Source: Spirochaetia bacterium | GTDB lineage: Bacteria; Spirochaetota; Spirochaetia; UBA9216 | Reading direction: 5' to 3' | Assembly: GCA_963677925.2 (NCBI GenBank) | Contig: CAXXYH010000004.1 | Coordinates: 1,344,001 to 1,408,000, forward strand | Length of the DNA: 64,000 bases | Shown: positions 1 to 64,000 of the stretch, piece after piece | How the letters are laid out: each line of letters begins with the position of its first letter | Position numbering within the stretch: position 1 is the stretch's first letter | Notes under the pieces: model-generated | The model's database searches: none | What the model saw: only the letters and a program-made list of their open reading frames with translations | What the model was told of the DNA's origin: nothing | Made by a program: the position numbers and the translations under genes

Positions 1-6
1 CAATTT

Positions 7-1017
7 ATGAAAAAGATTGGATTGGTGATGCTTGTTCTGATGCTTGGAGCAGGAATGCTGCTGTTTGCAGGCGGATCACAGGAAAAAGACGCTGCTAAAC
101 CCGTAGAACTTATTTTTACTTCAGTTTCAATACCGGGTGATTCACACACTGAAGCAATGTACGTTTTCGCAGACAAGGTAAAAGAGCTTACCGGCGGTTC
201 TGTTGAAGTTAAGGTTTATGACAGTGCTACACTTTTCACACAGGAAAATGAATACGATGCCCTTATCAGCGGTCAGGCTGACATGGCATATATCTCATTC
301 CCGACTCTTGCTACACAGATTCCTTCGTTCAGCATGTTCGGTTCAGGCTACTTCTTCAGCTCTTACGATCATATGACAAAGGTTCTTAACGGCGATTTGG
401 CAAAAGAAAACATATGGCCTGCTGTACAGGAACTCGGCCTTCAGCCGCTTGGAAGCATGTACCTCGGTTCACGTGTTGTAAATACAAAAGACAAGAAAAT
501 CAACAGCTATGCTGATATGAACGGTGTACTTCTTAGAATGCCCGGTTCTGAATCATGGCTCTTCCTTGGAAAGGCTCTCGGTGCAAACCCGACTCCTCTG
601 TCTTTCAGCGAACTCTACACAGCACTTCAGACCGGTGCCGTAGGCGGACAGGATAACCCCCTTCCTACAGTAGAAAGTGCAAAGTTCTATGAGGTAACAA
701 AATACCTTGCTATTACAAACCATGTTATCGATTCCATTATGCCCTGTGTTAACCTGGACAAATGGAACATGATGACTGCCGAACAGCAGGATGCAGTAAT
801 GGAAGCTATGACTTACGCAATTGCATTCAACGATCAGGAAAGAATTTCCCGTGAAAACAGCCTTGTTGAGTTCTTCGAGGGCGAAGGCATGACTGTAACT
901 CACCCTGATATTGCAGAGTTCAGAGCAAATGTACAGGCTGCATATGCAGCAAACGAAGCTATGACTTCAACATGGGATATGGATCTGTATGAAAAAGTAC
1001 AGAGCATGGCAGAATAA
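7..1017 (+). CDS. dctP: TRAP transporter substrate-binding protein (DctP family)
   Basis: Signal peptide; LRMPG, ELYTALQTGAVGGQDNP and FYEV motifs typical of DctP; followed by small and large permeases. Confidence 0.93.
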   Translation: MKKIGLVMLVLMLGAGMLLFAGGSQEKDAAKPVELIFTSVSIPGDSHTEAMYVFADKVKELTGGSVEVKVYDSATLFTQENEYDALISGQADMAYISFPTLATQIPSFSMFGSGYFFSSYDHMTKVLNGDLAKENIWPAVQELGLQPLGSMYLGSRVVNTKDKKINSYADMNGVLLRMPGSESWLFLGKALGANPTPLSFSELYTALQTGAVGGQDNPLPTVESAKFYEVTKYLAITNHVIDSIMPCVNLDKWNMMTAEQQDAVMEAMTYAIAFNDQERISRENSLVEFFEGEGMTVTHPDIAEFRANVQAAYAANEAMTSTWDMDLYEKVQSMAE

Positions 1018-1052
1018 AAACTGGCGAATCAGTTTTTAACACATTATTCTTT

Positions 1053-1086
1053 AAAGGAGAGACCTTCCCCGCGGAGGTCCTCCTTA
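1053..1086 (+). terminator. Intercistronic stem-loop after dctP (partial terminator or mRNA stabiliser)
   Basis: aaggagagaccttcc-ccgc-ggaggtcctcctt imperfect inverted repeat followed by AT-rich sequence. Confidence 0.5.
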
Positions 1087-1124
1087 ATTTTTCTAAGGTC
1101 AAATTTATAGGTAGGATGTAGGAA

Positions 1125-1634
1125 ATGGATCTGATAAAGAAGATCGGAAAAGCAGTTATGTACTTACTTGGTACTGTTATTCCAAACCTGACGTTTCTTT
1201 TGATTTTTGTCACCTTCATGGTAACAATTGTCTCAAGATATGTTTTAAAGGCTCCCGTTCCCTGGGCGTATGAAATAAGTATTCTGGCTTATATGTGGAC
1301 GATGTTCTTCGGAGTCGGCAAGGCAATGCAGAATGATGAGCACGTTGTGTTCGGTCTGGTTTATGATCATGTAAGACCCGGAGTAAAGATTGTTTTTGAT
1401 ATTATCAGCAGTCTGACTCTCGGAGTATTGCTGATTACTGTATTCATTCCGTCAATCCACTCTCTGCTTGCAAAGAAGATGGTAACCGGCGTTCTTAAGC
1501 TGCCGTATACAATTGTATTCTCTCCGCTTATCTATATGTTTGCCGAAATGCTTGTAAGGAGTCTGCTTGACTGCTGGAAGCATGTGAAAAAATTTCAGAC
1601 AGAAATCATCAGGAAGGAAGGTGAACAGAAATGA
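1125..1634 (+). CDS. dctQ: TRAP transporter small permease (DctQ)
   Basis: 169 aa, about 4 TM helices, SRYV..PVPWAYE motif; lies between dctP and dctM. Confidence 0.9.
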   Translation: MDLIKKIGKAVMYLLGTVIPNLTFLLIFVTFMVTIVSRYVLKAPVPWAYEISILAYMWTMFFGVGKAMQNDEHVVFGLVYDHVRPGVKIVFDIISSLTLGVLLITVFIPSIHSLLAKKMVTGVLKLPYTIVFSPLIYMFAEMLVRSLLDCWKHVKKFQTEIIRKEGEQK

Positions 1635-2914
1635 ACGTAGTACTTATTCTTTTTCTGATTCTGGCTCTCTGTTTCATCATCAGAATGCCCGTTTCAATGG
1701 CGATGCTTGCAGCATCGATCAGTTACTTCCTTCTGAGCGGAAGAAGTCTCGAACAGGTTTTTACCGTTATGTCGGGAAACATGTTCTCAAACTATACAAT
1801 GCTTGCGGCACCCCTGTTTATATTTATGGCTAACGTCATGAATGAGGGCGAAATTACCGACAAACTGTTCAAATTCTGCAACGGTCTTTTCGGTCGTCTG
1901 CGGGGCGGAACAGCCCAGGTTAATGTAGCCGCATCACTGATTTTCTCAGGGATGACCGGTTCAGCTATTGCAGATGCTTCCGGAATCGGCCTGATGGAAA
2001 TTGAACAGATGAAAAAAGAGGGCTATGACTCTTCTTTCAGCTGTGCACTTACAGCGGCATCCGCTACGGTCGGGCCTATATTCCCGCCTAGTATTCCGAT
2101 GGTTATCTACGCCATGCTTTCGGGCGCTTCAATCGGCAAGCTTTTCATGGGCGGTATGATTCCCGGAATCATCCTTTCCCTTATGCTTGCAGGCTATGTA
2201 GCGGTGGTTTCCGCTAAAAGGCAGTATCCCCGCGGTGAAATGATGGCGATACGTCAATTTATCAGGGTTTCAATCAGTGCAATTCCCGCACTTTTTACAG
2301 TAGTCCTCCTTCTCGGCGGAATCTACCTCGGTATTGTAACCCCGACCGAAGCCGGAGCACTTGCCTCGAGTTATGCGATAATTATTTCAATCATTATCTA
2401 CCGGAACCTCGGACCTGAAAAGTTCTGGAGAATCATCAAGAAAAGCGCTGCCAATACAGCAACCCTTGCACTTCTTGCAGGAACTTCAATGCTTTTCTCA
2501 TATATCATCGCTCTTGAGCAGGTTCCCCGCGCTATTGCAGGCGTAGTAATGGGAATTACCGAAAACAAATACGTCTTCCTCATGGTTGTTAATGTTATCT
2601 TTCTGCTTCTGGGCTGTGTCCTTGATGTCAGCACCATACAGCTTGTATTTGTTCCGATGGTTCTTCCGCTTGTTAATGCATTCGGAATCGACCTTGTACA
2701 TTTCGGTGTAATAATCTGTTTCAATATGATGATAGGTCTTTCAACACCTCCATTCGGAATGCTGCTCTTCATTGTTGCCGGACTGGGCAAAACAAAGATA
2801 AGCGGCGTTATACGTGAAATTATTCCGATGATTCTGGTTATGATTGCGGTTCTTCTGGCAATTACCTATATACCGGATATTGTTATGGCAATTCCGAACA
2901 GGTTCATGTCCTGA
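1631..2914 (+). CDS. dctM: TRAP transporter large permease (DctM)
   Basis: FSGMTGSAIADA, GPIFPPSIP, TPTEAG and GLSTPPFG motifs; ATGA overlap with dctQ. Confidence 0.95.
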   Translation: MNVVLILFLILALCFIIRMPVSMAMLAASISYFLLSGRSLEQVFTVMSGNMFSNYTMLAAPLFIFMANVMNEGEITDKLFKFCNGLFGRLRGGTAQVNVAASLIFSGMTGSAIADASGIGLMEIEQMKKEGYDSSFSCALTAASATVGPIFPPSIPMVIYAMLSGASIGKLFMGGMIPGIILSLMLAGYVAVVSAKRQYPRGEMMAIRQFIRVSISAIPALFTVVLLLGGIYLGIVTPTEAGALASSYAIIISIIIYRNLGPEKFWRIIKKSAANTATLALLAGTSMLFSYIIALEQVPRAIAGVVMGITENKYVFLMVVNVIFLLLGCVLDVSTIQLVFVPMVLPLVNAFGIDLVHFGVIICFNMMIGLSTPPFGMLLFIVAGLGKTKISGVIREIIPMILVMIAVLLAITYIPDIVMAIPNRFMS

Positions 2915-2923
2915 TAACAGCAG

Positions 2924-5900
2924 ATGGATACACTCGATGAGATAAACAAAAGGCTGAACGGGGCTTCCCCGAAGTACCGTTCAGCACCCTTCTGGGCCTG
3001 GAATGATTCACTCCGGCCCGAAAGGCTTACCGGTCAGATTGATCTGATGAAAGAGCAGGGCATAGGCGGCTTTTTCATTCATTCACGGGAAGGACTTGAA
3101 ACAGAGTATCTTTCAGATGAGTGGATGGACTGTACAGAAGCAGCCCTGAATCATGCCGAAAAATCGGGCATGGAAGTCTGGATCTATGATGAGGACACCT
3201 GGCCCTCCGGCAGTGTGGGCGGGGCGGTAAGCGCCGCCGATCCGCAGCATTTTTCAGCCAAAGCACTGACCCTTGAAATAAGCACAAACAAAAACCACTC
3301 CAACGACGCCGATATTCTGGCGGTCTGCCCTGCTGAGCCCTACGCTGGCCCCGGAGCAGAAAACCGCTTTCTGGTTTTCAGAAGAGAACTTTCAGGCCCC
3401 TCGGAATGGTATAACGGCTCTGCGCCAAGCGATAATATGAACCCGGAAGCGGTCCGCCTGTTTTTAAATAAAACCCATAAGGCTTATGCCGACTGCTTCG
3501 GTGAAAAGCTCGGTCCGGCAATCAAGGGTTTTTTTACTGATGAACCCAACGTCTGTGACTTTTTCGCCAATTTTACAGCCGGACGCCCCTGGCTGCCCTG
3601 GACCGATTCTTTCACTCAGTCTTTTATAGACGCCCGGGGCTATGATATCCAAGGAATCCTTCCGCTTCTTTTCTTTAAGGGGGAGGGCTCGGAGAAGGCT
3701 CGCTACGATTACTGGCTTACACTTACAGAAATCTTTGTTACATCTTATACGAGGCAGCTCTATGACTGGTGTGAAGAGCACAATGTCAAACTGACCGGCC
3801 ATATGCTTTATGAAAACGATCTCGGCTACGGCGTCCGCTGCAACGGGGCGGTCATGCCGCACTACCGCTACATGCATGCGCCCGGAATTGATCTGCTGGG
3901 GGATCAGCGCAGTGAGTATCTTACGGTAAAACAGTGCACAAGCGTTGCCAATCAGTTCCGCCGCGATATGGTTCTGTCTGAGATGTACGGATGCACCGGC
4001 TGGGAGTTTTCTTTTTCCGGACAGAAACGTCTTGGGGACTGGCAGTATGTGATGGGCGTCAATAAAAGGTGTCAGCATCTCGCGCTCTACTCGATAAGCG
4101 GCTGCAGAAAGCGTGATTATCCGCCGGCGTTCAACTATCAGTCAACATTCTGGGAATATTCTCATCTTATGGAAGACTACTTTGCACGCCTGGGTGTCTG
4201 CACGACATCCGGGGAGGTTCACCGCGATATACTCATGATTCATCCGGTGGGAACATTCTGGATGAAGTCGGGCAGTTCCGCGGATGAAGATCTTTCAAAA
4301 GTGTACATGAACATGGGCTGGCTTGATGAGCATCTGATGAATCTCAACCGCGAAGGCGACTACTACAATCAGCTGACACATCAGCTTCTCGCCCGCCAGT
4401 TTGATTTTGATTTCGGTGATGAGCTTATTATGAAAGATGAAGCCTCTGTTTCCGGAAGCTGTCTTCAGGTCGGCTCTCACTCGTATTCTTATGTAATAGT
4501 TCCGCCGCTTCAGACCCTGATGGCTTCTACCATTGAGCTTTTAAAGGACTTTCTTGAATCGGGGGGGCATATCTTCTGGATGACTCCCTATCCTGAATAC
4601 GTTGATGCTGAAAAATCCGGAAAGATAGCAGAGCTTACAGGTCATTTCCGTGTTCATCCCGTGGAAAATTTTGCTAAACTTGTATCTGTGATGTCATCCA
4701 TGGTTCAAAGGCCGGTGCGGATATGTGACGGATTCGGAACTGACTGTGACCGGCTGCTTTCGATGACCCGTACCCTTGAAAAGGGCAGGGCTGTTACAAT
4801 TGTAAATACCGCTGCTGAAAAACTTGATGGACTTATTCTGAAATTTGCAGACAGGGGAAGGCTTACCCGGCTTGATCTGCTTTCCGGAGATCAGTCAATA
4901 GTTCCTGTTGAACTTGATGATCAGGGCGGAATGAACTACAGGCTCTCATTTGAAGCCGAGGAAACGGTTGTCTTTTTTATTGATGAGACCGCTGAACCTG
5001 AAGTATCCCGGCCGCTTTCGCTTTACTACCGGCATCCCCATGATTCTGTTGAGCTTGTCTACGGATTTCCCGCTGTCTCTCCTGTCAGGCTTACAAGTGA
5101 AAACGCCCTTACCCTTGATATCTGCAGTTTCAGAATTGCCGATGAGGCATGGAGTGATGAGCTTCCGGTATGGCAGGCGCAGAAGATTATCCGTGAGCGC
5201 TTTGGCATGCAGGCTGTCCACTACAACGGTGCACCCCAGCGCTACCTCTGGATTGATGATAAAAAAGAGTATCCGCTTTCATTGCGTTTCTCTTTTACCG
5301 TGGACTGCACTCCTGAGGGAGAGGTCTTTGCGGCAGTTGAAAAATCCGCAGGGATGAAAATCAGCTGTAATTCCAGGGCCTGTGAACAGACAGAACAGTG
5401 GTTTATCGATGAAGATTTTATCAAGCACCGGATTCCTGTGCTTGTGAACGGTGAGAATGTGCTTGAAATAGATCTGATGTACTGCTCCTCAACCGAGCTT
5501 GAAGATATCTACATTACAGGAAACTTCGGCGTCAGCCCGTCCCGCCGCATCACCGGAATACCGTCGACTCTGGAGCGGGGTGACTGGTCGCTACAGGGGC
5601 TGAAGCATTACCCTGGAAGCTGTATCTACCAGTATGAAATTCCTGCAGCAGCACTGGCTGAGATTAAGGCTTCTGAGGGTTCACGAAGGCTGATGCTTCA
5701 CCTGGGAGAGTTCAGCGGTGCTCTTGCGGTGATTAGAATTGACGGCGGAGAACCAATCTTTGCCCTTCGTGAGACGGATATCGAGCTCAGCGGTAAAATT
5801 GCCCCAACAGCCGGGCCCGTATCGGTTGAAATTGAGATAGTCGGAAGCCTCCGAAACCTGTTGGGGCCGCTTCACAGATCTGCAGATGTCTGCAGCAGAA

Positions 5901-6001
5901 TAAGCTGGGAAGATTTTCATCCCTCCGGTGCGGCCTTCACGCCGGAATATGTAACTGAAGCTGCGGGGCTTATGGGTGAAGTTTATCTATATATTGAATA
6001 A
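2924..6001 (+). CDS. Glycoside hydrolase, GH106-like (alpha-L-rhamnosidase-like), cytoplasmic
   Basis: PFWAWN, GGFFIHSREGL, YDEDTWPSG, FFTDEP, LTGH and SEMYG motifs; no signal peptide. Confidence 0.8.
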   Translation: MDTLDEINKRLNGASPKYRSAPFWAWNDSLRPERLTGQIDLMKEQGIGGFFIHSREGLETEYLSDEWMDCTEAALNHAEKSGMEVWIYDEDTWPSGSVGGAVSAADPQHFSAKALTLEISTNKNHSNDADILAVCPAEPYAGPGAENRFLVFRRELSGPSEWYNGSAPSDNMNPEAVRLFLNKTHKAYADCFGEKLGPAIKGFFTDEPNVCDFFANFTAGRPWLPWTDSFTQSFIDARGYDIQGILPLLFFKGEGSEKARYDYWLTLTEIFVTSYTRQLYDWCEEHNVKLTGHMLYENDLGYGVRCNGAVMPHYRYMHAPGIDLLGDQRSEYLTVKQCTSVANQFRRDMVLSEMYGCTGWEFSFSGQKRLGDWQYVMGVNKRCQHLALYSISGCRKRDYPPAFNYQSTFWEYSHLMEDYFARLGVCTTSGEVHRDILMIHPVGTFWMKSGSSADEDLSKVYMNMGWLDEHLMNLNREGDYYNQLTHQLLARQFDFDFGDELIMKDEASVSGSCLQVGSHSYSYVIVPPLQTLMASTIELLKDFLESGGHIFWMTPYPEYVDAEKSGKIAELTGHFRVHPVENFAKLVSVMSSMVQRPVRICDGFGTDCDRLLSMTRTLEKGRAVTIVNTAAEKLDGLILKFADRGRLTRLDLLSGDQSIVPVELDDQGGMNYRLSFEAEETVVFFIDETAEPEVSRPLSLYYRHPHDSVELVYGFPAVSPVRLTSENALTLDICSFRIADEAWSDELPVWQAQKIIRERFGMQAVHYNGAPQRYLWIDDKKEYPLSLRFSFTVDCTPEGEVFAAVEKSAGMKISCNSRACEQTEQWFIDEDFIKHRIPVLVNGENVLEIDLMYCSSTELEDIYITGNFGVSPSRRITGIPSTLERGDWSLQGLKHYPGSCIYQYEIPAAALAEIKASEGSRRLMLHLGEFSGALAVIRIDGGEPIFALRETDIELSGKIAPTAGPVSVEIEIVGSLRNLLGPLHRSADVCSRISWEDFHPSGAAFTPEYVTEAAGLMGEVYLYIE

Positions 6002-6062
6002 AACATAGTGACTAAAAATGCTTATCCCGTTTATAATCTATTTAGATTTTCAGGAGGTTTTT

Positions 6063-6611
6063 ATGGGTACTTTGGAAAATTCAAGCGCTGCAGGGTTCGC
6101 AGACGGGCAATGGGAAAGCATAGTTTCTGTTGTTTCTTCCTCATTCGGTTTCAGTGCTGATGAAAGTAAGAAATTATCAGAAAACAAAACCGCAAAGCTT
6201 ATTGCCGCAATCCCCTTTCTGGCCGGCTGTTCACAGCCCATGAGGACCGCAGTCGCTAATCTCGCTGTATACCATATTGCCAGGGCTGAAGGAAAATCAG
6301 TTTTTGAACATAATGCCTTAGATGATCAGGATGCCTATGCCAGATTATTCAGTATATCGAATTTTCAGGGCGGTGATGAAAAGATCATAAAAAGAGGAAT
6401 GGCCCTGCTTGCACTTCAGAGTCTGCGCAACCATGTGAAGGATTCCGGGACCGATGGAGCAAAGGGTAAGTATAACCCTGTCTCTGAAGGTAAATGGGAT
6501 GCTTCAGCAATTGAAACTCAACTTCTCACTGAAATACAAAATGTAGAAAGTCCTGAAATGGATGAAATTTTGAGTTCAGGAGATGTAGATGGCTTCTGGG
6601 ATAACAACTAA
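6063..6611 (+). CDS. Hypothetical all-alpha protein (182 aa) ending in DGFWDNN
   Basis: CAGGAGG RBS at 6051-6057 favours ATG 6063 over 6018; overlaps the next gene by 23 nt. Confidence 0.75.
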   Translation: MGTLENSSAAGFADGQWESIVSVVSSSFGFSADESKKLSENKTAKLIAAIPFLAGCSQPMRTAVANLAVYHIARAEGKSVFEHNALDDQDAYARLFSISNFQGGDEKIIKRGMALLALQSLRNHVKDSGTDGAKGKYNPVSEGKWDASAIETQLLTEIQNVESPEMDEILSSGDVDGFWDNN

Positions 6612-7437
6612 TAAATTTTCAATTTTTAAAGTACAAAAAAGGATTTCATATATAGTCTCAGCCCTTGGGATGCTTGTTGTGTTTATCAACTTCTTTGATT
6701 TGGTACGGCGATTTCCTGTTATAGATGCACTTTTGTATCCTTCTGTCGGTATTATACTTGCAGTATCAATCGTTATCTTTTTAACCTCACTAAAAGACAG
6801 CAGTTTTTTAAGGTATGTACAGCTGTTTATCTTTTTTCTTGTAGGTGCTATTGCAATTCTTGATGTTTATAATTCCTTTCATGGCCTGGGTCTTGTTATT
6901 CTGACTTTGATAATCGGTTTCCGCTACGGCCTCTTTGAAAAGAAGCCCCTTTTAAAGATATTTCTGTTTATAGGCATAATATTTGTTATTGTAGAAATTG
7001 CCGCAAGTCTTCAGAGCGGGGTAATACGCTGGAATACCGGTCTGGATGCAATAATGTACATCCTTGTCTTTATAGGGGTCCTCTATACCATCTATTCAAA
7101 TGAAATTATCTACTACGTAAAATTAACCACCGAGGCTGAAAATAAACTGAACCGGATAGAAATGGAGCGGACCCGCCTCCAGAACAAGCTTGATGATCTT
7201 GATCTGGTGTACAGACAGCTGACCCAGCCTGCCGATCTTGACTCCATGGGAATTACTCCCAGAGAGATGGAAGTTATTGAGGCTCTGGTTGTTTACCGGG
7301 AACGGGACAGGGCATTGGCTGAAAGGCTCGGGATTTCACCCTATACACTGAAAGAACATATGAAGCATATCAGGGACAAGCTGGGCGTTGACCGCAGGGA
7401 TGAGATTGTCGATATGTGCAGGAATAATTTTTCTTAA
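6589..7437 (+). CDS. Membrane-anchored LuxR/GerE-type transcriptional regulator
   Basis: About 6 hydrophobic helices, a coiled coil, then ITPREMEVI..LAERLGISPYTLKEHMKHIRDKLGV (LuxR HTH); AGGAG RBS. Confidence 0.85.
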   Translation: MASGITTNKFSIFKVQKRISYIVSALGMLVVFINFFDLVRRFPVIDALLYPSVGIILAVSIVIFLTSLKDSSFLRYVQLFIFFLVGAIAILDVYNSFHGLGLVILTLIIGFRYGLFEKKPLLKIFLFIGIIFVIVEIAASLQSGVIRWNTGLDAIMYILVFIGVLYTIYSNEIIYYVKLTTEAENKLNRIEMERTRLQNKLDDLDLVYRQLTQPADLDSMGITPREMEVIEALVVYRERDRALAERLGISPYTLKEHMKHIRDKLGVDRRDEIVDMCRNNFS

Positions 7438-7448
7438 TCCGGGGAACC

Positions 7449-9014
7449 TTATATCTGCAGTTCGCGTTTCATGTACTTTTCATAATACCTTATCATCTGG
7501 CATGAGAATATAATACGCTGACGCAGAATGCCGTCCTCAAGATCAAGTTCAATGAGTTTGTTGATTTTATTAACCTTATTTATGACTGTGTTCCTGTGAG
7601 CATAGGTAACCGCCGCTGTTTTTACCAGGTTCCGGTCATTCAGCAGGTAATAAAACAGGGTGTCCCGAAGGTTAGTGTTGTGATCCCTGTCGTATCTGGT
7701 CAGGTGCACAACCGCCGGATGAATCAGATAGACTATGTCGTTATGGTGATGAAGTTCGTAGAATCGGTGCGCGCACATATCTATTGCGGTATATATCCAG
7801 AACTCCTCGTAAAAGAATATCCTCTCTTTCAGGTTCTCACGAAGTTCGCAGGCCAGCGGAATTGTGTTTTTTGCCAGAATATTGAGTGAGCGCAGGTTTC
7901 CGAAATCCCTGGTTCCGTTGCTTATCCCAATAAAACCGTTGTGCCGCTCAAGAATGGTTTCAAGCCTTTTTGTATCAAGGTTTAAGTTGAATGTCCTCTG
8001 CGGATAGGTTTGAAGAATCACAACCTCATTCTCGTAAACCGTCATATTGCAGTCCGGAAATACTTCTCGCAGCTGTGCAAATATAAAACTTGAGGGCGTC
8101 TGCTTGGTGTTTTTATTCCGGAAAGTTACAACAATCACGCGGACAAAGGTTTCAATTGGAAAGGGCATCAGTCTGAGTCTCTGAATTATCTCGAAGGTCT
8201 GGGTCAGGCTCTGATCCATTATTTCCATCCAGAACTGTTTGAAGTCCTTTGTATAGGTTCCAAGCTTCAGCGAATTGGCCGGAAGGATGTGGCGGTGAAT
8301 CGCCTGTCCGGCACAGACGCATAATCCCCTGCAGTCAATCTCGATCTGTTCAATGCTGCTTTCAATCAAGATAACACTAACAAGCTGATCCTCGTGATAT
8401 ATCCGGTATCCGTAAAGGCGAATACCGCTCTCGGCTACCTTATATTCAACCGGTAAATGCTTCTCTGATCTGTTTATGAAAATAGAGTCTGCAATTTTTT
8501 TTGGGAGAGCGCCTGTCTGGTCCAGATGTTCGGTCAGAAATTTGCTTTCTTCCAGTTTGCAGCTGAGTACGATGCGGTAATTCGGATTCAGCAGAATGAT
8601 CGGGGATTCGGCAAAATCAGATGTCAGATTAAGCATTGCGTATAAGGACTGATCATCAGCTGTAGCATATTTATCAAGCCAAATCTGCCTGAGAGTGAGT
8701 ATTTTGTTGATCATAACAAAAAGATTCGTCCGCGGACAGGAAAGGTAAATAACCGAAATTTCAGGATTCTTGTTCAGGATCACATAATTTGATTTGTGTT
8801 CACATATAAAAATTACAGTACCGGGTTCAATTTCGACATTTTGAAGATTTCTTACTGTTTCTTCGCCAGCGCCTATCCAGGTCTTATCTGCACATAGGGT
8901 TTTCTGATTATCTATAAAATCAACTTCCTGCGGGCATGTTTCCGGCAGGTTCTTTTCATCGGCGTAAACGGTGCACTGCCTCAGATGCTGAAAAAGATAT
9001 GACAGATAAAGCAT
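7449..9014 (-). CDS. PucR/CdaR-family transcriptional regulator
   Basis: C-terminal YDRDHNTNLRDTLFYYL..NLVKTAAVTYAHRNTVINKVNKI helix-turn-helix; divergent from the tct operon. Confidence 0.88.
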   Translation of the reverse strand: MLYLSYLFQHLRQCTVYADEKNLPETCPQEVDFIDNQKTLCADKTWIGAGEETVRNLQNVEIEPGTVIFICEHKSNYVILNKNPEISVIYLSCPRTNLFVMINKILTLRQIWLDKYATADDQSLYAMLNLTSDFAESPIILLNPNYRIVLSCKLEESKFLTEHLDQTGALPKKIADSIFINRSEKHLPVEYKVAESGIRLYGYRIYHEDQLVSVILIESSIEQIEIDCRGLCVCAGQAIHRHILPANSLKLGTYTKDFKQFWMEIMDQSLTQTFEIIQRLRLMPFPIETFVRVIVVTFRNKNTKQTPSSFIFAQLREVFPDCNMTVYENEVVILQTYPQRTFNLNLDTKRLETILERHNGFIGISNGTRDFGNLRSLNILAKNTIPLACELRENLKERIFFYEEFWIYTAIDMCAHRFYELHHHNDIVYLIHPAVVHLTRYDRDHNTNLRDTLFYYLLNDRNLVKTAAVTYAHRNTVINKVNKINKLIELDLEDGILRQRIIFSCQMIRYYEKYMKRELQI

Positions 9015-9110
9015 TGTTTTTGTACTCCTGAATGTATAAAAAACGGAACTTAAGGCTTGATTATATTCTTAATCGCCGGTTTTGTCGAATTAAACCGGTT
9101 GAGCAGGCCG

Positions 9111-9215
9111 ATGTGCGAAAAGTACAAAATATTCTTTCATTAATGTGCTTATATCACAGATTATCAGACGCCTTTAAAAAATGATTTTTAAGGAAAAACT
9201 ATCACGTGTTAGCCT
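9111..9215 (+). promoter_or_regulatory. Tandem TGT-N-ACA operator (probable PucR sites) with extended -10 promoter of the tct operon
   Basis: atgtgcgaaaagtaca (9111) and atgtgcttatatcacaga (9143), 32 bp apart; TGtTAGCCT at 9207; same architecture recurs at 15141-15244. Confidence 0.6.
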
Positions 9216-9257
9216 GAGAATCAAAGGAAAAGAAAATTTTTATTAAAGGAGATCTAC

Positions 9258-9320
9258 ATGAATTGCCCGCCTCGTGCTGCGCTCAGACCCAAACTATTTA
9301 AAACGGAAATTTCAAAATGA
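9258..9320 (+). CDS. Putative 20-aa upstream peptide MNCPPRAALRPKLFKTEISK
   Basis: Strong AAAGGAG RBS; its TGA overlaps the tctB ATG (ATGA). Confidence 0.4.
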   Translation: MNCPPRAALRPKLFKTEISK

Positions 9321-9811
9321 CTGAATATATAAAAAACAAGAAAGATTTTATCCTTGGTGTTGCTACTATTGTGATTGCTGCGTTGATTACTATTCTTTCA
9401 ATGCAGCTCAGGGCTTCCGGATATGACGGTGACCCGGGTCCGAAAATGTTCCCGATGACCGGTGCCGCAATTATGCTTATCTGCGGAATTGCGCTGATTA
9501 TCAAGCCAGGCAAGGTGGCAGGTACCTTCCTTACCCGTAAACAGTGGCTCTCGGCACTTACCATGTTTGGTGTTTATGTCGGAGTTGCTGTTCTGTTTTT
9601 CCTTCTGGGATTTATGCTCTCTCTTCCGATTATTGCCTTCACTCTTACCTTTCTAATGAGCAGGCTGTCGCTGAAGGATCTGGAGCTGAAAAAGCGTATT
9701 CTGAAAAGCCTTATCTATGCGGTAATTGCCAGCGTCTGTGTATACCTTGCATATGTTGTAGGTCTTAACGCAAGGCTTCCTGAAGGTTTGATATTTAAAC
9801 TTTTCTACTGA
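9317..9811 (+). CDS. tctB: Tripartite tricarboxylate transporter TctB
   Basis: GDPGPKMFP motif, 4-5 TM helices, LPEG near C-terminus; adjacent to tctA. Confidence 0.88.
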   Translation: MTEYIKNKKDFILGVATIVIAALITILSMQLRASGYDGDPGPKMFPMTGAAIMLICGIALIIKPGKVAGTFLTRKQWLSALTMFGVYVGVAVLFFLLGFMLSLPIIAFTLTFLMSRLSLKDLELKKRILKSLIYAVIASVCVYLAYVVGLNARLPEGLIFKLFY

Positions 9812-9823
9812 GGATAAAAAATA

Positions 9824-11344
9824 ATGGAAATAATGGATTTAATTTTTGGTGCACTGCATAATATTTTTACGCCTACAGGACTTATATACATAATAGCGGG
9901 AGCCCTGGGCGGAATCGTGCTTGGAGCTATTCCCGGCCTGGGAAGCTCAACGTTGATGGTAATTCTGTTACCTATAGCCTACCGTCTGGATACCAACCTG
10001 GTTCTGGCGCTGTTTATTTCAATTGTAATCGGAGGTATGTCCGGCGGATGTATCGGGTCAATTCTTCTGGGAATTCCTGGTACTGCCTCGTCGCTGGCAA
10101 CGGTCTGGGACGGGTACGAGTTTACCAAACAGGGAGACCCTGTCCGCCCCTTAAGCGCCGCGGTAACAGTTAACTTTCTGGGAACCTTCCCTTCAATCAT
10201 TCTTGCAATCTTTGCCTGCCGCGGTATTGCAATATGGGCTGTTAAACTTGGGCCATGGGAATATGCCGCCTTATGTTTCTGCGCTATTCTGATGGTTGTA
10301 GGACTGTCCAAAGGCAACCTCGTAAAGAGTATGATTGGTGTAGGCCTCGCAATCTTTCTGGCTTCAATCGGTGAAGACCCCATAAATGCAAGCGGACGTT
10401 TCTTGCTTTTCGGACGTCTTGAGTTCCTAAAGGGCCTGAACCTTATCAGCGTAATGCTTGGTCTTTTTGCCGCCAAGATTATTCTTCTTGAATACGCAAG
10501 GGCAAGTAAGACTGAACAGAAAATCGATATCAAGGTTGGCGGGTACAAGTGGCCCGGAAAAGACCTTTCAAAGAATAAACTTCCCGTACTGAGATCCTGG
10601 ATACTCGGTGCTGTTGTAGGATTCCTTCCGGGCCTCGGCGGTCCTGTTGCTTCTGTTATGGGCTATTCCACCGAGAGAATGCTTGCAAAGGACAAGTCCA
10701 AATGGGGCAAGGGTGAGATTGCCGGTGTTCTATGCCCGGAAATCGCCAAGAACTCCGCAATCGGCGGTGCTCTTATTCCGCTTATCGCACTGGGTATTCC
10801 CGGCGACGCGGCCAATGTTCAGTTTATTACTGCCCTGAACGTTAAGGGAATAAACGTAGGTCCCATGTTCATGCGTGAACAGCCGATGATCGTTTACATC
10901 ATTTTTATTGCCGCCCTTATTGCCGCAGTAATCTGTCTTCTGTATGAAACATTCTGTATGAAGACCTTTCCAGCCCTGCTGAAGATTCCCTATCACTACC
11001 TCTATTCAATGGTTGTAATTCTGGCTTTGACCGGAGCTTTCATGACTACAGGAAGCTTCTTCGGTCTGATGGTCGCGCTGTTCTTCTGTCTGCTGGGGAT
11101 CGTTATGGATGTCTTCGGGGTGCCGAGTCTGCCTTTTCTGATGGCATTCATACTCTCGCCCATGCTTGAGCTCAATATCAGAAGGGGTCTGAACTATTCA
11201 GTAAACGGTTTTTCAGAGTTTTTCCGCAGACCTATATCCTGCGTATTTATCATAGTCGGACTTGGTGTTCTTATATACGGTTTCGTGGGACCTGTTATCA
11301 AGAAGGCGATAGCCGAAAGAAAAGCTGCGGCAGCAGTTAAATAA
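9824..11344 (+). CDS. tctA: Tripartite tricarboxylate transporter TctA
   Basis: GAIPGLG, GIPGTASSLATVWDGY, GFLPGLG and LGIPGD motifs; 506-aa membrane protein. Confidence 0.93.
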   Translation: MEIMDLIFGALHNIFTPTGLIYIIAGALGGIVLGAIPGLGSSTLMVILLPIAYRLDTNLVLALFISIVIGGMSGGCIGSILLGIPGTASSLATVWDGYEFTKQGDPVRPLSAAVTVNFLGTFPSIILAIFACRGIAIWAVKLGPWEYAALCFCAILMVVGLSKGNLVKSMIGVGLAIFLASIGEDPINASGRFLLFGRLEFLKGLNLISVMLGLFAAKIILLEYARASKTEQKIDIKVGGYKWPGKDLSKNKLPVLRSWILGAVVGFLPGLGGPVASVMGYSTERMLAKDKSKWGKGEIAGVLCPEIAKNSAIGGALIPLIALGIPGDAANVQFITALNVKGINVGPMFMREQPMIVYIIFIAALIAAVICLLYETFCMKTFPALLKIPYHYLYSMVVILALTGAFMTTGSFFGLMVALFFCLLGIVMDVFGVPSLPFLMAFILSPMLELNIRRGLNYSVNGFSEFFRRPISCVFIIVGLGVLIYGFVGPVIKKAIAERKAAAAVK

Positions 11345-11412
11345 ACTGAAATTTTATAAATCTTCGCAAATAGCAGGGCAACCTGTATTTGAATATAAAT
11401 TTGGAGGAAGAA

Positions 11413-12477
11413 ATGAAAAAGGTAATTGTATTACTCATAGCAGTTGGACTGATCTTCAGTCTCGCCGGTTGTGACAAAACAAAATCCGCAGAAGGTTCAT
11501 CAGCTAAATCTTCTGAATCAGCATCATGGCCCAATGGTGACATTACAATTCTGGCAGGTTATGCTGTCGGTTCAAGGACCGATATCAATATCCATACAGT
11601 AGCAGACTGGATTACAGACAAAACAGGTGCAACAGTTCGAATTGAGAACAACGATACAGGCGGCGGTGCCAACCTTGCCACCCAGCTTGTTCATGCTGAT
11701 CCGGACGGACAGACTCTTATGCTTATCGGTATGAACTGTATTGCAAACTACTACAGCGGTCTGTGGTCAGTTAACCCCTGCGATACAAGCCAGTTTAAGC
11801 TTGTATGCGGAGCTATTCAGCCCTATCCGGATTCAGGATGTATTCTCGTAACTCAGGCAAATCAGCCTTACAGCAACTGGGAAGAACTTGCAGCATATGC
11901 AAAAGCCAACCCCGGAAAGGTAACTGTAGCTTCTATTGCCGGAAAAGTTATGGACATCAAGATGAAGGGTCTGTTTAACGGAACCGGCGTAGCAAAGGAT
12001 ATCAGATGGGTTTCAACTACAAATGCAGATGCCTCTGCCGGCCTTTTAGGCGGAAATATAAATATAATCATTCTTGATGAATGGGCAGCCAGCGGCTACC
12101 TCAAGGATGACAAGGTTAAGGCAATCATCAACTCACGTGATAATGCTGATTATTCCTACTACAAAGACGGTGAAGAAAAGGATATCATCATGAGTGTTCC
12201 TACACTTATCGATGTTTTCGGTGAAGAAAAAGGCAAGGCTCTTGCTATTCCCAACCGCTCAATGTTCGTAGCTCCGGCAGACACTCCTGATGAAATTGTT
12301 GCTCAGATTGCAGAAGTCATTGATGCTCTAGGCGCAGAGACAGAGGGTGATTACTATGAGAGAACCCTTATTAACGGCGGAACTTCAAAGTACTACACAT
12401 GGCCGGGTAAAGAAGTTATGGATGAATGGAACAGACTTGATCCAATAATTAAAGATATTGTTGAAATGGCAAAATAA
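11413..12477 (+). CDS. tctC: TctC/Bug-family substrate-binding lipoprotein (divergent)
   Basis: LAGC lipobox; WPNGDI..GYAVG..D, ENNDTGGG, DGQTL, KANPGK and PADTP Bug-type motifs; GGAGG RBS before ATG 11413. Confidence 0.82.
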   Translation: MKKVIVLLIAVGLIFSLAGCDKTKSAEGSSAKSSESASWPNGDITILAGYAVGSRTDINIHTVADWITDKTGATVRIENNDTGGGANLATQLVHADPDGQTLMLIGMNCIANYYSGLWSVNPCDTSQFKLVCGAIQPYPDSGCILVTQANQPYSNWEELAAYAKANPGKVTVASIAGKVMDIKMKGLFNGTGVAKDIRWVSTTNADASAGLLGGNINIIILDEWAASGYLKDDKVKAIINSRDNADYSYYKDGEEKDIIMSVPTLIDVFGEEKGKALAIPNRSMFVAPADTPDEIVAQIAEVIDALGAETEGDYYERTLINGGTSKYYTWPGKEVMDEWNRLDPIIKDIVEMAK

Positions 12478-12511
12478 TTCCCCGCTTTACATTTAAAAAT
12501 AAAACCAATTG

Positions 12512-12532
12512 GGGAAGCCCTATGGGCTTCCC
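12512..12532 (+). terminator. Stem-loop after tctC
   Basis: gggaagccc-tat-gggcttccc perfect inverted repeat without a strong U-tract. Confidence 0.5.
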
Positions 12533-12568
12533 TGCATTAAAAGAAATAAAAGATTACCAGGAGTCTTT

Positions 12569-13948
12569 ATGAACCTTTCCCATACTCTCGCAGAATTTGT
12601 GGCAGAGACTGTATATGATGATATTGATCCGCGTGTTATAGAGACTCAGAAGAAATCGGTGATGGATGCCGTGGCAATTACACTCGGCGCTTCCGGTCTG
12701 GGGGACGGCTGCAGCCAGATGCTTAAAATTGCGAAGGACCTGTCGGCCGGAGGAAGCGGGGAAGCTGCTGTAATAGGATTCCGGGAACGTCTGCCCGCAG
12801 CCTGGGCAGCGTTTGCCAATGCTTCAATGGCGCACTCTCTGGATTTCGGAGATACTCATTTACGAAGCACAATCCATTCAAACTCATCAAGTTTTCCGGC
12901 AGCTCTGGCCATGTCAGAGAAGATTGGAAACATATCAGGCAAAAAACTTCTTGAAGCCCTGGTTCTCGGAAGCGAGGTCGCAGTCCGCATTGCCCTTGCA
13001 GCCGATGTTAATACACTTGAATACGGATTCTACATCCCCACAATCTATTCATCCTACGGAGCAACCGCGGCTGTTGCAAAGATTATGGGTTTAAGTGCCG
13101 AGCAGATTGTAAGCGCTTTTTCTTTTAATCTCTGTCAAAGCACCTGCAGCAGTGAGCTCGTCAACAATCCGAAAACTGCTCTAAGGTCCATTCGTGAATC
13201 CTTTACTGCCAGAAATGCTATTGTCGCCTGCTGTATGGCCCGGGAGGGGCTTACAGGTTTTGATGCTCCGCTGGAAGGAGAGCTTGGTTTTTATCATGCA
13301 TTTCTTCATGACAACTATACCGCAGAAAAGGCCCTTGACGGTCTGGGTACTCATTACGAAGCAGGTGATCTTACATTCAAGGTATGGCCCTGCTGTTTCG
13401 GAACTCATTCATCAATCACCGCAGCTTCAATTATTGCGAAAGAAGAGAATGTAAAGGCTGAAGACATAAAACATATTCAGGTCTCAATCGGAGCTCAGAA
13501 CAAAATGCTTTTTGAGCCGCTTGATGAAAGACGGAATCCCGAATCATCAATAATCGGGAAGTTCAGTATTCCCTTTACAATGGCTACAGCTCTAATCAAG
13601 GGGAATGTTGATTTAAACAGTTTCAGTAAGGAAAACCTTCAGGATAAGCAAGTCAGAGCTCTGGCTTCACTTATCGATTATACATATATGGAAGACTGGC
13701 AGCGGGGAAAGGAGGCCTGGACTAAGGTTATTATCGAAACCGCCGGAGGTACATTTGAACGCATGGTTACAAATCCATTCGGTACTCCCGAGAATCCGAT
13801 GGATGAAAACATGTTTGATCTGAAGTTTGATTCCTGCGCGCAAAATGCAGTTAACCCTAAGACTCAGCAGGAACTTGACCTGCTGAAATCTTCAATCAGA
13901 ACTCTCGAAGACTGTAAAAACATCTGTGAGTTTACAGAACTTCTCTAA
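12569..13948 (+). CDS. MmgE/PrpD family protein
   Basis: AAFANASMAHSLDFGDTH, FKVWPCC..TH, KFSIPF and GTPENPM motifs; AGGAG RBS before ATG 12569. Confidence 0.92.
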   Translation: MNLSHTLAEFVAETVYDDIDPRVIETQKKSVMDAVAITLGASGLGDGCSQMLKIAKDLSAGGSGEAAVIGFRERLPAAWAAFANASMAHSLDFGDTHLRSTIHSNSSSFPAALAMSEKIGNISGKKLLEALVLGSEVAVRIALAADVNTLEYGFYIPTIYSSYGATAAVAKIMGLSAEQIVSAFSFNLCQSTCSSELVNNPKTALRSIRESFTARNAIVACCMAREGLTGFDAPLEGELGFYHAFLHDNYTAEKALDGLGTHYEAGDLTFKVWPCCFGTHSSITAASIIAKEENVKAEDIKHIQVSIGAQNKMLFEPLDERRNPESSIIGKFSIPFTMATALIKGNVDLNSFSKENLQDKQVRALASLIDYTYMEDWQRGKEAWTKVIIETAGGTFERMVTNPFGTPENPMDENMFDLKFDSCAQNAVNPKTQQELDLLKSSIRTLEDCKNICEFTELL

Positions 13949-13964
13949 TTAAGGATAAAAACAA

Positions 13965-15125
13965 ATGAATAAAGAAAACATAACCATTCTGGGGGTAGGA
14001 GATAATATTCCGGGAATGGGATACTATGATGGTCTGTACGATCATGTTGCACCCATACTTCAGGATGCTGATATTACATTCGGTCAGCTTGAAACCGTTC
14101 TCATCGATGAAAAAATTGATGACCTGTTTCCCTTTGCTGCTTCACAGGCTCGAATGCCCTGTTCTTCAGATCCGAAAGTGGCTCCGGTGCTTAAGGATGC
14201 CGGCTTTGATATAGTATCATTCGCCTCAAATCACTCGCTTGACTACGGCCGTTTTCATTTCCTTAATACAGTTGATTATCTGCGGAATGCAGGTATGGAA
14301 GTTATCGGCGCCGGTGAAAACGAAGAAGATGCCCGACGCTTTTCAGTGATTGAGCGTGACGGAACAAAGATTGCCTTTCTCGGCTACTGCACAATACTGC
14401 CGCAGGATTACTGGGCGCAGGAAGCCCGTCCCGGTGTTAACCCTGCACGGGGGCATACATACTATGAGCAGATAGAGCATGATCAGCCGGGCACACCCTG
14501 CAGAGTGCACAGCTGGGCTCACAAACAGGACAAGGCGCATCTGCTTGATGATATTGCTCAGGCTAAAAAGCAGGCTGATATAGTTGTTGTTTCAATGCAT
14601 TGGGGTATTCATTTTACACAGGCCGAGATTGCCGAGTATCAGAGAGAGTATGCATATGAAGCAATTGATGCCGGTGCGGATCTAATCCTGGGGCACCATG
14701 CTCATATCCTCAAGCCTATCGAGGTATACAAGGGCAAGGTGATCTTCTATTCGCTTGGAAATTTTGCAATGACTGACCCTGATAAAATGGAGCGTGATAA
14801 AAAAACTCTTCGTCAGGATATGCGTACGTCAAAAAAACATCAGGAGATGGCCAGGATACGCAAGGGCTTCGGCACCGGCAACGCGGCCAAAACCTTCCCT
14901 GAAGATTGCTACTATTCAATGATAGCCAAGATTTCAGTTAAAGACAGAAAGATAGATCGCGTCTCCTATATTCCGGTCTACATTCCTGATGATTTCAAGC
15001 CCTACGCGGTGAAGAATGATGATCCGCTATTTAATACTATATTTGATTACATGAAGAATATTGATCAGATGATGAATATAGAAACTGCGTACAGCATAGA
15101 AGGGGATGAGGTTATTATTGATTAG
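13965..15125 (+). CDS. CapA-family metallophosphoesterase-fold hydrolase, cytoplasmic
   Basis: GVGD, GQLE, ASNHSLDYG, SMHWG, GHHAH and YSLGNF motifs; no signal peptide or TM anchor. Confidence 0.88.
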   Translation: MNKENITILGVGDNIPGMGYYDGLYDHVAPILQDADITFGQLETVLIDEKIDDLFPFAASQARMPCSSDPKVAPVLKDAGFDIVSFASNHSLDYGRFHFLNTVDYLRNAGMEVIGAGENEEDARRFSVIERDGTKIAFLGYCTILPQDYWAQEARPGVNPARGHTYYEQIEHDQPGTPCRVHSWAHKQDKAHLLDDIAQAKKQADIVVVSMHWGIHFTQAEIAEYQREYAYEAIDAGADLILGHHAHILKPIEVYKGKVIFYSLGNFAMTDPDKMERDKKTLRQDMRTSKKHQEMARIRKGFGTGNAAKTFPEDCYYSMIAKISVKDRKIDRVSYIPVYIPDDFKPYAVKNDDPLFNTIFDYMKNIDQMMNIETAYSIEGDEVIID

Positions 15126-15140
15126 GACATAAGCTTTTGC

Positions 15141-15244
15141 ATATGCAAATAGCACATTACCCGGAAGACTGTTTGTACGCATGTCACAGACTTTAATTTT
15201 CCGGGGATGATTTGTTTTTATTTAAAAAATAAACATGTTAGGCT
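15141..15244 (+). promoter_or_regulatory. Second copy of the tandem operator and extended -10, upstream of the glycyl radical enzyme
   Basis: atatgcaaatagcaca (15141) and ttgtacgcatgtcacaga (15173), 32 bp apart; TGtTAGGCT at 15236. Confidence 0.6.
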
Positions 15245-15308
15245 TAGCCAACTGATTTATTACATAGAAAATTTAAATCGCAATTAATGCATAAATAAGG
15301 GGTTTACT

Positions 15309-17720
15309 ATGACAGGTCGTGTTGAACGAATGAAAGAAAGTCTGCGGGTCAATAAATATCCGCTGTGTATTCAGCTGTTCAGGCTGGCAAATGAGTCTCT
15401 GGATATGACAGCCGGAGAGCCGATGCTGCTGCGCCGATCAAAACTGCACGCACATATTCTTGATAACATTGATATATTTATTGAAGAGGATGACTTACTC
15501 TGCGGATCCGGAGCAAGCAAGCCCTTCGGTCTTGAGATGCAGTATGAATACGGTGTCTGGACACAGGATGAAGTAGAGTCGCTTAAAAGTGAAATCTATA
15601 CCATCGATCCTGAAGATGAGAAAGAACTTTACGAACTCAACGAACGCTTTGCCGGAAATTCACTCAACAGCAACCTGGTTGAGACAATGGGTAAATCTCT
15701 CGGAATGACAGAACGTCTATGGCCCTTCATGAAATCAGGAACAATACTTCCTCCATGGAAGGACAGAACCGGAGGTTCCGGCGGCGGATTTGCAATGTCA
15801 GGATACGGTCTGGGCCCGGGCTTTTCCCTGGTTGGAATTGACTACTCACGCATCCTTAACGGCGGAGCAAAGTCTGTAATTGAAGAAGCAAAGCAGTGTC
15901 TTCTTGATCTCCGCTATGATTCTTCAGATGCAATCGAAAAGAGAAACTTCTGGGAAGGTATAATCATTGTTTATGAAGCATGGGTCCGCTTTGCAGGCCG
16001 CTATGCTGATCTTGCCGAGAAGATGGCTGAGGCTGAAAGCAATGCCGACAGAAAGGCTGAACTTATTGAGATGGCCAGAATCTGCCGCAAGGTTCCATAT
16101 GAACCTGCTGAAACTTTCCATGAAGCACTGCAGTCTTTCTGGTTTACCTTCCTGCTCGTATGTCCTTCACCTACATCAACAGCCGGCCGTTTTGATCAGT
16201 ACATGTATCCCTTCTATAAGGCTGATATTGACAGCGGCCGAAGTGATGACGACAAGATTCTCGAACTCCTTGAAATCATGCGCTGCAAGGTTATGAAAAT
16301 CAACCGTGTATCAGGAAAGGCAAACAGGGCAAAGAATGCCGGTATGGCAAAGTGGTATAACTGGACAATCGGCGGTCAGAAGGCTGACGGCAGCGATGCT
16401 ACAAATGAGCTGAGCTATCTTCTTCTTGATGCTGCACTTGATACGCATCTTCCCCACCACACCATCACTGTCCGCGTTCATAAGGGAACTCCTGAAAAAC
16501 TGATGGTTAAGGCTCTTGAGTGCGTAAGAAGCGGACTCGGTCTTCCAGCCTTCCTCGGGGATGAATCAAACATCAACTTCTTTACCTCACAGAGCGATAA
16601 AAACAAGCTTTCGATTGAAGTTGCCAGAGATTATGTAGCAACAGGCTGTGTTGATGCCAACGTTCCTTCTGTAACCAGAACTCAGGTAGCCTGCTTTTTT
16701 ATCATACCCCAGGCCATGGATATCTGCATGCATAACGGATACTGCCGCTATACAGAGGAAATGGTCGGTATGCAGACAGGCGATGTCACTGAAATGAAAA
16801 CCTTTGAAGAGTTCAAGGCTGCAATGCATACACAGATACAGCATCTGATGAGCATGGCAAATGAACGAATCAACGTAGAGCTTATAGCAGAACGTGATCT
16901 CTTTCCGGATGTCTTCCGCTCCTCACTTATGAAAGACGGCGTCAAGGTTGGTAAGGATATGTTCAACCGCCGCTTCGATTTTGAAAACGGTGCGGTTCTT
17001 GGTGCAGTCGGCGGTGTAAATACAGGTAACGCCATGTACGCCATCAAGAAGCTTGTCTTCGATGAAAAGAAATACACCATGAAGCAGCTGATGGAAGCCC
17101 TTGATGCAGACTGGGTTGGATATGAGGATATGCAGGCTGATTTTGCTGCAGTGCCCAAATACGGTAACGATGATTCTGAAGTTGATGCAATGGTTGCAGA
17201 AGTTTATCAGCTCCATGCCGATACATGCCACAGTCTGCCATGCGCCTATGGTGATTCGCTCAAGCCGAACGCAATTTCAATTTCTGCACACCAGCCCGGC
17301 GGCGCCTGTACAGGAGCTACTGCAGACGGAAGAAAGGGCGGAGAGATTCTTGCAGATGCTTCACTGTCGCCCGATCATGGACAGGATGTCCACGGTCCTA
17401 CAGCAGTTTTCAAGAGTGCGATGAAAGTCAACCAGGATCCCTACCAGGGAACACTGATGAACATGAAGTTTCATCCAACGAACATGAAAACTGAAAGTGA
17501 TTTAAAGAAACTCGGTGCCTTGATTAAAACCTACCTGACTAACGGCGGTAAGCATATTCAGTTTAATATTGTTAACCGTGAAGATATGGTTGATGCAAAG
17601 GTTCATCCCGAGGATCATCCTGAACTGGTAGTTCGGGTTGCAGGCTACAGTGCCTACTTCACACGCCTTACAGACGGTATTCAGGACGAGGTAATTAACC
17701 GAATGTCCCATACTTTATAA
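15309..17720 (+). CDS. Glycyl radical enzyme (PFL-like superfamily), substrate unknown
   Basis: 803 aa; GRFDQYMYPFY; Cys loop ATGCVD (Cys447); Gly loop VRVAGYSAYF (Gly779); TADGRKGG. Confidence 0.95.
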   Translation: MTGRVERMKESLRVNKYPLCIQLFRLANESLDMTAGEPMLLRRSKLHAHILDNIDIFIEEDDLLCGSGASKPFGLEMQYEYGVWTQDEVESLKSEIYTIDPEDEKELYELNERFAGNSLNSNLVETMGKSLGMTERLWPFMKSGTILPPWKDRTGGSGGGFAMSGYGLGPGFSLVGIDYSRILNGGAKSVIEEAKQCLLDLRYDSSDAIEKRNFWEGIIIVYEAWVRFAGRYADLAEKMAEAESNADRKAELIEMARICRKVPYEPAETFHEALQSFWFTFLLVCPSPTSTAGRFDQYMYPFYKADIDSGRSDDDKILELLEIMRCKVMKINRVSGKANRAKNAGMAKWYNWTIGGQKADGSDATNELSYLLLDAALDTHLPHHTITVRVHKGTPEKLMVKALECVRSGLGLPAFLGDESNINFFTSQSDKNKLSIEVARDYVATGCVDANVPSVTRTQVACFFIIPQAMDICMHNGYCRYTEEMVGMQTGDVTEMKTFEEFKAAMHTQIQHLMSMANERINVELIAERDLFPDVFRSSLMKDGVKVGKDMFNRRFDFENGAVLGAVGGVNTGNAMYAIKKLVFDEKKYTMKQLMEALDADWVGYEDMQADFAAVPKYGNDDSEVDAMVAEVYQLHADTCHSLPCAYGDSLKPNAISISAHQPGGACTGATADGRKGGEILADASLSPDHGQDVHGPTAVFKSAMKVNQDPYQGTLMNMKFHPTNMKTESDLKKLGALIKTYLTNGGKHIQFNIVNREDMVDAKVHPEDHPELVVRVAGYSAYFTRLTDGIQDEVINRMSHTL

Positions 17721-17744
17721 TTTCATTTTGTATTCCTTCACTTT

Positions 17745-17785
17745 GCGCCGGAAGCCCTTCACGGTTTCCGGCGCTTCCTTTTTTT
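17745..17785 (+). terminator. Rho-independent terminator after the GRE gene
   Basis: gcgccggaagcc/ggtttccggcgc stem followed by a T7 tract; lies between convergent genes. Confidence 0.8.
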
Positions 17786-17787
17786 AA

Positions 17788-18540
17788 CTACACCGGAATG
17801 ACAATTGTATGTCCGCAGGCCTCTGTTACAGCAGATTCCATCCCGTAAACCTCTTTAATATTCTCAGGATTTATTATCTCTTTCCCGCCTGCAGCATGTA
17901 CCCGGCCTTCCCTGATAAGCAGAAATTTATCTGAGTAGCGGAGCGCAAGATTAATGTCGTGCATTGTCATTACGGCAGCCATCGGTTTTGAATGGATTAA
18001 TCTGCCGATTCTTGCCATAAGCTGATGCTGGTGACTGATATCAAGACTGCTTGTCGGTTCATCAAAAAGTATCAGTCTGGGTCTCTGGGCAAGAGCCCGC
18101 ACTATCTGGACAAGCTGGAACTCCCCGCCGCTTAACTCGTCTGCATAGCGGAGTGCAAGCTCTTCCAGGCCCATCAGCTTGATAGCTTCTTCAACTATGG
18201 CATGATCTTCTTTTCGGGGAGACCAGTGAAAGTGAGGTTTTCTTCCAAGCAGAACCAAATCATATACCTTCATTCTGACGGGTTCGGAATGCTGGGCTAC
18301 CAGGCCCGTCTTTCTAGCCATTTCTCCATGGCTGATATCACAGCAGTTTTTTCCGTCAATTAAAACTGTGCCCCTGTCAGGAGAAAGTATGAGGTTGAGG
18401 CATTTTAGAAGAGTAGTTTTTCCCGCGCCGTTCGGACCGAGAATTGAAAGTATTTCGCCCTCTTTGAGTTCAAAGCCTGCATCATCAATAACCCGGCGGC
18501 TTTTATAAGCAAAACTCAGACCGTCTACCTTAAGAATCAT
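17788..18540 (-). CDS. ABC transporter ATP-binding protein (FecE/BtuD type)
   Basis: GPNGAGKTT Walker A, LSGGE signature, FDEPT, HDINLA. Confidence 0.93.
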   Translation of the reverse strand: MILKVDGLSFAYKSRRVIDDAGFELKEGEILSILGPNGAGKTTLLKCLNLILSPDRGTVLIDGKNCCDISHGEMARKTGLVAQHSEPVRMKVYDLVLLGRKPHFHWSPRKEDHAIVEEAIKLMGLEELALRYADELSGGEFQLVQIVRALAQRPRLILFDEPTSSLDISHQHQLMARIGRLIHSKPMAAVMTMHDINLALRYSDKFLLIREGRVHAAGGKEIINPENIKEVYGMESAVTEACGHTIVIPV

Positions 18541-19580
18541 CTGTTCCTTCCTGCCACAAGTAAATATATAAAGAGCGGCCCGCCGCAGATTGAGGTAAGG
18601 ATTCCTACGGGAAGAACCATCGGGGTTAAAACTGTTCTTGCCGCTGTGTCGGCTGCAAGAAGTATTATCGCGCCAATCAGCGGAGAGCTGATAAGCAGAA
18701 ACCGGTGGTCTGAGCCAAGCAGCCTTCGGGCAATGTGGGGACCCAGAAGACCGATAAATGCTATGGTTCCGAAAAAGGATACTATGACCGCCGAGATCAT
18801 GGAGGCGGCTGCCATTCCCGCAATACGCAGGGCTCCTGTCTTAATTCCAAGACTTTTAGCCGTATCCTCTCCGGTATCAAGGGCATTGAAATCCCACCGG
18901 AAATAAAAAAATGCAATGAATAGCGGAATGAGTACAGACGCTGTGATTACAAGCACGCGGTTGTTCGCCCTGCCCAGATCTCCGAAAGTCCAGGAAACGA
19001 TGCTTGCCAGCTGTACGCTGTCTGCCAGGTACTGCATTAAAGTCAGTCCGGCGGAAAAAAGAGAACCGATCGCAATTCCGGCAAGGACCATACTTTCAGC
19101 TGAAATCCTGGTGAATACTGTCAGCAGCAGAATGGCTATTGTAGAAACTGCGCAGAAGAAAAACGCCGAAGCGGCGACTGTAAATGAACTGCTGATAATG
19201 ATAGTTGATGTAGTGCCTGTGCCTGCACCGAGAAATACTATTGCAAATGAAGCTCCGAAGGCCGCCGCGCTTGAAAGTCCCAGGGTATATGGTGAGGCCA
19301 GCGGGTTTCGCAGGACCGACTGCATTACAGTTCCTGAGAGTGAAAGACCGGCTCCGACCAGCAGGGCTGCAATAATACGGGGCATTCTTACATCCCAGAC
19401 TATACGGCCTGTGCCTGAATTATCGAAGCGGAAAACATAGGCAAGCACATCTTTCAGAGGAATTCTGATAGTTCCTGCAGATGCTGAAAAAACAACAAGG
19501 GCAGCAAGAATAATTCCTGCTGCCGATATGAAAAGAATGCGTTTACTTTGCTCTTTTTTGTAAGAGCTGTAGATATTCAT
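18537..19580 (-). CDS. FecCD-family ABC permease
   Basis: RMPRI, MQSVLRNPLASPYTLG, AKSLG and GTIAFIGL motifs. Confidence 0.93.
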   Translation of the reverse strand: MNIYSSYKKEQSKRILFISAAGIILAALVVFSASAGTIRIPLKDVLAYVFRFDNSGTGRIVWDVRMPRIIAALLVGAGLSLSGTVMQSVLRNPLASPYTLGLSSAAAFGASFAIVFLGAGTGTTSTIIISSSFTVAASAFFFCAVSTIAILLLTVFTRISAESMVLAGIAIGSLFSAGLTLMQYLADSVQLASIVSWTFGDLGRANNRVLVITASVLIPLFIAFFYFRWDFNALDTGEDTAKSLGIKTGALRIAGMAAASMISAVIVSFFGTIAFIGLLGPHIARRLLGSDHRFLLISSPLIGAIILLAADTAARTVLTPMVLPVGILTSICGGPLFIYLLVAGRNR

Positions 19581-19582
19581 TC

Positions 19583-20728
19583 TCAGTTAAACCAGTCAAC
19601 CTGTGCCGGACCGCCTTTCTGCTGTTCTGTTACAGTTTTAAAATCAAGCGGAACATTAAAAAATAAGTCCCATATTTCCTCGGCCTTATCTTCAATTGTG
19701 AAATCTCCGAATATTTCCGGGTAGAGAATCTTGCCGGCATAGTAAACGTTGATAAGCTGATTTTCCCAGTTTGTTCCGTAATATTTATAAACAAAGGTGG
19801 AATAAACCTGCCGGTTGGTGAATGCCGGAACCTGTTCTTCAAGTACTCCCCGGTTTGTCTCAAAACCCTGTTTTGACAGATTTATATTGGCTGCATCTAT
19901 AAATACGTAATCGGGTGCCGCTGAAATAAGATCTTCAAGTGATGTCATGTAGGGCTGCAGATTTCCGGCCGGGTTGGTCGGCATTACATTCTCTGCCCCG
20001 CTTAAAAAGAAGGGAAGGTAGTCACCTGTTGTCCTGAGCAGATCAGCCGGTCCGTAATACATCATTCCGCCGGAATAGGCTTTTATGGGATTTGTAACCT
20101 CTGATTTGCGGGACTTTAGATCTGTCAATGATTCTTCAATTCCGGTAATCAGCTCTTTCGCCCGGGCTTCCTTACCAAGCAGGCTTCCCAGTGTATTCAG
20201 CTGACGGTAGAACAGTTCAGTATCGTAGAGTTCAACATCTACATCTACACCGAATACCGGAATCCCGAGTATCAGCTGCAGCTGGTCAAGCTGTGCGGCG
20301 TCTACTGTAGACGATATTATGATGTCGGGCGCTGCTGCAATAATTCCTTCATGATTATCCTTATTCCCGATGCTTGGAAGATTTTTAAGCTCCGGAAAAG
20401 CAATCCGGTATGTAGCCAGTGAAAAGAAGCCGTACGGGGATTTTTCCCTCCCGTGCCCTGCGTCTTCAACCGCAATAATTCTATCCGCTTCACCCATGTA
20501 GCAAAGCAGCCTGAGTGAGCCCGCATCAAGTGCAATTATTCCGTCGATATTTTCCGGAACTTCGATCTCACGGCCGCGCATATCCGTCAGTATGGACTGG
20601 GTTTGTACTGCAGGTTCCTCCTGCTGCGCGGATGCGAAGAGACTGAAACTTCCTGCAGTGAAAATAAGACTGAGCATCATCAGCCTGGAAATGTGCGGAA
20701 ATATATGTTTTCTCACTGAAATTCTCAA
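19583..20728 (-). CDS. Metal-chelate/cobalamin-type ABC substrate-binding protein
   Basis: TDMRGREIEVP, LPSIG, PDIII and PDYVF motifs; GGAGGT RBS suggests TTG 20728; signal peptide LFASAQQE. Confidence 0.88.
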   Translation of the reverse strand: MRISVRKHIFPHISRLMMLSLIFTAGSFSLFASAQQEEPAVQTQSILTDMRGREIEVPENIDGIIALDAGSLRLLCYMGEADRIIAVEDAGHGREKSPYGFFSLATYRIAFPELKNLPSIGNKDNHEGIIAAAPDIIISSTVDAAQLDQLQLILGIPVFGVDVDVELYDTELFYRQLNTLGSLLGKEARAKELITGIEESLTDLKSRKSEVTNPIKAYSGGMMYYGPADLLRTTGDYLPFFLSGAENVMPTNPAGNLQPYMTSLEDLISAAPDYVFIDAANINLSKQGFETNRGVLEEQVPAFTNRQVYSTFVYKYYGTNWENQLINVYYAGKILYPEIFGDFTIEDKAEEIWDLFFNVPLDFKTVTEQQKGGPAQVDWFN

Positions 20729-20816
20729 AATAGATACCTCCAAGGTGTTTATGAGATTGAGCTTCTTGTAAAACTCAGTTAGTTTTTTCTGAATTCGGTG
20801 TTATTCAGTACAAGAT

Positions 20817-20844
20817 GTGACACGAAAAATAAAAATCGTGCTAC
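20817..20844. promoter_or_regulatory. Putative NikR-type operator
   Basis: GTGACACG-AAAAATAAAAAT-CGTGCTAC: 28-bp imperfect palindrome with an AT spacer, the same overall length as E. coli GTATGA-N16-TCATAC; directly upstream of the ABC operon. Confidence 0.65.
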
Positions 20845-20893
20845 TTGATAACAAGGTATTATTTTTTTCAGTTGAAGTCAATTATAAAAAGGT

Positions 20894-21310
20894 CTAAAGT
20901 AATTCTTTAAACAATTCATCTGTTGCAGTAACTGCAAGTTTTCCGATTATCTTTTTGCTTGAGAGAAGTTTTTGCGCCCATGCATGAACTTCCGAACCTC
21001 TGCCTCTGACAACCAGAACTTTAATGCGGATGTCGTTGTCAGCATGAAGCTGAATATTGGCGGTAATTTGTACCGACGGGTAGTTTTCAACCAGAACACG
21101 TGGAAGGCGGGTGGAGTGGTGATATAGAAGCGTTACAGTACCTATTATCTCGGGATCGGCATCGCCTGAATTTGTTTCAACAAGGGCCTGCCTTACCAGA
21201 CTTCGGATAGTCTCTGATCGGTTTTCATGTCCCTGTTCAATAGTGAACCGGTCAAGAAGTTCGACCATCTCACTGTCCATTGAAACACCGAATCTTACTG
21301 TTTCTCCCAT
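20894..21310 (-). CDS. nikR: NikR-like ribbon-helix-helix regulator with degenerate metal site
   Basis: RFGVSMD..NRSETIRSLVR RHH domain; GTVTLLYHH and VLVVRG of the NikR C-terminal domain. Confidence 0.8.
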   Translation of the reverse strand: MGETVRFGVSMDSEMVELLDRFTIEQGHENRSETIRSLVRQALVETNSGDADPEIIGTVTLLYHHSTRLPRVLVENYPSVQITANIQLHADNDIRIKVLVVRGRGSEVHAWAQKLLSSKKIIGKLAVTATDELFKELL

Positions 21311-21333
21311 TCGTTCCTCCGGGGGTGATATCT

Positions 21334-21367
21334 AAAAAAAGGGCGGTGGACTTTATTGTCCACCGCC
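21334..21367 (-). terminator. Rho-independent terminator (minus strand)
   Basis: ggcggtggac/gtccaccgcc stem preceded by A7 on the plus strand. Confidence 0.8.
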
Positions 21368-21376
21368 TAATGCGGT

Positions 21377-21892
21377 TTATAAATTTAAACTTTGTTTTAA
21401 CGATTTATTGTATGCGGAAATCTCAATAAATGGGATGGCAATTCCTGCCAGCCCGAATACCGCAGCCCCAATCTCTGCAATCAGAAAATCGGTGCTTTTA
21501 ACAGTCGGATCCTGCTCCATCATTCCTAATACCATGAATGTATAGCTGGCAATGAATCCTGCCTGAAGTATTGAACCTGAGAGAATATTTCCGTTAATCA
21601 GGCTTCCCATTCCTCCGGTACAGAAGTTGACAATGGATACTCCCCAGGGATCCTGTGAGTACTTTTTATACAGAATATCCTTATAGAAGGGAGCTAACTC
21701 TTCTGAATAAAGCTTCATCTGTGCAGATTCGTTTTCATCCAGAAATGAATCAAGTGAACACATTATATCCAGCTGTACATAGGGTATTATAGCTGAACTA
21801 AGATCTGTAAGATTATAATTTTCTTCGGCATATAAAGCTCCGGAGGAAAAGATTGCAGCAATTATTAAAGTCAGGAATATCTTATTTTTCAT
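21377..21892 (-). CDS. Exported membrane protein resembling the Borrelia P13 family
   Basis: Signal peptide MKNKIFL..ALYA; KKYSQDPWGVSIVNFCTGGMGSLINGN resembles the P13 core; hydrophobic C-terminal helices and YN..LK tail. Confidence 0.55.
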   Translation of the reverse strand: MKNKIFLTLIIAAIFSSGALYAEENYNLTDLSSAIIPYVQLDIMCSLDSFLDENESAQMKLYSEELAPFYKDILYKKYSQDPWGVSIVNFCTGGMGSLINGNILSGSILQAGFIASYTFMVLGMMEQDPTVKSTDFLIAEIGAAVFGLAGIAIPFIEISAYNKSLKQSLNL

Positions 21893-21894
21893 TA

Positions 21895-23694
21895 TTACTC
21901 TATCACCTTTATGCTGCCGAATCTTAATGTTGTGTCTATTTTTGACCATGTACCCGAGGCAATATCAATTTTACCATTGATAATCTCATTGGTCTGGGCA
22001 TTGGCACCCACAAAATACACTTCATCATTACTTGAAGATGTATCATATGAGACTACTTCTATAGTATTTCCAAGGTCTGCCGGTAATATTTCAATTTCTA
22101 CGTTGGTCGCAAAATTGAGTCTTGCCAGCTGATGTTTACCTGATTCCTCTCCATATGAATCAAGCACCGCATAGCGGTAATAAAGGCAGTCATCTTCAAT
22201 TTTAATTAATGAAGGGTACTGCGCTCCGTGTGCAAGATCAATCACCTGCAGATCTCTGTTTCCTGAATCATCGAGCAGTTTAACAATCTTTGTTCCGGTA
22301 GATTCGGATCCCCAGTAACCGGAATCATACAGTCCATAGAGTGCTCCGTCTGTTGACCAGAGCATGGTTCCTATGTTTCCGAAGTACAGATCATTCAAGC
22401 CATTTTCATCCAGCCAGTCTTTGAAGAGTTTTCCGTCAAAGTAGGTTCTTAAGAATTCTTCAGCATAGTTAGTAATCCACAGGTAAAGAGCATGTCCGCC
22501 GTCACTGTTACTTAAGGCTCCCGTGACAAAGGATTCCATTCCCGATTTTACCGAAGGTGTATCATAAAAATAGGGCTGAATTTTGGTGTATATTTTGTTA
22601 ATATCCACAACTCCGCCGGTTTTTACATCATCACGCCATTCATAGGCTGCCGCCTCCCATGTCTGAGAAATCTGATCGATGAGCTCTGTATTGTTTTCCC
22701 AGGAATCGTTATAGTATTTATAAAGGTGTATCCAGTCACCTGTGCCGTTGGATTCGCTGTACATTAAGTCATAACTTTGCTGATCGTCATTATCCAGGTC
22801 GGAAACCTTTATTATTCCGTTCATTCCCCGAATATTGGAGCCGTTTATTACAATATAATCGCCTGTAGGGCTGGTTGTGAATCCTCTGATCCATGTGTTA
22901 TTGTCGGACGAGTAGTAAATTGTCTGGTAGCCTGTAGAACCGTCGGAATAGTAACGCAGGTATGAAGCCGCTCCGGAGTCCCAGCCTTCACTCTGAAAGA
23001 ACAGGTGTTTCTTAGAATCAACCATAAAACGCTGTATTGACAGCGTAGCGCTTTCGGGCGTTACCAGTACCGGTTCTTCGGCAGTATCCGGGTCATAGCG
23101 GTAAATCTTGTGAGAGGTTGTACTTGAAGTCCAGGTTTCGACCTCGAAGTATAGTTTGCCGTCGGCACCTTTTACAAGGGGTTCATATTCCATTCCCCAC
23201 CAGTTCCAGGTGATAATCTGTCCGGCATCATTTATATCATCACCCTCCAGGCCTGTCGGAGGCCACAGCACATCATAATCGGAAGAGTCCGGATGAATAC
23301 GGATAAACTGAATTCCCTGACTGGTTGAGCCTGTCCAGACCCACCAGACCCATGAAAACCCGACATAGATTGAACCGTCATCCCCTGTTGTGATAAAGGC
23401 TATGTCAGGTGTTCCGCCGCCTGTATCAGTTTCAATTATTGATTCTATTGTGCCGTCTTCAAGGAATTTTACCAGTACAGGGTCTTCTTCCAGCGCCCTG
23501 GAATCAAGTCCCCTTGAGATACCTCTTGAGGCGCTGTCAATTCCTGCTACAGCCTTTGCCCCGATTGAGTTTACTGTCAGCACAGAACTTGAATCGGTTG
23601 AGAACATGTCTGCCATAAACGGGCCGAGTGCACAAGAAATGAACAGAGCAGAAATGCAGATTAGCAGTGAAAATTTTACGATTTGTTTTTTCAT
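21895..23694 (-). CDS. Large lipoprotein, probable beta-propeller, function unknown
   Basis: MKKQIVKF..LFISC lipobox; repeated DGSIY/DGKLY/DGALY beta-turn motifs; rich in Trp, Tyr and Asp. Confidence 0.7.
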   Translation of the reverse strand: MKKQIVKFSLLICISALFISCALGPFMADMFSTDSSSVLTVNSIGAKAVAGIDSASRGISRGLDSRALEEDPVLVKFLEDGTIESIIETDTGGGTPDIAFITTGDDGSIYVGFSWVWWVWTGSTSQGIQFIRIHPDSSDYDVLWPPTGLEGDDINDAGQIITWNWWGMEYEPLVKGADGKLYFEVETWTSSTTSHKIYRYDPDTAEEPVLVTPESATLSIQRFMVDSKKHLFFQSEGWDSGAASYLRYYSDGSTGYQTIYYSSDNNTWIRGFTTSPTGDYIVINGSNIRGMNGIIKVSDLDNDDQQSYDLMYSESNGTGDWIHLYKYYNDSWENNTELIDQISQTWEAAAYEWRDDVKTGGVVDINKIYTKIQPYFYDTPSVKSGMESFVTGALSNSDGGHALYLWITNYAEEFLRTYFDGKLFKDWLDENGLNDLYFGNIGTMLWSTDGALYGLYDSGYWGSESTGTKIVKLLDDSGNRDLQVIDLAHGAQYPSLIKIEDDCLYYRYAVLDSYGEESGKHQLARLNFATNVEIEILPADLGNTIEVVSYDTSSSNDEVYFVGANAQTNEIINGKIDIASGTWSKIDTTLRFGSIKVIE

Positions 23695-23882
23695 AGTTTT
23701 CTCCAACTTGTTACAATCTCTGATAAGAATATAATAGAAAAATAACGTTTGCAATTGTTTTCTTTATCGGTGATTACCTATATTTATACCGCTTTTTCTC
23801 CTCAAAATCTTTTAAATTTCTGCATAAACCGTTCAATTTGGAGCTTTATTATCTGTGTATAAGAAATACAGGAGGCTTTAAT

Positions 23883-24209
23883 ATGAAGCAGGGAATGAGC
23901 AGAGGCAAGGTTAATTATATAGTGGATGTAGCGATTGGACTTGGATTTCTGGTGTCGGCATTCAGCGGGATTGTTCTGCTGTTTTTCGGTTCCGGAGACG
24001 GTTACCGGGGCGGCCGGAACATCCATGCGGCTGTTACTGTTCTTGGAATGGACCGCTGGTTTATAAAGGATATGCATACAGTAAGCAGTATAGTCATGGC
24101 AGCGGGAGTTCTTGGACATCTGATTCTGCACTGGAAGTGGATAACATGCATGACAAAGAATATTTTCAAGAGGAAGCAGTCTTTGGAGCTCCAGGAATGT
24201 GAGGTCTGA
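23883..24209 (+). CDS. DUF4405-like small membrane protein (cytochrome b-like His residues)
   Basis: NYIVD..SGIVL, GYRGGRN, WFIKDMH and HLILHWKWI; AGGAGG RBS before ATG 23883. Confidence 0.8.
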   Translation: MKQGMSRGKVNYIVDVAIGLGFLVSAFSGIVLLFFGSGDGYRGGRNIHAAVTVLGMDRWFIKDMHTVSSIVMAAGVLGHLILHWKWITCMTKNIFKRKQSLELQECEV

Positions 24210-24224
24210 AGCTTTTTCTGACTG

Positions 24225-25631
24225 TTAAAGAATAAGGGCCGTTACCGACAGGATAATGAGCCCTTCAATAAAAAAGATCAGCGAGAACATTCCGTTCCAG
24301 TTGAAGGCTGCCTTTACTGAAGAGCATCCCGCGAACCTTGAAAGGGTAATAATTGTTCCCGCGAATGGCGATACCGAATAAGATATTGCACTTCCAAGCA
24401 GCAGTCCTAGGGCAATCATTGTGGAATATCCCGGAAGTGCGGCAGAAAGCAGAGAGCCGAGCAGGCCTACGCCCATGAGCGGATGTATACCTGTAAGCGA
24501 CAGGATTACAATAAATGGCGTAACAATCAGAAAATTGAACTGACCAAGTGAGCCTGCAGTATTTATAACCCAGCTGCTGAAAATTTCAATAAATGATGAT
24601 GCCTGAATTACCTTTGTAAATATCCCCATTGAAAGAAACAGTACTGAAAGATCAGGTACCACTTTCAATGAGCTGTTCCAGTATTCAGAGAATGCTTCTT
24701 TTATTATCCCTTTCTTTCTGTGAAAAGCTGTCCAGGCTGCCGCGGTTATGATTCCTACCAGTATAACCCTGGATGAGCCTGTAAGCAGGTTTAAAATGTC
24801 CAGCAGCATAACTCCTGCCAGGAGAATCAAAGAAACAGCCACAAGGATATAAATCTTTTTGGTATCGGCTTTTTTCACATCAGGATCGGGCGCCTCAGAG
24901 ATTGTGATCTTATGTCCCCTGAGGGCAGTAGAGCTTTCAAGCAGAATTGAAGAAGCAAAACCGATAATAGTCAGCAGAAGGGTAACCGGGATTACCTTCA
25001 TCCATTCCGCTCCTGTACTTTCCAGAACCAGAACTACACTGACTGCTCCGGGGGCCCACAGGGTTACCAGAGTGAAGCTCCTGCCGATAGCGGTCACGGC
25101 AAATCGGGCCGGATCTTTTACAAGGTCTTTGATCGGCTTTCCGAAAAAAGTATAAATCATCGGTACTGTTCCGAACAGCATGAAACTTCCGACTATATGC
25201 GAAATAAAACTGACAAAACTGAAAAGCCCCGATTCGCTGCTGAAACGACCCTTCAGATACCTTTCCAGAGTCTCATCATACCGGCCTGCACGTATCGGGA
25301 TTAGAAACAGCTGAAGTGCAGTCATTATTGCTGCTATTGCGAGCATCGAATTTACACCAGTGATGACGGTGGAAAAGCTGATGCCCTCGTAAATAAGCAG
25401 AAATGCAGAAAGAGTAATGAAAACTGCTGCCGGTTTTAAATATGATTTTTTTGTGAGAGGGATTCCTGTTAATATTATTACAATGCCCAGCCATCCGGTA
25501 ATTAAAGAAAAGTCAGCAGGCAGCATTGAGTCAAGCAGATAGAAAAACGCGGCTGCAACCAGTGCTATTCTGCATATTTGTCCGTCAATACTGATGAACT
25601 TTCCCGGTCTTACTGAGGTTGCTTTATTCAC
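24225..25631 (-). CDS. Multi-pass membrane protein, probable secondary transporter
   Basis: 468 aa with about 12 TM helices; LWAP, GIHP and SPFAG motifs. Confidence 0.65.
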   Translation of the reverse strand: MNKATSVRPGKFISIDGQICRIALVAAAFFYLLDSMLPADFSLITGWLGIVIILTGIPLTKKSYLKPAAVFITLSAFLLIYEGISFSTVITGVNSMLAIAAIMTALQLFLIPIRAGRYDETLERYLKGRFSSESGLFSFVSFISHIVGSFMLFGTVPMIYTFFGKPIKDLVKDPARFAVTAIGRSFTLVTLWAPGAVSVVLVLESTGAEWMKVIPVTLLLTIIGFASSILLESSTALRGHKITISEAPDPDVKKADTKKIYILVAVSLILLAGVMLLDILNLLTGSSRVILVGIITAAAWTAFHRKKGIIKEAFSEYWNSSLKVVPDLSVLFLSMGIFTKVIQASSFIEIFSSWVINTAGSLGQFNFLIVTPFIVILSLTGIHPLMGVGLLGSLLSAALPGYSTMIALGLLLGSAISYSVSPFAGTIITLSRFAGCSSVKAAFNWNGMFSLIFFIEGLIILSVTALIL

Positions 25632-25920
25632 AAAAAATCTCCAAATCCACCTTCCCGCTTTTGTCGAAAATTATCCCTTCGCTTTCAAGAAGCTGCCTCT
25701 GCAGGTCGGCTCCGCTGCCGGTAAGAGAAATCCTGCCGCCTGAGTTTATCACTCTGTGCCAGGGCAGGCCGTGTTTCACGCTTGAACTGTGCAGAAGTCT
25801 TGATACCTGCCTTGCCGCCCTGGGATTTCCTGCCTTTACGGCTATGCTTCCATAGGTCTCAACACGGCCTTCGGGAATTGCGCTTATTATACAAATTACT
25901 GCTTTTGAAAACTCAGTCAT
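25624..25920 (-). CDS. atl: Alkyltransferase-like protein (MGMT family, Trp replacing the catalytic Cys)
   Basis: IPEGRVETYGSIA, PRAARQV and LPWHRVIN motifs. Confidence 0.9.
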   Translation of the reverse strand: MTEFSKAVICIISAIPEGRVETYGSIAVKAGNPRAARQVSRLLHSSSVKHGLPWHRVINSGGRISLTGSGADLQRQLLESEGIIFDKSGKVDLEIFCE

Positions 25921-26728
25921 CTGACCTGTTTTTATCTGCAGGACAGACGGCCAGTGCGTAGTAGTATCTGCTGTCGGGAGTTCGCCAGCGGTCCAGTATG
26001 TAAAAACCCTGTATGCTGGCCTCGGCTATTTCAAGATTACTCTGTGTCGTTACGGTTCCGACAGAGTTTTCAAGTTTTACCTGTCCGTTTGATACACTGA
26101 TTGAGATCTGTTTAGCCATCTGGGCAAGAGCCTGCTCTTCAGCAGCTTCAAACGAGTCAGCCACGTAGCCTTTCTGCAGTGTTATTCCAACACTTGTGAT
26201 ATATCCGGGAATTTCCGGAGTATTGTTAATCCATGAAGGTTCTTTGTCTGCAGATCTGGGCGATATAATTACAGGAGGTGCATGTCCCTGAAGTTCTGCA
26301 AGTACATAGCTTCCATAATTGTCCTGCCAGCTTTCAATAATACTGAGATCTTCATAAAGCGACCCGGAAAGGTTCAAATCCCATGAAGCATCAAGATCGT
26401 CCATGTATCTGAACGATGTATTCACCTTTTCGCTGTAGAATTTAGACACAACATTAACTGAATAATAACGTGATGCCTGATCTGCCGCCTTCCGCAGCGC
26501 TGCCTCTTCTTCAAGCTCCCTGTTGCTCATTCTCTGGACTGCTGCAAAAAACACCGGGTTACCGTTCCTTGGGTATGTGTTAACAGCTTCACAGATGTCA
26601 GAGGATGAGAAATTTATCGGAGATTCTGATTTGTACTGATTTGAGGACTGGTTCCAGAAATCGTTAAATGACATGCAGGATGTCAGTGCTATGATCAGGG
26701 GCAGCAGAATTATTGAAAGCTTCTTCAT
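25913..26728 (-). CDS. LPP20-like lipoprotein
   Basis: LTSC lipobox; EPSWI..PGYITSVG..AEEQALAQMAKQI..YYALA pattern. Confidence 0.65.
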   Translation of the reverse strand: MKKLSIILLPLIIALTSCMSFNDFWNQSSNQYKSESPINFSSSDICEAVNTYPRNGNPVFFAAVQRMSNRELEEEAALRKAADQASRYYSVNVVSKFYSEKVNTSFRYMDDLDASWDLNLSGSLYEDLSIIESWQDNYGSYVLAELQGHAPPVIISPRSADKEPSWINNTPEIPGYITSVGITLQKGYVADSFEAAEEQALAQMAKQISISVSNGQVKLENSVGTVTTQSNLEIAEASIQGFYILDRWRTPDSRYYYALAVCPADKNRSDD

Positions 26729-26842
26729 CCTTCAATTATAGCAATTATGATATTAAAAATGAATAGTGAAAAAAATATTGCGTTTAAGCATTGCGGCTGT
26801 TTTTTCCTTTTCCTTCACAAATTACCTTAGTAAATTACTAAT

Positions 26843-27817
26843 ATGAAATCAAATAAATACGGCAGGGCTGTAAGCGCCCTTGGTTTGTTTATTTTAGCAG
26901 TTTTTCCGGCATTCTCATCAGGAGCGCCTGAAGTTGCAGAGGAGGCATCAGTGAGCAGTGAATCAAAAGATCTTCTTAACAGCAGATTGGATATAAATTC
27001 ATACAGGGTAATAGAGGAAAAGGCTACGGAGCGGCCGTTTACAGGCGAGTTCTGGGATTATCATGAACAGGGGACCTATGTCTGCAGGCGATGCAGGACT
27101 CCGCTTTATGAATCGGTTACGAAATTCGATTCCGGCTGCGGCTGGCCTAGTTTTGATGATGAGATAGATGGCGCAGTTCGGCGGCAGACCGATGCAGATG
27201 GCAGCCGGACCGAGATTCTGTGTGCGGAATGCGGGGCCCACCTGGGCCATGTTTTTACAGGAGAAGGCTTTACAGAAAAAAATACAAGGCACTGTGTTAA
27301 CTCTCTTTCAATGGATTTTATTCCTGCTGAAGGTGAGACCGGGCGCGCAGTATTCGCCGGCGGATGTTTCTGGGGAGTTGAACACTACTTCAACAGACTT
27401 GAAGGTGTTATCGGTACTACAGTAGGCTATACAGGCGGTCACAAGGCTTATCCAACGTATAAAGAGGTCTGTTATACTGATACCGGTCATGTAGAAGCAA
27501 TTGAGGTCCTTTATGATCCTGATGCGGTCACATACCGGGAACTTGCAACGCTGTTTTTTGAAATTCATGATCCTGAACAGACTAATGGTCAGGGGCCGGA
27601 CATTGGCGAGCAGTATCTTTCAAGGGTTTTTTATGAAAATGAGACCCAGAAAGCAGCTGCACAGGAGCTGATAAACATTCTGACTGAAAAGGGATACACT
27701 GTTGCAACGGAGCTTGAGCCTTCCGGAGCTTTCTGGCCGGCCGAGGACTACCATCAGGACTATTACCTTAATAACGGAAAGGTTCCATACTGTCATGCCT
27801 ATGTAAAGCGGTTTTGA
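26843..27817 (+). CDS. msrAB: Bifunctional methionine sulfoxide reductase MsrB-MsrA with N-terminal signal peptide
   Basis: TERPF, KFDSGCGWPSF, HLGHVF and RHCVNS (MsrB); AGGCFWGVE and AEDYHQDY (MsrA). Confidence 0.95.
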   Translation: MKSNKYGRAVSALGLFILAVFPAFSSGAPEVAEEASVSSESKDLLNSRLDINSYRVIEEKATERPFTGEFWDYHEQGTYVCRRCRTPLYESVTKFDSGCGWPSFDDEIDGAVRRQTDADGSRTEILCAECGAHLGHVFTGEGFTEKNTRHCVNSLSMDFIPAEGETGRAVFAGGCFWGVEHYFNRLEGVIGTTVGYTGGHKAYPTYKEVCYTDTGHVEAIEVLYDPDAVTYRELATLFFEIHDPEQTNGQGPDIGEQYLSRVFYENETQKAAAQELINILTEKGYTVATELEPSGAFWPAEDYHQDYYLNNGKVPYCHAYVKRF

Positions 27818-27843
27818 GTGAAAAGCGGAAGCCGTGAAGGGAT

Positions 27844-27883
27844 AAAAAAAAGGGCAGATCAGAATTATCTGCTGATCTGCCCT
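27844..27883 (-). terminator. Rho-independent terminator between convergent genes
   Basis: agggcagatcag/ctgatctgccct stem with A8 on the plus strand. Confidence 0.8.
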
Positions 27884-27905
27884 GTGAGTAACTTGTAAAG
27901 TCAGC

Positions 27906-28811
27906 TTATTTAAAAGCTTTGTTGAAAATCTCTACGAATTCGTTAACATGAACGCTAACGCCTGCGATTGCATCAGTTTTACCGTCTGCATTCACAGCCA
28001 TGATTGCCTGGTTCTTAAGGATGTAATCCTCAACCTTGGCAGCCTGCTCGTTCCACTCGAACTGTGAACCTGCTTTCTTCATGCCGTAGACTTCGCCGAT
28101 CTGGTCTTTAGATAACGGAGCGTTTGCATCAACTTTTCCATTTGCATCTTTTCCGAAGTAAGCTGCATCTTTACCGTCTGCAGCGGGCTTGTTTGAGTAA
28201 ACTGAGTTGTAGTTAACATCAACAATAGTTCCGTTTGCAACAATGAAGTCTGCTGCTGTTGCCCAGCCTGTGTTTCCAGCAGGAAGTTTAACATTTACAA
28301 CATAATCTTTAGCCTTGAAGTTTCCTGCCGGTACAGCTGTACTGGAAAGAGCTTTCTCAACAAGAGTAAAGAATTCAACAACATGGATTGAAACACCTGC
28401 ACCGCCGTCGGTTTTAAGCATATCTGTATGTCCATGGTCATCTGTGTATTTCATTGCTGCCGGATTCTGGTTTGCAAGCAGCCATTTTTCAGCAGCTTCA
28501 GCCTGTTCGTACCAGTATGATGCAGCTTTACCGAATTTAACCATTCCGTACTGCTTGTTTTCTGACATTCTTCTCTTGTCGCCGTTTGGCTGAACGTTTG
28601 TTCCGCCCCAGTATGCATCAGTAATTTTTCCGCCGTCTACAGTAACAACTACAAAGTACTTGTAGCCGGAACCTGCAAAAGCGTCTTCCTGTGCAAAATA
28701 TACGCCGTCTGTGTAAGCGGCAGCTGCGCCTTCCTGCTGTCCTTCAGCAAAAACTGCAGAAGCTGTAAGCAGAACGGCCAAAACGATGAAGATTGATACT
28801 AATTTCTTCAT
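27906..28811 (-). CDS. Exported protein with two tandem FMN-binding (flavinylation-type) domains
   Basis: YTDGVYFAQE; repeated unit YGM..W.EQA..E..L..Q..TD..AGVS(I/V)HV.EF; signal peptide VFAEGQQE. Confidence 0.8.
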   Translation of the reverse strand: MKKLVSIFIVLAVLLTASAVFAEGQQEGAAAAYTDGVYFAQEDAFAGSGYKYFVVVTVDGGKITDAYWGGTNVQPNGDKRRMSENKQYGMVKFGKAASYWYEQAEAAEKWLLANQNPAAMKYTDDHGHTDMLKTDGGAGVSIHVVEFFTLVEKALSSTAVPAGNFKAKDYVVNVKLPAGNTGWATAADFIVANGTIVDVNYNSVYSNKPAADGKDAAYFGKDANGKVDANAPLSKDQIGEVYGMKKAGSQFEWNEQAAKVEDYILKNQAIMAVNADGKTDAIAGVSVHVNEFVEIFNKAFK

Positions 28812-28924
28812 GTGCATCTCCTTTGAGTTCCATACCTGATATAAAAGGTTGGTTATTTATACTGGAGTATAGTGGAAATCATATGAAAAGTCAAATACCG
28901 ATAAAAATATATTTGTAATAATTT

Positions 28925-29353
28925 TTAAGAAATTACTCCCTTCTTCAGTAAAATATTTGCATAAAGGGCTGTTTCACCGCTTGCAAGTACTGCGAATGCC
29001 TGTTTTGCTCTCTCGTAATACTCGAAACGTTCTATATACTCATACTGGACATCAAAACTTTCATGTTTTGCGATTATTTTCTTGTATTCATCCCAGATTA
29101 CGGGGACTGTAGGATCTCCCGGTGTTACTTCCATCAGTCCTACCTGATATTCAGCGTAGGTATCCAGCGGAAAAAGCTGCAGTATGGCCTCAAGCAGGAC
29201 GGGAACACTATGCCCGTCGGCTCTTACGAGTCTCTGAGCCATCGATGCGGACGGAAAGTTGGCATCTCCTATCACTATAGTGTCTCCATGTCCCATTTCC
29301 TGCAGAATTTTAAGAAGTTCCGGCGATATAACCGGTGAAATACCTTTTAGCAT
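28925..29353 (-). CDS. fucU: L-fucose mutarotase (RbsD/FucU family)
   Basis: MLKGI..MGHGD.IVIGDANFP, PLDTY, ERFEYYERAK and YANILLKKGV. Confidence 0.92.
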   Translation of the reverse strand: MLKGISPVISPELLKILQEMGHGDTIVIGDANFPSASMAQRLVRADGHSVPVLLEAILQLFPLDTYAEYQVGLMEVTPGDPTVPVIWDEYKKIIAKHESFDVQYEYIERFEYYERAKQAFAVLASGETALYANILLKKGVIS

Positions 29354-29440
29354 ATTGTACCCCTATTAATTATTATAGCTTTCCTCACCGGCTTCCTGCC
29401 GGCGTTTGACATCAAATTAGAATTATTTTATCATCATACA

Positions 29441-30541
29441 ATGAGATATGCACTAATTATAGCAGGCGGAAAGGGCACAAGATTATGGCCTATGAGTACT
29501 GGTTCACAGCCAAAGCAGCTGATCCCCTTTGTTAATGGAAAAAGTTTACTTCAGATTGCCTACGAACGGCTTGAAGGTCTTGTTGAAAACAATCACAGAT
29601 TTATCTGCGCAGGAAGTGCTCATATGGATATGATTATATCAAGGATCCCGGGGATGGGAGCCGGACGTTTTATCGGAGAGCCTGTCGGGCGCGACACCCT
29701 GAACGCTCTTGCCTACAGTGCTGCAGTCATTCACAAACTTGATAAAGATGCGGTAATAGGTGTTTTTACTGCAGATCATATCATACAGCCCGAAGATAAA
29801 TTCCGTAAGATAGTTGAAGAGGGTTACCGGATTGCAGAGAGCTCTGAAAATACCCTTGTAACCTTCGGTATAACTCCTGATCATCCTGCAACCGGGTTCG
29901 GATACCTTGAACTTGGAGAAACTCTTCAGGGCTCTTCAACTGCAAAGACACTTAAAAGATTCAAGGAAAAACCCGATCTTGAAACCGCTGCTTCCTACAT
30001 TGAAGCCGGACCTGAATCATACCTCTGGAACAGCGGAATGTTTGTGTGGAAGGCCTCAACTCTTCTAAACTGTGTAAAAAAATATGAACCTGAAATTTAC
30101 AGCCGGATTTCTGAACTCGGCGAATCATACGGAACACAGGATTTTGATTCAGTTATCAGCAGGATTTATCCTGAACTGAAAAAAATAAGTGTGGATTTTG
30201 CTGTAATGGAACCTGCATCAGAAGATCCTGATATGACTATTGCTGCCGTCCCCATGCCTCTCAGCTGGCTTGATATAGGGTCCTGGCCCTCTTATGCTGA
30301 AACCTGTGACGCCGATGCGGATGTAAACCGCAGCTCATCAGTGAACTCTGTTTTCACAGACTGCCGCGGTGTTCTTGCCGTATCCGATGACCCTGAGCAT
30401 CTAATAACCGGGATAGGCCTTGAGGACATGATTATTATCAGGACAAAAAAAGCTACTCTTGTATGTCCAAAAGACAGGGCGCAGGATATTAAAAATCTCT
30501 ATGACGAAGTTGAAAAGAGCTTCGGGGATGAATACATCTGA
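29441..30541 (+). CDS. manC: Mannose-1-phosphate guanylyltransferase-like nucleotidyltransferase (no PMI domain)
   Basis: AGGKGTRLWPMS..PKQ, EPVGRDT, ADH, FKEKPD, WNSGMF, ISVDFAVME and WLDIGSW. Confidence 0.88.
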   Translation: MRYALIIAGGKGTRLWPMSTGSQPKQLIPFVNGKSLLQIAYERLEGLVENNHRFICAGSAHMDMIISRIPGMGAGRFIGEPVGRDTLNALAYSAAVIHKLDKDAVIGVFTADHIIQPEDKFRKIVEEGYRIAESSENTLVTFGITPDHPATGFGYLELGETLQGSSTAKTLKRFKEKPDLETAASYIEAGPESYLWNSGMFVWKASTLLNCVKKYEPEIYSRISELGESYGTQDFDSVISRIYPELKKISVDFAVMEPASEDPDMTIAAVPMPLSWLDIGSWPSYAETCDADADVNRSSSVNSVFTDCRGVLAVSDDPEHLITGIGLEDMIIIRTKKATLVCPKDRAQDIKNLYDEVEKSFGDEYI

Positions 30542-30625
30542 TTCTCTTAGGTCAGATAATGATTGATATCTGCCCGCTTCGATGCTATTAATTAAAGTTA
30601 GAATAAACAAATATAGAGGTTTCCT

Positions 30626-32617
30626 GTGCCTGAATCATACCGAAAGCTGACAAAAGAAGAAATTAGGATAATGGAGGAGCGTGGCTGCTCTTCCGAGGAG
30701 TGGGACAGAGTCCTGGCTTCGGAAAACGGCTTCGATCCGCAGAGATTCAAGCACACAATATTTCACGGCGACATCAGGCTAGGCCTGATGGAAAAGAAGT
30801 TTGAGACCACCAGCGGAATTATCAGAACCAGCGGGGTTTATAATTCTGTACTTCATAACTGTGTTATCAAAGACAATGTGTATATACGCAATGTATCTAA
30901 TTATATATCAAACTATATAATTGAAAGTGATGTTATTATTGATGATGTTAATACCCTGGAAGTTACAGAAGACTCATCCTTCGGAAACGGGGTAAGAGCT
31001 TCTGTCATAAACGAGGCCGGCGGCAGGGAAGTTCCCATATATGACCGGCTTTCGGCTCATGAAGCCTATGTAATTGCTTTCTACCGTCACAGGATAAAAC
31101 TGATTGACGGGTTGCGGACGCTTATTGATGCATACTCAGAAAAGGTTACTTCCCATACCGGTATAATCGGCCGGGGCTCAAAGATATCCAACTGCGGAAA
31201 TATCCGTAATGTCAAGGTCGGCGAATATGCCGAGCTTTACGGAATAGTCAGGCTTAACAACGGAACGGTGAACAGTAATAAAACTGCTCCGACAACAGTT
31301 GGAGCCGGTGTAATAGCTGATGACTTTATTATGGCTACAGGCTGCAGCGTGACAGACGGTGTAATCCTGGACAAGTGTTTCATCGGACAGGCTACTGAAC
31401 TTTCAAAACAGTATTCGGCTGAGAACTCCGTGTTTTTTGCAAACTGCGGAGGTTTTCACGGTGAAGCCTGTTCTGTTTTCGCCGGGCCCTATACGGTTAC
31501 CCACCATAAAAGCACACTGCTGATTGCAGGTTTTTATTCATTTATGAACGCCGGTTCGGCTTCAAACCAGAGCAATCACCTTTACAAGCTGGGACCTGTG
31601 CATCAGGGGATCCTGGAAAGGGGAACAAAAACCACTTCAAATTCGTATATCCTTTTCCCTGCGAGAATCGGCGCCTTTACTCTTGTAATGGGCAGGCATA
31701 CTGCAAATCCCGACACCTCCGATTTTCCGTTCAGCTACCTCCTTGAAGATGACGATGAAAGTGTCCTTGTTCCCGGAGTAAATATAAAGAGTGTCGGAAC
31801 CATCCGCGACTCCAAGAAGTGGCCCAGGCGCGATCAGAGAATTGATACTGATATTCTTGATAACATTACATTTCATCTGCTTACGCCCTACACGGTTCAG
31901 AAGATGATAAGCGGTAAATATCTGCTGGAAAACCTGAGAGAAAGCTCGGGGCATTCAACCCAGAAGTACTACCATAACGGTGTAAGAATTGCGCGAACAT
32001 CACTTGCCAGGGGTATCGACTATTACGAGCTTGGTATTACCAGGTTTGTTGGGAACGCGCTTGTAACCCTGCTTCGATTCAATGAATACAGCAGTATTGA
32101 TGATCTCAGAAAGCTTCTGGGTTCCGGAAATCCTCTGGGTAAATCCAAGTGGCTGGATCTTTCCGGTATGATTGCTCCGGAAGCCGCGCTTGAAGAGCTG
32201 TACACCAGAATTGAAAACGGTGAATTAAAAGAGTTGAATGAGGTAGGGCAGGGTTTTAAGCAGATTTATGAGAATTATGCCTCATATGAGCTTGCCTGGA
32301 ATACCGAGCAGCTTGAACAGCGTTACGGTAAACCATATACGGAACTGACTGCCGCTGATATTTCCTCATTTCTTGATGACTGGCTTGATGCTGTTGAAAC
32401 CCTGGATAATATGCGCTGTGAAGATGCCCGGAAGGAATTTAACGGTACCGCTATGGTCGGTTTCGGTATTGACGGTGATGTTGCAGTCAGGAAGGCTGAT
32501 TTTATCGAGGTCCGGGGAGATGAAAACTCCAATACTTTTATCACCGAGCTGAAGCAGCGGCTGACTCTGAAGCAGGGAACAGTCCGGGACCTCAAGAAGA
32601 AGCTTGCCGGTTTATAA
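30626..32617 (+). CDS. DUF4954-family protein
   Basis: YRKLT..GC, NEAGGREV, GEACSVFAGPYTVTHHKSTLLIAG, NQSNHLYKLGPVHQG and KWPRRD. Confidence 0.85.
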   Translation: MPESYRKLTKEEIRIMEERGCSSEEWDRVLASENGFDPQRFKHTIFHGDIRLGLMEKKFETTSGIIRTSGVYNSVLHNCVIKDNVYIRNVSNYISNYIIESDVIIDDVNTLEVTEDSSFGNGVRASVINEAGGREVPIYDRLSAHEAYVIAFYRHRIKLIDGLRTLIDAYSEKVTSHTGIIGRGSKISNCGNIRNVKVGEYAELYGIVRLNNGTVNSNKTAPTTVGAGVIADDFIMATGCSVTDGVILDKCFIGQATELSKQYSAENSVFFANCGGFHGEACSVFAGPYTVTHHKSTLLIAGFYSFMNAGSASNQSNHLYKLGPVHQGILERGTKTTSNSYILFPARIGAFTLVMGRHTANPDTSDFPFSYLLEDDDESVLVPGVNIKSVGTIRDSKKWPRRDQRIDTDILDNITFHLLTPYTVQKMISGKYLLENLRESSGHSTQKYYHNGVRIARTSLARGIDYYELGITRFVGNALVTLLRFNEYSSIDDLRKLLGSGNPLGKSKWLDLSGMIAPEAALEELYTRIENGELKELNEVGQGFKQIYENYASYELAWNTEQLEQRYGKPYTELTAADISSFLDDWLDAVETLDNMRCEDARKEFNGTAMVGFGIDGDVAVRKADFIEVRGDENSNTFITELKQRLTLKQGTVRDLKKKLAGL

Positions 32618-32638
32618 CTGTTCCCTGTACAGCAGCAT

Positions 32639-35600
32639 TTAAATTATAGTTTCATCCTTCCACATTGATTCATCCGGTTTTTCGCCGGAAAGCAGCCGAT
32701 CTTTAAGATTTACTGTTTTTTCATCGGCTGTAACCTTGTAGTAGGTCTGCAGTTTCTTATTCAGTTTGTCGAATAATCTTGGAATTTCGCTTCTGTTTCC
32801 GACTGCAGCGCTTGCAATCATCAGCAGGCGATAGGCCGGTTCGCAGAGCGGATCGGCATCAATTAGAATCTTTGCCCACTCAAGAGCCTCTCTGAAGCCG
32901 GCTGTGTTGATTGAAAGCATTGTCATCTTGAAAAGAAGGTTCCGGTAACGGCTTTTCAGGTTTTCCCTTTCATCGCGGATAAAGTCGTAGTAAAGATCGC
33001 TTTCAAGAAAATCACCCTTATATGTCTCGATGGCCGATTTGTACATCATTATGGCATGATCAAAGTTGTTCTTCTTTTCGGCATCTGCTCCCATCTCTAT
33101 GTATTCAAGGAAGCGGTCAACATCGGTGATCGCAGTGTTTTCCTTAAACCTGATGGAGTTCACATCGGTGGACAGGAAATCAGTCTTGTCGTTGAGCAGT
33201 TTTCTCAGGCGGTAGATGATTGTGTTAAGGTTGTCTCTGGCGCTCTTATAGGAATAGCGCGGCCAGAAAAGCTCATACAGCCGTTCCTTCATAACTCCGT
33301 TTTTGCGGTAAACCACCAGAAGTTTCAGCAGATCCATTACCCTTTTCTGTCCGCCGAGCAAATCGGCAGATATCTCTTTTCCGAAAACAAAAACCTTGAA
33401 GCTTCCCAGAGTTTCAATCTCAAGATCATACTGGGTATTTGAGAGCTCCTCAAACTGCTTTTCATCTTTCAGTCTCGGGAAATTTTCGAAGGCCCTGTGT
33501 CCGCTGAGTTCGGAGATTTCTTTGAGCAGCTCCGGAGAGCAGACGTCAAGGTTCGTGTATTTCCGTTTTAAAATGACATCTTCCATTTCTCTGAAATGCT
33601 CATCAGCCCCGGATGGATCGCCTTCCTTGCTGCAGATATAACCGAGCAGTGCCTTTGCTGTGGCAAATGAATAAGGTGCATTGCTGCTGTTGATTTTCTG
33701 CAGGAGTTTACTCAGGATTTTTCTGCTTTTCTGTCCGTTCCCGGCGAAAATGCTAACCTCTGCCAGGGCTATGTGACTGAATGGAAAATCTGCATTTAAA
33801 AGTTTTTCATTCTCCTTTTCCATCAGCCGGTTGCAGTAGTATTCAGTTCGGTGGACATTATTGTTTCTGTAGGCCAGGAGCATCTCAAACAGGAAGTTGA
33901 TATTATAGAGCAGGTATAGGTTTTCACCTGTATCACTGTCTTTCAAATGTGCATAATGGCTGTCTGCCTTCTCGGTGTTATGAGTATAAAGATTATAGAA
34001 AACCAGGTTCAGATACAGATAGGGCCTGAATGCAAAATCCTTGCCTGAGCTTGAGATGGCCTTGTGGATTCTGTTGATAGCTGCGGGAATTTCCCCTTTA
34101 TAGAAGAAAATGTCTCCCATATAAAAGCTCAGCAGGCTGTTGTAGTATTTATACAGGTGAAGTGTTCCCTCTGAAAACATCTTTTCGGTGTTTTCAAGCA
34201 GTCCCATGGCCTGGTCAAATTCACCTCTTGAGATGTATATCTTTGATAGTACAAGCCTGGAGCAGAGAAAAGCCTCTTCATTGTTGATCTTGTTGGACAT
34301 CTCTTCTGCCCGGAGTGCAATCTCAAATGCTTTTTCCCGCGAGGCTCCGCTCCACCACTGTCCAAGAGGGATAAGGGCTTCAAGCAGTTCTTTCTGGTCC
34401 TGGTTTATCTGGCTTCCGCTGGTTATGAGGAAGTCTTCCGCCATATTGATTATATTCCCGACAGTCTCTGCGTTTGTCTGAAAGAAGAAATAGTTGGTAA
34501 GAAGTACTGCGTATATGGATGCTTCCTTGTTGTGTTCGCCCATGCTTCTGAATACATATAAAAGTTTCAGCAGTTTTTTTCTTGAGGTTTCCGGCTGCAT
34601 CAGGTTTTTAACCACTGCTTCATAATATGCCAGATACGGGTCTTCCTCTCTCATTTCTTCAGGAAAGTAGTTGAGAACCTCGTGTATGGCTTCATGCTCA
34701 TTGTTTTTTATTAGTTCTTCGGATAGTTCAATAAGTTCGGTTTTTGCACGTTCAAGCTCACCTGCTTCAGCCAGATACATAATCGGCGTATAAGGATCGT
34801 CTTCCTCTTCTTTATAGTAAGCTGCAGCATCGATAAGCGTCTGCCGTCTGTCATCCTCGGGCATTTCATCGAATTCATATTTCAGATAAGTCTGAAACAG
34901 CGGATTGAATCCATACATGTATTTTATGGGTTCATCACTCCAGACGAACAGGTTCTTATTCTGCAGCATCTCTATGAAATCGAGTCCGCTGACGCCGGTC
35001 AGAGCTTCAACCAGTTCCGGCGTAAACTCATGAACGCAGCTGAGCTTATACAGCTGCGGAATAAGAGCATCATCAAGTCTTGCAAGAACCTGTGATTCAA
35101 AAAAGTCATCAAGCTCAGGTGTACCCTTGTCATGCAGGAAATTCTCAAGCAGAGCTTCCCCTTCTTTTCTGTTAAGGGTACAGAGTTTTTCCATCAGAAA
35201 GATGATTCCTGTGATCCATCCGTCGGTCACTTCAAGAAGCCTGTCGAGGACTATTGAGTCAAAACTCATGTCGTAAACGCTGTACAGCAGATCGCGGATT
35301 TCTTCACGGCTGAATGCCAGATCCCGGTTTTTCAGTTCGGTGAGTTCTTTACGTGAGCGGATATGTGCCAGAGAAAGTTCAGGGGCTTCACGTGTCAGTA
35401 TTATTATCCTGGCTTTTTCGATAAGCATATCAAGCAGGTGCTCAAAAGCGGTCGATACTTCCTGGTTGCTGTTAACAACCTCGTATTTATCAAAGACAAT
35501 AAAGAGATCATCCGGTATAAGATCGAGGACCCTCTCGCAGAAATCCTCTACGTCTTCAAGAATGTCACGCTCTTCATTTACCAGATAGGGAGCTTTGTCA

Positions 35601-35863
35601 TCTGCCGGATTGCCGGTAAACGCTCTTATATAGCTTTCCAGATAATCCAGTAAAACCTTGTAATCAAGGTCCCAGTCATCAAGAGTATTCCATATACATT
35701 CTTTATCTTCGGAATTGATGTAGTCGATAGCGGCAGTGGTCTTTCCCTGACCTGGTGCGCCTTCAATAAAAATAACTCGTTTTTCTTCGAAAAACCTAAA
35801 AAGTCTAGTGCGTGAGTGCACTTTCTTGATTTCCGGTGGTAGGTATTCCCTTGGTCCCGGCAT
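32639..35863 (-). CDS. Large MalT-like ATPase/TPR transcriptional regulator with C-terminal SARP/BTAD domain
   Basis: GAPGQGKTT, LAFSREEI and TDGWITG (MalT-like); TLGSFKV, LFWP, YRLRKLL, YKGDFL and DPLCEPAYRLLM (SARP/BTAD). Confidence 0.88.
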   Translation of the reverse strand: MPGPREYLPPEIKKVHSRTRLFRFFEEKRVIFIEGAPGQGKTTAAIDYINSEDKECIWNTLDDWDLDYKVLLDYLESYIRAFTGNPADDKAPYLVNEERDILEDVEDFCERVLDLIPDDLFIVFDKYEVVNSNQEVSTAFEHLLDMLIEKARIIILTREAPELSLAHIRSRKELTELKNRDLAFSREEIRDLLYSVYDMSFDSIVLDRLLEVTDGWITGIIFLMEKLCTLNRKEGEALLENFLHDKGTPELDDFFESQVLARLDDALIPQLYKLSCVHEFTPELVEALTGVSGLDFIEMLQNKNLFVWSDEPIKYMYGFNPLFQTYLKYEFDEMPEDDRRQTLIDAAAYYKEEEDDPYTPIMYLAEAGELERAKTELIELSEELIKNNEHEAIHEVLNYFPEEMREEDPYLAYYEAVVKNLMQPETSRKKLLKLLYVFRSMGEHNKEASIYAVLLTNYFFFQTNAETVGNIINMAEDFLITSGSQINQDQKELLEALIPLGQWWSGASREKAFEIALRAEEMSNKINNEEAFLCSRLVLSKIYISRGEFDQAMGLLENTEKMFSEGTLHLYKYYNSLLSFYMGDIFFYKGEIPAAINRIHKAISSSGKDFAFRPYLYLNLVFYNLYTHNTEKADSHYAHLKDSDTGENLYLLYNINFLFEMLLAYRNNNVHRTEYYCNRLMEKENEKLLNADFPFSHIALAEVSIFAGNGQKSRKILSKLLQKINSSNAPYSFATAKALLGYICSKEGDPSGADEHFREMEDVILKRKYTNLDVCSPELLKEISELSGHRAFENFPRLKDEKQFEELSNTQYDLEIETLGSFKVFVFGKEISADLLGGQKRVMDLLKLLVVYRKNGVMKERLYELFWPRYSYKSARDNLNTIIYRLRKLLNDKTDFLSTDVNSIRFKENTAITDVDRFLEYIEMGADAEKKNNFDHAIMMYKSAIETYKGDFLESDLYYDFIRDERENLKSRYRNLLFKMTMLSINTAGFREALEWAKILIDADPLCEPAYRLLMIASAAVGNRSEIPRLFDKLNKKLQTYYKVTADEKTVNLKDRLLSGEKPDESMWKDETII

Positions 35864-35900
35864 AATTTCACCTCATTTTACAGCAAATTCCGTAAATGAC

Positions 35901-35953
35901 AGGGCTGTGTCATAATCTGTTCAGAGCTGTGATAGGACATTATTGTATAAAAT
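35901..35953 (+). promoter_or_regulatory. Direct repeats and -10 element upstream of the aminotransferase (probable SARP site)
   Basis: agggctgtgtca (35901) and agagctgtgata (35923), 22 bp apart; then cattattgtaTAAAAT. Confidence 0.5.
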
Positions 35954-35992
35954 TAAACAAATGACAATCTTTTTATAATGAGGTACGAATAA

Positions 35993-37300
35993 ATGAATAG
36001 CGGTCCTAAAAGCAGAGCAATGTTTGAACGGGCAAAAAAATCAATTCCTGGCGGTGTTTCATCGAACTTCAGGTACTGGGGTGATGACAAAACACTCGTC
36101 GTAAAGAATGCGAAAGGCGCCTATCTCTGGGACCAGGATGACAACAAGTATGTCGATTACAGACTGGGTTTCGGCCCGGTAATTCTCGGACATGCGAGAG
36201 AGGAAATTAGAGAGTATGTGGCTGAGGCCATGAAGATCGGTAATGCGTTTGCAATGACTAATCCATATGAAATCAGTGTTGCTGAGAAGATCAGAGCTAT
36301 GACAGGTGTAGATCTTGTAAGATTTACAAATACCGGAACAGAAGCAACCATGGGTGCAATCAGAATTGCTAGAGCATTTACCGACAGAAATGATGTTCTG
36401 AAATTTGACGGAGCCTACCACGGCTTCCATGATTATACACTTTGGAATACTTATCCGCCTGTATCAGGTGTAGGATACAGAAACTCTCCGTTTCTTGTTC
36501 CACAGGGCTCCGGTATTCCGGCACTTATAAGCGACCTTGTGTGGTCACTTCCTTTTAACGATTTTGAGCTTCTCGAAAGAAAGCTTCATGAAAAATGGCA
36601 TGATATAGCATGTATTATTGTAGAACCGCTTCTCGGTAACCAGGCTTCAATTATGCCGCAGCCGGGCTTCCTTGATTTTATCAGAAAGAAATGTGATGAA
36701 TACGGTATCGTAATGATCATGGATGAAGTTAAAACCGGATTCCGTATAGCTCCGGGCGGGGCACAGGAATACTTCAATGTTAAAGCCGACCTTGTAACCT
36801 ATGCAAAGTGTCTTGGTAACGGTTTTCCTGTAGCAGCAATCGCCGGTAAAGAAGAGATTATGGGTGAAGTAGGTCCCGGAAAGATTCCTCACGGCGGAAC
36901 CTACGGTTCAAACGTTGTTTCAATGGCTGCAGCCGACAAGGTTCTTGATCTTATGGCTGCCGGTGAGCTGGACAAGGTTAACAGGCACGGAGCACTTCTT
37001 AAGGAAGGATTCAAGAAAATCCTCGATAAAGCAGGTGTGAACTATGTTGTTCAGGGACCTGATGCAATGCCGGGTATCATTTTCACCGATAAGGAAGAAT
37101 GTATTGAGTATCAGGACTGGGCAGACGGAGATCATGAACTTTACAGTGCTATTATCGATAAATGTATGGAAAAGGGCCTTATGCCCGACCATGATTCGAG
37201 AGAGCCCTGGTTTATTTCATCAGCTCACACTGATGAAGATGCAGAATTCTCACTTAACGCTTTTGAAGAAGCAGTAAAGGAAGTTCTTGCTGACTGGTAG
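35993..37300 (+). CDS. Class III PLP-dependent aminotransferase (GSA-aminomutase-like)
   Basis: IPGGVSS, TGTEAT, GAYHG, IVEP, DEVKTGFR, YAKCLGNG (PLP Lys) and HGGTY. Confidence 0.9.
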   Translation: MNSGPKSRAMFERAKKSIPGGVSSNFRYWGDDKTLVVKNAKGAYLWDQDDNKYVDYRLGFGPVILGHAREEIREYVAEAMKIGNAFAMTNPYEISVAEKIRAMTGVDLVRFTNTGTEATMGAIRIARAFTDRNDVLKFDGAYHGFHDYTLWNTYPPVSGVGYRNSPFLVPQGSGIPALISDLVWSLPFNDFELLERKLHEKWHDIACIIVEPLLGNQASIMPQPGFLDFIRKKCDEYGIVMIMDEVKTGFRIAPGGAQEYFNVKADLVTYAKCLGNGFPVAAIAGKEEIMGEVGPGKIPHGGTYGSNVVSMAAADKVLDLMAAGELDKVNRHGALLKEGFKKILDKAGVNYVVQGPDAMPGIIFTDKEECIEYQDWADGDHELYSAIIDKCMEKGLMPDHDSREPWFISSAHTDEDAEFSLNAFEEAVKEVLADW

Positions 37301-37354
37301 AATATAAATGACAACCCCTGAATAGGGGTTGATCTTAATTATCACTCCTTTAAC

Positions 37355-37394
37355 ATGGCTGTGTCAGAGATGAGACAGCCATTATTTATAGAAT
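37355..37394 (+). promoter_or_regulatory. Second copy of the repeat/-10 element (also folds as a hairpin) upstream of the symporter
   Basis: ggctgtgtca-gagatgagaca-gccattatttaTAGAAT resembles 35903-35953; atggctgt/acagccat inverted repeat. Confidence 0.4.
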
Positions 37395-37429
37395 GATTAG
37401 TCAATCTATATTAAGACAGGAGGAGATTA

Positions 37430-38938
37430 TTGAACGGTTCAGTAGTACAACTGCATGTCCTGGATTGGTTGATTCTGGGACTGTACATTGCGTTCATGCT
37501 CTTTGTCGGGTTTTATTTCTCGAAAAAGAAGCAGGGATTCGATGACTATTTCATGGCCGGCAGGACTCTTACAGCACCACTGCTTGTAGGAACCCTGGTA
37601 TCAACATTCTACGGGCTGGATACCCTTTTTGGAACATCAGAGGTTGGGTTCTATGAAGGAATATCCGCTTTCTTTGCATACTCGCTGCCTTATACGGCAC
37701 TGTATGTAGTAATGGCGTTCCTGGCGCCGAAATTCAAGGAGCTGTTTCCGGACGGAACGACAATGCAGGACATTGCGTTCAAAAAGTACGGAAAACCGGC
37801 AGGTATTTTCACTTCCATTGCGGCGTTCCTGTATTCGACCAACACAATGGAAATGATGGGGATCGGATTCATCCTGAATCTGATTACCGGAATGCCTATC
37901 TGGGCAGGAATCCTGATAGGTGCCGCCCTGGTACTGATCTATACGATCACCGGAGGTCTGTGGGCGGTAACAATGACCGACTTTATACAGTTCATCTCAA
38001 TGATGATAACAGTCGGTATCGCACTTATAATCGGCTGGAAGGCAATAGGCGGATATGAAAATGTCTTTAACGGTCTGATCGAGTGGACCGGAAGCGCCGA
38101 AGATGCCAGCTATTTCTTCAGTGCGGGTGCAGGCTACCTGAGTCCCTGGACTCTGGTTTCATATTCAATCACTGCTTTTGCAGTGCTTGCGGAACCTGCA
38201 TTCTTCCAGAGGGTTTTTGCATCAGCAGGACCTAAGGAAATTAAAAAGGCCTTTGCTGCCGGTGTTCCGATGTGGCTGTCGTTTGACTGGTGTGTCACAT
38301 TTCTGGGAATCCTTGGTGCGGCCGCAATTGGACTGGGAATTATCCCTGAGGTTGAAGCCAACCAGGCTCTGTTTGCAGTATGCGGACAGTATCTGCCGGT
38401 AGGACTTCTGGGTGTCTTTGTTGCAGGTGTATTTGCCGCGGCAATGTCAACTGCTGATTCCTACTTCCTGGTTGCGGGCGGTGTTATCGGATATGATATT
38501 TACAAGAATACCATTAATCCGAAGGCTGACTCTGCAAAGGTTGAAAAGATGACCAAGCTTGGAATGCTGCTTTCTGCGGCTCTGTCCATAGGTCTTTCAT
38601 TCACCTTTGATGCTATAATGGAAGTATGGGTATTCCAGGCTACGATTATTCTTTCAGTTGCCCTGGTTCCGGTATACTTTGGAGCATTCAGCAAGAAGCC
38701 GGTTAAAAAGATTGCCGGTACACTGTCTACAGCTGTAGGTCTGATACTCTCAGTTGTATGGTATATCTGGTCTAACTTCTTCGGAACATGGAGTGATGAC
38801 TGGGAAGTATATCTTGTTAAAGTCGGTAAGTTTGAGATCTGGCAGGAGCAGGGTATTCTTATAATTGTTCCTACGGTAATAATCATTTACCTGGTTGCAA
38901 ATGCTCTTGGTAAAAAGACCGTAGAGGAGGTAGTTTAA
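37430..38938 (+). CDS. Sodium:solute symporter (SSS) family protein
   Basis: DDYFMAGR, YTITGGLWAVTMTDFIQ, FQRVFAS and AAAMSTADS; TTG start after AGGAGG. Confidence 0.92.
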   Translation: MNGSVVQLHVLDWLILGLYIAFMLFVGFYFSKKKQGFDDYFMAGRTLTAPLLVGTLVSTFYGLDTLFGTSEVGFYEGISAFFAYSLPYTALYVVMAFLAPKFKELFPDGTTMQDIAFKKYGKPAGIFTSIAAFLYSTNTMEMMGIGFILNLITGMPIWAGILIGAALVLIYTITGGLWAVTMTDFIQFISMMITVGIALIIGWKAIGGYENVFNGLIEWTGSAEDASYFFSAGAGYLSPWTLVSYSITAFAVLAEPAFFQRVFASAGPKEIKKAFAAGVPMWLSFDWCVTFLGILGAAAIGLGIIPEVEANQALFAVCGQYLPVGLLGVFVAGVFAAAMSTADSYFLVAGGVIGYDIYKNTINPKADSAKVEKMTKLGMLLSAALSIGLSFTFDAIMEVWVFQATIILSVALVPVYFGAFSKKPVKKIAGTLSTAVGLILSVVWYIWSNFFGTWSDDWEVYLVKVGKFEIWQEQGILIIVPTVIIIYLVANALGKKTVEEVV

Positions 38939-39060
38939 TGGGTTGGAATGTAACTTGTTATATTATGGGTGCCATTTCCATAATCGGTCCCATATGTCTT
39001 ATATTCTGGTATGTCCAGGGTGCAAAGGCTCAGCTGAAAAGGCTGCATAATAAAGAATAA
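38938..39060 (+). CDS. Small single-TM protein (40 aa), probable SSS accessory subunit; not in the ORF track
   Basis: MGWNVTCYIMGAISIIGPICLIFWYVQGAKAQLKRLHNKE; GAGGAGG RBS; TAATG overlap with the symporter stop. Confidence 0.75.
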   Translation: MGWNVTCYIMGAISIIGPICLIFWYVQGAKAQLKRLHNKE

Positions 39061-39112
39061 AATTCTGATAAATCCAATTTGGAAGCATCAGAGGATTACA
39101 TCAGTATTAATT

Positions 39113-39140
39113 GCAGATCCGGTAATAGCACCGGATCTGC
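39113..39140. terminator. Intercistronic stem-loop
   Basis: gcagatccggt/accggatctgc perfect 11-bp inverted repeat, no U-tract. Confidence 0.5.
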
Positions 39141-39211
39141 TCAATTATAATAAATAGGCAGGTTTCTGTCTGAACAAACGGCCGTAAAGGTTTATTTTGA
39201 GGTAAAAGAAC

Positions 39212-40432
39212 ATGAAAAAGGTAATAGTTGTCGGTGTAGGTGCACAGGGAAGTACTATTGCAAGAAGACTTGATGAAGAGAAAAATGTAGCTGAGGTAAT
39301 CTGTGCTGATTATGACCAGAAAGCCGCCGAAAGTATTGCCGCCCAGCTGACAAAGGCAAAGGCTGTGCAGCTTAATGCAAAGAATACTGATGAAATTATA
39401 AAAGCAGCAGCGGGCTGTGATTTAATTGTAAACGGACTCGATCCTAACTTTAATATGAATGTGATGGATGCTGCACTGGCTGTCGGTGCATGCTATCAGG
39501 ATCTCGCTTCAGGTCCGGTAAGCGACCTGGATTTCGTTTCAGCTGTAAAGCGCTGTCTCAACAGAAATGATGAGTTTGCTGCAAAGGGGCTTACAGCTCT
39601 CATTAATACCGGTTCAGCACCAGGAATGGCCAATGTGCTTACAAGGCACGGAGTTGAAAAACTCGACAGCTGTGACAAAATTGATATCTTTGTTTACGAT
39701 GAAATATGGTCAAAGAAGTTTATTCCGTTCTGGTGGTCACCCCAGACTGCCTTCGGCGATATGGCTGCAGAACCGATTCTTTATAAAAACGGTGAGTTTG
39801 TAAAAGTTCCTCCATTCAATAATCCGCAGATGACCGAGTTCAAGGGCGTAGGCGAGAAGAGAATGGTCGACCACGAGCATGAAGAGCCTGTTACAATGGG
39901 ACTTCTTTCGGGCAAGGTACTTAAGGGCGTTAAGGAAGTAAACTTCCGTTACGGCGGTCCCGGACTTGAGCTTGCAGAATCACTCTATAAAATGGGGCTG
40001 CTCTCAGATGAAAAAATTGAAGTTAAGGGTACAGAAATCGTACCTATGGACATAGTTTCAAAGCTCACTCCTCCGGCTCCCAAGTATGCCGATGAAATCA
40101 AGGCTGTTCTTGATGAAGGTATGGTTTCAGAAGACGGAGTTTTTCTTGTAAGGGTTGAGGGTGTTAAAGACGGAAGAAAGGTCAGAATCGATCTCTACTG
40201 TCTTGCTCCGGGCCTTACAGAAGCTTTTGAAAAAGCAGGAATTACACATGAATCCTACCTTACAGGTCAGGCCGCCTTCCTTTTTACTAAGATGTTTGTA
40301 AACGATGTAATCACAACAAAGGGATGTTTTCCGCCTGAGGTTCTCGAATCAAAAGAAAGGGAATATTACCTTTCCGAAGCTGCCAAACTTGACATTCTCG
40401 TAGATGAGATTGTTGAGACAAGGCTTTATTAA
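39212..40432 (+). CDS. Saccharopine dehydrogenase-family NAD(P)-dependent oxidoreductase
   Basis: VVGVGAQG Rossmann motif; YQDLA, GSAPGMANV, HEHEE and GCFPPE. Confidence 0.87.
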   Translation: MKKVIVVGVGAQGSTIARRLDEEKNVAEVICADYDQKAAESIAAQLTKAKAVQLNAKNTDEIIKAAAGCDLIVNGLDPNFNMNVMDAALAVGACYQDLASGPVSDLDFVSAVKRCLNRNDEFAAKGLTALINTGSAPGMANVLTRHGVEKLDSCDKIDIFVYDEIWSKKFIPFWWSPQTAFGDMAAEPILYKNGEFVKVPPFNNPQMTEFKGVGEKRMVDHEHEEPVTMGLLSGKVLKGVKEVNFRYGGPGLELAESLYKMGLLSDEKIEVKGTEIVPMDIVSKLTPPAPKYADEIKAVLDEGMVSEDGVFLVRVEGVKDGRKVRIDLYCLAPGLTEAFEKAGITHESYLTGQAAFLFTKMFVNDVITTKGCFPPEVLESKEREYYLSEAAKLDILVDEIVETRLY

Positions 40433-40476
40433 GTCTTCTTAAGGAAGTAGTTTTCTACCCCCTTAAAAAATACCCG

Positions 40477-40511
40477 GGGCTGCCTTACTTGTAGGGCAGC
40501 CCAGTTTTTTT
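40477..40511 (+). terminator. Rho-independent terminator
   Basis: gggctgccttac/gtagggcagccc stem followed by a T7 tract. Confidence 0.8.
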
Positions 40512-40628
40512 GATATTTGAACTTCTTGCAAAACTATCTTATTTTCGCTTTTTACCCGCTCCGGATTATTTAATTGTAAAATTCAACAAGCTGTCATAAA
40601 ATTGAGAATATTCTAAAAGGAGAACATT

Positions 40629-41162
40629 ATGAAAACAAGAACGCTATTTCTGTTTCTGATACTTCTGACCGGACTGCTTCTTCCAGCGATGGTATTTGCC
40701 CAGGCTGAAGATATTACAGGATTATGGAAGACTATTGATGATGAAACCGGCAACCCTAAGGGAGTTGTTGCCATCTATAAGTATAATGGAATGATTTACG
40801 GCCGTGTGCTCTGTTCCTTCGACGATTTCGGAGTAATAGAGGATGATCTTTACCGGCAGGAAAAGAAATCTCCTTTTCTCAAAGGTGAGCCGGCATTTAA
40901 CGGTCTTACTATTATTTGGGAAATGAAAGACAAAAAGAAAAAATGGGGCGGCGGAAAGATTATGGATCCGGGTGATGAAGAAAAGAAACCGGGAATCTAT
41001 GACTGTGAACTCTGGAAGGAAGACGGCAACCTTATCGTCCGTGGAAAGATTCTGTTTATAGGACGTAACCAGACATGGCTGCCATTCAGTGAATCGGAAT
41101 TTCCTGCAGGATTCAAGGTTCCTGACTGGAGAAACTTCAGGCCTGAAATCCCCGAACTCTGA
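40629..41162 (+). CDS. DUF2147-family exported protein
   Basis: Signal peptide; ITGLWKTIDDETG, GGKIMDP, LIVRG and GRNQTW. Confidence 0.85.
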   Translation: MKTRTLFLFLILLTGLLLPAMVFAQAEDITGLWKTIDDETGNPKGVVAIYKYNGMIYGRVLCSFDDFGVIEDDLYRQEKKSPFLKGEPAFNGLTIIWEMKDKKKKWGGGKIMDPGDEEKKPGIYDCELWKEDGNLIVRGKILFIGRNQTWLPFSESEFPAGFKVPDWRNFRPEIPEL

Positions 41163-41166
41163 TAAT

Positions 41167-41207
41167 AAAAAATCCGCTGAGAACTGCAGTTTTCAGCGGA
41201 TTTTTTT
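41167..41207. terminator. Bidirectional terminator
   Basis: A6-tccgctgagaact-gc-agttttcagcgga-T7 between convergent genes. Confidence 0.85.
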
Positions 41208-41224
41208 ATAACCGGGGTTATTGT

Positions 41225-42400
41225 TTAATGCTGTCCGCGGCTTTGGCCTCCGCCCCCAAGGAGGTTTTTAGGATCAAGGCCGGCTTCGCTGTATATATCT
41301 TCAACAAAGATTCTGACATCTTCCGGATTAATACCAAGCTCTTCGAAGGTTCCGGATAAATCTTCTTCTCCAATATTCCATTCAGAAATAATGTAATCAG
41401 GGCTTATCCGGTATATCTGGATGATATCAATAAAGTTATTATTGTCTTTAACCTGTGCTGGTCCAAGCAGCAGTCTTTCTGTTTTATGAGGAAGCCCTGT
41501 CGGAGCCTTCCATACATAATCTCCGGTAGCAGTTGTAATACCAATAACCAGCACAAAAACGGCAGCTGTAAGAATTATCAGCAGAGACGGTTTAAGTATT
41601 CTTTTTTTCCCGCCATTAGACGGGGCTTCAACTGAGAGTGAGTCTACGGGACATATATCTACACATTCCATACAGGAAATACATTCTGCTGATGTAATTA
41701 CAGTTTTATCTGCGATTGGAATATTCATCTGGCAAATATGATCGCAGCATCCGCATGAAATGCACGTCTCTCTGTCATTACGAATTTTAAATATTCCGAT
41801 CTTTGAGACGGGGGCCAGAAATGCGCCCATTGGGCACATATATTTACAGAAGAACCTGTCGTCAAAAAATGAAACAATTACCGAGAGAGCAAGTATAATA
41901 ATACCGAAAAGATATTCAGCAAAGAGTTCATCAGAGCCTATATGATGGTAAGCGGCCCATGGATCCCAGGGTCTGAAAATCAAATTCATCGTGTACCATG
42001 TTCCTGCTATTACAACAGCAAGAATAACATATTTGAGGTACCTAAGCTTACGGTCGATGACGGATGGAATTGGTTTTCTTTTTATAAAGAACTTTCTTCC
42101 TATCTTTGCAGATATTTCCTGAAGAAATCCGAGCGGGCAAATATTACCGCAGAAACTTCGTTTGAAAAATAAAGCAGTAATTAGAACAGCTCCTAAAAGA
42201 ATGAAACTGCTTAAGGCAATTTTTCTGATCAGGGCATCGTATTTAATAAGTCCGTAAACTGCTTCAAGTCCGCCGAACGGGCAGAAAGCATCAACAGGAG
42301 GAAATAGCTTCAGAATAGCATGAAGCCGTCCCTGAATTGTTGTAAGCAGCAGTACGGCTGCAAGTATTGAAATGCGGATTACTTTGGTGGATTTCTTCAT
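41225..42400 (-). CDS. Membrane 4Fe-4S binding protein (NapH/MauN/YccM-like)
   Basis: CPFGG, FCGNICPLG, FCKYMCPMG and two CxxCxxCxxxC motifs; multiple TM helices. Confidence 0.87.
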   Translation of the reverse strand: MKKSTKVIRISILAAVLLLTTIQGRLHAILKLFPPVDAFCPFGGLEAVYGLIKYDALIRKIALSSFILLGAVLITALFFKRSFCGNICPLGFLQEISAKIGRKFFIKRKPIPSVIDRKLRYLKYVILAVVIAGTWYTMNLIFRPWDPWAAYHHIGSDELFAEYLFGIIILALSVIVSFFDDRFFCKYMCPMGAFLAPVSKIGIFKIRNDRETCISCGCCDHICQMNIPIADKTVITSAECISCMECVDICPVDSLSVEAPSNGGKKRILKPSLLIILTAAVFVLVIGITTATGDYVWKAPTGLPHKTERLLLGPAQVKDNNNFIDIIQIYRISPDYIISEWNIGEEDLSGTFEELGINPEDVRIFVEDIYSEAGLDPKNLLGGGGQSRGQH

Positions 42401-42452
42401 CTCAGGATGCTAATATATAACAATGTATATGTCAATAAAAATTGTAAGGTAT

Positions 42453-42485
42453 AAAAAAAGCTGACCGGTAGTTTTCCGGTCAGCT
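42453..42485 (-). terminator. Terminator downstream of the small orphan gene
   Basis: agctgaccgg/ccggtcagct stem preceded by an A-tract on the plus strand. Confidence 0.8.
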
Positions 42486-42568
42486 CCAGTTCAAGTCTTA
42501 ATTAAATTTTACCTCTATTCATTTCATTATTCCCCCTCACTTTTTAACGAGTCCACGTCGTGGACGAA

Positions 42569-42814
42569 TCAGGCTTCAATCAGTCTTTCACCCAGCGAAA
42601 TAAGTTTTCTGCCAAGCGAAATTCTGATGCTCTCTGCGGCGGTCTTTAACACTGTTGGTTCCGCCATCCGGCTGACTGCTATTGCAGGGGAATCTGCGTT
42701 TGCAGCCATTGAGGCCAATTTAGCCCTCTTAGCCAGTCTGATTGATTCTGCTTCACGAAGCCGGTCCTTGTGAAGCCCTGCAGCCGTTCTGTAGTCATAA
42801 CCGTCTGCACACAT
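42569..42814 (-). CDS. Small basic helical hypothetical protein (81 aa)
   Basis: AAGGAG RBS before ATG 42814; own downstream terminator; HKDRLREAESIRLAKRA..LGRKLISLGERL. Confidence 0.7.
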   Translation of the reverse strand: MCADGYDYRTAAGLHKDRLREAESIRLAKRAKLASMAANADSPAIAVSRMAEPTVLKTAAESIRISLGRKLISLGERLIEA

Positions 42815-42834
42815 TTTATCTCTCCTTTTTGACA

Positions 42835-43050
42835 TCATCCGGAGATAAGTTCCGGATGAAAAAAAAGCCGCAAACTGGTAAAGTCTACGGCTTCCGGCTG
42901 TAATACAGCAAAAAAAAAGCCGTGATTCAGAGAATCACGGCAACCAACTGCTATATAAATCAAGGTTACGACAGATTCTCCGATGAAACAAAATTAAAAT
43001 AAGAAAGCGCTGTGACGCATTTTACTACTCTAATCATCAAATCTGTCTCC
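42835..43050 (-). promoter_or_regulatory. Leader-peptide transcription attenuator with two tandem terminators and a third hairpin
   Basis: uORF 43040-42966; terminator 42919-42941 plus U9; antiterminator pairing GAGAATC/GATTCTC; terminator 42866-42892 plus U-tract; hairpin 42835-42859; TTGACA at 43097-43092. Confidence 0.72.
42966..43040 (-). CDS. Leader peptide (M)MIRVVKCVTALSYFNFVSSENLS
   Basis: AAGGAG RBS; TTG 43040 or ATG 43037; TAA 42968-42966; its 3' end forms the antiterminator arm. Confidence 0.65.
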   Translation of the reverse strand: MMIRVVKCVTALSYFNFVSSENLS

Positions 43051-43260
43051 TTGTGTTAAGATGTTTATATTTAAACAGTATTCAGAATATTTGTCAACCT
43101 AAAACTTTAAAATTAATTAAAACATCAAAAAAATAACTGATAATATATGTAAACATAAGATATATATGTAAATATTTATATTTATATAATTTTAAGGAAA
43201 TATCATGCTTTGATGCTGTAATTAGGGTTTATGCCTGTTAGAATATGATCAGGAGCTTAT

Positions 43261-44307
43261 ATGGAAAAAATCAGGATCGGACAGTCTGAACTAAAAGCCG
43301 CTGCGGTAGCTTTGGGAACCTGGGCTATAGGGGGAGGACCCCAGTGGGGCGATAACGATGATAATGAATCTATCCGGGCTATTCAGGCCGCAGTGGATTG
43401 CGGTGTAGAACTGATTGATACTGCTCCTGCCTATGGTTTTGGTCACAGTGAAGAGATAGTCGGTAAGGCTCTTGCCGGGCGCAGAGATAAGGTTGTTCTT
43501 TCAACAAAATGCGGACTCTGGTGGAAGGATGGGAGGGGCAGTATGCTGTCTGCCGTAGTTGACGGAAAGAAGATAATGCGCTGCCTGCAGCCTGAAACCA
43601 TCCGTGAAGAAGTTGAAATGTCACTGCGGCGTTTGAATACTGATTATATAGATATCCTGCATACTCATTGGCAGGAAGCGGGGGCTGCAAGTCCCTCAGC
43701 ACCTGCAGAAGGCGAGTCGCAGATAAAATATGATCCGCCTACACCGGTAGCTGTTACTATGGAAACTCTTATGAATCTGAAGGAGGAGGGCAAGATACGG
43801 GCTGTTGGTGTTTCAAACTGCAGTGTTGAGATAATGCGTGAATATATTGATGCAGGTGTTCTTGATGCTAATCAGCCCAGATTCAGTATGCTCGACAGAA
43901 GCATAGAAAATGAAATACTGCCTTTCTGCCTGGAGAATAAAATATCGGTGCTTTCATACTCTCCGCTTGAACAGGGGATACTGACCGGGAAATTTAAAAT
44001 GGACACAGAATTAAAGGAAGGCACTTATCGCAATAGAATCTCCTGGTATCATCCAGAAAACAGGGAAAAGGTACTGCAGATGCTTGAAAGCTGGTCCGCC
44101 CTGACGGATAAATATAATTGTACAATTGCTCAGCTTGTAATTGCATGGACAGCTGCAAAGGAAGGTATAAGCTTTGTTTTATGCGGAGCACGAAAACCGG
44201 CACAGGCTGAGGAAAATGCCTCAGCATTGAACATTAAGCTGTCGAAGGACGATTTTGATTTTATCGATTCTGCATCAAGAGCTCTTAATGCAGAGACAAT
44301 GATATAA
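43261..44307 (+). CDS. Aldo/keto reductase
   Basis: LGTWAIGG, IDTAPAYG, SLRRLNTDYID, GKIRAVGVSN and YSPLEQGILTGK. Confidence 0.95.
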   Translation: MEKIRIGQSELKAAAVALGTWAIGGGPQWGDNDDNESIRAIQAAVDCGVELIDTAPAYGFGHSEEIVGKALAGRRDKVVLSTKCGLWWKDGRGSMLSAVVDGKKIMRCLQPETIREEVEMSLRRLNTDYIDILHTHWQEAGAASPSAPAEGESQIKYDPPTPVAVTMETLMNLKEEGKIRAVGVSNCSVEIMREYIDAGVLDANQPRFSMLDRSIENEILPFCLENKISVLSYSPLEQGILTGKFKMDTELKEGTYRNRISWYHPENREKVLQMLESWSALTDKYNCTIAQLVIAWTAAKEGISFVLCGARKPAQAEENASALNIKLSKDDFDFIDSASRALNAETMI

Positions 44308-44332
44308 AATAGATCCCCAAATGATTCCGGGA

Positions 44333-44548
44333 TCAGCTTTTCTGCTGTCCCGGAGGGTTATTTTTCATATATTCATGTTCTTCTGAAACTTCTTTAAGCA
44401 GGTCATTCACTACCCAGGTCCGGTTGGTTTCTGTTCCCATGGCAAAAGCTACCTCTGCGGGATCATCAAGAACCGCCTTTACTGCCCGCATTATTTTAAG
44501 GGTCTCCTCATTGCTGTATCCGTTTATCAGAATGACCTTTTTATCCAT
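44333..44548 (-). CDS. DUF3783-family small protein
   Basis: FAMGTETNRTW..LLKEVSEEHEYM; GGAG RBS before ATG 44548. Confidence 0.8.
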   Translation of the reverse strand: MDKKVILINGYSNEETLKIMRAVKAVLDDPAEVAFAMGTETNRTWVVNDLLKEVSEEHEYMKNNPPGQQKS

Positions 44549-44635
44549 AATTACAATCTCCAAAATATAATGATTCTCAATCTTATTCACTGAAAGAAGT
44601 TGAATCAACCCCGGGAATAAACTAAAATTCCCTTT

Positions 44636-46129
44636 ATGAGTTTACTTTCCGAGTCGGATAGAAAGATAAAGATTCTGCCCCTGATCATACTATGCTTTGC
44701 AATAATAATTTTATATATAATACAGGGCAGAAACTATCTGCTTTTTCATGCCCTGACAGAAATATTCAGTATTGTTATAGCTTTCTCAATATTTATTCTG
44801 GTTTGGAACAGCAGTAAATATCTTTCGACACGGTACATGATAATTCTGGGTATTTCATATCTTTTTATAGCTCTTCTCGACCTTCTTCATACACTTGGCT
44901 ACAGGGGTATGAATATTTTTACCGATTATGACTATTACGCAAATCAGCTGTGGATTGCCGCGCGGATGATGGAAGCCCTGACTCTTTCTGTTTCACTGAG
45001 TTTTGTGGGACGCGTGATTAAAATCAAACCCTCTATGGTCTTTTCTATTTATACGGTGCTGACTGCAATAGTCATTTATACAATCTTTTTTTCCAGTATT
45101 TTTCCAGTTTGCTTCATTGAAGGTCATGGTCAGACCTCATTTAAAATATGCAGTGAGTATGTGATAATTGTTATCCTGCTTTATTCACTTTTTACCGCAT
45201 TCAGGAATCGCAGAAGATTTATTGCGGGTATATACAGGATGCTCAATCTTTCAATTATATTCACTGTGGTTTCAGAATTAGCCTTCACTTTCTATGTCAG
45301 TAATTACGGCTTTTCGAATATGGTAGGACATTTTGCGAAAATAATTTCATTTTATTTTCTGTACAGAGCTGTAATACAGAAAAGTATTTCTGAACCTTAT
45401 CAGACTATTTTTAATGAATTGAATACCCGTAAGGATGAACTTGAACGTGTGGATGAGCTGAAGTCGGGATTGTTTTCAGTAATTTCACATGATCTGTCAG
45501 GAATGTTCGGAGGTATTACCGGTGTAGTTCAGGGGCTTGATGAAGATTATGATCAAATTTCCGAGTCTGAACGGAAGGAATACGTCGGTGAATTGAGAAT
45601 TGCTGTTGATACCGGAGCTATCCTTGTGTCTAATCTGCTTGAATGGTCCAGGCTGGAAATGGGCGGGGCTGAAATTAAAAAGGAAAACTGCAGTTTAAAA
45701 CAAATGCTTGATGAGGCGGGAGAACTACTTGCTCCGTATTTATATGCGAAGAATCTTGATTTAAAAATTTCAGTAGAGCCGGATGTTGAACTGTTAATAG
45801 AACGTGAGTCATTTATGATAATAGCCAGGAATATTCTTTCCAATGCTGTCAAGTTCTCCTATCAGGGAGGAAGTATTGAAGTAGACGCACGGCAGCATGA
45901 AGATTCCGTTTTTATAACCTTTCGTGATCACGGTACCGGTATGGATTTTGATCCGCTTAAGTCAAACAGGATTGTTCATAAATCTATACGTGGTACAGGT
46001 AATGAAAAGGGCGCAGGCCTCGGGCTTACATTAATTAAAAGGTATACTGAAAAACTGGGCGGTACACTTTCAATTAAAACGGCCCCCGGAGAGGGGACCG
46101 GTATAAGTCTGGAGCTTCCTGTTAATTAA
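44636..46129 (+). CDS. Orphan sensor histidine kinase with MASE3 membrane domain
   Basis: NYLLFHALTE, DLLHTLGY and NQLWIAAR (MASE3); SHDL, NAVKFS, DHGTG and GAGLGL. Confidence 0.9.
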   Translation: MSLLSESDRKIKILPLIILCFAIIILYIIQGRNYLLFHALTEIFSIVIAFSIFILVWNSSKYLSTRYMIILGISYLFIALLDLLHTLGYRGMNIFTDYDYYANQLWIAARMMEALTLSVSLSFVGRVIKIKPSMVFSIYTVLTAIVIYTIFFSSIFPVCFIEGHGQTSFKICSEYVIIVILLYSLFTAFRNRRRFIAGIYRMLNLSIIFTVVSELAFTFYVSNYGFSNMVGHFAKIISFYFLYRAVIQKSISEPYQTIFNELNTRKDELERVDELKSGLFSVISHDLSGMFGGITGVVQGLDEDYDQISESERKEYVGELRIAVDTGAILVSNLLEWSRLEMGGAEIKKENCSLKQMLDEAGELLAPYLYAKNLDLKISVEPDVELLIERESFMIIARNILSNAVKFSYQGGSIEVDARQHEDSVFITFRDHGTGMDFDPLKSNRIVHKSIRGTGNEKGAGLGLTLIKRYTEKLGGTLSIKTAPGEGTGISLELPVN

Positions 46130-47244
46130 ACTGCAACCTTTGTACAGTTTATCAAAGCCCTTATATTTTCAATCCTGGTGTTTATGGGTACTTCGCATCC
46201 GGACCCCAGGATCATCCCTCCTTCCATTGCTAATTCGATAAGCATGCTGCAGTAATCTTCTGTTTCCTTTTCTGTTCCGAAGGCAAGAATAGAAGCAGGT
46301 AAATCTCCGCGGATGCACTGATAACCGTTAAGAACTTTTTTTGCTTCCCGGATGTCTGTATCACCGTCCAGCTCAATAATACAGCTTCCCATGGGGACCT
46401 GCTGAAAGTAGGGCAGCATGGGAAGCCAGTTCCCATCTGCGTGAATGATAGTTGTGACACCCTTGCTGTAAAACGCTTCTATCATCTGTTTGATATAAGG
46501 GAAGGCGAATTCTTCAAACATCTGCGGAGAGACGAAGGTTGCAGAAGATCTCATTGCATATACTGCGATCCTGTCGCCTTTTTTTGCACCCCTAAGTGCT
46601 GTTTTTATTATTTCAGGGGTTGCAGCTGCACAGGCTTTCTTTACAAGTTCCGGTTCATCATAAAGATCATAGAAAAATTTCTCCATACTGCGACTCATCG
46701 AAAAAGTGTCGAATGCAGGTGCCGTGCCGTTATGAAACATTACCGGAACCCCCTGCTTTTCCCAGAAAATTCTGTTTGCCTTGAGATTTTTACCAATTTT
46801 AATAAATCTTGAAATAACCTTCATGTTTTTCATCATTCCGGTGAAGGGCGGGTTCTGGATGGATGCAACAAATGGAAGCTGCCATGCTGACATTCCTTTT
46901 TCAATTATTTTTTTATAATCATCCATGCACATAAGCTCTTCTTCAAGGAACTGAAACAGTTCATCATCTTCTAGTTCTTTTCCAGGAATTCGAACTTTCA
47001 GTTGTTCTATAAAAGAAGTATCCAGAGGGTTCATGGGGAATACTGCATCAGGTATTGAACCTATTTCCTCATAGCATTTAACCAGGGCATCCATCCATGA
47101 ACTGTTATCTTTAAAAATCTCTGCCTGAGTTTTTCCGGCGGGTACTGCTGCATAAGTAATGATCATCGGGTAGACTGGAATATCGGAAATGTTTTTTAAT
47201 GGTTTTAAATTTATTGCATTTTCTATTTTTTCGAATTTATTCAT
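46126..47244 (-). CDS. Uroporphyrinogen decarboxylase/MtaA-CmuA superfamily protein
   Basis: APAFD..SRSMEKF..DLYDEPE, VSPQMFEEF, IHADG, CIRGDLP and GMILGSGCEVP. Confidence 0.85.
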   Translation of the reverse strand: MNKFEKIENAINLKPLKNISDIPVYPMIITYAAVPAGKTQAEIFKDNSSWMDALVKCYEEIGSIPDAVFPMNPLDTSFIEQLKVRIPGKELEDDELFQFLEEELMCMDDYKKIIEKGMSAWQLPFVASIQNPPFTGMMKNMKVISRFIKIGKNLKANRIFWEKQGVPVMFHNGTAPAFDTFSMSRSMEKFFYDLYDEPELVKKACAAATPEIIKTALRGAKKGDRIAVYAMRSSATFVSPQMFEEFAFPYIKQMIEAFYSKGVTTIIHADGNWLPMLPYFQQVPMGSCIIELDGDTDIREAKKVLNGYQCIRGDLPASILAFGTEKETEDYCSMLIELAMEGGMILGSGCEVPINTRIENIRALINCTKVAV

Positions 47245-47387
47245 CCTTCTTCTCCTGATTATTTATCAATAAATTGTATTCCCGGATGAATGATTTGTGA
47301 ATTTACATTAAGTTACTGATTGTTAACCTTAAGTTAACACAAAGAAATTCTCGCAGATAAAAAATATCATGATATACTCGATTGAGT

Positions 47388-48251
47388 ATGGAATTCAGGC
47401 GTGTCGAATATTTTCTGATACTTGCAGAAACACTCAATTTTCATGAGGCAGCAGATATCCTGTGTATTTCCCCTCCGGCTTTGTCAAGACAGATTTCCCT
47501 GCTTGAAGAGGAGGTCGGCGGCAGACTTTTTGATCGTACTACAAAGTCTGTCAGGCTTACATCCGAAGGGGAAGCAGCATATGAAAAGTTTAATGCGGTT
47601 AAGCTTCTTTGGGATAATGCCATTACCGAAATTAGAAGCGGATTCTGTATTAATTCAGATGTTATAAGAGTCGGTTTTTTTACACTGCTTCCGACTTCCA
47701 GTTTTGTTAACCCTGTCATCAATGCCTTTAGATGTTACAATCAGAATTTTGATTTCAATATCACTTCAGGGGAGATGTCCAAGCTGCACTCTATGCTTCT
47801 TAACAGGGAAATAGATTTATGTATCACGGCAACAAATGATTTTGAAAACTGGTCAGGCTGTAAGGTTGTTAAGTACAGGACCTATCCGGCAAAAATTATG
47901 GTGTCATCAAAACATCGCTGGAGCAGTGAGAGCAGGGTTTCTAAGTTTGATATTGCAGAGGACTCAATAGCTCTGCTTGATGATCATAAATATCTTTATC
48001 CTGAAAGTCTGTACAGACGAATTAGAACAAAAAATAAACTACAGGTTTCTGATTTTAATGCACTGATTGCTTCTCTTCAAATGGGGAAATATTTTTCTAT
48101 TTCTCCTGAATATTTTAACGGGATACTTGATACAAAATTAAAATTTATTGAACTTCCAGACAGTATGAAATTTGACTGCTACTGGGCCTGTGTATGCCTG
48201 AAGACAAACACCGCCCTGATGGAAATGCTGGATGCTGTTAAATCATTGTGA
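47388..48251 (+). CDS. LysR-family transcriptional regulator
   Basis: LNFHEAADILCISPPALSRQISLLEEEVGGRLFDRT HTH; divergent from the URO-D-like gene. Confidence 0.92.
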   Translation: MEFRRVEYFLILAETLNFHEAADILCISPPALSRQISLLEEEVGGRLFDRTTKSVRLTSEGEAAYEKFNAVKLLWDNAITEIRSGFCINSDVIRVGFFTLLPTSSFVNPVINAFRCYNQNFDFNITSGEMSKLHSMLLNREIDLCITATNDFENWSGCKVVKYRTYPAKIMVSSKHRWSSESRVSKFDIAEDSIALLDDHKYLYPESLYRRIRTKNKLQVSDFNALIASLQMGKYFSISPEYFNGILDTKLKFIELPDSMKFDCYWACVCLKTNTALMEMLDAVKSL

Positions 48252-48266
48252 TATATATAAGTAAAA

Positions 48267-50726
48267 TTAAATTTTTTCAATAAGAATCAGCTGTATTTCA
48301 TGAGGCTCAAGTTCCATATTTACAGTCAGACTTGTATTAGTGATGTTAATTGTCTGCATCTGGTAGAAAGGGCTGGAGTGCTGTTTCAGTATGTCGATAT
48401 CATCCCTGCTGTAAATTTCCTGTGAGAACATTCTTGTCCACATATCAAAACAGCTTCCGCTCTTTCTGTTTACCCTGTACCTTTTTTGTGTATATTCTCC
48501 ATTTATTATTTTCGAAAGATTAAGCCTTAGTTCAATATTTCGGGTCTGATGGAATGGTGTGTATCGTTCCGAAAACGTCATGTCGAATCTTTCGCCTTCT
48601 GCATACAGCTGGGAATAATGGGAATAATTATATGCAATAATCTGATAACCGGTTTCGCTTCCGGTTACCATATAGCACTCACCAGAATCTATAAGTTTGT
48701 TTCCCAATCTGCTTAGAAATGAAAGAGCGTAGTATGATGGTTTTTTTATACCGTTCTTTGTGAATAGACCAAGTCCGCCGTGAAATAATTTATCACCTGT
48801 CTCAAGATCCAGATTAAAATCTGATAGTATCCAGTATCCAAAACTGTCAAGCTTGTCATAATTTTTTACAATATTTCTAACTATATAAGCAGCTTTAAAA
48901 CATGTGTCGTTAAGAAGATCTACATTTGAGGTTGAGGAATTCCAGTCAGAGAGGTAGATTGGAATTGCAAAGGTTTTTTTTATGTTCAGCTGTTCCATTA
49001 TTTTGTTTATAAAAGTCTGCAGAGAGTCGGGGTTTTTATCAAGTAAAAATCTGGTTCTCTTTTCCGAGGCTTCAGCAATTACCGGAAAATATTTAAAAGT
49101 AAAAAAATCAGGCATACATTTATAGCGGTTAAAGAACTCGAGAAACTCGGATAATATCGGGGTGTCAATCATCATATAAGGCATCAGTGGAGACGGTCCG
49201 AATTTAATAGCAGTATTATGAGATTTAATAGCTTTGAATGTTGTAAGGTAAAGCTGCTTGTAACGGTCTTCTGTTTTGTGATTAATGAGAAGTTTATTTC
49301 TGTCATATTCTTCCTGAAGGCAGAACTTCCAGGAAGCTACTTCCTCTTTTCCGAATCTCCATTCGATATGCAGAAGGAATTCAGTAATAAACTGATACCA
49401 CTTATCAAGTGATGAGTTAATTACAGAAGGGTTTCTGAGTAGTTCTGATATGTAAGAAGTCTCTTTGAATTCTATACCCAGCTTTAAAAAAGGTTTCAGA
49501 TTAATTGAAAGTATAAATTCAAGAATCTTATCAATTCTGTTGAAATTGAACAAATATTCTTTGTCATCTGAAAGCAGGTATTGAGCAACTGACTTGTCAA
49601 ATAGACCATGAAAAAGAATGTATTCAAAACCGATGTCCCTCTGCATCTCTATCAGCATCTCCTGGATTTCAGCATAAAGAATTGCCCGGCCGTCCCCGAA
49701 TGAGAAAATCTTTTTAAAATTATGTGTAAGTTCGCGACAGCTTTTTTTTACATTAATTATTCCGCTTGTTATTGTGTCCCATTCAGTTTTTATCGGAAGC
49801 ATTGATGTGATGTCGGTGTTAAGGTATCTAGTGAGGTTTTTAAGATAATCACTTTTTTCTATCTGAGTATAGTCGATATTTTCTGACTTGTGTGCAAAAT
49901 GAAGATAATTGTTTTTCCTGTAAGTATTTGGATTATCGCCATATTCTTCCTTGAATACAGCAACAAAGGATCTCGCATTTGAAAAACCAGCTTCTTCAGC
50001 AATTTCTGATATATTCTTGTCGGTTGAAATAAGTTCATTAACTCCGTGAAGCAGGCGAATTTTATTAAGGTAATTTTTAAATGTCTGTCCCGTCTGTTCT
50101 TTAAAAAAACGGGAGAGATACGGTACGGATAAATTCTCTTTTTCTGCAAGTGATTCAAGTGATATGTAGGTTGAATAATTTGTATTGATATAATTAATTA
50201 TACGGTTGGTTCTGTCATATAATTTTAAGTCCGCAGCTGGTTCTTCTCTGCCGGTTATCCGGAAATTATTCATAAGTTCGTAAAGAAGTTCATATAGATA
50301 AGCCTTATTTATAATTTCAAGAAATTTACCATTCTCCGTATTTTTTTTAACGAGTTTTGCTATCAGAACTTTCAGATTATAGAAAATCATTTTATCGTGA
50401 TGTGCCGAAGAGTTGCAGTTGAATCTGGCATCTGCAGGAAATGGCGAATCAGGTGCATTGAAAAATGCAGAATTAATTTCGAGTTTTATAAGAACGCAGC
50501 CGCTGGATTGAAGTTCGTGAAGCTCATTTCTGTTTATTAGGTATACATCATCTTCATTAAGCATGTGGGTTTTATTGTTGCTGTAAATTGAAATTTTACC
50601 GGATAGGATAAACAGAAGTTCAATGCTGTCATGGCAATGCCTGAAAACATTTTTGAGCTTGTGCAGTGAGATTTTCATAAAACTTCCGCTGTTGTCATAA
50701 TTTGTTATATCATGCTGCACTCTCAT
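48267..50726 (-). CDS. AraC-family regulator fused to a probably inactive GH39-like domain
   Basis: Cupin HCHDSIE; AraC HTH LSVPYLSRFFK..IAEEAGFS; GH39 motifs IGFEYILFHGLF, LNDT, GYWILSD and FHGGLGL..GIKKP. Confidence 0.88.
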   Translation of the reverse strand: MRVQHDITNYDNSGSFMKISLHKLKNVFRHCHDSIELLFILSGKISIYSNNKTHMLNEDDVYLINRNELHELQSSGCVLIKLEINSAFFNAPDSPFPADARFNCNSSAHHDKMIFYNLKVLIAKLVKKNTENGKFLEIINKAYLYELLYELMNNFRITGREEPAADLKLYDRTNRIINYINTNYSTYISLESLAEKENLSVPYLSRFFKEQTGQTFKNYLNKIRLLHGVNELISTDKNISEIAEEAGFSNARSFVAVFKEEYGDNPNTYRKNNYLHFAHKSENIDYTQIEKSDYLKNLTRYLNTDITSMLPIKTEWDTITSGIINVKKSCRELTHNFKKIFSFGDGRAILYAEIQEMLIEMQRDIGFEYILFHGLFDKSVAQYLLSDDKEYLFNFNRIDKILEFILSINLKPFLKLGIEFKETSYISELLRNPSVINSSLDKWYQFITEFLLHIEWRFGKEEVASWKFCLQEEYDRNKLLINHKTEDRYKQLYLTTFKAIKSHNTAIKFGPSPLMPYMMIDTPILSEFLEFFNRYKCMPDFFTFKYFPVIAEASEKRTRFLLDKNPDSLQTFINKIMEQLNIKKTFAIPIYLSDWNSSTSNVDLLNDTCFKAAYIVRNIVKNYDKLDSFGYWILSDFNLDLETGDKLFHGGLGLFTKNGIKKPSYYALSFLSRLGNKLIDSGECYMVTGSETGYQIIAYNYSHYSQLYAEGERFDMTFSERYTPFHQTRNIELRLNLSKIINGEYTQKRYRVNRKSGSCFDMWTRMFSQEIYSRDDIDILKQHSSPFYQMQTINITNTSLTVNMELEPHEIQLILIEKI

Positions 50727-50791
50727 TATTATCCCCGCTTGTAAGTTAATTAACTACAGTATACATCAGGATTGCATATTAAGGTTTTTTA

Positions 50792-50860
50792 AAATATCAA
50801 AAAATTACATATAGCACAATAATTAGTTGCGTTGACGGCGGAAAATAGTCAGCGGATAAT
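50792..50860 (+). promoter_or_regulatory. Sigma70 promoter with upstream activator-type site (copy 1)
   Basis: TTGACG-N17-GATAAT preceded by aaatatcaaaaaattaca..taattagttgcg; same layout at 52372-52440. Confidence 0.7.
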
Positions 50861-50897
50861 TTCTGAAAACTTTTAGAAGTAATATTTGGAGGGTTCG

Positions 50898-52262
50898 ATG
50901 GAACTATTGGGTCTTGTCGGTATAATTATCGGTATCGTACTTTTTCTTGTCCTGGCGTATAAAGGATGGTCTACTCTGTGGGTAGCGCCGGTCTGTGCTG
51001 TCATTGTTGCAATATTTAATCAGCTGAATCCGGTTACAGCAATAGCAAGTAATTACGTGAGTGGAATGACAGATGTAATTATTAGTCTATTCTCTCTGAT
51101 TTTTATGGGGGCGGTATTCGGTAAAGTATATGCAGAAACCGGTGCGGCCTCATCAATTGCGGTCACTCTTGTAAATAAATTTGTATTGCCCAGAAAGGGT
51201 GAAGGTCAGGTGAAGGCTGCAGTTTTTGTTATCCTTATAGTAAGTGCGATCTTTACTTTCGGCGGAGTGGATGCTTTTGTTGTTGTATTTACACTATTCC
51301 CGATAATAATGGTTGTAGCTGAAAAGACTGATATACCGAGAAAGTTCGTGCCGGCACTGCTATGCCTGGGTGCGCCTTTTATTGCTGCTCCGGGAGCGCC
51401 TCAGCATAATAATATTATGGTTATGCAGGCCTTAAAGGCTCAGGGTATTGAAATATTGCCTACCGCCGGTCTTATTCCCGGGTTTGTTGCAGTAATAATT
51501 ATTGCTGTATTGAGCTATTTTACTGTAGTACGGTTAATTATTAAATCAAAAGCGAAGGGAGATAAGTTTGAGATGGGAGAAGCCTACTGCCCTCCTGTTG
51601 AAAATAGAGAACTTCCCAATTTCTGGGTCGCATTGATACCTCTGCTTGTAGTCTTTATTTTATTTCTTGTATTTCATGAAGTTTTAATTGCTCTGGGTGC
51701 AGGAATAATACTTGCAATAATTCTGATGTTTAAATATATGGTTTCACGAGGTGACGGCTGCAGTGAAATAACTCTCGGAAAAGCAATTATAAATTCCATT
51801 AACAGCGGTGCAGGGGAATATCCTAATGCGCTTATCTCTATAGTAACACCATCAGGACTTGCTGCTGTAATTGCTTCTACCGCAGCCTTTGGAATGGTTA
51901 TTGGATTCTTCTACGGTATGCAGGTACATTATATGATCGCAGCAATTATCGTAATCAGCATAGTTGTTGCTTTAACTTCATCTCCGCCCGCAGCTATTTT
52001 TATATCGATTCCGATTATTATGGGAATTGTAGGGCAAAGCGGAATGATTCCTAATATTCCCGGAATTGCACGTGTTGTCGCCCTTGCTTCCACTACATTT
52101 GAAACACTGCCTGCTAACGGATTTGTCCTTCTGATACTTGGTCTATCAAAGATTAAGCATAAGGAAGGATATCTGCCGGTTTTTCTTATGACAGTTGCCT
52201 ATACCCTTGTCGGTACTGTTATTGCAGCTGTGATGTTCATGCTGTTTCCCGGACTGGGCTGA
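50898..52262 (+). CDS. GntP-family permease
   Basis: YKGWS..APV, GAVFGKVY..GAA.SIA, FGGVDAFVVVF, PGAPQ and ETLPANG; GGAGG RBS before ATG 50898. Confidence 0.87.
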   Translation: MELLGLVGIIIGIVLFLVLAYKGWSTLWVAPVCAVIVAIFNQLNPVTAIASNYVSGMTDVIISLFSLIFMGAVFGKVYAETGAASSIAVTLVNKFVLPRKGEGQVKAAVFVILIVSAIFTFGGVDAFVVVFTLFPIIMVVAEKTDIPRKFVPALLCLGAPFIAAPGAPQHNNIMVMQALKAQGIEILPTAGLIPGFVAVIIIAVLSYFTVVRLIIKSKAKGDKFEMGEAYCPPVENRELPNFWVALIPLLVVFILFLVFHEVLIALGAGIILAIILMFKYMVSRGDGCSEITLGKAIINSINSGAGEYPNALISIVTPSGLAAVIASTAAFGMVIGFFYGMQVHYMIAAIIVISIVVALTSSPPAAIFISIPIIMGIVGQSGMIPNIPGIARVVALASTTFETLPANGFVLLILGLSKIKHKEGYLPVFLMTVAYTLVGTVIAAVMFMLFPGLG

Positions 52263-52371
52263 ATCAAAATGAGATAAAAGCAGAAGCGCCCGCTTTGATA
52301 ATCCAGGCGGGCTGCTTTCTATAAGATAAAAAATTACAGTTAGAATAAACATAACTGTTGGAAATTATACC

Positions 52372-52440
52372 AAATAACAAAAAGATACAGTTTTTAGTGT
52401 AATAAGTTGCGTTGACGGCTGGAAAAAGCCGGAACATAAT
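52372..52440 (+). promoter_or_regulatory. Sigma70 promoter with upstream activator-type site (copy 2)
   Basis: TTGACG-N17-CATAAT preceded by aaataacaaaaagataca..taataagttgcg. Confidence 0.7.
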
Positions 52441-52530
52441 CTTAAAACCTTATTTCTAATAAAAGTAAAAAACTAACAGTTAAACATGCTGAGTGTTAAA
52501 AATTAATTTTTGAATCTTGGAGGATAAAAT

Positions 52531-52875
52531 ATGAAAAAAAGACAAGTTGAAGAGTGCAGTACTTATGATGCTCCGGGACATTTTAAAATGACAGCCATGA
52601 GGCTTCACGGAAAAGATGAATCAAATGCTCAAAAGTTCTGGATGGGACTGAGTCATTTTCTTCCTGGAGGTGGAGCCGATTATGCATATGAAGATTCACC
52701 AACCGAAAAAATCTATTATGTACTTGAGGGTGAGCTGACAGTATACACAAAAGACAAAAAAGAAAAGATTGTACTTAAAAAAAATGATTCAATCTTCATC
52801 GGTCCTAATGAAGGACGTTCACTTATTAACGAAACAAATTTCCCGGCTTCAATGCTGGTTATCGTTAATTACTAG
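52531..52875 (+). CDS. Cupin-domain protein
   Basis: YDAPGH, GLSHFLPGGG, EKIYYVLEGEL and DSIFIGPNEGR. Confidence 0.85.
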   Translation: MKKRQVEECSTYDAPGHFKMTAMRLHGKDESNAQKFWMGLSHFLPGGGADYAYEDSPTEKIYYVLEGELTVYTKDKKEKIVLKKNDSIFIGPNEGRSLINETNFPASMLVIVNY

Positions 52876-52892
52876 GTTTCAGGAGTAGTTTG

Positions 52893-53678
52893 ATGACAAC
52901 AGATTTTGTAACTAATTTATTCGATGTAAAAAATAAAGTCGCTGTAATTACCGGTGCTACCGGAGCTCTGGGCCGTGCAATTGCATTCGGCTACGGTCAT
53001 GCCGGTATGAAAGTTTTTGTAACCGGTCGAAATGAATCTAAAAATAAAGGTCTTTGTGATGAATTAAAAAGTGCCGGTATAGAATGCGCTTCTGAGGCTG
53101 GAGATCCTGCAAAAGAAGAAGATGTAATAAAGATTGTTAACTCAGCAGTTAAGACATTCGGAGAGATAAATGTACTTGTAACGGCAGCAGGATATAATCA
53201 TCCCCAGCCGATAGTTGAGCAGGATTTATCGGAGTGGAAAAAAATTATGGACTCCGATGTTCAGGGTACTTGGCTATTCTGTAAATATGCAGGGAAGCAG
53301 ATGATAGAGCAGGGAAAGGGCGGAAAGGTTATTCTTGTGTCCTCTGCAAGGTCGAAAATGGGAATGGCTAATTATACCGGCTATTGTACAGCAAAAGCAG
53401 GAATCGATTTGATGGCACAGTCTCTTGCCTGTGAATGGACTGCCAAATATAAAATTAATGTGAACACCATCAACCCGACAGTCTTCAGATCAGAACTTAC
53501 AGAATGGATGTTTGATCCTGAAAGTGAGGTCTATAAAAACTTTCTAAAAAGACTTCCTGTCGGAAGACTGGGCGAACCCGAAGATTTTGTCGGCCCGTGC
53601 ATTTTTCTTGCATCAAAATCAAGTGATTTTATGACCGGGGCTAATATAGCTACTGACGGCGGATACTGGGCTAACTAG
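52893..53678 (+). CDS. SDR oxidoreductase, probable phloroglucinol reductase
   Basis: TGATGALG, SSAR, YCTAK and GRLGEPEDF; neighbours include a phloretin hydrolase-like gene, a cyclase and a BKACE. Confidence 0.75.
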   Translation: MTTDFVTNLFDVKNKVAVITGATGALGRAIAFGYGHAGMKVFVTGRNESKNKGLCDELKSAGIECASEAGDPAKEEDVIKIVNSAVKTFGEINVLVTAAGYNHPQPIVEQDLSEWKKIMDSDVQGTWLFCKYAGKQMIEQGKGGKVILVSSARSKMGMANYTGYCTAKAGIDLMAQSLACEWTAKYKINVNTINPTVFRSELTEWMFDPESEVYKNFLKRLPVGRLGEPEDFVGPCIFLASKSSDFMTGANIATDGGYWAN

Positions 53679-53680
53679 GT

Positions 53681-54634
53681 ATGATGATTTCAGATATAAA
53701 GAAAATTACAATCCTCGGGGCTGGCATGATGGGTCCCGGGCTCGCACAGATTTTTGCATCAAAGGGTTATTCGGTTACAGTCTGGGCCCGTCGTGCTGAA
53801 GTCCTTCCGGGAGTTGTTGATCAAATAGAAGGCAATCTATCTCTTATGGCGGACAATGGAATAGGCAGTCATGAGAGCATAGCGTCTATTATTTCAAAAG
53901 TGACAACAACTGATGATTTTGAGAAAGCAGTGGTTGATGCAGATTTCGTTATTGAAGCCATTGGAGAGAAGCTGGAACTTAAACAGGAATTTTTTCAAAA
54001 GCTTGATAAGCTCTGCAAACCTGAAACTGTTCTTGCCACCAATACTTCTGTAATCAGTATTACGGAAATTGCTTCGACATCAGAAAAAAGGGATCGGATT
54101 ATAGGAACTCACTTCTGGAATCCCCCTTACCTTATTCCGCTGGTAGAAGTTGTTCCTGCTTCTGACACTTCAGATGAGACTGTGCAGATTACAATGGAAC
54201 TTCTTTCAGAATGCGGAAGAAAACCAATTCATGTTAAAAAAGATGTTCCGGGTTTTGTAGCAAATAGACTGCAGCATGCGCTATGGCGCGAGGCGATATC
54301 AATCGTTGAGAGGGGAATAGCTGATCCTAAAACCGTAGATGATGCAATTCGGTACAGTTTTGGTTTCAGACTTCCAATCCTGGCTCCAATTGAAAACTCC
54401 GACATGGTTGGAACAGAATTAACCTGGAATATTCACAGCTACATATTAAAGCATATTGAGAGCTCTACAGAACCGTCTCCACTGCTGAAGGATATGATAG
54501 ATAAAGGTACAATCGGTTTTAAATCAGGGAAAGGGTTTTACGATTGGGATGACGAGAAAATTGCTGCTTCTAAAAGAGCTCTCCAGGAGTATCTGATTAA
54601 GCAGCAGGGAACAAATGAAAAGGATTATTTTTAA
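53681..54634 (+). CDS. 3-hydroxyacyl-CoA dehydrogenase-family protein (candidate 3-hydroxy-5-oxohexanoate dehydrogenase)
   Basis: GAGMMG, ATNTS, GTHFWNPP..LVE, PGFVANRLQ and KSGKGFY. Confidence 0.85.
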   Translation: MMISDIKKITILGAGMMGPGLAQIFASKGYSVTVWARRAEVLPGVVDQIEGNLSLMADNGIGSHESIASIISKVTTTDDFEKAVVDADFVIEAIGEKLELKQEFFQKLDKLCKPETVLATNTSVISITEIASTSEKRDRIIGTHFWNPPYLIPLVEVVPASDTSDETVQITMELLSECGRKPIHVKKDVPGFVANRLQHALWREAISIVERGIADPKTVDDAIRYSFGFRLPILAPIENSDMVGTELTWNIHSYILKHIESSTEPSPLLKDMIDKGTIGFKSGKGFYDWDDEKIAASKRALQEYLIKQQGTNEKDYF

Positions 54635-54703
54635 GTAAAGGCGGAGGGTAAGTTTTACCCTCATTTTAATGATTAATTTTTTTAAATTATTTGGAGTAAT
54701 ATT

Positions 54704-55642
54704 ATGGGAAAAAAAATATTTGTAGATTTAACACATCCGTTCAGTGCAGAAATACCAAGGTGGCCTTATTTTGATAAGCCTGTAATTGATAATAATCATA
54801 CAATGGCAAAGGGTGGAGTCCTTACTCAGAAGATAACATGTACCATGCATACCGGAACTCATGCAGATGCACCGCGGCATGTAATGGAAAGAGAGTTCGA
54901 CGGCAGAAGAGCCCGCTACACACATGAAATGCCTGTTGATGCTTATACAGGCGATGCTGTATGTCTTCCGATCGAAATTGAGAGATGGGGCCTTATAGGA
55001 CCTAAGCACCTTGAAGCGGCATGTGAGAAAGTCGGAATTAAGCCTGCAGAACTGGAAGGAATGGTTGTATGCCTGAATACCGGGATGCATCGAAAGTTTG
55101 ATGATTCAAAAGAATATTATCATTACGCATGCGGAACCGGAGTTGAAGCCGGCAAGTGGTTTGTTAAGCATAAGGTTAAATGCGTAGCAAATGATACTCA
55201 GGCCCTTGATCATCCTCTGCATACTGCAATGGGTAATAATGGAATGACAAAGATGAATCTTATAGGAGCATCCGGAAAACCGATTACTGAAGAATACATC
55301 GAACAGTTCGGTGAAGAAGCTTATGCCGAGTTTGACAAATTCACATATATAAAAGTTCACGGTCAGGAAGCTTATGATGCAAAGTACGGCGACCTTGAAG
55401 CTATTGGATGCTGGGGAACATGGGAGCCATGTCACAAGCAGATGCTGGGACACGGAATTGTCGGTGTTGAAAATCTAGGCGGAGATCTCGATAAAGTTAG
55501 CGGAAAAAGATTCCGTTTCTACTGCTTTCCTCTTCGATGGTATCTTGGTGACGGCTCAATGGTTAGATGTGTCGCAGAAATCGACGAGGCTGATCTAAAT
55601 GATGTTCCTGACAGGGTATATACCTACGGCGGAAATATTTAA
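54704..55642 (+). CDS. Cyclase (kynurenine formamidase-like) metallohydrolase, candidate dihydrophloroglucinol ring hydrolase
   Basis: DLTHP, HTGTHADAP, VENL and GDGS motifs. Confidence 0.85.
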   Translation: MGKKIFVDLTHPFSAEIPRWPYFDKPVIDNNHTMAKGGVLTQKITCTMHTGTHADAPRHVMEREFDGRRARYTHEMPVDAYTGDAVCLPIEIERWGLIGPKHLEAACEKVGIKPAELEGMVVCLNTGMHRKFDDSKEYYHYACGTGVEAGKWFVKHKVKCVANDTQALDHPLHTAMGNNGMTKMNLIGASGKPITEEYIEQFGEEAYAEFDKFTYIKVHGQEAYDAKYGDLEAIGCWGTWEPCHKQMLGHGIVGVENLGGDLDKVSGKRFRFYCFPLRWYLGDGSMVRCVAEIDEADLNDVPDRVYTYGGNI

Positions 55643-55653
55643 CGGGGATAATT

Positions 55654-56496
55654 ATGGGTGATTTGGATAATAAAGTAATACTTACAGTTGCGCACACTGG
55701 TGCGTGGCCTACAAAAAATGAAAACCCTAATGTGCCTCTTCAGCCGCAGGAAATTGCAGATGATGTCTATGCATGCTGGAAAGCCGGTGCATCGGTTTCA
55801 CATATCCATGTGAGGGATGATAATGATAAATCATCAATGAGTTTTGAAAAGTTTAAGGAAACCGTTGAGCTCATAAGAGCCACTGATTGTGACATTGTTA
55901 TCAACCTCACAACTTCCGGACAGCTTGGTCTGACTGATGAAGAGAGGATGGTTCATATAAAAGAACTGAAGCCGGAGATGGCTTCGTATGACTGCGGTTC
56001 AATGAACTGGCTGAATACCTCAGTTTTTGAAAACAGTCCAAGGTTTCTTGAAAAGCTCGGTGCTACCATGCAGGAATATAACATTAAGCCTGAAATTGAA
56101 ATATTTGATGTCGGAATGCTGTCAAATGCTCTTTATTATCTGAAGAAGGGTATATTAAAAGCTCCGCTGCATTTTCAGCTTTGTATGGGTGCGGCCGGAG
56201 GAATGCCGGCAACAGTTGAGAATCTGGTTTATCTTCACGGTTTGCTCCCTGAAGGTTGTACCTGGGGTGGCTTTGGAATCGGCAAGGGGCATATGCCTCT
56301 GCTGTATACAACAATCGCTCTCGGCGGTCATGTCCGGGTAGGATTTGAAGATAATGTTCTATACCAGAAGGGAGTTCCGGCTGAATCGAATGTTCAGTTT
56401 GTCGAAAGAGCAAAAAGACTTATAACCGAATTTGGAAAAGAAGTTGCAACTCCTGATGAGGCACGGCAGATTCTCGGGCTGAATAAAGCTGAATGA
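55654..56496 (+). CDS. Beta-keto acid cleavage enzyme (BKACE/Kce family)
   Basis: TVAHTG, AGASVSHIHVR, CGSMN, KPEIEIFD, HVRVGFEDN and ATPDEAR. Confidence 0.92.
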   Translation: MGDLDNKVILTVAHTGAWPTKNENPNVPLQPQEIADDVYACWKAGASVSHIHVRDDNDKSSMSFEKFKETVELIRATDCDIVINLTTSGQLGLTDEERMVHIKELKPEMASYDCGSMNWLNTSVFENSPRFLEKLGATMQEYNIKPEIEIFDVGMLSNALYYLKKGILKAPLHFQLCMGAAGGMPATVENLVYLHGLLPEGCTWGGFGIGKGHMPLLYTTIALGGHVRVGFEDNVLYQKGVPAESNVQFVERAKRLITEFGKEVATPDEARQILGLNKAE

Positions 56497-56600
56497 CATT
56501 GAATAAAACAAAAGTAATGGAATTTTAATACCGAATCTGAGCAGCTCTCCTGGAGAGTCAATGTCTTTGGGGAGCTGCTGTTCTTATCAAAGGAGTAATT

Positions 56601-57422
56601 ATGGCAATGGTTAATCAGGGTTTGGTCCCTGTTACTGAACAGGATAAAGAAAAAACATATTTTAAATATTTTAACGAGGAAATGGCTGAGGCTCCTAAGG
56701 AAAAATACCAGGAAGTATTAATGGGCCCTGTTGATCCCCGGAGGGCATTAAAATTCAAGGATAGAAATGACTTGTTTAATCCGGGATATCTGGATGTTGA
56801 AGTCGGATACTGTGTTATGGAAGACGGTACCGGTTTTGTTGCAAATCATACAATGATGCTCGGTGTAACGGTAGAGATGTTTGACTGGTGGTTCGCCTGG
56901 CATGGACTTGATAATCTTCGATACTCCATCTGGAATCATGAAGATCATTATCAGGCAGAATCGATGCAGAAAGTCAGGGCGCATGATCCTGAATTAAGTA
57001 TTAAAGAAAAATACTGGGATACTACACATCACGTAATAGAAGATGTGGGTATGGGGCCTGAACACCTGAGTATCAATTTTAAATATCCGGGGGACCTTGG
57101 ATTTGATATGACTAAATACGGTACAGCAGCCTGCGGTACAATAGTGTGCGCAAAGGGTAACGGTATTGGTCATCCTCCATTCGCAAGTCCCGGTACTATC
57201 ATGTGTCATTTTATCAGAGAAATAGATGGTGGCGTTGAGCTTAGAACCAGATTCTGGATGGGGTGGACATTCGAAAACGGCAGAGATGTAAAAGCTCTTC
57301 CGGACGGATTCAGAATGCCGCCGATGGGTCCTATGGCTCTTCTTCTTCATAATATAAAAGAGTTTACCAATCTGGCATCACTGCTTCCCAGAGTTTACAC
57401 TGAGGAAAAAAATAACTTTTAG
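56601..57422 (+). CDS. Phloretin hydrolase / DAPG hydrolase (PhlG) family C-C hydrolase
   Basis: GVTVEMFDWWFAWH..LRYSIW..DH, HHVIEDVG, ELRTRFW and HNIKEFTNLASLLP. Confidence 0.88.
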   Translation: MAMVNQGLVPVTEQDKEKTYFKYFNEEMAEAPKEKYQEVLMGPVDPRRALKFKDRNDLFNPGYLDVEVGYCVMEDGTGFVANHTMMLGVTVEMFDWWFAWHGLDNLRYSIWNHEDHYQAESMQKVRAHDPELSIKEKYWDTTHHVIEDVGMGPEHLSINFKYPGDLGFDMTKYGTAACGTIVCAKGNGIGHPPFASPGTIMCHFIREIDGGVELRTRFWMGWTFENGRDVKALPDGFRMPPMGPMALLLHNIKEFTNLASLLPRVYTEEKNNF

Positions 57423-57443
57423 AAAGACAAGGAGAACTGCTGC

Positions 57444-57683
57444 ATGGCAAACCATAAAATAAATTTTAATCCTTCAACCTGCATAGGCTGCAAGGTCTGC
57501 TACAAATCATGCTTTGTTGACGTCATACGCTGGGATGAGAATAAAAAATTGCCAGTATTCAAGTATGTTGAAGACTGCGTTCATTGCACCTATTGTGAAG
57601 CTTTATGCCCTAAAGACTGTATTGAAGTAGTTATAGATTTTGAGGGCGAAAGAGTCTATCAGAATTTTGATGCATACCGATAG
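57444..57683 (+). CDS. 2[4Fe-4S] ferredoxin (AprB-like small subunit)
   Basis: CIGCKVCYKSC..DVI and CVHCTYCEALCP; AGGAG RBS. Confidence 0.9.
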   Translation: MANHKINFNPSTCIGCKVCYKSCFVDVIRWDENKKLPVFKYVEDCVHCTYCEALCPKDCIEVVIDFEGERVYQNFDAYR

Positions 57684-57715
57684 GATAGCCAATAGGAAAT
57701 TGGAGAGTAAATAAT

Positions 57716-59410
57716 ATGAAACCTGAAAATAAGAATATGACAGTTGATGTGCTTGTTGTAGGAGGCGGAATAGCCGGTCTGTCTGCAGCGGTGCGTACTA
57801 AAGAGCTTGATGATAAATTAAGCGTACTGATAATGGAAAAAAATACAACAGGATGGAGCGGGAAGGCTAATCGCGGCGGAGGAGTTCTTCAGTATTTTGA
57901 TTTTAACCGCTGTACTCCGGATCAGTTTGTGGAATATCATGCGCACAATGTCGGAGCATATCTTGGTGATCAGAAGCTGCTTCACAAATATGTAAGCATG
58001 AATAATGAGATGATCGAAAAACTTTCGGACTGGGGTGTGAATGTCCCCTATAACGAGGATGGAAGTTTGAAGGTTATGCCTACAGGCCCGCTGACAGGAA
58101 TGATAGGTGTTGATCTTGATATAACTGTCAATGTCAGAAAGACTGCTAAAAAGCTGGGAGTTGAGCTGCTGGATAAAGTTGTTTTATCAGATATTCTTCT
58201 CAACAAAGGAAAGGCCGTCGGAGCTGTCGGATACAGTCTGCTTGACGGAATCTTTTATACTATAAATGCAAAGACCGTAATTCTTGCAACAGGCAGTCAG
58301 AACTATAAAATTATGCCGATGTGGAACAGCCGGGGTGACGGAATAGCAGCAGCTTACAGGGCCGGAGCTGAAATGCGTAATGTTGAGTTTGGAAACTTTG
58401 CACAGCAGTATAAGTCAAAGAGTCACCATGACGCAGTATTTTCAGAAAATGTCATGTACAACGCTCTTGGAGAAAATATAACAAAAAACTTCAGACGCTT
58501 TCCGGAAGCAGATGTTTCTTCTACCGCGGTGCGGGAATGGTATAACCAGATGTCTGCAGGTAAAGGCCCGGTTTCGATTCATATAGATGAATATGAAGTG
58601 ACCGCCCATGGTGATGCACTGTTTACAACTTCCCATGTATGGGATAGACCATACGGCATAAAAGTATGGAAGAAGATATACGGAAAAGCTGCTGCACAAG
58701 ACGGCGATAACAAGGAAGTTGTGATGTGCCTTGTAGGTGAACAGTCTCCGGTTAAAGTCGGACATGATATGCAGACTACTATTCCAGGACTCTATGCCAT
58801 AGGTGATATAAGCTACTGCGGATCTGCTTCTCCGGGGGCTGTACCTGCACCTCCAGGAAGAAACCGTGGTTCAGGAATTCTGAATGCAGTTTTTAACGGA
58901 CTGCTGGTTGCAGAATCAGTTTCTGATTATAACTCCCGTAATGAACTCTGCGCTGTCAATGAGAGCCAGGTTCAGGAATGTATAGACAGGGCAGTAGCTC
59001 CTTTGTTGAGGAATGAAGGTATTGAAGCTGAAGAACTTATGACTGCTGTCAGGGAGGCCATAGGTCCTGTCGAATACAGCGTCTACATGAGTCAGCACAG
59101 GCTTGATATCGGTCTTCGTAAAATTGAAAAGGCAAAGGCTATGATTCCAAAGCTTAAAGCCGAGGATCCTCACGGACTTTGCAACTGTCATGAGGCAGAG
59201 GCAATGGTGCTTTCAGCAGAGATGCAGTTCAGGGCTGCTTCAATGAGAAAAGAGTCACGCGGATGGTTCCTGCGTGAAGATTATCCTCAGATGGATAATA
59301 AGGAATGGCTGAAATATATAATAGTAAAAAATGAAAATGGAGAAATGGTTTTCTCTACGGAAGACGTTCCTATTCAGGATTATCCTGTTAAACCGCCGAT
59401 GTTCGGCTAA
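57716..59410 (+). CDS. FAD-dependent oxidoreductase of the SdhA/AprA superfamily
   Basis: DVLVVGGGIAG, VILATG, GDGIAAAYRAGA..NVEF, PGLYAIGD and RKESRG..REDYP. Confidence 0.88.
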   Translation: MKPENKNMTVDVLVVGGGIAGLSAAVRTKELDDKLSVLIMEKNTTGWSGKANRGGGVLQYFDFNRCTPDQFVEYHAHNVGAYLGDQKLLHKYVSMNNEMIEKLSDWGVNVPYNEDGSLKVMPTGPLTGMIGVDLDITVNVRKTAKKLGVELLDKVVLSDILLNKGKAVGAVGYSLLDGIFYTINAKTVILATGSQNYKIMPMWNSRGDGIAAAYRAGAEMRNVEFGNFAQQYKSKSHHDAVFSENVMYNALGENITKNFRRFPEADVSSTAVREWYNQMSAGKGPVSIHIDEYEVTAHGDALFTTSHVWDRPYGIKVWKKIYGKAAAQDGDNKEVVMCLVGEQSPVKVGHDMQTTIPGLYAIGDISYCGSASPGAVPAPPGRNRGSGILNAVFNGLLVAESVSDYNSRNELCAVNESQVQECIDRAVAPLLRNEGIEAEELMTAVREAIGPVEYSVYMSQHRLDIGLRKIEKAKAMIPKLKAEDPHGLCNCHEAEAMVLSAEMQFRAASMRKESRGWFLREDYPQMDNKEWLKYIIVKNENGEMVFSTEDVPIQDYPVKPPMFG

Positions 59411-59525
59411 TAATTAGAGATAAATTCCCCTAAATTTATCTGACTGGTTTGATTTTTTGGGAAAACCGCCAGCTGAATTATTTTATTTAAAAAAGTTTAA
59501 TTAAAAAAATATTTTCTACATCACC

Positions 59526-59547
59526 CGTTCACATTTCGTTTACAAAT
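59526..59547 (+). promoter_or_regulatory. Tandem 11-bp direct repeat, putative OmpR-family binding site
   Basis: cgttcacattt-cgtttacaaat upstream of an operon that encodes an OmpR-type regulator. Confidence 0.45.
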
Positions 59548-59591
59548 TCCAGTCATCCTCTCTCCTGTAAATAACGAGAGAGAGGGTATTT

Positions 59592-60632
59592 ATGAAATTA
59601 AAGAAGATAAAGCCGGCAAGGCTTATCAGATGGGCTGTTCTTGCTGCAAGTACAGTATTCTTCCTGTTTATTTCAGGAGTAGTTTCAGAGCATGCTATTT
59701 GTCCAATCGGCGGTTTTGAAATGTTTTTTACCGGTGTTTTCAATACGGGTTTCACTATTGCAGGCTTGTTTTCAGGCATGGTGATACTGTTTCTAATAAT
59801 GTCGGTTTTCTCCATTATATTCAGACGGGCATATTGCGGTTACGTCTGTCCAATGGGAGCGCTGCAGGAGCTATTTGAAAAGATCGGCAGGCTGGTTCTT
59901 CCTGAGAAGTTAAGGAAGAAACTGAGAATTCCCGAAAAAGCGGATAAGGTCTTACGATGGTTTAAATATCCGGTGCTGGCGGCATTCGTAGTCTTTGCTG
60001 GTTTGTTTGGCGGACACTGGATGATAAAAGCTGATCCGTTTATTGCAATGATGGGAATATTCAAGGGGCAGGGATTTTCGGCTGCCTTTCTTAGAAATCC
60101 GGGTTCTTATATCTTCTTTTTTGCAATTCTGATATTTGCATTCTTTATGGGACGGGGCTTCTGTAAATATATCTGTCCCGCAGGTGCATGGTATGCTATA
60201 TTATCAAAGTTAAGCCCTAACAGGATTGTCCGTAATCAGGATAAATGTTCAGGCTGTACGCTCTGTTCAAGGGCATGTCCTATGAATATTGATGTCGCCA
60301 ATCTTGAAAAAGTCACTACGGTGGAATGCTTAGGCTGCCAGGAATGTGTGAATGCCTGTCCTGTTGACGGCGCGCTTTCGTCAAAGATGGGGAAGGCTGA
60401 TATTCCAAAAGTACTTGCCCCGATAGCTGCCGCGGCAGTGTTCAGCGGGGGACTGGTTCTGGCATCATCGATTTCAAGCCAGGGCGGAGGACATCCTCAT
60501 GGTTCCGGGGGCAGCGGAGACTACCATGGGGAAACGCGGGATGTCAGCGAAGCGGATGTTTCTGCATCCACAGCCGGTACCGGGTATGCCGGATGTTCCA
60601 GCTGTATCGGCTGCGGTATCTGTGCGGGCTGA
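59592..60632 (+). CDS. Membrane 4Fe-4S binding protein (NapH/YccM-like) with Cys-rich tail
   Basis: CPIGG, YCGYVCPMG, FCKYICPAG, two ferredoxin motifs and C-terminal CSSCIGCGIC. Confidence 0.87.
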   Translation: MKLKKIKPARLIRWAVLAASTVFFLFISGVVSEHAICPIGGFEMFFTGVFNTGFTIAGLFSGMVILFLIMSVFSIIFRRAYCGYVCPMGALQELFEKIGRLVLPEKLRKKLRIPEKADKVLRWFKYPVLAAFVVFAGLFGGHWMIKADPFIAMMGIFKGQGFSAAFLRNPGSYIFFFAILIFAFFMGRGFCKYICPAGAWYAILSKLSPNRIVRNQDKCSGCTLCSRACPMNIDVANLEKVTTVECLGCQECVNACPVDGALSSKMGKADIPKVLAPIAAAAVFSGGLVLASSISSQGGGHPHGSGGSGDYHGETRDVSEADVSASTAGTGYAGCSSCIGCGICAG

Positions 60633-60654
60633 AAAATATTAAGGGGATTCTGAT

Positions 60655-61341
60655 ATGGAAAAGATTCTTGTAGTTGAGGATGAAAAAAAACTGAATGATC
60701 TGATAAAAGATTATCTGCTGTCGCTGGGGTATGAGGCGGTGCAGTGCTTTAACGGAATCGATGCCCTCAAACTGCATGAATCCGAGAAACCTGATTTAAT
60801 GGTACTTGATCTTATGCTTCCGGGCCTGGACGGTCTGGAAGTGGCCAGACGAATCAGGACTTCCGCCGGAACTCCAATTATAATGCTTACTTCCAGAGAC
60901 TCGGAGGCAGATAAGCTTCTGGGGCTTGAGATTGGTGCAGATGATTATATGACAAAACCTTTCAGTGTGAGAGAATTATGTGCAAGAATAAGGGCGGTAC
61001 TCAGAAGAGCTGTAGCCGTATCAGATGCTGCTGAAGCATCATCATTGATTAAACTGAATGAAATTGAGATAGACACCTCAAAGCGTAGAGTTACAAAAAG
61101 CGGAAAGGAAGTCCCCCTGACCTCAGCTCAGTTTGAGCTGCTACACCTCCTGTTTCAGTCTCCGGGAAGAGTTTTCACTCGGGGCGAACTGATTCAGGCT
61201 TTGAGCGGATATAAATATGAAGGATATGAGAGAACCATTGATGTACATATTAAAAATCTGCGGAAACTTATTGAGGATAATCCTTCTGTCCCGGATATCA
61301 TCCTGACTGTCTGGGGTGTAGGATACAAGGTAAAAGAATGA
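60655..61341 (+). CDS. OmpR/PhoB-family response regulator
   Basis: VVEDE, LDLMLP, GADDYMTKPF, RTIDVHIKNLR and TVWGVGYK. Confidence 0.95.
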   Translation: MEKILVVEDEKKLNDLIKDYLLSLGYEAVQCFNGIDALKLHESEKPDLMVLDLMLPGLDGLEVARRIRTSAGTPIIMLTSRDSEADKLLGLEIGADDYMTKPFSVRELCARIRAVLRRAVAVSDAAEASSLIKLNEIEIDTSKRRVTKSGKEVPLTSAQFELLHLLFQSPGRVFTRGELIQALSGYKYEGYERTIDVHIKNLRKLIEDNPSVPDIILTVWGVGYKVKE

Positions 61342-62756
61342 AAATTAGAAATGAACTGTTTGCAGGGCTTGCTGTAATTCTGATACTCAGCAGCCTTGCG
61401 ACTTATCTTATAGTAAGAATCTCCGTAAATAAAAATTTTGATGATCTAGTTGAAAAGAATGATATAGCGATAGCAAAAAACTATGCGGAATCAATTTCAG
61501 CCTACTGCAGTGAAAACGGTACACTTGATGGTATTGAGCAATATCTTGAAAGGATAAAAAGTGATCCTGATACATATAACGGAACCGCAGACAGAACCTT
61601 TGACCGAAGGCATCCCAAAGATTCTGAGATTCCGATAGTTATAACCGACAAACAGGGCGCTGTAGTTTTCTCAGGACTTGAGCAGCGGGACGGCCCCCCC
61701 GAAGACAAGCTTCCGCAGAAAATGAAAACAGATCAGGGCGAAGAAATTCTGATAGATGACGATACAATCGGATATGTATTTTTCAAATCGATGATCACAC
61801 AGGATTATAATCCTCAGGAGCTGACCTTTATTAAGGCTGTAACTGCATCCACTGGTATATCAGTGCTGCTGGGTATCATTCTTGCTGTTGTTTCGGGAAC
61901 GCTTCTGGCTGCCAGATTTGCTAAGCCCATTACTGAACTTGATTCTGCAGTTAAGAAAATAACATCAGGAGATCTTTCAGCCAGGGTTGATGTCGCAGGC
62001 AGAAACGAAATAGGCAGTCTGGCTGAGAATTATAATCACATGGCGGACAGGCTCCAGAAAACCGAGAACTCAAGGCAGACGCTGCTCTCTGATATTGCTC
62101 ATGAACTGCGGACTCCCGTGAGTGTTATACAGGCAAATCTTGAGATGATAATTGACGGAGTATATACAGCAGATGAAGAGCGGATGAAAAGCCTTTATGA
62201 AGAAACCAGAATTCTGACAGGACTCATCTCGGACCTCCGGTCATTAAGTGATCTGGAGTCAGGTGCTGCCGGAATGAATATGGACCGGATATCTTTATCA
62301 GGACTTCTTGATGGAACATGTGGTAAGCTTCGTCCCCTGTTTGAAGACAAGGGGATTCATCTTAATCTGGACAGCTCGTCCGGAGACGTTTTTGTTACGG
62401 CAGAAGAGGAGAAGCTGAGACAGGTTCTCAGAAACATAATTGGCAATGCTCACAAGTATGCCCCGTCTGATACCACAGTATCTGTTTCCCTTTCAGAGAG
62501 CAGGACTGAGCGCGCCGGTCAGTCATATGTCAGGGTTACCGTAACAGACGAAGGGGAGGGCGTTCCCGAAGGAGATACTGAAAAAATCTTCGAGCGTTTT
62601 TACAGAGTTGATTTTTCCAGAAACAGAGAGTCCGGCGGAAGGGGTCTGGGCCTTGCTATCAGTAAAAGAATTATCGAGGCATTCGGAGGCTGTGTCGGTG
62701 CCTTCAACAACAGTCCTAAGGGTCTTTCGGTCTGGTTTGAACTGCCTGTTCAATAG
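61338..62756 (+). CDS. HAMP-domain sensor histidine kinase (BaeS-like)
   Basis: 2 TM helices, HAMP domain, AHELRTP, NAHKY, IFERFYR and GRGLGL. Confidence 0.95.
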   Translation: MKIRNELFAGLAVILILSSLATYLIVRISVNKNFDDLVEKNDIAIAKNYAESISAYCSENGTLDGIEQYLERIKSDPDTYNGTADRTFDRRHPKDSEIPIVITDKQGAVVFSGLEQRDGPPEDKLPQKMKTDQGEEILIDDDTIGYVFFKSMITQDYNPQELTFIKAVTASTGISVLLGIILAVVSGTLLAARFAKPITELDSAVKKITSGDLSARVDVAGRNEIGSLAENYNHMADRLQKTENSRQTLLSDIAHELRTPVSVIQANLEMIIDGVYTADEERMKSLYEETRILTGLISDLRSLSDLESGAAGMNMDRISLSGLLDGTCGKLRPLFEDKGIHLNLDSSSGDVFVTAEEEKLRQVLRNIIGNAHKYAPSDTTVSVSLSESRTERAGQSYVRVTVTDEGEGVPEGDTEKIFERFYRVDFSRNRESGGRGLGLAISKRIIEAFGGCVGAFNNSPKGLSVWFELPVQ

Positions 62757-62846
62757 ATTCAAGCTATCAATTCAATGATTTTTTAGAATTGGACACTATA
62801 TTTCTCCACCATTATAATTTCTTCAATATTTATATTGGAGTAATAA

Positions 62847-64000
62847 ATGAGCACATTTGAAGTACTCAGCCCCTGGGCGGAAGTAGACTGGTCTGAAATT
62901 AGAGGGCTGAGTCCAAGGCTTGAAGATCTTGAAGGAAAAACAATCGGAATGTTCGGTGATTTTATGATTAATTCCGAATATATGCTCAAAGAGGTTGAGA
63001 AAGAATTAAGCCGCAGATATAAAAATATAAAATTTTCCCATATAAGATACCTGGTAGAACTTCCTGAACTCAGTCAGAATAAAGAGTTTCTTCCTGAGTT
63101 TCATACATGGCTTGAAGGGGTGGACGCAGTAATAAGTTTTTACGGCAGCGTTCCGTCAAGCGCCCTGTTCCAGGGTTATAATACAGCATATATTGAAAAA
63201 CTGGGAAAACCCTGTGTAATGCTTACGACAGAGCGGACCTTTGGAAATGGTGTCCGCGGAGTTACTACAAAGAAAGTTCCTGATATGAGGATATACAAAT
63301 ATGATATTCAGGTAGACCGTGTCCGCGGTCATGTTACTCAGGAGCTGGTTTCAGAGGCATTGAAAGACGACTTGTCCATGATTACAGACTGGATGGTTGA
63401 AGGCCTTATCAAGCCGCTCAATAAACAGGAAGCAGATCCTGCAGTACCTGATCAGAGTCTTGCAACCGGAACTTATACGGGAACTTCCGAAGAAATTAAT
63501 AGAATATTTTATAAAAACGGATGGAGCAACGGTTCTCCGATACTGATGCCCACAAGAGAAGCCGTTGATGAAATGCTTAGGGGAACTGATCTTCCAGCCG
63601 ACTATGTAGTTGCAGAAATCCCACCGATGATGGGCAAGGCAACTGTTGAAAAGATTGTAGTAAATGCAGTTATGGCCGGCTGTCTTCCTACATATCTACC
63701 GGTTCTAATATCTGCTGTTAAGGGTTCGCTTGATGAAAAGATATTTTTTGAAGGCTGGACATGCAGCCAGTCAACCTGGGGGCCCATGCTTACTCTCAGC
63801 GGTCCAATTGTCCGTGATATTAACCTTAACGTGGACGGTAATTTCCTGTCTCCCTATTACAAAGCCAATACTGCAATAGCCCGTGCTTACGGAAATATCC
63901 TCATGAACATCGGAGGGGTTAGACCAGGCATAGAGGATCTTTCGGAAATGGGGCATGAGTTCAGGATCGGATACTGCATGGGTGACAACAGCGAGATGAA
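62847..64000 (+). CDS. UGSC-family-like fusion protein (runs off the window; not in the ORF track)
   Basis: Open frame from ATG 62847 (GGAG RBS): MSTFEVLSPWAEVD..LSPRLEDLEGKTIG..DAVISFYGSVPSS..EKLGKPCV..GWSNGSPILMPT..ATVEKIVVNAVMAGC..ANTAIARA. Confidence 0.75.
   Translation, partial: MSTFEVLSPWAEVDWSEIRGLSPRLEDLEGKTIGMFGDFMINSEYMLKEVEKELSRRYKNIKFSHIRYLVELPELSQNKEFLPEFHTWLEGVDAVISFYGSVPSSALFQGYNTAYIEKLGKPCVMLTTERTFGNGVRGVTTKKVPDMRIYKYDIQVDRVRGHVTQELVSEALKDDLSMITDWMVEGLIKPLNKQEADPAVPDQSLATGTYTGTSEEINRIFYKNGWSNGSPILMPTREAVDEMLRGTDLPADYVVAEIPPMMGKATVEKIVVNAVMAGCLPTYLPVLISAVKGSLDEKIFFEGWTCSQSTWGPMLTLSGPIVRDINLNVDGNFLSPYYKANTAIARAYGNILMNIGGVRPGIEDLSEMGHEFRIGYCMGDNSEM

Follow-up and report, generated by a model that had tools for sequence, protein, structure and literature searches.

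The locus at positions 7449-17785 of the window, the 64,000-nucleotide stretch of DNA from a Spirochaetia bacterium analysed here, raises the question of what a glycyl radical enzyme (GRE) does directly downstream of genes for a tripartite tricarboxylate-type (TTT) transporter, a PrpD-family enzyme and a CapA-like protein. A sequence-only reading had described this arrangement and had proposed that an imported carboxylate is processed by an anaerobic pathway not yet described. The arrangement is borne out by Pfam and by the gene coordinates, and the evidence on the pathway is given below.

Gene layout and control signals

A PucR/CdaR-family transcription regulator (7449-9014, minus strand; Pfam HTH_30, E 3e-10), whose NCBIfam matches are weak (AdeR, PmfR and CdaR, each far below cut-off), is divergent from the transporter genes across a control region at 9015-9316. 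Six plus-strand genes follow, separated by gaps of 12, 44, 31, 16 and 183 nt: the small membrane subunit TctB (9317-9811; PF07331, E 1.5e-14), the large membrane subunit TctA (9824-11344; PF01970, E 1.8e-108), a TctC/Bug-type solute-binding lipoprotein (11389-12477, likely start ATG 11413; PF03401, E 3.9e-17), an MmgE/PrpD-family enzyme of a distinct subfamily (12509-13948, likely start ATG 12569; Pfam MmgE_PrpD_N and MmgE_PrpD_C), a CapA/PGA_cap-like metallophosphoesterase-fold protein (13965-15125; PF09587, E 6e-68) and a complete GRE (15309-17720; PFL-like, E 2.5e-145, and Gly_radical, E 3.6e-28). The Pfam and ORF survey of the locus found no activase, microcompartment or aldehyde dehydrogenase gene. 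As had been claimed, the GRE gene is closed by its own intrinsic terminator (17745-17785), with a 12-pair stem at 17745-17774 (9 G-C pairs, loop of 6) and a T-run after it. This terminator also faces a convergent ABC gene, which ends at 17788.

The same operator pair had also been described at the transporter and GRE promoters, and co-regulation by this pair is not supported. The words ATrTCACAGA and, about 54 nt further on, TGTTAGsCTkAG are common to the spacers 9015-9316 and 15126-15308, but the best local alignment of the two spacers scores 21, against 20.6 ± 2.6 (maximum 28) in 200 shuffles, which is chance level. The best collinear segment pair was matched by 76 of 300 shuffles, and a three-way test that added the PucR-GRE spacer of an 88% identical ortholog (L074) was likewise at chance (10/60 shuffles). 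Upstream of the GRE gene, the two words occur together only in the window and in its 99% identical twin (L040), and in 0 of 70 other ortholog upstream regions. A sigma-70 scan found no promoter-like plus-strand site in either spacer; its best match, TCGACA-17-TATAAT (11/12), is on the minus strand (9088-9060), where it would act as the pucR promoter. Because the plus strand has no promoter-like site and the motifs are at chance level, a separate GRE promoter remains predicted only.

The capA-GRE spacer (15126-15308) holds a stem-loop at 15160-15205 followed by a U-rich stretch, and its predicted RNA fold is unusually stable (-43.4 kcal/mol compared with -29.7 ± 3.6 in shuffles; z -3.8, 0/200 as stable). 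It has no Rfam match, and the hairpin is a candidate attenuator, partial terminator or stabiliser. With a terminator-like hairpin in this 183-nt spacer, capA and the GRE gene may or may not be co-transcribed.

Class of the glycyl radical enzyme

The GRE carries Cys447 (16647-16649), Asp449 (16653-16655) and Gly779 within RVAGYSAY (17643-17645), together with an invariant Arg457, 10 residues past the Cys, and a clade-specific Gly-rich loop (158-171). As judged from its sequence and modelled fold, it fits no characterised class, and here the sequence-only reading stands. It falls below the cut-off of every NCBIfam model matched, including CutC (434, cut-off 1050), HypD (400, cut-off 1100), IAD (433, cut-off 1100), HpsG (487, cut-off 1000) and the PFL2-3 subfamily (514, cut-off 678). 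Its AF2 model (pLDDT 87.7, pTM 0.90) is 22-32% identical in Foldseek to every solved GRE; the nearest are the diol dehydratases 1r8w, 5i2g and 9rco (TM 0.91-0.92, 30-32% identity), with 1r8w on top (TM 0.92, 32%). In the HMMER alignment with glycerol dehydratase, H164 corresponds to Leu174 and E435 to Asp449, and the polar residues that hold glycerol are not conserved. Because of this, and because loop 158-171 is modelled at pLDDT below 50, the active site is not readable from the model.

The thiyl loop sets the clade apart. Of 93 aligned relatives, 90 have Cys-x-Asp and the other three are distant Cys-x-Glu outgroup sequences, whereas CXE is described as kept in all eliminases and isomerases in a GRE review of June 2026 (PMC13450708), the main text of which does not contain the terms 'CXD', 'dicarboxylate', 'tricarboxylate' or 'aspartate'. 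According to the same text, GRE decarboxylases differ at the position that follows Cys-x (E, E and Q), and in our alignment the arylacetate decarboxylase 7e7l reads CVL there. Since decarboxylases vary at this position, the Asp alone is no proof of eliminase chemistry.

The genome encodes seven GREs and only two canonical GRE activases. All five Cys-x-Asp paralogs adjoin a carboxylate or peptide importer: besides TctBAC at the window locus, the contexts are GRE-TctBAC-MerR, MerR-AE-GRE-MatC, GRE-MatC, and a C69 dipeptidase with Opp. The GRE probably represents an uncharacterised class whose substrate is a carboxylate taken up from outside. One of the two activases (G000:C3:709289-710227) is 75% identical to the activase adjoining the GRE in L074, and the second is at most 43% identical to any of the 40 activases found next to related GREs.

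Conservation of the neighbourhood

The GRE sits in a large ortholog group (70-88% identical) from gut and rumen Clostridia. Among 80 related GRE loci, the neighbours are activase in 40, PucR in 38 and a MatC/CitMHS dicarboxylate carrier in 25, and this set, with the GRE, is the conserved core. Where at least 5 kb was available on both sides, MatC or Tct occurs in 20 of 36 loci, and MatC, Tct or Opp in 24 of 36. Outside the genus, the closest relative is L074 (88%), where the order is PucR-GRE-MatC-AE without PrpD or CapA. Other recurring neighbours are a CocE-like hydrolase/esterase, an enoate reductase, a car-like acyl-CoA reductase set, 2-hydroxyacyl-CoA dehydratase, RidA and URO-D-like proteins; all of these would suit a hydroxy-diacid only loosely.

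PrpD/CapA/Tct linkage is a minority accessory: CapA occurs in 14, PrpD in 10 and Tct in 6 of the 80 loci, many of whose contigs are short (PrpD is missing from 70 and CapA from 66). Of these loci, 8 have both PrpD and CapA, 2 have only PrpD, 6 have only CapA and 64 have neither, counts taken over relatives that are not independent. The linkage is nevertheless recurrent and scattered across the tree in several gene orders, with PrpD or CapA in 17 of 73 ortholog rows and at least 11 state changes needed. The order TctBAC-PrpD-CapA-GRE is found in the window and L040, GRE-PrpD-CapA-TctBAC, contiguous on one strand, in L101/102, GRE-TctBAC-CapA with PrpD on the opposite strand in L091, and GRE-PrpD-MatC, likewise contiguous on one strand, in L087, L088, L090 and L117. 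Thus the conserved linkage that had been expected holds for several unrelated lineages and orders, but only for a minority of orthologs.

Two explanations meet at this point. The adjacency might be an accident of two independent modules, TctBAC-PrpD-CapA being a self-sufficient uptake and isomerisation operon and the GRE being transcribed separately and acting on an unrelated substrate. The terminator-like hairpin would suit this, as would the absence of PrpD, CapA and Tct from most orthologs and a metagenome contig (L125) whose TctBAC-PrpD-CapA cassette has no Cys-x-Asp ortholog within 10 kb downstream and only the C-terminal end of a distant GRE 9 kb upstream. Further PrpD-like and CapA-like paralogs in this genome (35% and 42% identical) adjoin hydrolases and Opp-type importers and have no GRE in their vicinity. 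However, the adjacency recurs in distant lineages in the varied orders given above; in 4 of 5 carrier genomes searched, all PrpD homologues found (E ≤ 1e-30) lie at the GRE locus; and, at E ≤ 1e-80, none of 399 further genomes sampled from the class has a close PrpD ortholog, which is thus rare. An accidental pairing is therefore quite improbable, and a functional tie of PrpD and CapA to the GRE is, in our estimate, very probable.

Transporter and isomerase-like enzymes

TctC carries the lipobox LAGC, and its PDB matches are weak (terephthalate-, Asp- and other carboxylate-binding TctC proteins; best 4.6e-11). The PrpD-like protein, far below the cut-off of all PrpD equivalogs, appears by sequence closest to iminodisuccinate (IDS) epimerase (7e-40; cis-aconitate decarboxylase 2e-24, PrpD 1e-7). 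It keeps the equivalents of IDS-epimerase H85, D88, H99 and K266, while K198 is replaced by R, H150 by Y and Y145 by L (residues as given in passages of PMC12290011); because the aligned Tyr145 and His150 are missing, its reaction type is uncertain. According to the same paper, a succinate backbone substituted at C2/C3 is common to all characterised MmgE/PrpD substrates, and the mechanism they share runs through an enolate. The CapA-like protein has a single PDB relative, the epimerase MslH (3e-22), which, according to PMC10406935, epimerises the carbon adjoining a free C-terminal carboxylate via His/Asp dyads; equivalents of its N87, H88, D91, H259 and H295 are present and H261 is unaligned. 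No signal peptide or membrane segment was found at the N-terminus, so that the cytoplasmic location proposed earlier stands. The label 'hydrolase' is uncertain, since most of the catalytic His/Asp residues of MslH are kept. Of the proposed hydrolysis or isomerisation, isomerisation or epimerisation is at least as likely, because the relatives are MslH and IDS epimerase.

Proposed pathway and alternatives

Because the GRE lies outside known classes and the PrpD/CapA/Tct linkage recurs, the locus is best read as encoding an anaerobic route, so far undescribed, for a carboxylate that is taken up. Judged by gene families and neighbouring genes, the GRE could catalyse elimination, decarboxylation or C-C cleavage, and the radical cleavage proposed earlier is plausible. 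Our tentative main reading, with a probability of about 0.4, is that the locus encodes the catabolism of an imported organic polycarboxylate, with radical 1,2-elimination and Asp as the base. TctBAC would import a di- or tricarboxylate on a substituted succinate (C4 1,4-dicarboxylate) backbone, and the PrpD-like and CapA-like enzymes would deprotonate the carbon alpha to a carboxylate (enolate chemistry) and, by epimerising, isomerising or dehydrating, make the stereo- or regio-isomer accepted by the GRE. Activated in trans by the activase at C3:709289, the GRE thiyl radical would remove hydrogen from a hydroxyl- or amino-bearing carbon, Asp449 would act as base in the role held by Glu in known eliminases, and the vicinal OH or NH3+ would be expelled to give a 2-oxo-dicarboxylate for central metabolism. 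Tartrate-like, aldarate-like, hydroxycitrate-like and 3-hydroxyaspartate-like compounds would fit, any one named substrate being a long shot. In most other genomes the MatC-type carrier may import the GRE substrate directly, with PrpD and CapA, with or without Tct, as an optional feeder branch.

The commonest context, a minimal set of regulator, GRE and MatC-type carrier with or without activase, would also suit a GRE that decarboxylates an aliphatic or vinylogous dicarboxylate by radical chemistry (for instance itaconate, glutaconate, or an aconitate-derived or malonate-type acid). Carrier and GRE would then serve precursor/product exchange, as happens in other systems driven by decarboxylation, and the PrpD-like and CapA-like enzymes would make the substrate from an imported tricarboxylate. 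The second-best PDB sequence match of the GRE is 7e7l (2e-121), indoleacetate decarboxylase is among its top NCBIfam matches, known GRE decarboxylases are not tied to Cys-x-Glu, the PrpD-like protein does match cis-aconitate decarboxylases, and some orthologs have enoate reductase and acryloyl-CoA-reductase-like sets nearby, to which reduction of an unsaturated product could fall. Human faeces are described, in passages of PMC12290011, as rich in itaconate and methylsuccinate, with no itaconate fermenter known. However, diol dehydratases are nearer by fold and sequence (Foldseek rank 39 for 7e7l and 50 for HPAD, 22% identity), an invariant acidic residue two past the Cys is the eliminase/isomerase hallmark, and the PrpD-like protein is much nearer IDS epimerase. 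Thiyl-radical oxidation of an aliphatic carboxylate, moreover, gives a poorly stabilised radical, and we regard decarboxylation as unlikely.

The invariant Arg457 recalls BSS, in which fumarate is bound by Arg508, 15 residues after Cys493. The GRE might act like X-succinate synthases (XSS) and form or cleave a C-C bond on a succinate backbone, by fumarate addition or its reverse or by B12-independent skeleton rearrangement of a branched dicarboxylate (methylsuccinate, 2-methyleneglutarate), with the PrpD-like enzyme as a racemase supplying the right enantiomer. XSS enzymes bind fumarate/succinate moieties (main text of PMC13450708), and one of the MmgE/PrpD enzymes, which use substituted succinates, is a methylsuccinate racemase (passages of PMC12290011). 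But BSS and MASS belong with the remoter structures (25-27% identity, TM 0.86-0.88, Foldseek ranks 30-47), and the neighbouring genes called, which are ORFs of 90 aa or more, include no small accessory-subunit gene. As reverse hydroalkylation should also be thermodynamically unfavourable, this chemistry is very improbable. The top PDB and Foldseek matches would suggest an ordinary dehydratase of glycerol or 1,2-propanediol, B12-independent and next to acid-uptake genes by chance, but this is hardly credible given the low identity, the E435 and H164 replacements, the score below even the PFL2-3 cut-off and the lack of microcompartment, aldehyde dehydrogenase and adjacent activase genes.

Under the elimination reading, as under the broader one of a carboxylate pathway, the locus would show an anaerobe that takes up an organic acid and acts on it through a pair of isomerase-like enzymes and a radical enzyme, sensitive to oxygen, that belongs to a large, widespread and uncharacterised GRE branch.

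Results

A glycyl radical enzyme outside the named classes by sequence

Judged by its sequence, the glycyl radical enzyme (GRE) encoded at 15309-17720 on the + strand (803 aa; ORF listing and Pfam) falls outside every named class, as it fails the Cys-x-Glu test and all equivalog tests. It carries the two superfamily domains, PF02901 (2.5e-145) and PF01228 (3.6e-28), which correspond to a PFL-like barrel and a C-terminal glycine-radical domain, and its glycyl motif RVAGYSAY, with Gly779, follows the superfamily pattern RVxG[FWY]. In the thiyl motif TGC(447)VD, Cys447 is aligned to Cys433 of glycerol dehydratase, but two positions after it stands Asp449 in place of the Glu of glycerol dehydratase, propanediol dehydratase, CutC and 9rco. 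The Cys-x-Glu signature of the GRE 1,2-eliminases and isomerases is thus replaced by Cys-Val-Asp. The enzyme also scored far under the cut-off of every NCBIfam model that it matches, for example 514 against 678 for the PFL2-3 subfamily, 434 against 1050 for CutC, 400 against 1100 for HypD and 487 against 1000 for HpsG. The sequence-only reading had held the gene set to be unfamiliar for PFL, CutC, HypD, IslA, diol dehydratases, Bss and the arylacetate decarboxylases; the condition that would have refuted it, high identity of the GRE to a characterised class, is contradicted by these scores and by the 30-32% identity to the best structural matches.

From 38 clade members, an AlphaFold2 model was built (pLDDT 87.7, pTM 0.90) that matches all solved GREs and is nearest to the diol dehydratases 1r8w, 5i2g and 9rco. 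Outside this group, identity was 29-30% to CutC and 26% to HypD. The only long segment of low confidence (pLDDT < 50) is the loop 158-171.

In a June 2026 review (PMC13450708), the GRE classes comprise formate lyases, four arylacetate decarboxylases, X-succinate synthases, C-O, C-N and C-S eliminases, three isomerases and aminoacyl radical enzymes, and no GRE is listed there as acting on an aliphatic polycarboxylate other than fumarate. The terms "CXD", "dicarboxylate", "tricarboxylate" and "aspartate" did not occur in its main text. According to the same review, every GRE eliminase and isomerase keeps Cys-x-Glu. CutC, HypD, HpyG/HpzG, IslA/IseG, HpsG/HpfG, HplG and YbiW/PflD therefore share the fold and the radical machinery with our enzyme, but are Cys-x-Glu proteins with 26-30% identity to it, and its scores are less than half of their equivalog cut-offs. 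In the main texts of open-access and bioRxiv papers, we found no account of a Cys-x-Asp GRE or of a GRE with such neighbours; no paper turned up on GREs together with PrpD, by title and abstract none of the papers listed for GREs with dicarboxylate, tartrate, PucR, the tripartite tricarboxylate transporter, MmgE, CitMHS or PGA_cap was relevant, and no mention of three ortholog accession numbers was found in these sources.

The Cys-x-Asp clade is large and mostly clostridial

We aligned 93 sequences, namely 73 orthologs that are 64-100% identical, groups of paralogs near 50-58% and near 43% identity, the other paralogs of this genome and an outgroup. Cys-x-Asp was present in 90 of the 93, and the three exceptions were distant Cys-x-Glu sequences of the outgroup. 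Cys447, Asp449 and Arg457 did not vary among 38 representatives, nor did most positions in a Gly-rich loop (G158, G160, G165, G167-G169); this loop is not present in the outgroup. Among 7999 candidates scored, 5267 proteins belonged to the clade at E <= 1e-100, and all of the best 120 reached 79% identity or more. The annotation is generic ("hypothetical protein" or "pyruvate formate lyase family protein"), with one mis-transferred "HPAD large subunit". By record titles, the orthologs come mostly from Lachnospiraceae, Oscillospiraceae and Intestinimonas of the rumen and of human, mouse, chicken and horse gut, with Mediterraneibacter gnavus, Murimonas, Youngiibacter and Fusibacter as further hosts. 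The titles also point to cultured carriers: Murimonas intestini DSM 26524, Youngiibacter fragilis 232.1, Fusibacter ferrireducens Q10-2, Hominifimenecus microfluidus, Cuneatibacter sp. NSJ-177 and strains of M. gnavus. In the family of another carrier genome (G061), at least 5 of 301 sampled genomes, G061 included, had a clade member at E <= 1e-150, which is a floor because at most three candidates were scored per genome.

The nearest relatives of the enzyme are those of locus L040 (99% identical) and of locus L074 from Spirochaetales (88%). In a FastTree phylogeny, these three spirochaete GREs nest inside sequences of Clostridia MAGs, and this nesting suggests that the GRE was acquired horizontally by this spirochaete lineage.

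A long open frame runs antisense over the whole GRE gene in 19 of 80 loci (median 843 aa, e.g. L118:9923-12454, - strand), where it beat the true GRE gene in longest-ORF calling; the window itself lacks it. This frame is probably a codon-bias artefact, which could mislead gene callers.

The locus resembles substrate-specific GRE modules in layout

The window lies in a 5.04-Mb genome of four contigs, and ORF listing and Pfam bore out every gene that had been named in the first reading. A PucR-type regulator with an HTH_30 domain (7449-9014, - strand) precedes consecutive + strand genes for TctB, TctA, TctC, an MmgE/PrpD-family protein, a PGA_cap (CapA-like) protein and the GRE, which are separated by 12, 44, 31, 16 and 183 nt. 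The three transporter proteins belong to the Pfam families TctA, TctB and TctC, as is required of a tripartite tricarboxylate transporter, and TctC has a lipobox. A strong intrinsic terminator (17745-17774 plus a T-run) closes the GRE gene, as had also been claimed. This is a real, presumably catabolic locus of ordinary appearance, centred on a member of a large GRE branch, and it is organised like other substrate-specific GRE modules, with importer, regulator, GRE, activase and helper isomerases. Past the terminator, the convergent genes at 17788-21310 (- strand) encode an ABC ATPase, a FecCD permease, a Peripla_BP_2 binding protein and a NikR-like regulator (RHH and NikR_C), apparently an importer of iron, metal chelates or cobalamin-type compounds with no relation to the GRE locus. 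A 197-aa ORF at 6018-6611 was considered as kin of the 197-aa ORF beside the second PrpD-like gene of this genome, and was rejected as unrelated.

An activase gene is not part of the locus. For its seven GREs, the genome has no more than two canonical activases that pass the family cut-off, so one activase must serve several GREs or other radical-SAM proteins do so. The candidate at C3:709289-710227 shares 75% identity with the activase that adjoins the GRE of L074; the other is at most 43% identical to any of 40 activases that neighbour GREs of the clade.

Co-regulation of the GRE with the tct genes is plausible from this layout. The claim of the sequence-only reading that both promoters carry one operator pair did not hold, as the signal was at chance level in all four tests. 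The best local alignment between the pucR-tctB and capA-GRE spacers scored 21, against 20.6 +/- 2.6 for 200 shuffles; the best collinear segment pair was matched by 76 of 300 shuffles; the pair of short words that the two spacers share, which is the basis of the claim, stood 5' of the GRE gene in the window and its 99% twin but in 0 of the 70 remaining upstream regions of orthologs; and adding the PucR-GRE spacer of the 88% ortholog as a third sequence gave nothing significant (10 of 60 shuffles were as good). No PucR operator is definable from these spacer comparisons. A consensus scan found no sigma-70-like site on the + strand of either spacer, and the best site (11/12) is oriented toward pucR. 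The capA-GRE spacer (15126-15308) folds far better than its shuffles (z -3.8), with a hairpin at 15160-15205 and a U-rich stretch after it. Attenuation, partial termination or stabilisation of the RNA are possible roles; Rfam gave no match at E <= 0.1 in 7000-18500, and a riboswitch or other known RNA was rejected for this region.

Many relatives of the GRE adjoin likely importers of acids or conjugates

To describe the neighbours, ORFs were called in the best 80 of 323 relatives, their 919 products were clustered, and recurrent clusters were named by Pfam and NCBIfam. In these 80 loci, many of which lie on short contigs, an activase was found in 40, PucR in 38, a MatC_N/CitMHS dicarboxylate carrier in 25, an Opp-type ABC importer in 16, a CapA-like protein in 14 and a PrpD-like protein in 10. 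Also recurrent were a CocE/S15 hydrolase with esterase domain (10), URO-D-like proteins (7), Tct (6), CoA transferase (6), enoate reductase (5), and acyl-CoA dehydrogenase, 2-hydroxyacyl-CoA dehydratase and RidA (4 each). When only the 36 loci that extend 5 kb or more to either side are considered, the counts were 25 for PucR, 24 for activase, 16 for MatC, 11 for Opp, 10 for CapA, 7 for PrpD and 4 for Tct; MatC or Tct was present in 20 of them, and MatC, Tct or Opp in 24. The URO-D-like neighbour had no PDB relative by sequence, and its MtaA-type matches were weak.

Two or three Cys-x-Asp paralogs per locus occur in nine loci. L061, L081, L094 and L103 each have three, from subgroups about 75-83%, 47-52% and 42-44% identical to the window enzyme, with at most one activase. 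A MatC carrier accompanies them in L081, L094 and L103 and Tct remnants do so in L061, while URO-D-like proteins are found in L094 and L103.

In the genome of the window, five of the seven GREs are of the Cys-x-Asp type, and all five adjoin an importer. Besides TctBAC in the window, the contexts are GRE-TctBAC-MerR, MerR-activase-GRE-MatC, GRE-MatC and, for the fifth, a C69 dipeptidase and Opp. The fifth GRE (G000:C4:1339526-1341922) lies 2 kb upstream of the window, is 43-44% identical and is accompanied by an AraC regulator, the C69 dipeptidase and the Opp-type ABC importer. The interval up to the studied locus contains a DHDPS-family aldolase/dehydratase-like gene, a TRAP transporter (7-2914) and a GH106-like protein (2924-6001), and the stretch of about 30 kb gives the impression of an island for acidic compounds derived from plants or peptides. 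The common denominator of the GRE contexts is the import of a (poly)carboxylate or of a peptide- or ester-like conjugate. Reading a single substrate off the neighbours was rejected, because the contexts diverge toward hydroxycinnamate-ester hydrolysis and reduction, 2-hydroxyacyl-CoA dehydration, peptide uptake and imine hydrolysis.

Two putative helper enzymes related to epimerases

The PrpD-like protein is a member of the MmgE/PrpD family (PF03972 1.2e-57; PF19305 4.7e-29), and it is nearest in the PDB to iminodisuccinate (IDS) epimerase, at only 7e-40, followed by cis-aconitate decarboxylases (2e-24), and is far from true PrpD (1e-7). With PrpD equivalog scores of 38-50 bits against cut-offs of 458-950, and lacking the second catalytic base Tyr145 and the His150 of IDS epimerase, it does not qualify as PrpD, IDS epimerase or cis-aconitate decarboxylase. 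It shares the two-domain MmgE/PrpD fold and the carboxylate-binding and catalytic residues H85, D88, H99 and K266 with IDS epimerase (2HP0) and the (S)-(R)-methylsuccinate isomerase, but K198 is replaced by Arg, H150 by Tyr and Y145 by Leu, and it stands beside a GRE instead of a C-N lyase or an acyl-CoA dehydrogenase. From its residues, the protein would retain the fold and the carboxylate-binding set, while its exact reaction is not predictable from them. A 2025 study (PMC12290011) shows a member of this family to be a methylsuccinate racemase and states that the known substrates all share a C2/C3-substituted succinate backbone that is handled via an enolate.

The CapA-like protein belongs to the CapA/PGA_cap family (PF09587 6.4e-68). 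Its sole solved PGA_cap relative that we found is MslH (8GQ9), the epimerase of the C-terminal Trp of a lasso peptide, which is likewise soluble. The motifs SNH..D, HWG.H and GHHAH, which fit the metal and His/Asp residues of the metallophosphoesterase type that mark the family, are aligned to N87/H88/D91, H259 and H295 of MslH, and the N-terminus has GVGD and GQLE. The two differ in that H261 is not aligned, that the NCBIfam MslH score is 97 against a cut-off of 700, and that lasso-peptide genes are missing from the locus. A poly-gamma-glutamate CapA/PgsA role does not fit either, as neither a signal peptide nor an N-terminal membrane segment was found in the protein and its neighbours are TctC, PrpD and the GRE rather than capB/capC (pgsB/pgsC). 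The metal-dependent bile salt hydrolase was rejected as a precedent, since that enzyme belongs to the amidohydrolase family PF07969 and not to CapA. MslH is a Ca-dependent epimerase that deprotonates the carbon next to a free C-terminal carboxylate via His88/Asp91 and His295/Asp11 (PMC10406935). Since the known members of both families deprotonate a carbon beside a carboxylate, a substrate with stereocentres alpha to carboxylates is indicated, and hydrolysis is not required. Of the earlier proposal that the imported acid is "hydrolysed or isomerised", the isomerisation fits these epimerase families, but the hydrolysis does not necessarily follow with MslH and IDS epimerase as nearest relatives. 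A small acid, or a short compound resembling a peptide, is the presumed substrate of the CapA-like protein.

Linkage of the PrpD-like and CapA-like genes to the GRE

It had also been expected that homologues of the GRE would be linked to PrpD, CapA or Tct genes, and such linkage does recur in several gene orders, but only in a minority: PrpD or CapA was in the locus in 17 of 73 ortholog rows. On the ortholog tree, their presence changes state at least 11 times, so the two genes are not one inherited block. TctBAC-PrpD-CapA-GRE is found in the window and in L040, GRE-PrpD-CapA-TctBAC in two Blautia MAGs (L101/L102), and GRE-TctBAC-CapA with reversed activase and PrpD genes in L091; GRE-PrpD-MatC has CapA nearby in L087/88/90 and occurs with an activase in L117. 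Other combinations are in L041, L046, L048, L081 and L106-L109. PrpD and CapA tend to co-occur: eight loci had both genes, two had PrpD without CapA, six had CapA without PrpD and 64 had neither (Fisher p 4e-6, which is overstated because the relatives are not independent). A search of five carrier genomes for PrpD homologues (E <= 1e-30) placed all those found at the GRE locus in four of the five. In the reverse neighbourhood test, a PrpD ortholog was found in no genome but G061 among 400 sampled of its class (one unscored), which gives no measure of the linkage, and a metagenome scan for the PrpD neighbourhood gave four loci only. The linkage is a minority but recurrent feature.

Discussion

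The way in which these genes would work together may be outlined as follows. TctBAC would take up a di- or tricarboxylate of the substituted-succinate type, and the PrpD-like and CapA-like enzymes would epimerise, isomerise or dehydrate it to a form accepted by the GRE, which would be activated in trans by the candidate activase at C3:709289-710227. The GRE would then take a hydrogen from a hydroxyl- or amino-bearing carbon, Asp449 would act as the base, and the vicinal OH or NH3+ would leave, giving a 2-oxo-diacid. We put the probability of this whole mechanism at roughly 40%. Elimination is preferred because the nearest folds are diol dehydratases and an invariant acidic residue stands at the position of the base. 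Furthermore, many loci are minimal, with a regulator, a carrier, the GRE and an activase, which is simplest if the product is already a central metabolite. GRE eliminase and isomerase pathways are substrate-specific with a dedicated importer, and the hydroxyproline cases have stereoisomer-specific paralogs (PMC13450708); the up to three Cys-x-Asp paralogs in one locus resemble the latter and also favour elimination.

A radical decarboxylase is an unlikely reading of the same enzyme. The arylacetate decarboxylase AAD (7e7l) is 31% identical to it, and HPAD (2y8n) is 22% identical; the scores of 433 against 1100 for IAD and 346 against 1150 for the HPAD large subunit set it apart from HPAD, IAD, PAD and AAD, and no HPAD-type small-subunit ORF adjoins the GRE among the called genes.

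Another view is that the PrpD-like and CapA-like genes stand beside the GRE by accident. Against a link, L074, the nearest relative outside the genus, consists of PucR-GRE-MatC-activase only, and the metagenome contig L125 has a TctBAC-PrpD-CapA cassette (6712-12595) 71-79% identical to that of the window, flanked by two PucR genes, MatC, an aldo/keto reductase, an SDR and three URO-D-like genes. The 10 kb downstream of that cassette contain no Cys-x-Asp ortholog, and on the upstream side there is only the C-terminal end of a distant GRE, 9 kb away. Also against a link, the genome of the window has a second PrpD-like gene (35% identical; L142:8019-9392 = G000:C4:1317019-1318392) and a second CapA-like gene (42% identical; L143:7908-9032 = G000:C4:1296407-1297531), both with no GRE nearby. 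The former adjoins Opp, an S15/CocE-like hydrolase and an esterase, the latter another Opp system, and a PHB-depolymerase-like esterase and GH3 are among the neighbours of the two; this indicates that both families are repeatedly tied to the uptake of peptide- or ester-like compounds in this organism. The recurrence in several gene orders stands on the other side, and we consider accidental juxtaposition quite improbable. The cassette is probably tied to the GRE in function, and we read it as an optional feeder branch.

C-C bond chemistry at a succinate backbone would agree with the substrates of the MmgE/PrpD family, but we regard it as a long shot, as the alpha subunits of BSS and MASS are only 25-27% identical to the GRE (25-26% for BSS), although small beta and gamma subunits below the ORF-list minimum of 80-90 aa are possible. 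The least credible alternative by far is an ordinary diol dehydratase: glycerol dehydratase 1R8W of C. butyricum and the propanediol dehydratases 5I2A/5I2G and 9RCO share with the enzyme the ten-stranded GRE fold (TM 0.91-0.92), the RVxGY glycyl motif, the thiyl Cys on the Cys loop, an acidic residue two after it and, in the same genome, a [4Fe-4S]/SAM activase of the PFLE_PFLC family, but at 30-32% identity our GRE has Asp for the catalytic Glu, Leu174 for the His164 that protonates the leaving hydroxyl in glycerol dehydratase, its own clade-specific Gly-rich loop (158-171) and the invariant Arg457, its neighbours are carboxylate importers rather than microcompartment or aldehyde-processing genes, and its activase is not adjacent.

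With uptake, isomerisation and radical elimination as the preferred course, the transporter types, the succinate-backbone rule of the PrpD family and the epimerase-like CapA protein narrow the substrate search to a short list of purchasable acids. Tartrate isomers, aldarates, hydroxycitrate- or isocitrate-type acids, 3-hydroxyaspartate and itaconate or methylsuccinate are candidates; these are guesses from the gene context, and any single one of them would more probably be wrong than right by a wide measure. In several Clostridia there is a hint, which is a lead only, that the acid is freed from plant hydroxycinnamoyl esters or peptide-like conjugates. The neighbours behind it are a CocE-like hydrolase/esterase, an enoate reductase and a set of acyl-CoA reductase, EtfAB with a ferredoxin domain, CoA transferase, AMP-ligase and PadR, the last set presumably resembling the genes of caffeate respiration.

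GREs catalyse hard steps of anaerobic gut metabolism, such as the conversion of choline to TMA, the use of hydroxyproline, the release of H2S from sulfonates and the formation of p-cresol and skatole, and the assignment of every further class has brought to light a pathway that matters to the host. We speculate, tentatively and well short of even odds, that the Cys-x-Asp enzymes could be a whole new functional class whose radical chemistry is directed at aliphatic di- and tricarboxylic acids of the hydroxy, amino or branched kind, by dehydration or deamination of tartrate-, aldarate- or hydroxyaspartate-type acids or by a B12-independent rearrangement or decarboxylation. Their paralogs might each serve one acid or stereoisomer and be fed by PrpD- and CapA-like epimerases, which would amount to a new fermentation route for plant- or host-derived polycarboxylates in gut and rumen Clostridia, including Mediterraneibacter gnavus, and in some spirochaetes. 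As a likely activase can be named, the usual obstacle to reconstitution should be removed. If radical elimination with an Asp base is true, the eliminase paradigm would be extended, and a decarboxylation or rearrangement would add a type of reaction that is new to the GRE superfamily. This large branch in bacteria of the human, mouse, chicken and ruminant gut, M. gnavus among them, should be of interest to enzymologists and gut-microbiome biochemists.

Follow-up and report, generated by a model that had tools for sequence, protein, structure and literature searches.

A 64,000-nucleotide stretch of DNA from a Spirochaetia genome (the window) carries an intact gene for a glycyl radical enzyme (GRE) from a separate clade with a Cys-x-Asp loop, and its partner genes suggest that the enzyme likely acts on paired phenolic acids of plant cell walls. 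Possibly it splits such dimers, a reaction not yet known for the family. What is new here is the substrate lead for this clade, which comes from the enrichment of partner genes. If true, an enzyme family could be named for the anaerobic breakdown of cell-wall phenolic cross-links, which would matter for fibre digestion, for phenolic metabolites of the diet, and for radical biocatalysis; should the reaction instead be a decarboxylation, the search for the substrate would still shrink from an unspecified organic acid to a few compounds.

The gene, its homologues and its clade

The 803-aa protein scored above the cutoffs of both Pfam PF02901 and PF01228, and its structure model (pLDDT 93.4) has the GRE fold (Z 49.1 to 5I2A). 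Translation bore out both loops read in the first-pass annotation, VATGCVDANV with Cys447 at its codon and the intact Gly loop RVAGYS with Gly779 (Table 1), and the C-terminal sequence, judged by eye, matches the full fingerprint RVxG[FWY]x6-8[FL]x4Qx2[IV]x2R given in PMC13450708. With barrel and Gly-radical domains, Gly-loop fingerprint, and catalytic Cys all present, the protein belongs to the PFL-like GREs; as Gly779 is kept, it is no AARE, in which the radical Gly is replaced by Ala, Ser, or Thr.

In the alignment, Cys447-Val-Asp449 corresponds to Cys433-Val-Glu435 of glycerol dehydratase (GD; 1R8W). A sporadic Glu-to-Asp substitution was rejected, since all 120 homologues listed (79-99% identity) carry GCVD and close homologues lack CVE; in a paralogous subtype, Cys-x-Asp is found in 113 of the 120 homologues listed, the other seven not being parsed by the pattern. 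The Cys+2 residue alone is insufficient for a subclass claim, because among 142 tree rows (69 Glu, 20 Asp, 53 other) three of the Asp rows lie outside the Cys-x-Asp clade and 53 rows have neither residue. The distinct subclass proposed in the first-pass annotation is supported by the tree, in which Cys-x-Asp marks one well-supported clade (support 100). Also, a characterised Cys-x-Asp GRE is absent from the accessible parts of a June 2026 review, whose seven GRE classes, as described there, include neither such a loop nor a dimer-splitting reaction, and a full-text search of openly available papers yielded no paper joining glycyl radical enzyme and GCVD. We infer a different reaction for the clade. 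The loop difference from the CxE eliminases on which the annotation had built its comparison held, but the proper comparator is the decarboxylase side of the family.

Trees were built with proxies for AAD, PAD, IAD, and HPAD and included no real sequence of these four; an NF033718 search of 251 Clostridia genomes had given no IAD match, the controls also failing to match, and proxies were therefore used. With these, the clade was sister to an eight-row group containing the AAD-like P0160 (joint support 96-99; best PDB match of P0160 7E7L, 677 bits vs 445) and was placed away from the CxE eliminases, inside the tree half holding IAD-like rows. An atlas search with a GRE homologue returned generic PFL-like clusters only. 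Members of the clade occur in Clostridia of the human and ruminant gut, Mediterraneibacter gnavus and Intestinimonas among them, as well as in environmental anaerobes, and a locus holds up to three GRE paralogues. Murimonas intestini, Youngiibacter fragilis, and Fusibacter ferrireducens are cultured, non-pathogenic carriers. The 149-aa cluster members on many contigs were rejected as glycyl-domain spare parts, as they span residues 496-643 and are internal fragments of broken copies in some gut genomes.

No activase gene adjoins the window GRE or lies in its operon. In 47/80 loci an activase stands no more than 10 kb from the GRE, and the source genome has two activases, of which only the one at G000 C3:709289 is of the clade type, with 75% to the L035 activase and a median of 48%, vs 37% for the genome's other activase. 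This enzyme would presumably activate the window GRE in trans; if several divergent GREs share one activase, this would be relevant to the question of how specific activases are. The lack of an adjoining activase gene and the broken copies in some gut genomes would also fit a non-functional gene, or an eliminase of the usual kind in which Asp for Glu is neutral, but in view of the full-length ORF with both catalytic residues, the high identity over the 120 homologues listed, and the activases just described, we consider this very improbable.

Operon, regulation and partner genes

The window GRE shares its operon with a tripartite tricarboxylate transporter, an MmgE/PrpD-family enzyme, and a CapA-type enzyme (Table 1), with gaps of 183 and 67 bp beside the GRE gene. 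No step in GC content was found at the operon, and a sigma-70 scan gave fewer sites than in shuffles (8 vs 15.7). A TGTGC-N5-GCACA-like box with at most one mismatch was detected upstream of the GRE in 30/76 loci, compared with 0.44 in shuffles, and a PucR gene in 40/80 related loci. Neighbourhoods of clade GREs vary among related loci, where carriers of the Tct, MatC, and CitMHS types occur (MatC or Tct in 35/80).

The MmgE/PrpD enzyme is predicted to epimerise the alpha carbon of a substituted succinate-type diacid; its best PDB match is the iminodisuccinate epimerase 2HP0, with H89, D92, H103, Y153, and K272 kept, and known MmgE/PrpD substrates all have a 1,4-dicarboxylate backbone (PMC12290011). 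Nothing relevant on a GRE linked with MmgE/PrpD was among the literature matches listed. The CapA protein matched the MslH epimerase model weakly (97 bits vs cutoff 700; PDB match 8GQ9), and UroD-fold neighbours gave no PDB match and weak MtaA/CmuA scores.

Table 1. Features of the GRE operon in the window
Feature	Position	Strand	Basis or remark
PucR-family regulator, divergent from operon	7449..9014	-	Pfam HTH_30
Two TGTGC-N5-GCACA-like boxes, likely PucR sites	9112..9158		9112-9126 and 9144-9158
TctB, tripartite tricarboxylate transporter	9317..9811	+	Pfam PF07331
TctA, tripartite tricarboxylate transporter	9824..11344	+	Pfam PF01970
TctC binding protein	11389..12477	+	Pfam PF03401
MmgE/PrpD-family enzyme	12509..13948	+	Pfam; best PDB match 2HP0; likely start 12569
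CapA/PGA_cap-family metalloenzyme, putative epimerase or hydrolase	13965..15125	+	Pfam PF09587
Third TGTGC-N5-GCACA-like box, upstream of GRE	15142..15156		Overlaps perfect 14-bp palindrome 15136-15149
Cys-x-Asp clade GRE, 803 aa	15309..17720	+	ORF, Pfam, fold model
Arg340, Lys348, Trp349 of GRE (cap helix and strand 3), clade-conserved	16326..16355	+	Mapped via 1R8W and HypD
Cys loop VATGCVDANV	16635..16664	+	Cys447 16647-16649 (TGT), Asp449 16653-16655 (GAT)
Clade-conserved Arg457 of GRE	16677..16679	+	103/106 clade rows
Gly loop RVAGYS	17634..17651	+	Gly779 17643-17645
Intrinsic-terminator-like hairpin, closes operon	17745..17774	+	12 pairs and U tail

For the co-occurrence test, 77 carriers of a clade GRE were compared with 300 Clostridia. 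A CarC-like (caffeyl-CoA reductase) gene was present in 39/77 carriers vs 12/300 Clostridia and a CocE and BD-FAE esterase fusion in 28/77 vs 1/300, enrichments which are overstated because the carriers are related. A GRE-linked flavin reductase (OYE) was found in 12 carriers, none of them with a CarC-like gene; in seven loci it is encoded on the strand of the GRE, at a distance of 13-173 bp. The acyl-CoA dehydrogenase neighbouring the GRE best matches CarC (631 vs 390 bits) and the neighbouring ferredoxin-EtfA best matches CarE (608 vs 354 bits); genes for a CoA transferase, a CoA ligase, and PadR stand beside Car-like genes at GRE loci, and at several loci Car genes are found less than 10 kb away from the GRE. 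The caffeyl-CoA reductase system also includes CarA and CarB, in the order carABCDE. Against action on hydroxycinnamates count the 26/77 carriers with neither CarC-like gene nor OYE at the thresholds applied, and the FAE-like domain, in which the serine elbow is present but the canonical catalytic His absent. The same holds for the source genome, in which neither a CarC orthologue (best 49%) nor a close relative of the GRE-linked OYE (best ~31%) was detected.

One MerR-type site in the source genome is common to the clade-type activase, three sister GREs, a carboxylate importer, and an esterase operon, although the window operon carries the PucR-like boxes without a MerR site. This genome holds four paralogues of the window GRE and two putative MerR/GyrI sensors. 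If the substrate were a carboxylic acid of another kind, such as an aminopolycarboxylate or a sugar acid, the hydroxycinnamate link would reflect shared niche and ancestry. This is consistent with the iminodisuccinate epimerase as closest solved MmgE/PrpD relative, with the missing Car genes of the source genome, with non-gut isolates among the carriers, and with the varying neighbourhoods. We regard it as unlikely, as Car genes stand close to the GRE, the esterase fusion is nearly confined to carriers, and the MerR-type site joins GREs and esterase operon within one genome.

Candidate reactions and the active site

The Car-like genes, OYE, and CocE/BD-FAE fusion provide the hydroxycinnamate clue, while the MatC/Tct carriers and the backbone of MmgE/PrpD substrates provide the dicarboxylate clue. 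A hydroxycinnamate-linked aromatic diacid is thus rather probable as GRE substrate, and given such a substrate we slightly favour dimer splitting, with radical decarboxylation of a related aromatic diacid nearly as likely. We tentatively propose that the GRE cleaves hydroxycinnamate dimers taken up by the cell, either truxinic or truxillic cyclobutanes or 8-8-linked forms, to yield monomers; the several GRE paralogues per locus would fit several dimer isomers. Car and OYE are no proof of cinnamate as GRE product, since they could merely reduce monomers or free dimer side chains.

In the proposed pathway, esterases would free the diacid from sugar esters and TctABC, or MatC in many relatives, would import it, after which the MmgE/PrpD and CapA enzymes may turn stereoisomers into the form accepted by the GRE. 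The activase at C3:709289 would install the Gly779 radical in trans. Arg340, Lys348, and Arg457 would keep the substrate carboxylates away from Cys447, whose thiyl radical could abstract a phenolic (or benzylic) hydrogen while Asp449 relays a proton through water; beta-scission would then open the ring or linkage to give cinnamates, used as electron acceptors by caffeyl-CoA reductase or a flavin enoate reductase. It is more speculative to extend this to the clade as a new GRE class of radical cycloreversion or C-C lyases that crack cell-wall hydroxycinnamate dimers (truxinic, truxillic, 8-8) into two cinnamates for respiration, with paralogues and epimerases covering the isomers and one activase serving up to five enzymes of 43-58% identity.

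Suitable compounds exist, as rice cell walls contain ester-bound truxillates and diferulates (PMC5994648), and 8-O-4 diferulate is converted to ferulate by faecal microbiota (PMC4772042), but 5-5 diferulate is reported as uncleaved. Literature searches found no enzyme named for faecal diferulate splitting and nothing on 8-5 dehydrodiferulate; among the literature matches listed, none dealt with microbial truxillate cleavage or degradation, which counts against the proposal, and none joined a GRE with ferulate dimers.

Pocket assignments of the GRE rest on alignments, in which the GD pocket residues His164, His281, Asp447, and Tyr640 are replaced by Leu174, Pro288, Val460, and Ile656, and Phe333 and Tyr339 by Asn343 and Trp349. 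The role of GD His164 is taken from the June 2026 review. R340 is found in 106/106, K/R348 in 103/106, and W349 in 104/106 clade rows, and Arg340, Lys348, and Trp349 are predicted to bind carboxylate and aromatic ring. In IAD, the Cys+2 acid acts through a bridging water (PMC13598205); by analogy, such a role would suit the shorter Asp of the GRE.

An alternative that is nearly as likely is that the GRE serves the hydroxycinnamate network as a radical decarboxylase. Here the thiyl radical would oxidise a carboxylate placed at the Cys loop (Kolbe type), and Cys447 would be protonated by Asp449 via a water molecule, in line with the proposal for IAD. Candidate substrates are alpha-substituted arylacetates, for instance reduced 8-5 diferulate, aryl-succinates, and reduced monomers, in which case arylpropionate would become ethylphenol. 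In the tree, a decarboxylase is the nearest characterised relative, which counts against dimer splitting, although this placement, with AAD-like rows as sister group and IAD-like rows in the same half, relies on proxies, and the IAD-like P0202 best matches CutC and GD, not HPAD. The Cys+2 acid is kept, the hydrophobic pocket (Trp349, Val460, Phe463, Ile656, Ile658) resembles that of IAD, and the closeness of OYE to the GRE would also suit reduction followed by decarboxylation. Faecal microbiota reportedly decarboxylate 8-5 diferulates without splitting them. A monocarboxylate substrate, however, would leave the dicarboxylate carriers, epimerase-like partners, and invariant Arg/Lys unexplained, and decarboxylation yields no electron acceptor and would be a poorer fit to several paralogues with their own importers and regulators.

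The fold search, which counts against dimer splitting, puts eliminases first (Z 49.1 and 48.0 vs 43.7 for AAD), as does the sequence search. An eliminase or isomerase might act on the non-aromatic partner (tartrate, malate, glucarate, isocitrate) of hydroxycinnamoyl esters, with the esterase freeing caffeate for Car, MmgE/PrpD epimerising the hydroxy-diacid, and Asp449 as base in place of Glu. Tartrate shares the 1,4-dicarboxylate backbone, the carrier types would fit, and two basic residues suit two carboxylates. Nevertheless, we hold this to be quite improbable, as all four GD pocket residues are lost and the clade stands away from eliminases in the tree; also, beta-hydroxy acids are dehydrated by ordinary ionic enzymes, so that a radical enzyme is unneeded.

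Comparison with known systems

Among known GREs, the formate lyases (PFL, TdcE) differ by their Cys-Cys pair, which is absent here (G-C-V; TIGR01255 88 bits vs 994), and the NCBIfam models for CutC, HypD, HpsG, HpfG, and PflD gave 400-487 bits vs cutoffs of 1000-1109. Glycerol/1,2-propanediol dehydratases (1R8W, 5I2A) and CxE eliminases are the top sequence and fold matches (428 bits; Z 49.1, rmsd 1.9 A over 768 residues), but Glu435 of GD is replaced by Asp and GD stands on a separate tree branch. CXE is described as conserved in the eliminase/isomerase classes in the June 2026 review; the window GRE has CVD and lacks the GD pocket residues. IAD and HPAD share with it an acidic Cys+2 residue and a hydrophobic pocket, whereas they have CxE, the window protein is shorter, and no small subunit was found; their models gave 433 and 347 bits vs cutoffs of 1100 and 1150.

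AAD (Olsenella scatoligenes, PDB 7E7L) resembles the window GRE in being a PFL-like enzyme that has neither a small subunit nor Glu at Cys+2, and the AAD-like group is the sister clade (33% structural identity to 7E7L, a model whose quality is doubted in the June 2026 review). The AAD loop, however, is GCVL, AAD-like rows lack Arg340, Arg457, and the Gly-rich segment at 150-172, and the AAD substrate is a monocarboxylate. With 410 bits to 7E7L vs 677 for P0160 and a position outside the AAD-like group, the window GRE is no AAD orthologue.

CarCDE (Acetobacterium woodii, PDB 6FAH) is the best PDB match for the GRE-adjoining dehydrogenase and ferredoxin-EtfA, but is absent from the source genome; we know of no link between CarCDE and a GRE. 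The X-succinate synthases, to our knowledge, include no member that runs as a lyase. Benzylsuccinate synthase gave only 292 bits and differs by its small subunits; up to 450 bp from the 77 GRE genes examined, seven unrelated chance ORFs were seen but no small Cys-rich ORF that recurs and might encode a small Fe-S subunit. These synthases perform radical C-C chemistry on a succinate backbone, of which the splitting of 8-8 dimers would be the reverse reaction type.

Cys-x-Asp clade of glycyl radical enzymes

Translation of the loop region within the 803-aa open reading frame (ORF) of the glycyl radical enzyme (GRE) gave VATGCVDANV, as read in the first-pass annotation, and the codons of Cys447, Asp449 and Gly779 were verified in this ORF, with Cys447 and Gly779 at the places noted there. 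According to Pfam, the protein contains a PFL-like and a Gly radical domain; none of the NCBIfam models reached its cutoff (top TIGR01774, 514 vs. 678 bits). The AlphaFold model (pLDDT 93.4; input alignment of 115 rows) matched GRE structures in a fold search, with 5I2A on top (Z 49.1, rmsd 1.9 Å, 768 residues). That the gene is dead or ordinary is very improbable.

GCVD was present in all 120 of 120 homologues among the matches listed. For FastTree, 142 full-length rows were used (7 from the window's genome; of the 150 representatives listed for clusters at 50%, 135 were kept and 15 removed for length), and the Cys-loop columns were left out of the alignment. The query's clade comprised 22 rows with a support of 100, 17 of them with Cys-x-Asp; Asp at Cys+2 was found in 3 further rows outside the clade, and neither Asp nor Glu in 53 rows. 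Asp thus marks a clade, and the distinct subclass proposed from the loop is a real, uncharacterised one. The consulted sections of PMC13450708 contain no Cys-x-Asp or dimer-splitting GRE, and those of PMC11528403, PMC9108465 and PMC11572103 nothing on the clade.

Clade members P0131, P0133, P0135 and P0138 bear CIP, CVY, CLG or ALS loops, the catalytic Cys being apparently absent from P0138. Many of the homologues P0001–P0120 and related loci have extra cysteines just before the catalytic Cys (positions 443–444; CCTGC, CATGC), where the window's protein reads VATGC. Internal 149-aa GRE fragments (residues 496–643) were seen as P0285, P0287–P0290 and P0296 (cluster of P0080), each on up to 102 contigs; by these counts, some gut Clostridia commonly carry a decayed GRE allele.

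An IQ-TREE quick tree was computed from 46 chosen rows; the chosen outgroup did not form one side of a branch in it, and support was 100 for the clade, 99 for an 8-row sister group and 96 for both jointly. The closest solved relative of P0160, a member of the sister group, is arylacetate decarboxylase 7E7L (677 vs. 445 bits). Rows scoring best on the indoleacetate decarboxylase (IAD) model share the clade's half of the tree, true CutC and HpsG rows being in the other half; decarboxylases are placed here by proxy rows, characterised sequences being absent from the tree. Radical decarboxylation by the GRE fits the tree better than the dimer splitting discussed below, but the partner genes more poorly, and we consider it possible, if doubtful. 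In the fold search, eliminases ranked ahead of arylacetate decarboxylase; an eliminase for tartrate-type ester partners is nevertheless improbable.

Operon, paralogues and regulation

The GRE is the last gene of the same-strand run tctB-tctA-tctC-mmgE/prpD-capA-GRE (tctABC, tripartite tricarboxylate transporter), with a divergent PucR regulator gene. Three TGTGC-N5-GCACA-like boxes were located, two ahead of tctB and the third ahead of the GRE. Of 76 loci, 30 have a box of this kind 5′ of the GRE, compared to 0.44 in shuffles; split by the presence of a divergent PucR gene, the counts are 15 of 24 loci that have the gene and 15 of 52 that lack it. A GH106-like gene is near the cluster of locus L064, too. 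Between the window and the near-identical locus L001, the region following the GRE differs, among other things by an extra 181-aa ORF after the GRE.

Coordinates of features in the window, in its genome (contigs C3 and C4) and in related loci L055 and L063; each MerR-type dyad begins with TTGACCTTCCCA
Feature	Sequence	Position	Remark
TRAP-like transporter (named by eye) and GH106-like gene	window	7-6001	before regulator
GH106 rhamnosidase-like gene	window	2924-6001	
GRE	window	15309-17720	plus strand
Cys loop	window	16635-16664	
Terminator-like hairpin	window	17745-17774	downstream of GRE
FecCD-type ABC importer, NikR-like regulator	window	17788-21310	minus strand, convergent on GRE; region differs from L001
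Two ORFs	window	21377-23754	missing from L001
Clade-type activase	C3	709289	
MerR-type dyad	C3	709241	
MerR-type dyad	C3	1288659	
MerR-type dyad	C4	213490	
MerR-type dyad	C4	216078	
MerR-type dyad	C4	934218	
MerR-type dyad	C4	1341975	~2 kb ahead of window
Island, ~90 kb	C4	1.276-1.362 Mb	Opp carriers, esterases, CapA, MmgE/PrpD, OYE, two clade GREs
Dehydratase-like pair and CoA transferase	C3	1394106-1398637	
UroD/MtaA-fold protein	C3	1291137-1292213	
UroD/MtaA-fold protein	L055	12684-13760	
UroD/MtaA-fold protein	L063	8821-9894	

Seven GREs are encoded in the genome, five of them Cys-x-Asp (43–58% identity to the query) and two CxE, together with only two GRE activases, one of the clade type; where related loci hold two or three Cys-x-Asp GREs (11 loci), each has at most one activase. 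No pyruvate formate-lyase was among the tblastn matches to the GRE (E below 1e-8) in the whole genome. The 12-mer TTGACCTTCCCA has six genome copies, with 0.53 expected, and the window's operon has PucR-like boxes in place of this MerR-type site. Copies lie just upstream of an operon of activase, GRE and MatC; of the GREs at C4:213550 and C4:1341922; of another tct operon; of a PucR gene that is the first of an Opp-esterase-esterase-CocE/FAE operon; and of an MFS carrier close to a carboxylesterase. Since the 12-mer precedes each of them, the activase, three GREs, Tct, MFS carrier and esterase operon likely form one regulon. Beside two of the six sites are two regulators whose MerR/GyrI type was assigned by eye from sequence.

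Partner genes and candidate substrates

The survey of neighbours covers 80 loci out of 323 matching GTDB stretches; 75 are clostridial, 2 are from Spirochaetia and 3 from other groups. Within at most 10 kb of the GRE, many contigs being shorter, neighbours were activase (47), PucR (40), MatC (29), the esterase fusion CocE plus BD-FAE (15), CapA (14), MmgE/PrpD (11), UroD-fold protein (11), flavin enoate reductase (OYE) type (10), CoA transferase (9), acyl-CoA dehydrogenase (7), Tct (6) and HgdA/B (4–5). The module is patchily distributed; it was found in none of 200 other Spirochaetota searched and in at least 2 of 400 Clostridia, the search centre among them.

The nearest solved relative of the MmgE/PrpD protein is iminodisuccinate epimerase; by eye, the His/Tyr pair is retained, whereas His152 and Lys202 of methylsuccinate isomerase are replaced by Ile and Arg. 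Every characterised family member covered in the consulted part of PMC12290011 acts on a four-carbon 1,4-dicarboxylate. For CapA, the only solved relative is 8GQ9 and the sole NCBIfam match the MslH epimerase model, far under cutoff.

In L055, the GREs adjoin PadR, CoA transferase, CoA ligase, acyl-CoA dehydrogenase, EtfB and ferredoxin-EtfA genes. The dehydrogenase matched caffeyl-CoA reductase component CarC best (631 vs. 390 bits) and EtfA matched CarE (608 vs. 354), as did the L004 dehydrogenase (59% identical to the L055 copy) CarC (472 vs. 371). All five Car-type genes occur in L055 and L078, four in L029 and L004, and two in L036 and L066. A CarC-like gene (E up to 1e-140) was present in 39 of 77 carrier genomes (23/50 plus 16/27; L048, L055 and L065 left out) and in 12 of the 300 Clostridia sampled, with two carriers among these 12. 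The fusion esterase, scored on at most 10 candidates per carrier and two per background genome, was found in 28 of 77 carriers and in 1 of 300 Clostridia, itself a carrier. Its CocE domain retains Ser and His, its FAE-like domain Ser without the canonical His. The GRE-linked OYE (≥66% identity; 12/77 carriers) has no characterised close relative (BaiCD model 431 vs. cutoff 825). As a CarC-like gene occurs in 0 of 12 OYE carriers versus 39 of 65 others, the two look like interchangeable enoate reductases. The contrasts for the CarC-like gene, the fusion esterase and the OYE are all overstated, because kin are not independent. The window's genome has two fusion esterases and no CarC orthologue (best 49%).

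An ester-bound, chiral, aromatic diacid ahead of cinnamate reduction would suggest hydroxycinnamate dimers. Cyclobutane dimers lack a double bond that could be reduced and exist as many stereoisomers, and ring strain would drive their opening; transfer of a phenolic hydrogen to a thiyl radical is about thermoneutral. The thiyl radical would abstract the phenolic hydrogen of such a dimer, and two beta-scissions would then yield two cinnamates. Splitting of hydroxycinnamate dimers into cinnamates is tentatively ranked first, because it explains paralogues, epimerases, carriers and reductases together; an unrelated acid as substrate is unlikely. Rice cell walls contain truxillates and diferulates in ester linkage (PMC5994648, in part), and faecal microbiota convert 8-O-4 diferulate to ferulate without splitting the 5-5 dimer (PMC4772042, in part, citing Braune 2009). 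New here is the link of the clade to caffeate-reductase and hydroxycinnamate genes as a substrate lead, which narrows the candidates to a short, testable list for a reaction that is itself predicted.

Beside GREs in L012, L044, L055/L092, L068 and L069, and also in the window's genome, a class III CoA transferase was seen together with a gene pair resembling 2-hydroxyacyl-CoA dehydratase; the pair scores far under the HadBC cutoffs and, speculatively, might strip the aryloxy group from 8-O-4 dimers. The UroD/MtaA-fold proteins, without Pfam match, are possibly O-demethylase components; no corrinoid protein was seen near their genes.

Active site compared with characterised enzymes

In the alignment with glycerol dehydratase 1R8W, His164, His281, Asp447 and Tyr640 are replaced by Leu174, Pro288, Val460 and Ile656 of the GRE, and Phe333, Met338 and Tyr339 by Asn343, Lys348 and Trp349. 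The equivalents of the latter three in HypD, Ser334, Asp339 and Phe340, line the active site (PMC7077986, in part). Among 106 clade rows, including 74 close CVD relatives, conserved residues are Arg340 (106), Lys/Arg348 (103), Trp349 (104), Asp449 (101) and Arg457 (103), position 343 being Asn or Trp depending on subtype. By alignment, the predicted pocket is hydrophobic and carries additional basic residues, which would be compatible with an aromatic diacid. In the IAD structure of 2026, the acid at Cys+2 reaches the substrate via water and is positioned to protonate the Cys (PMC13598205, in part); by analogy, the shorter Asp of the clade could play the same water-mediated part.
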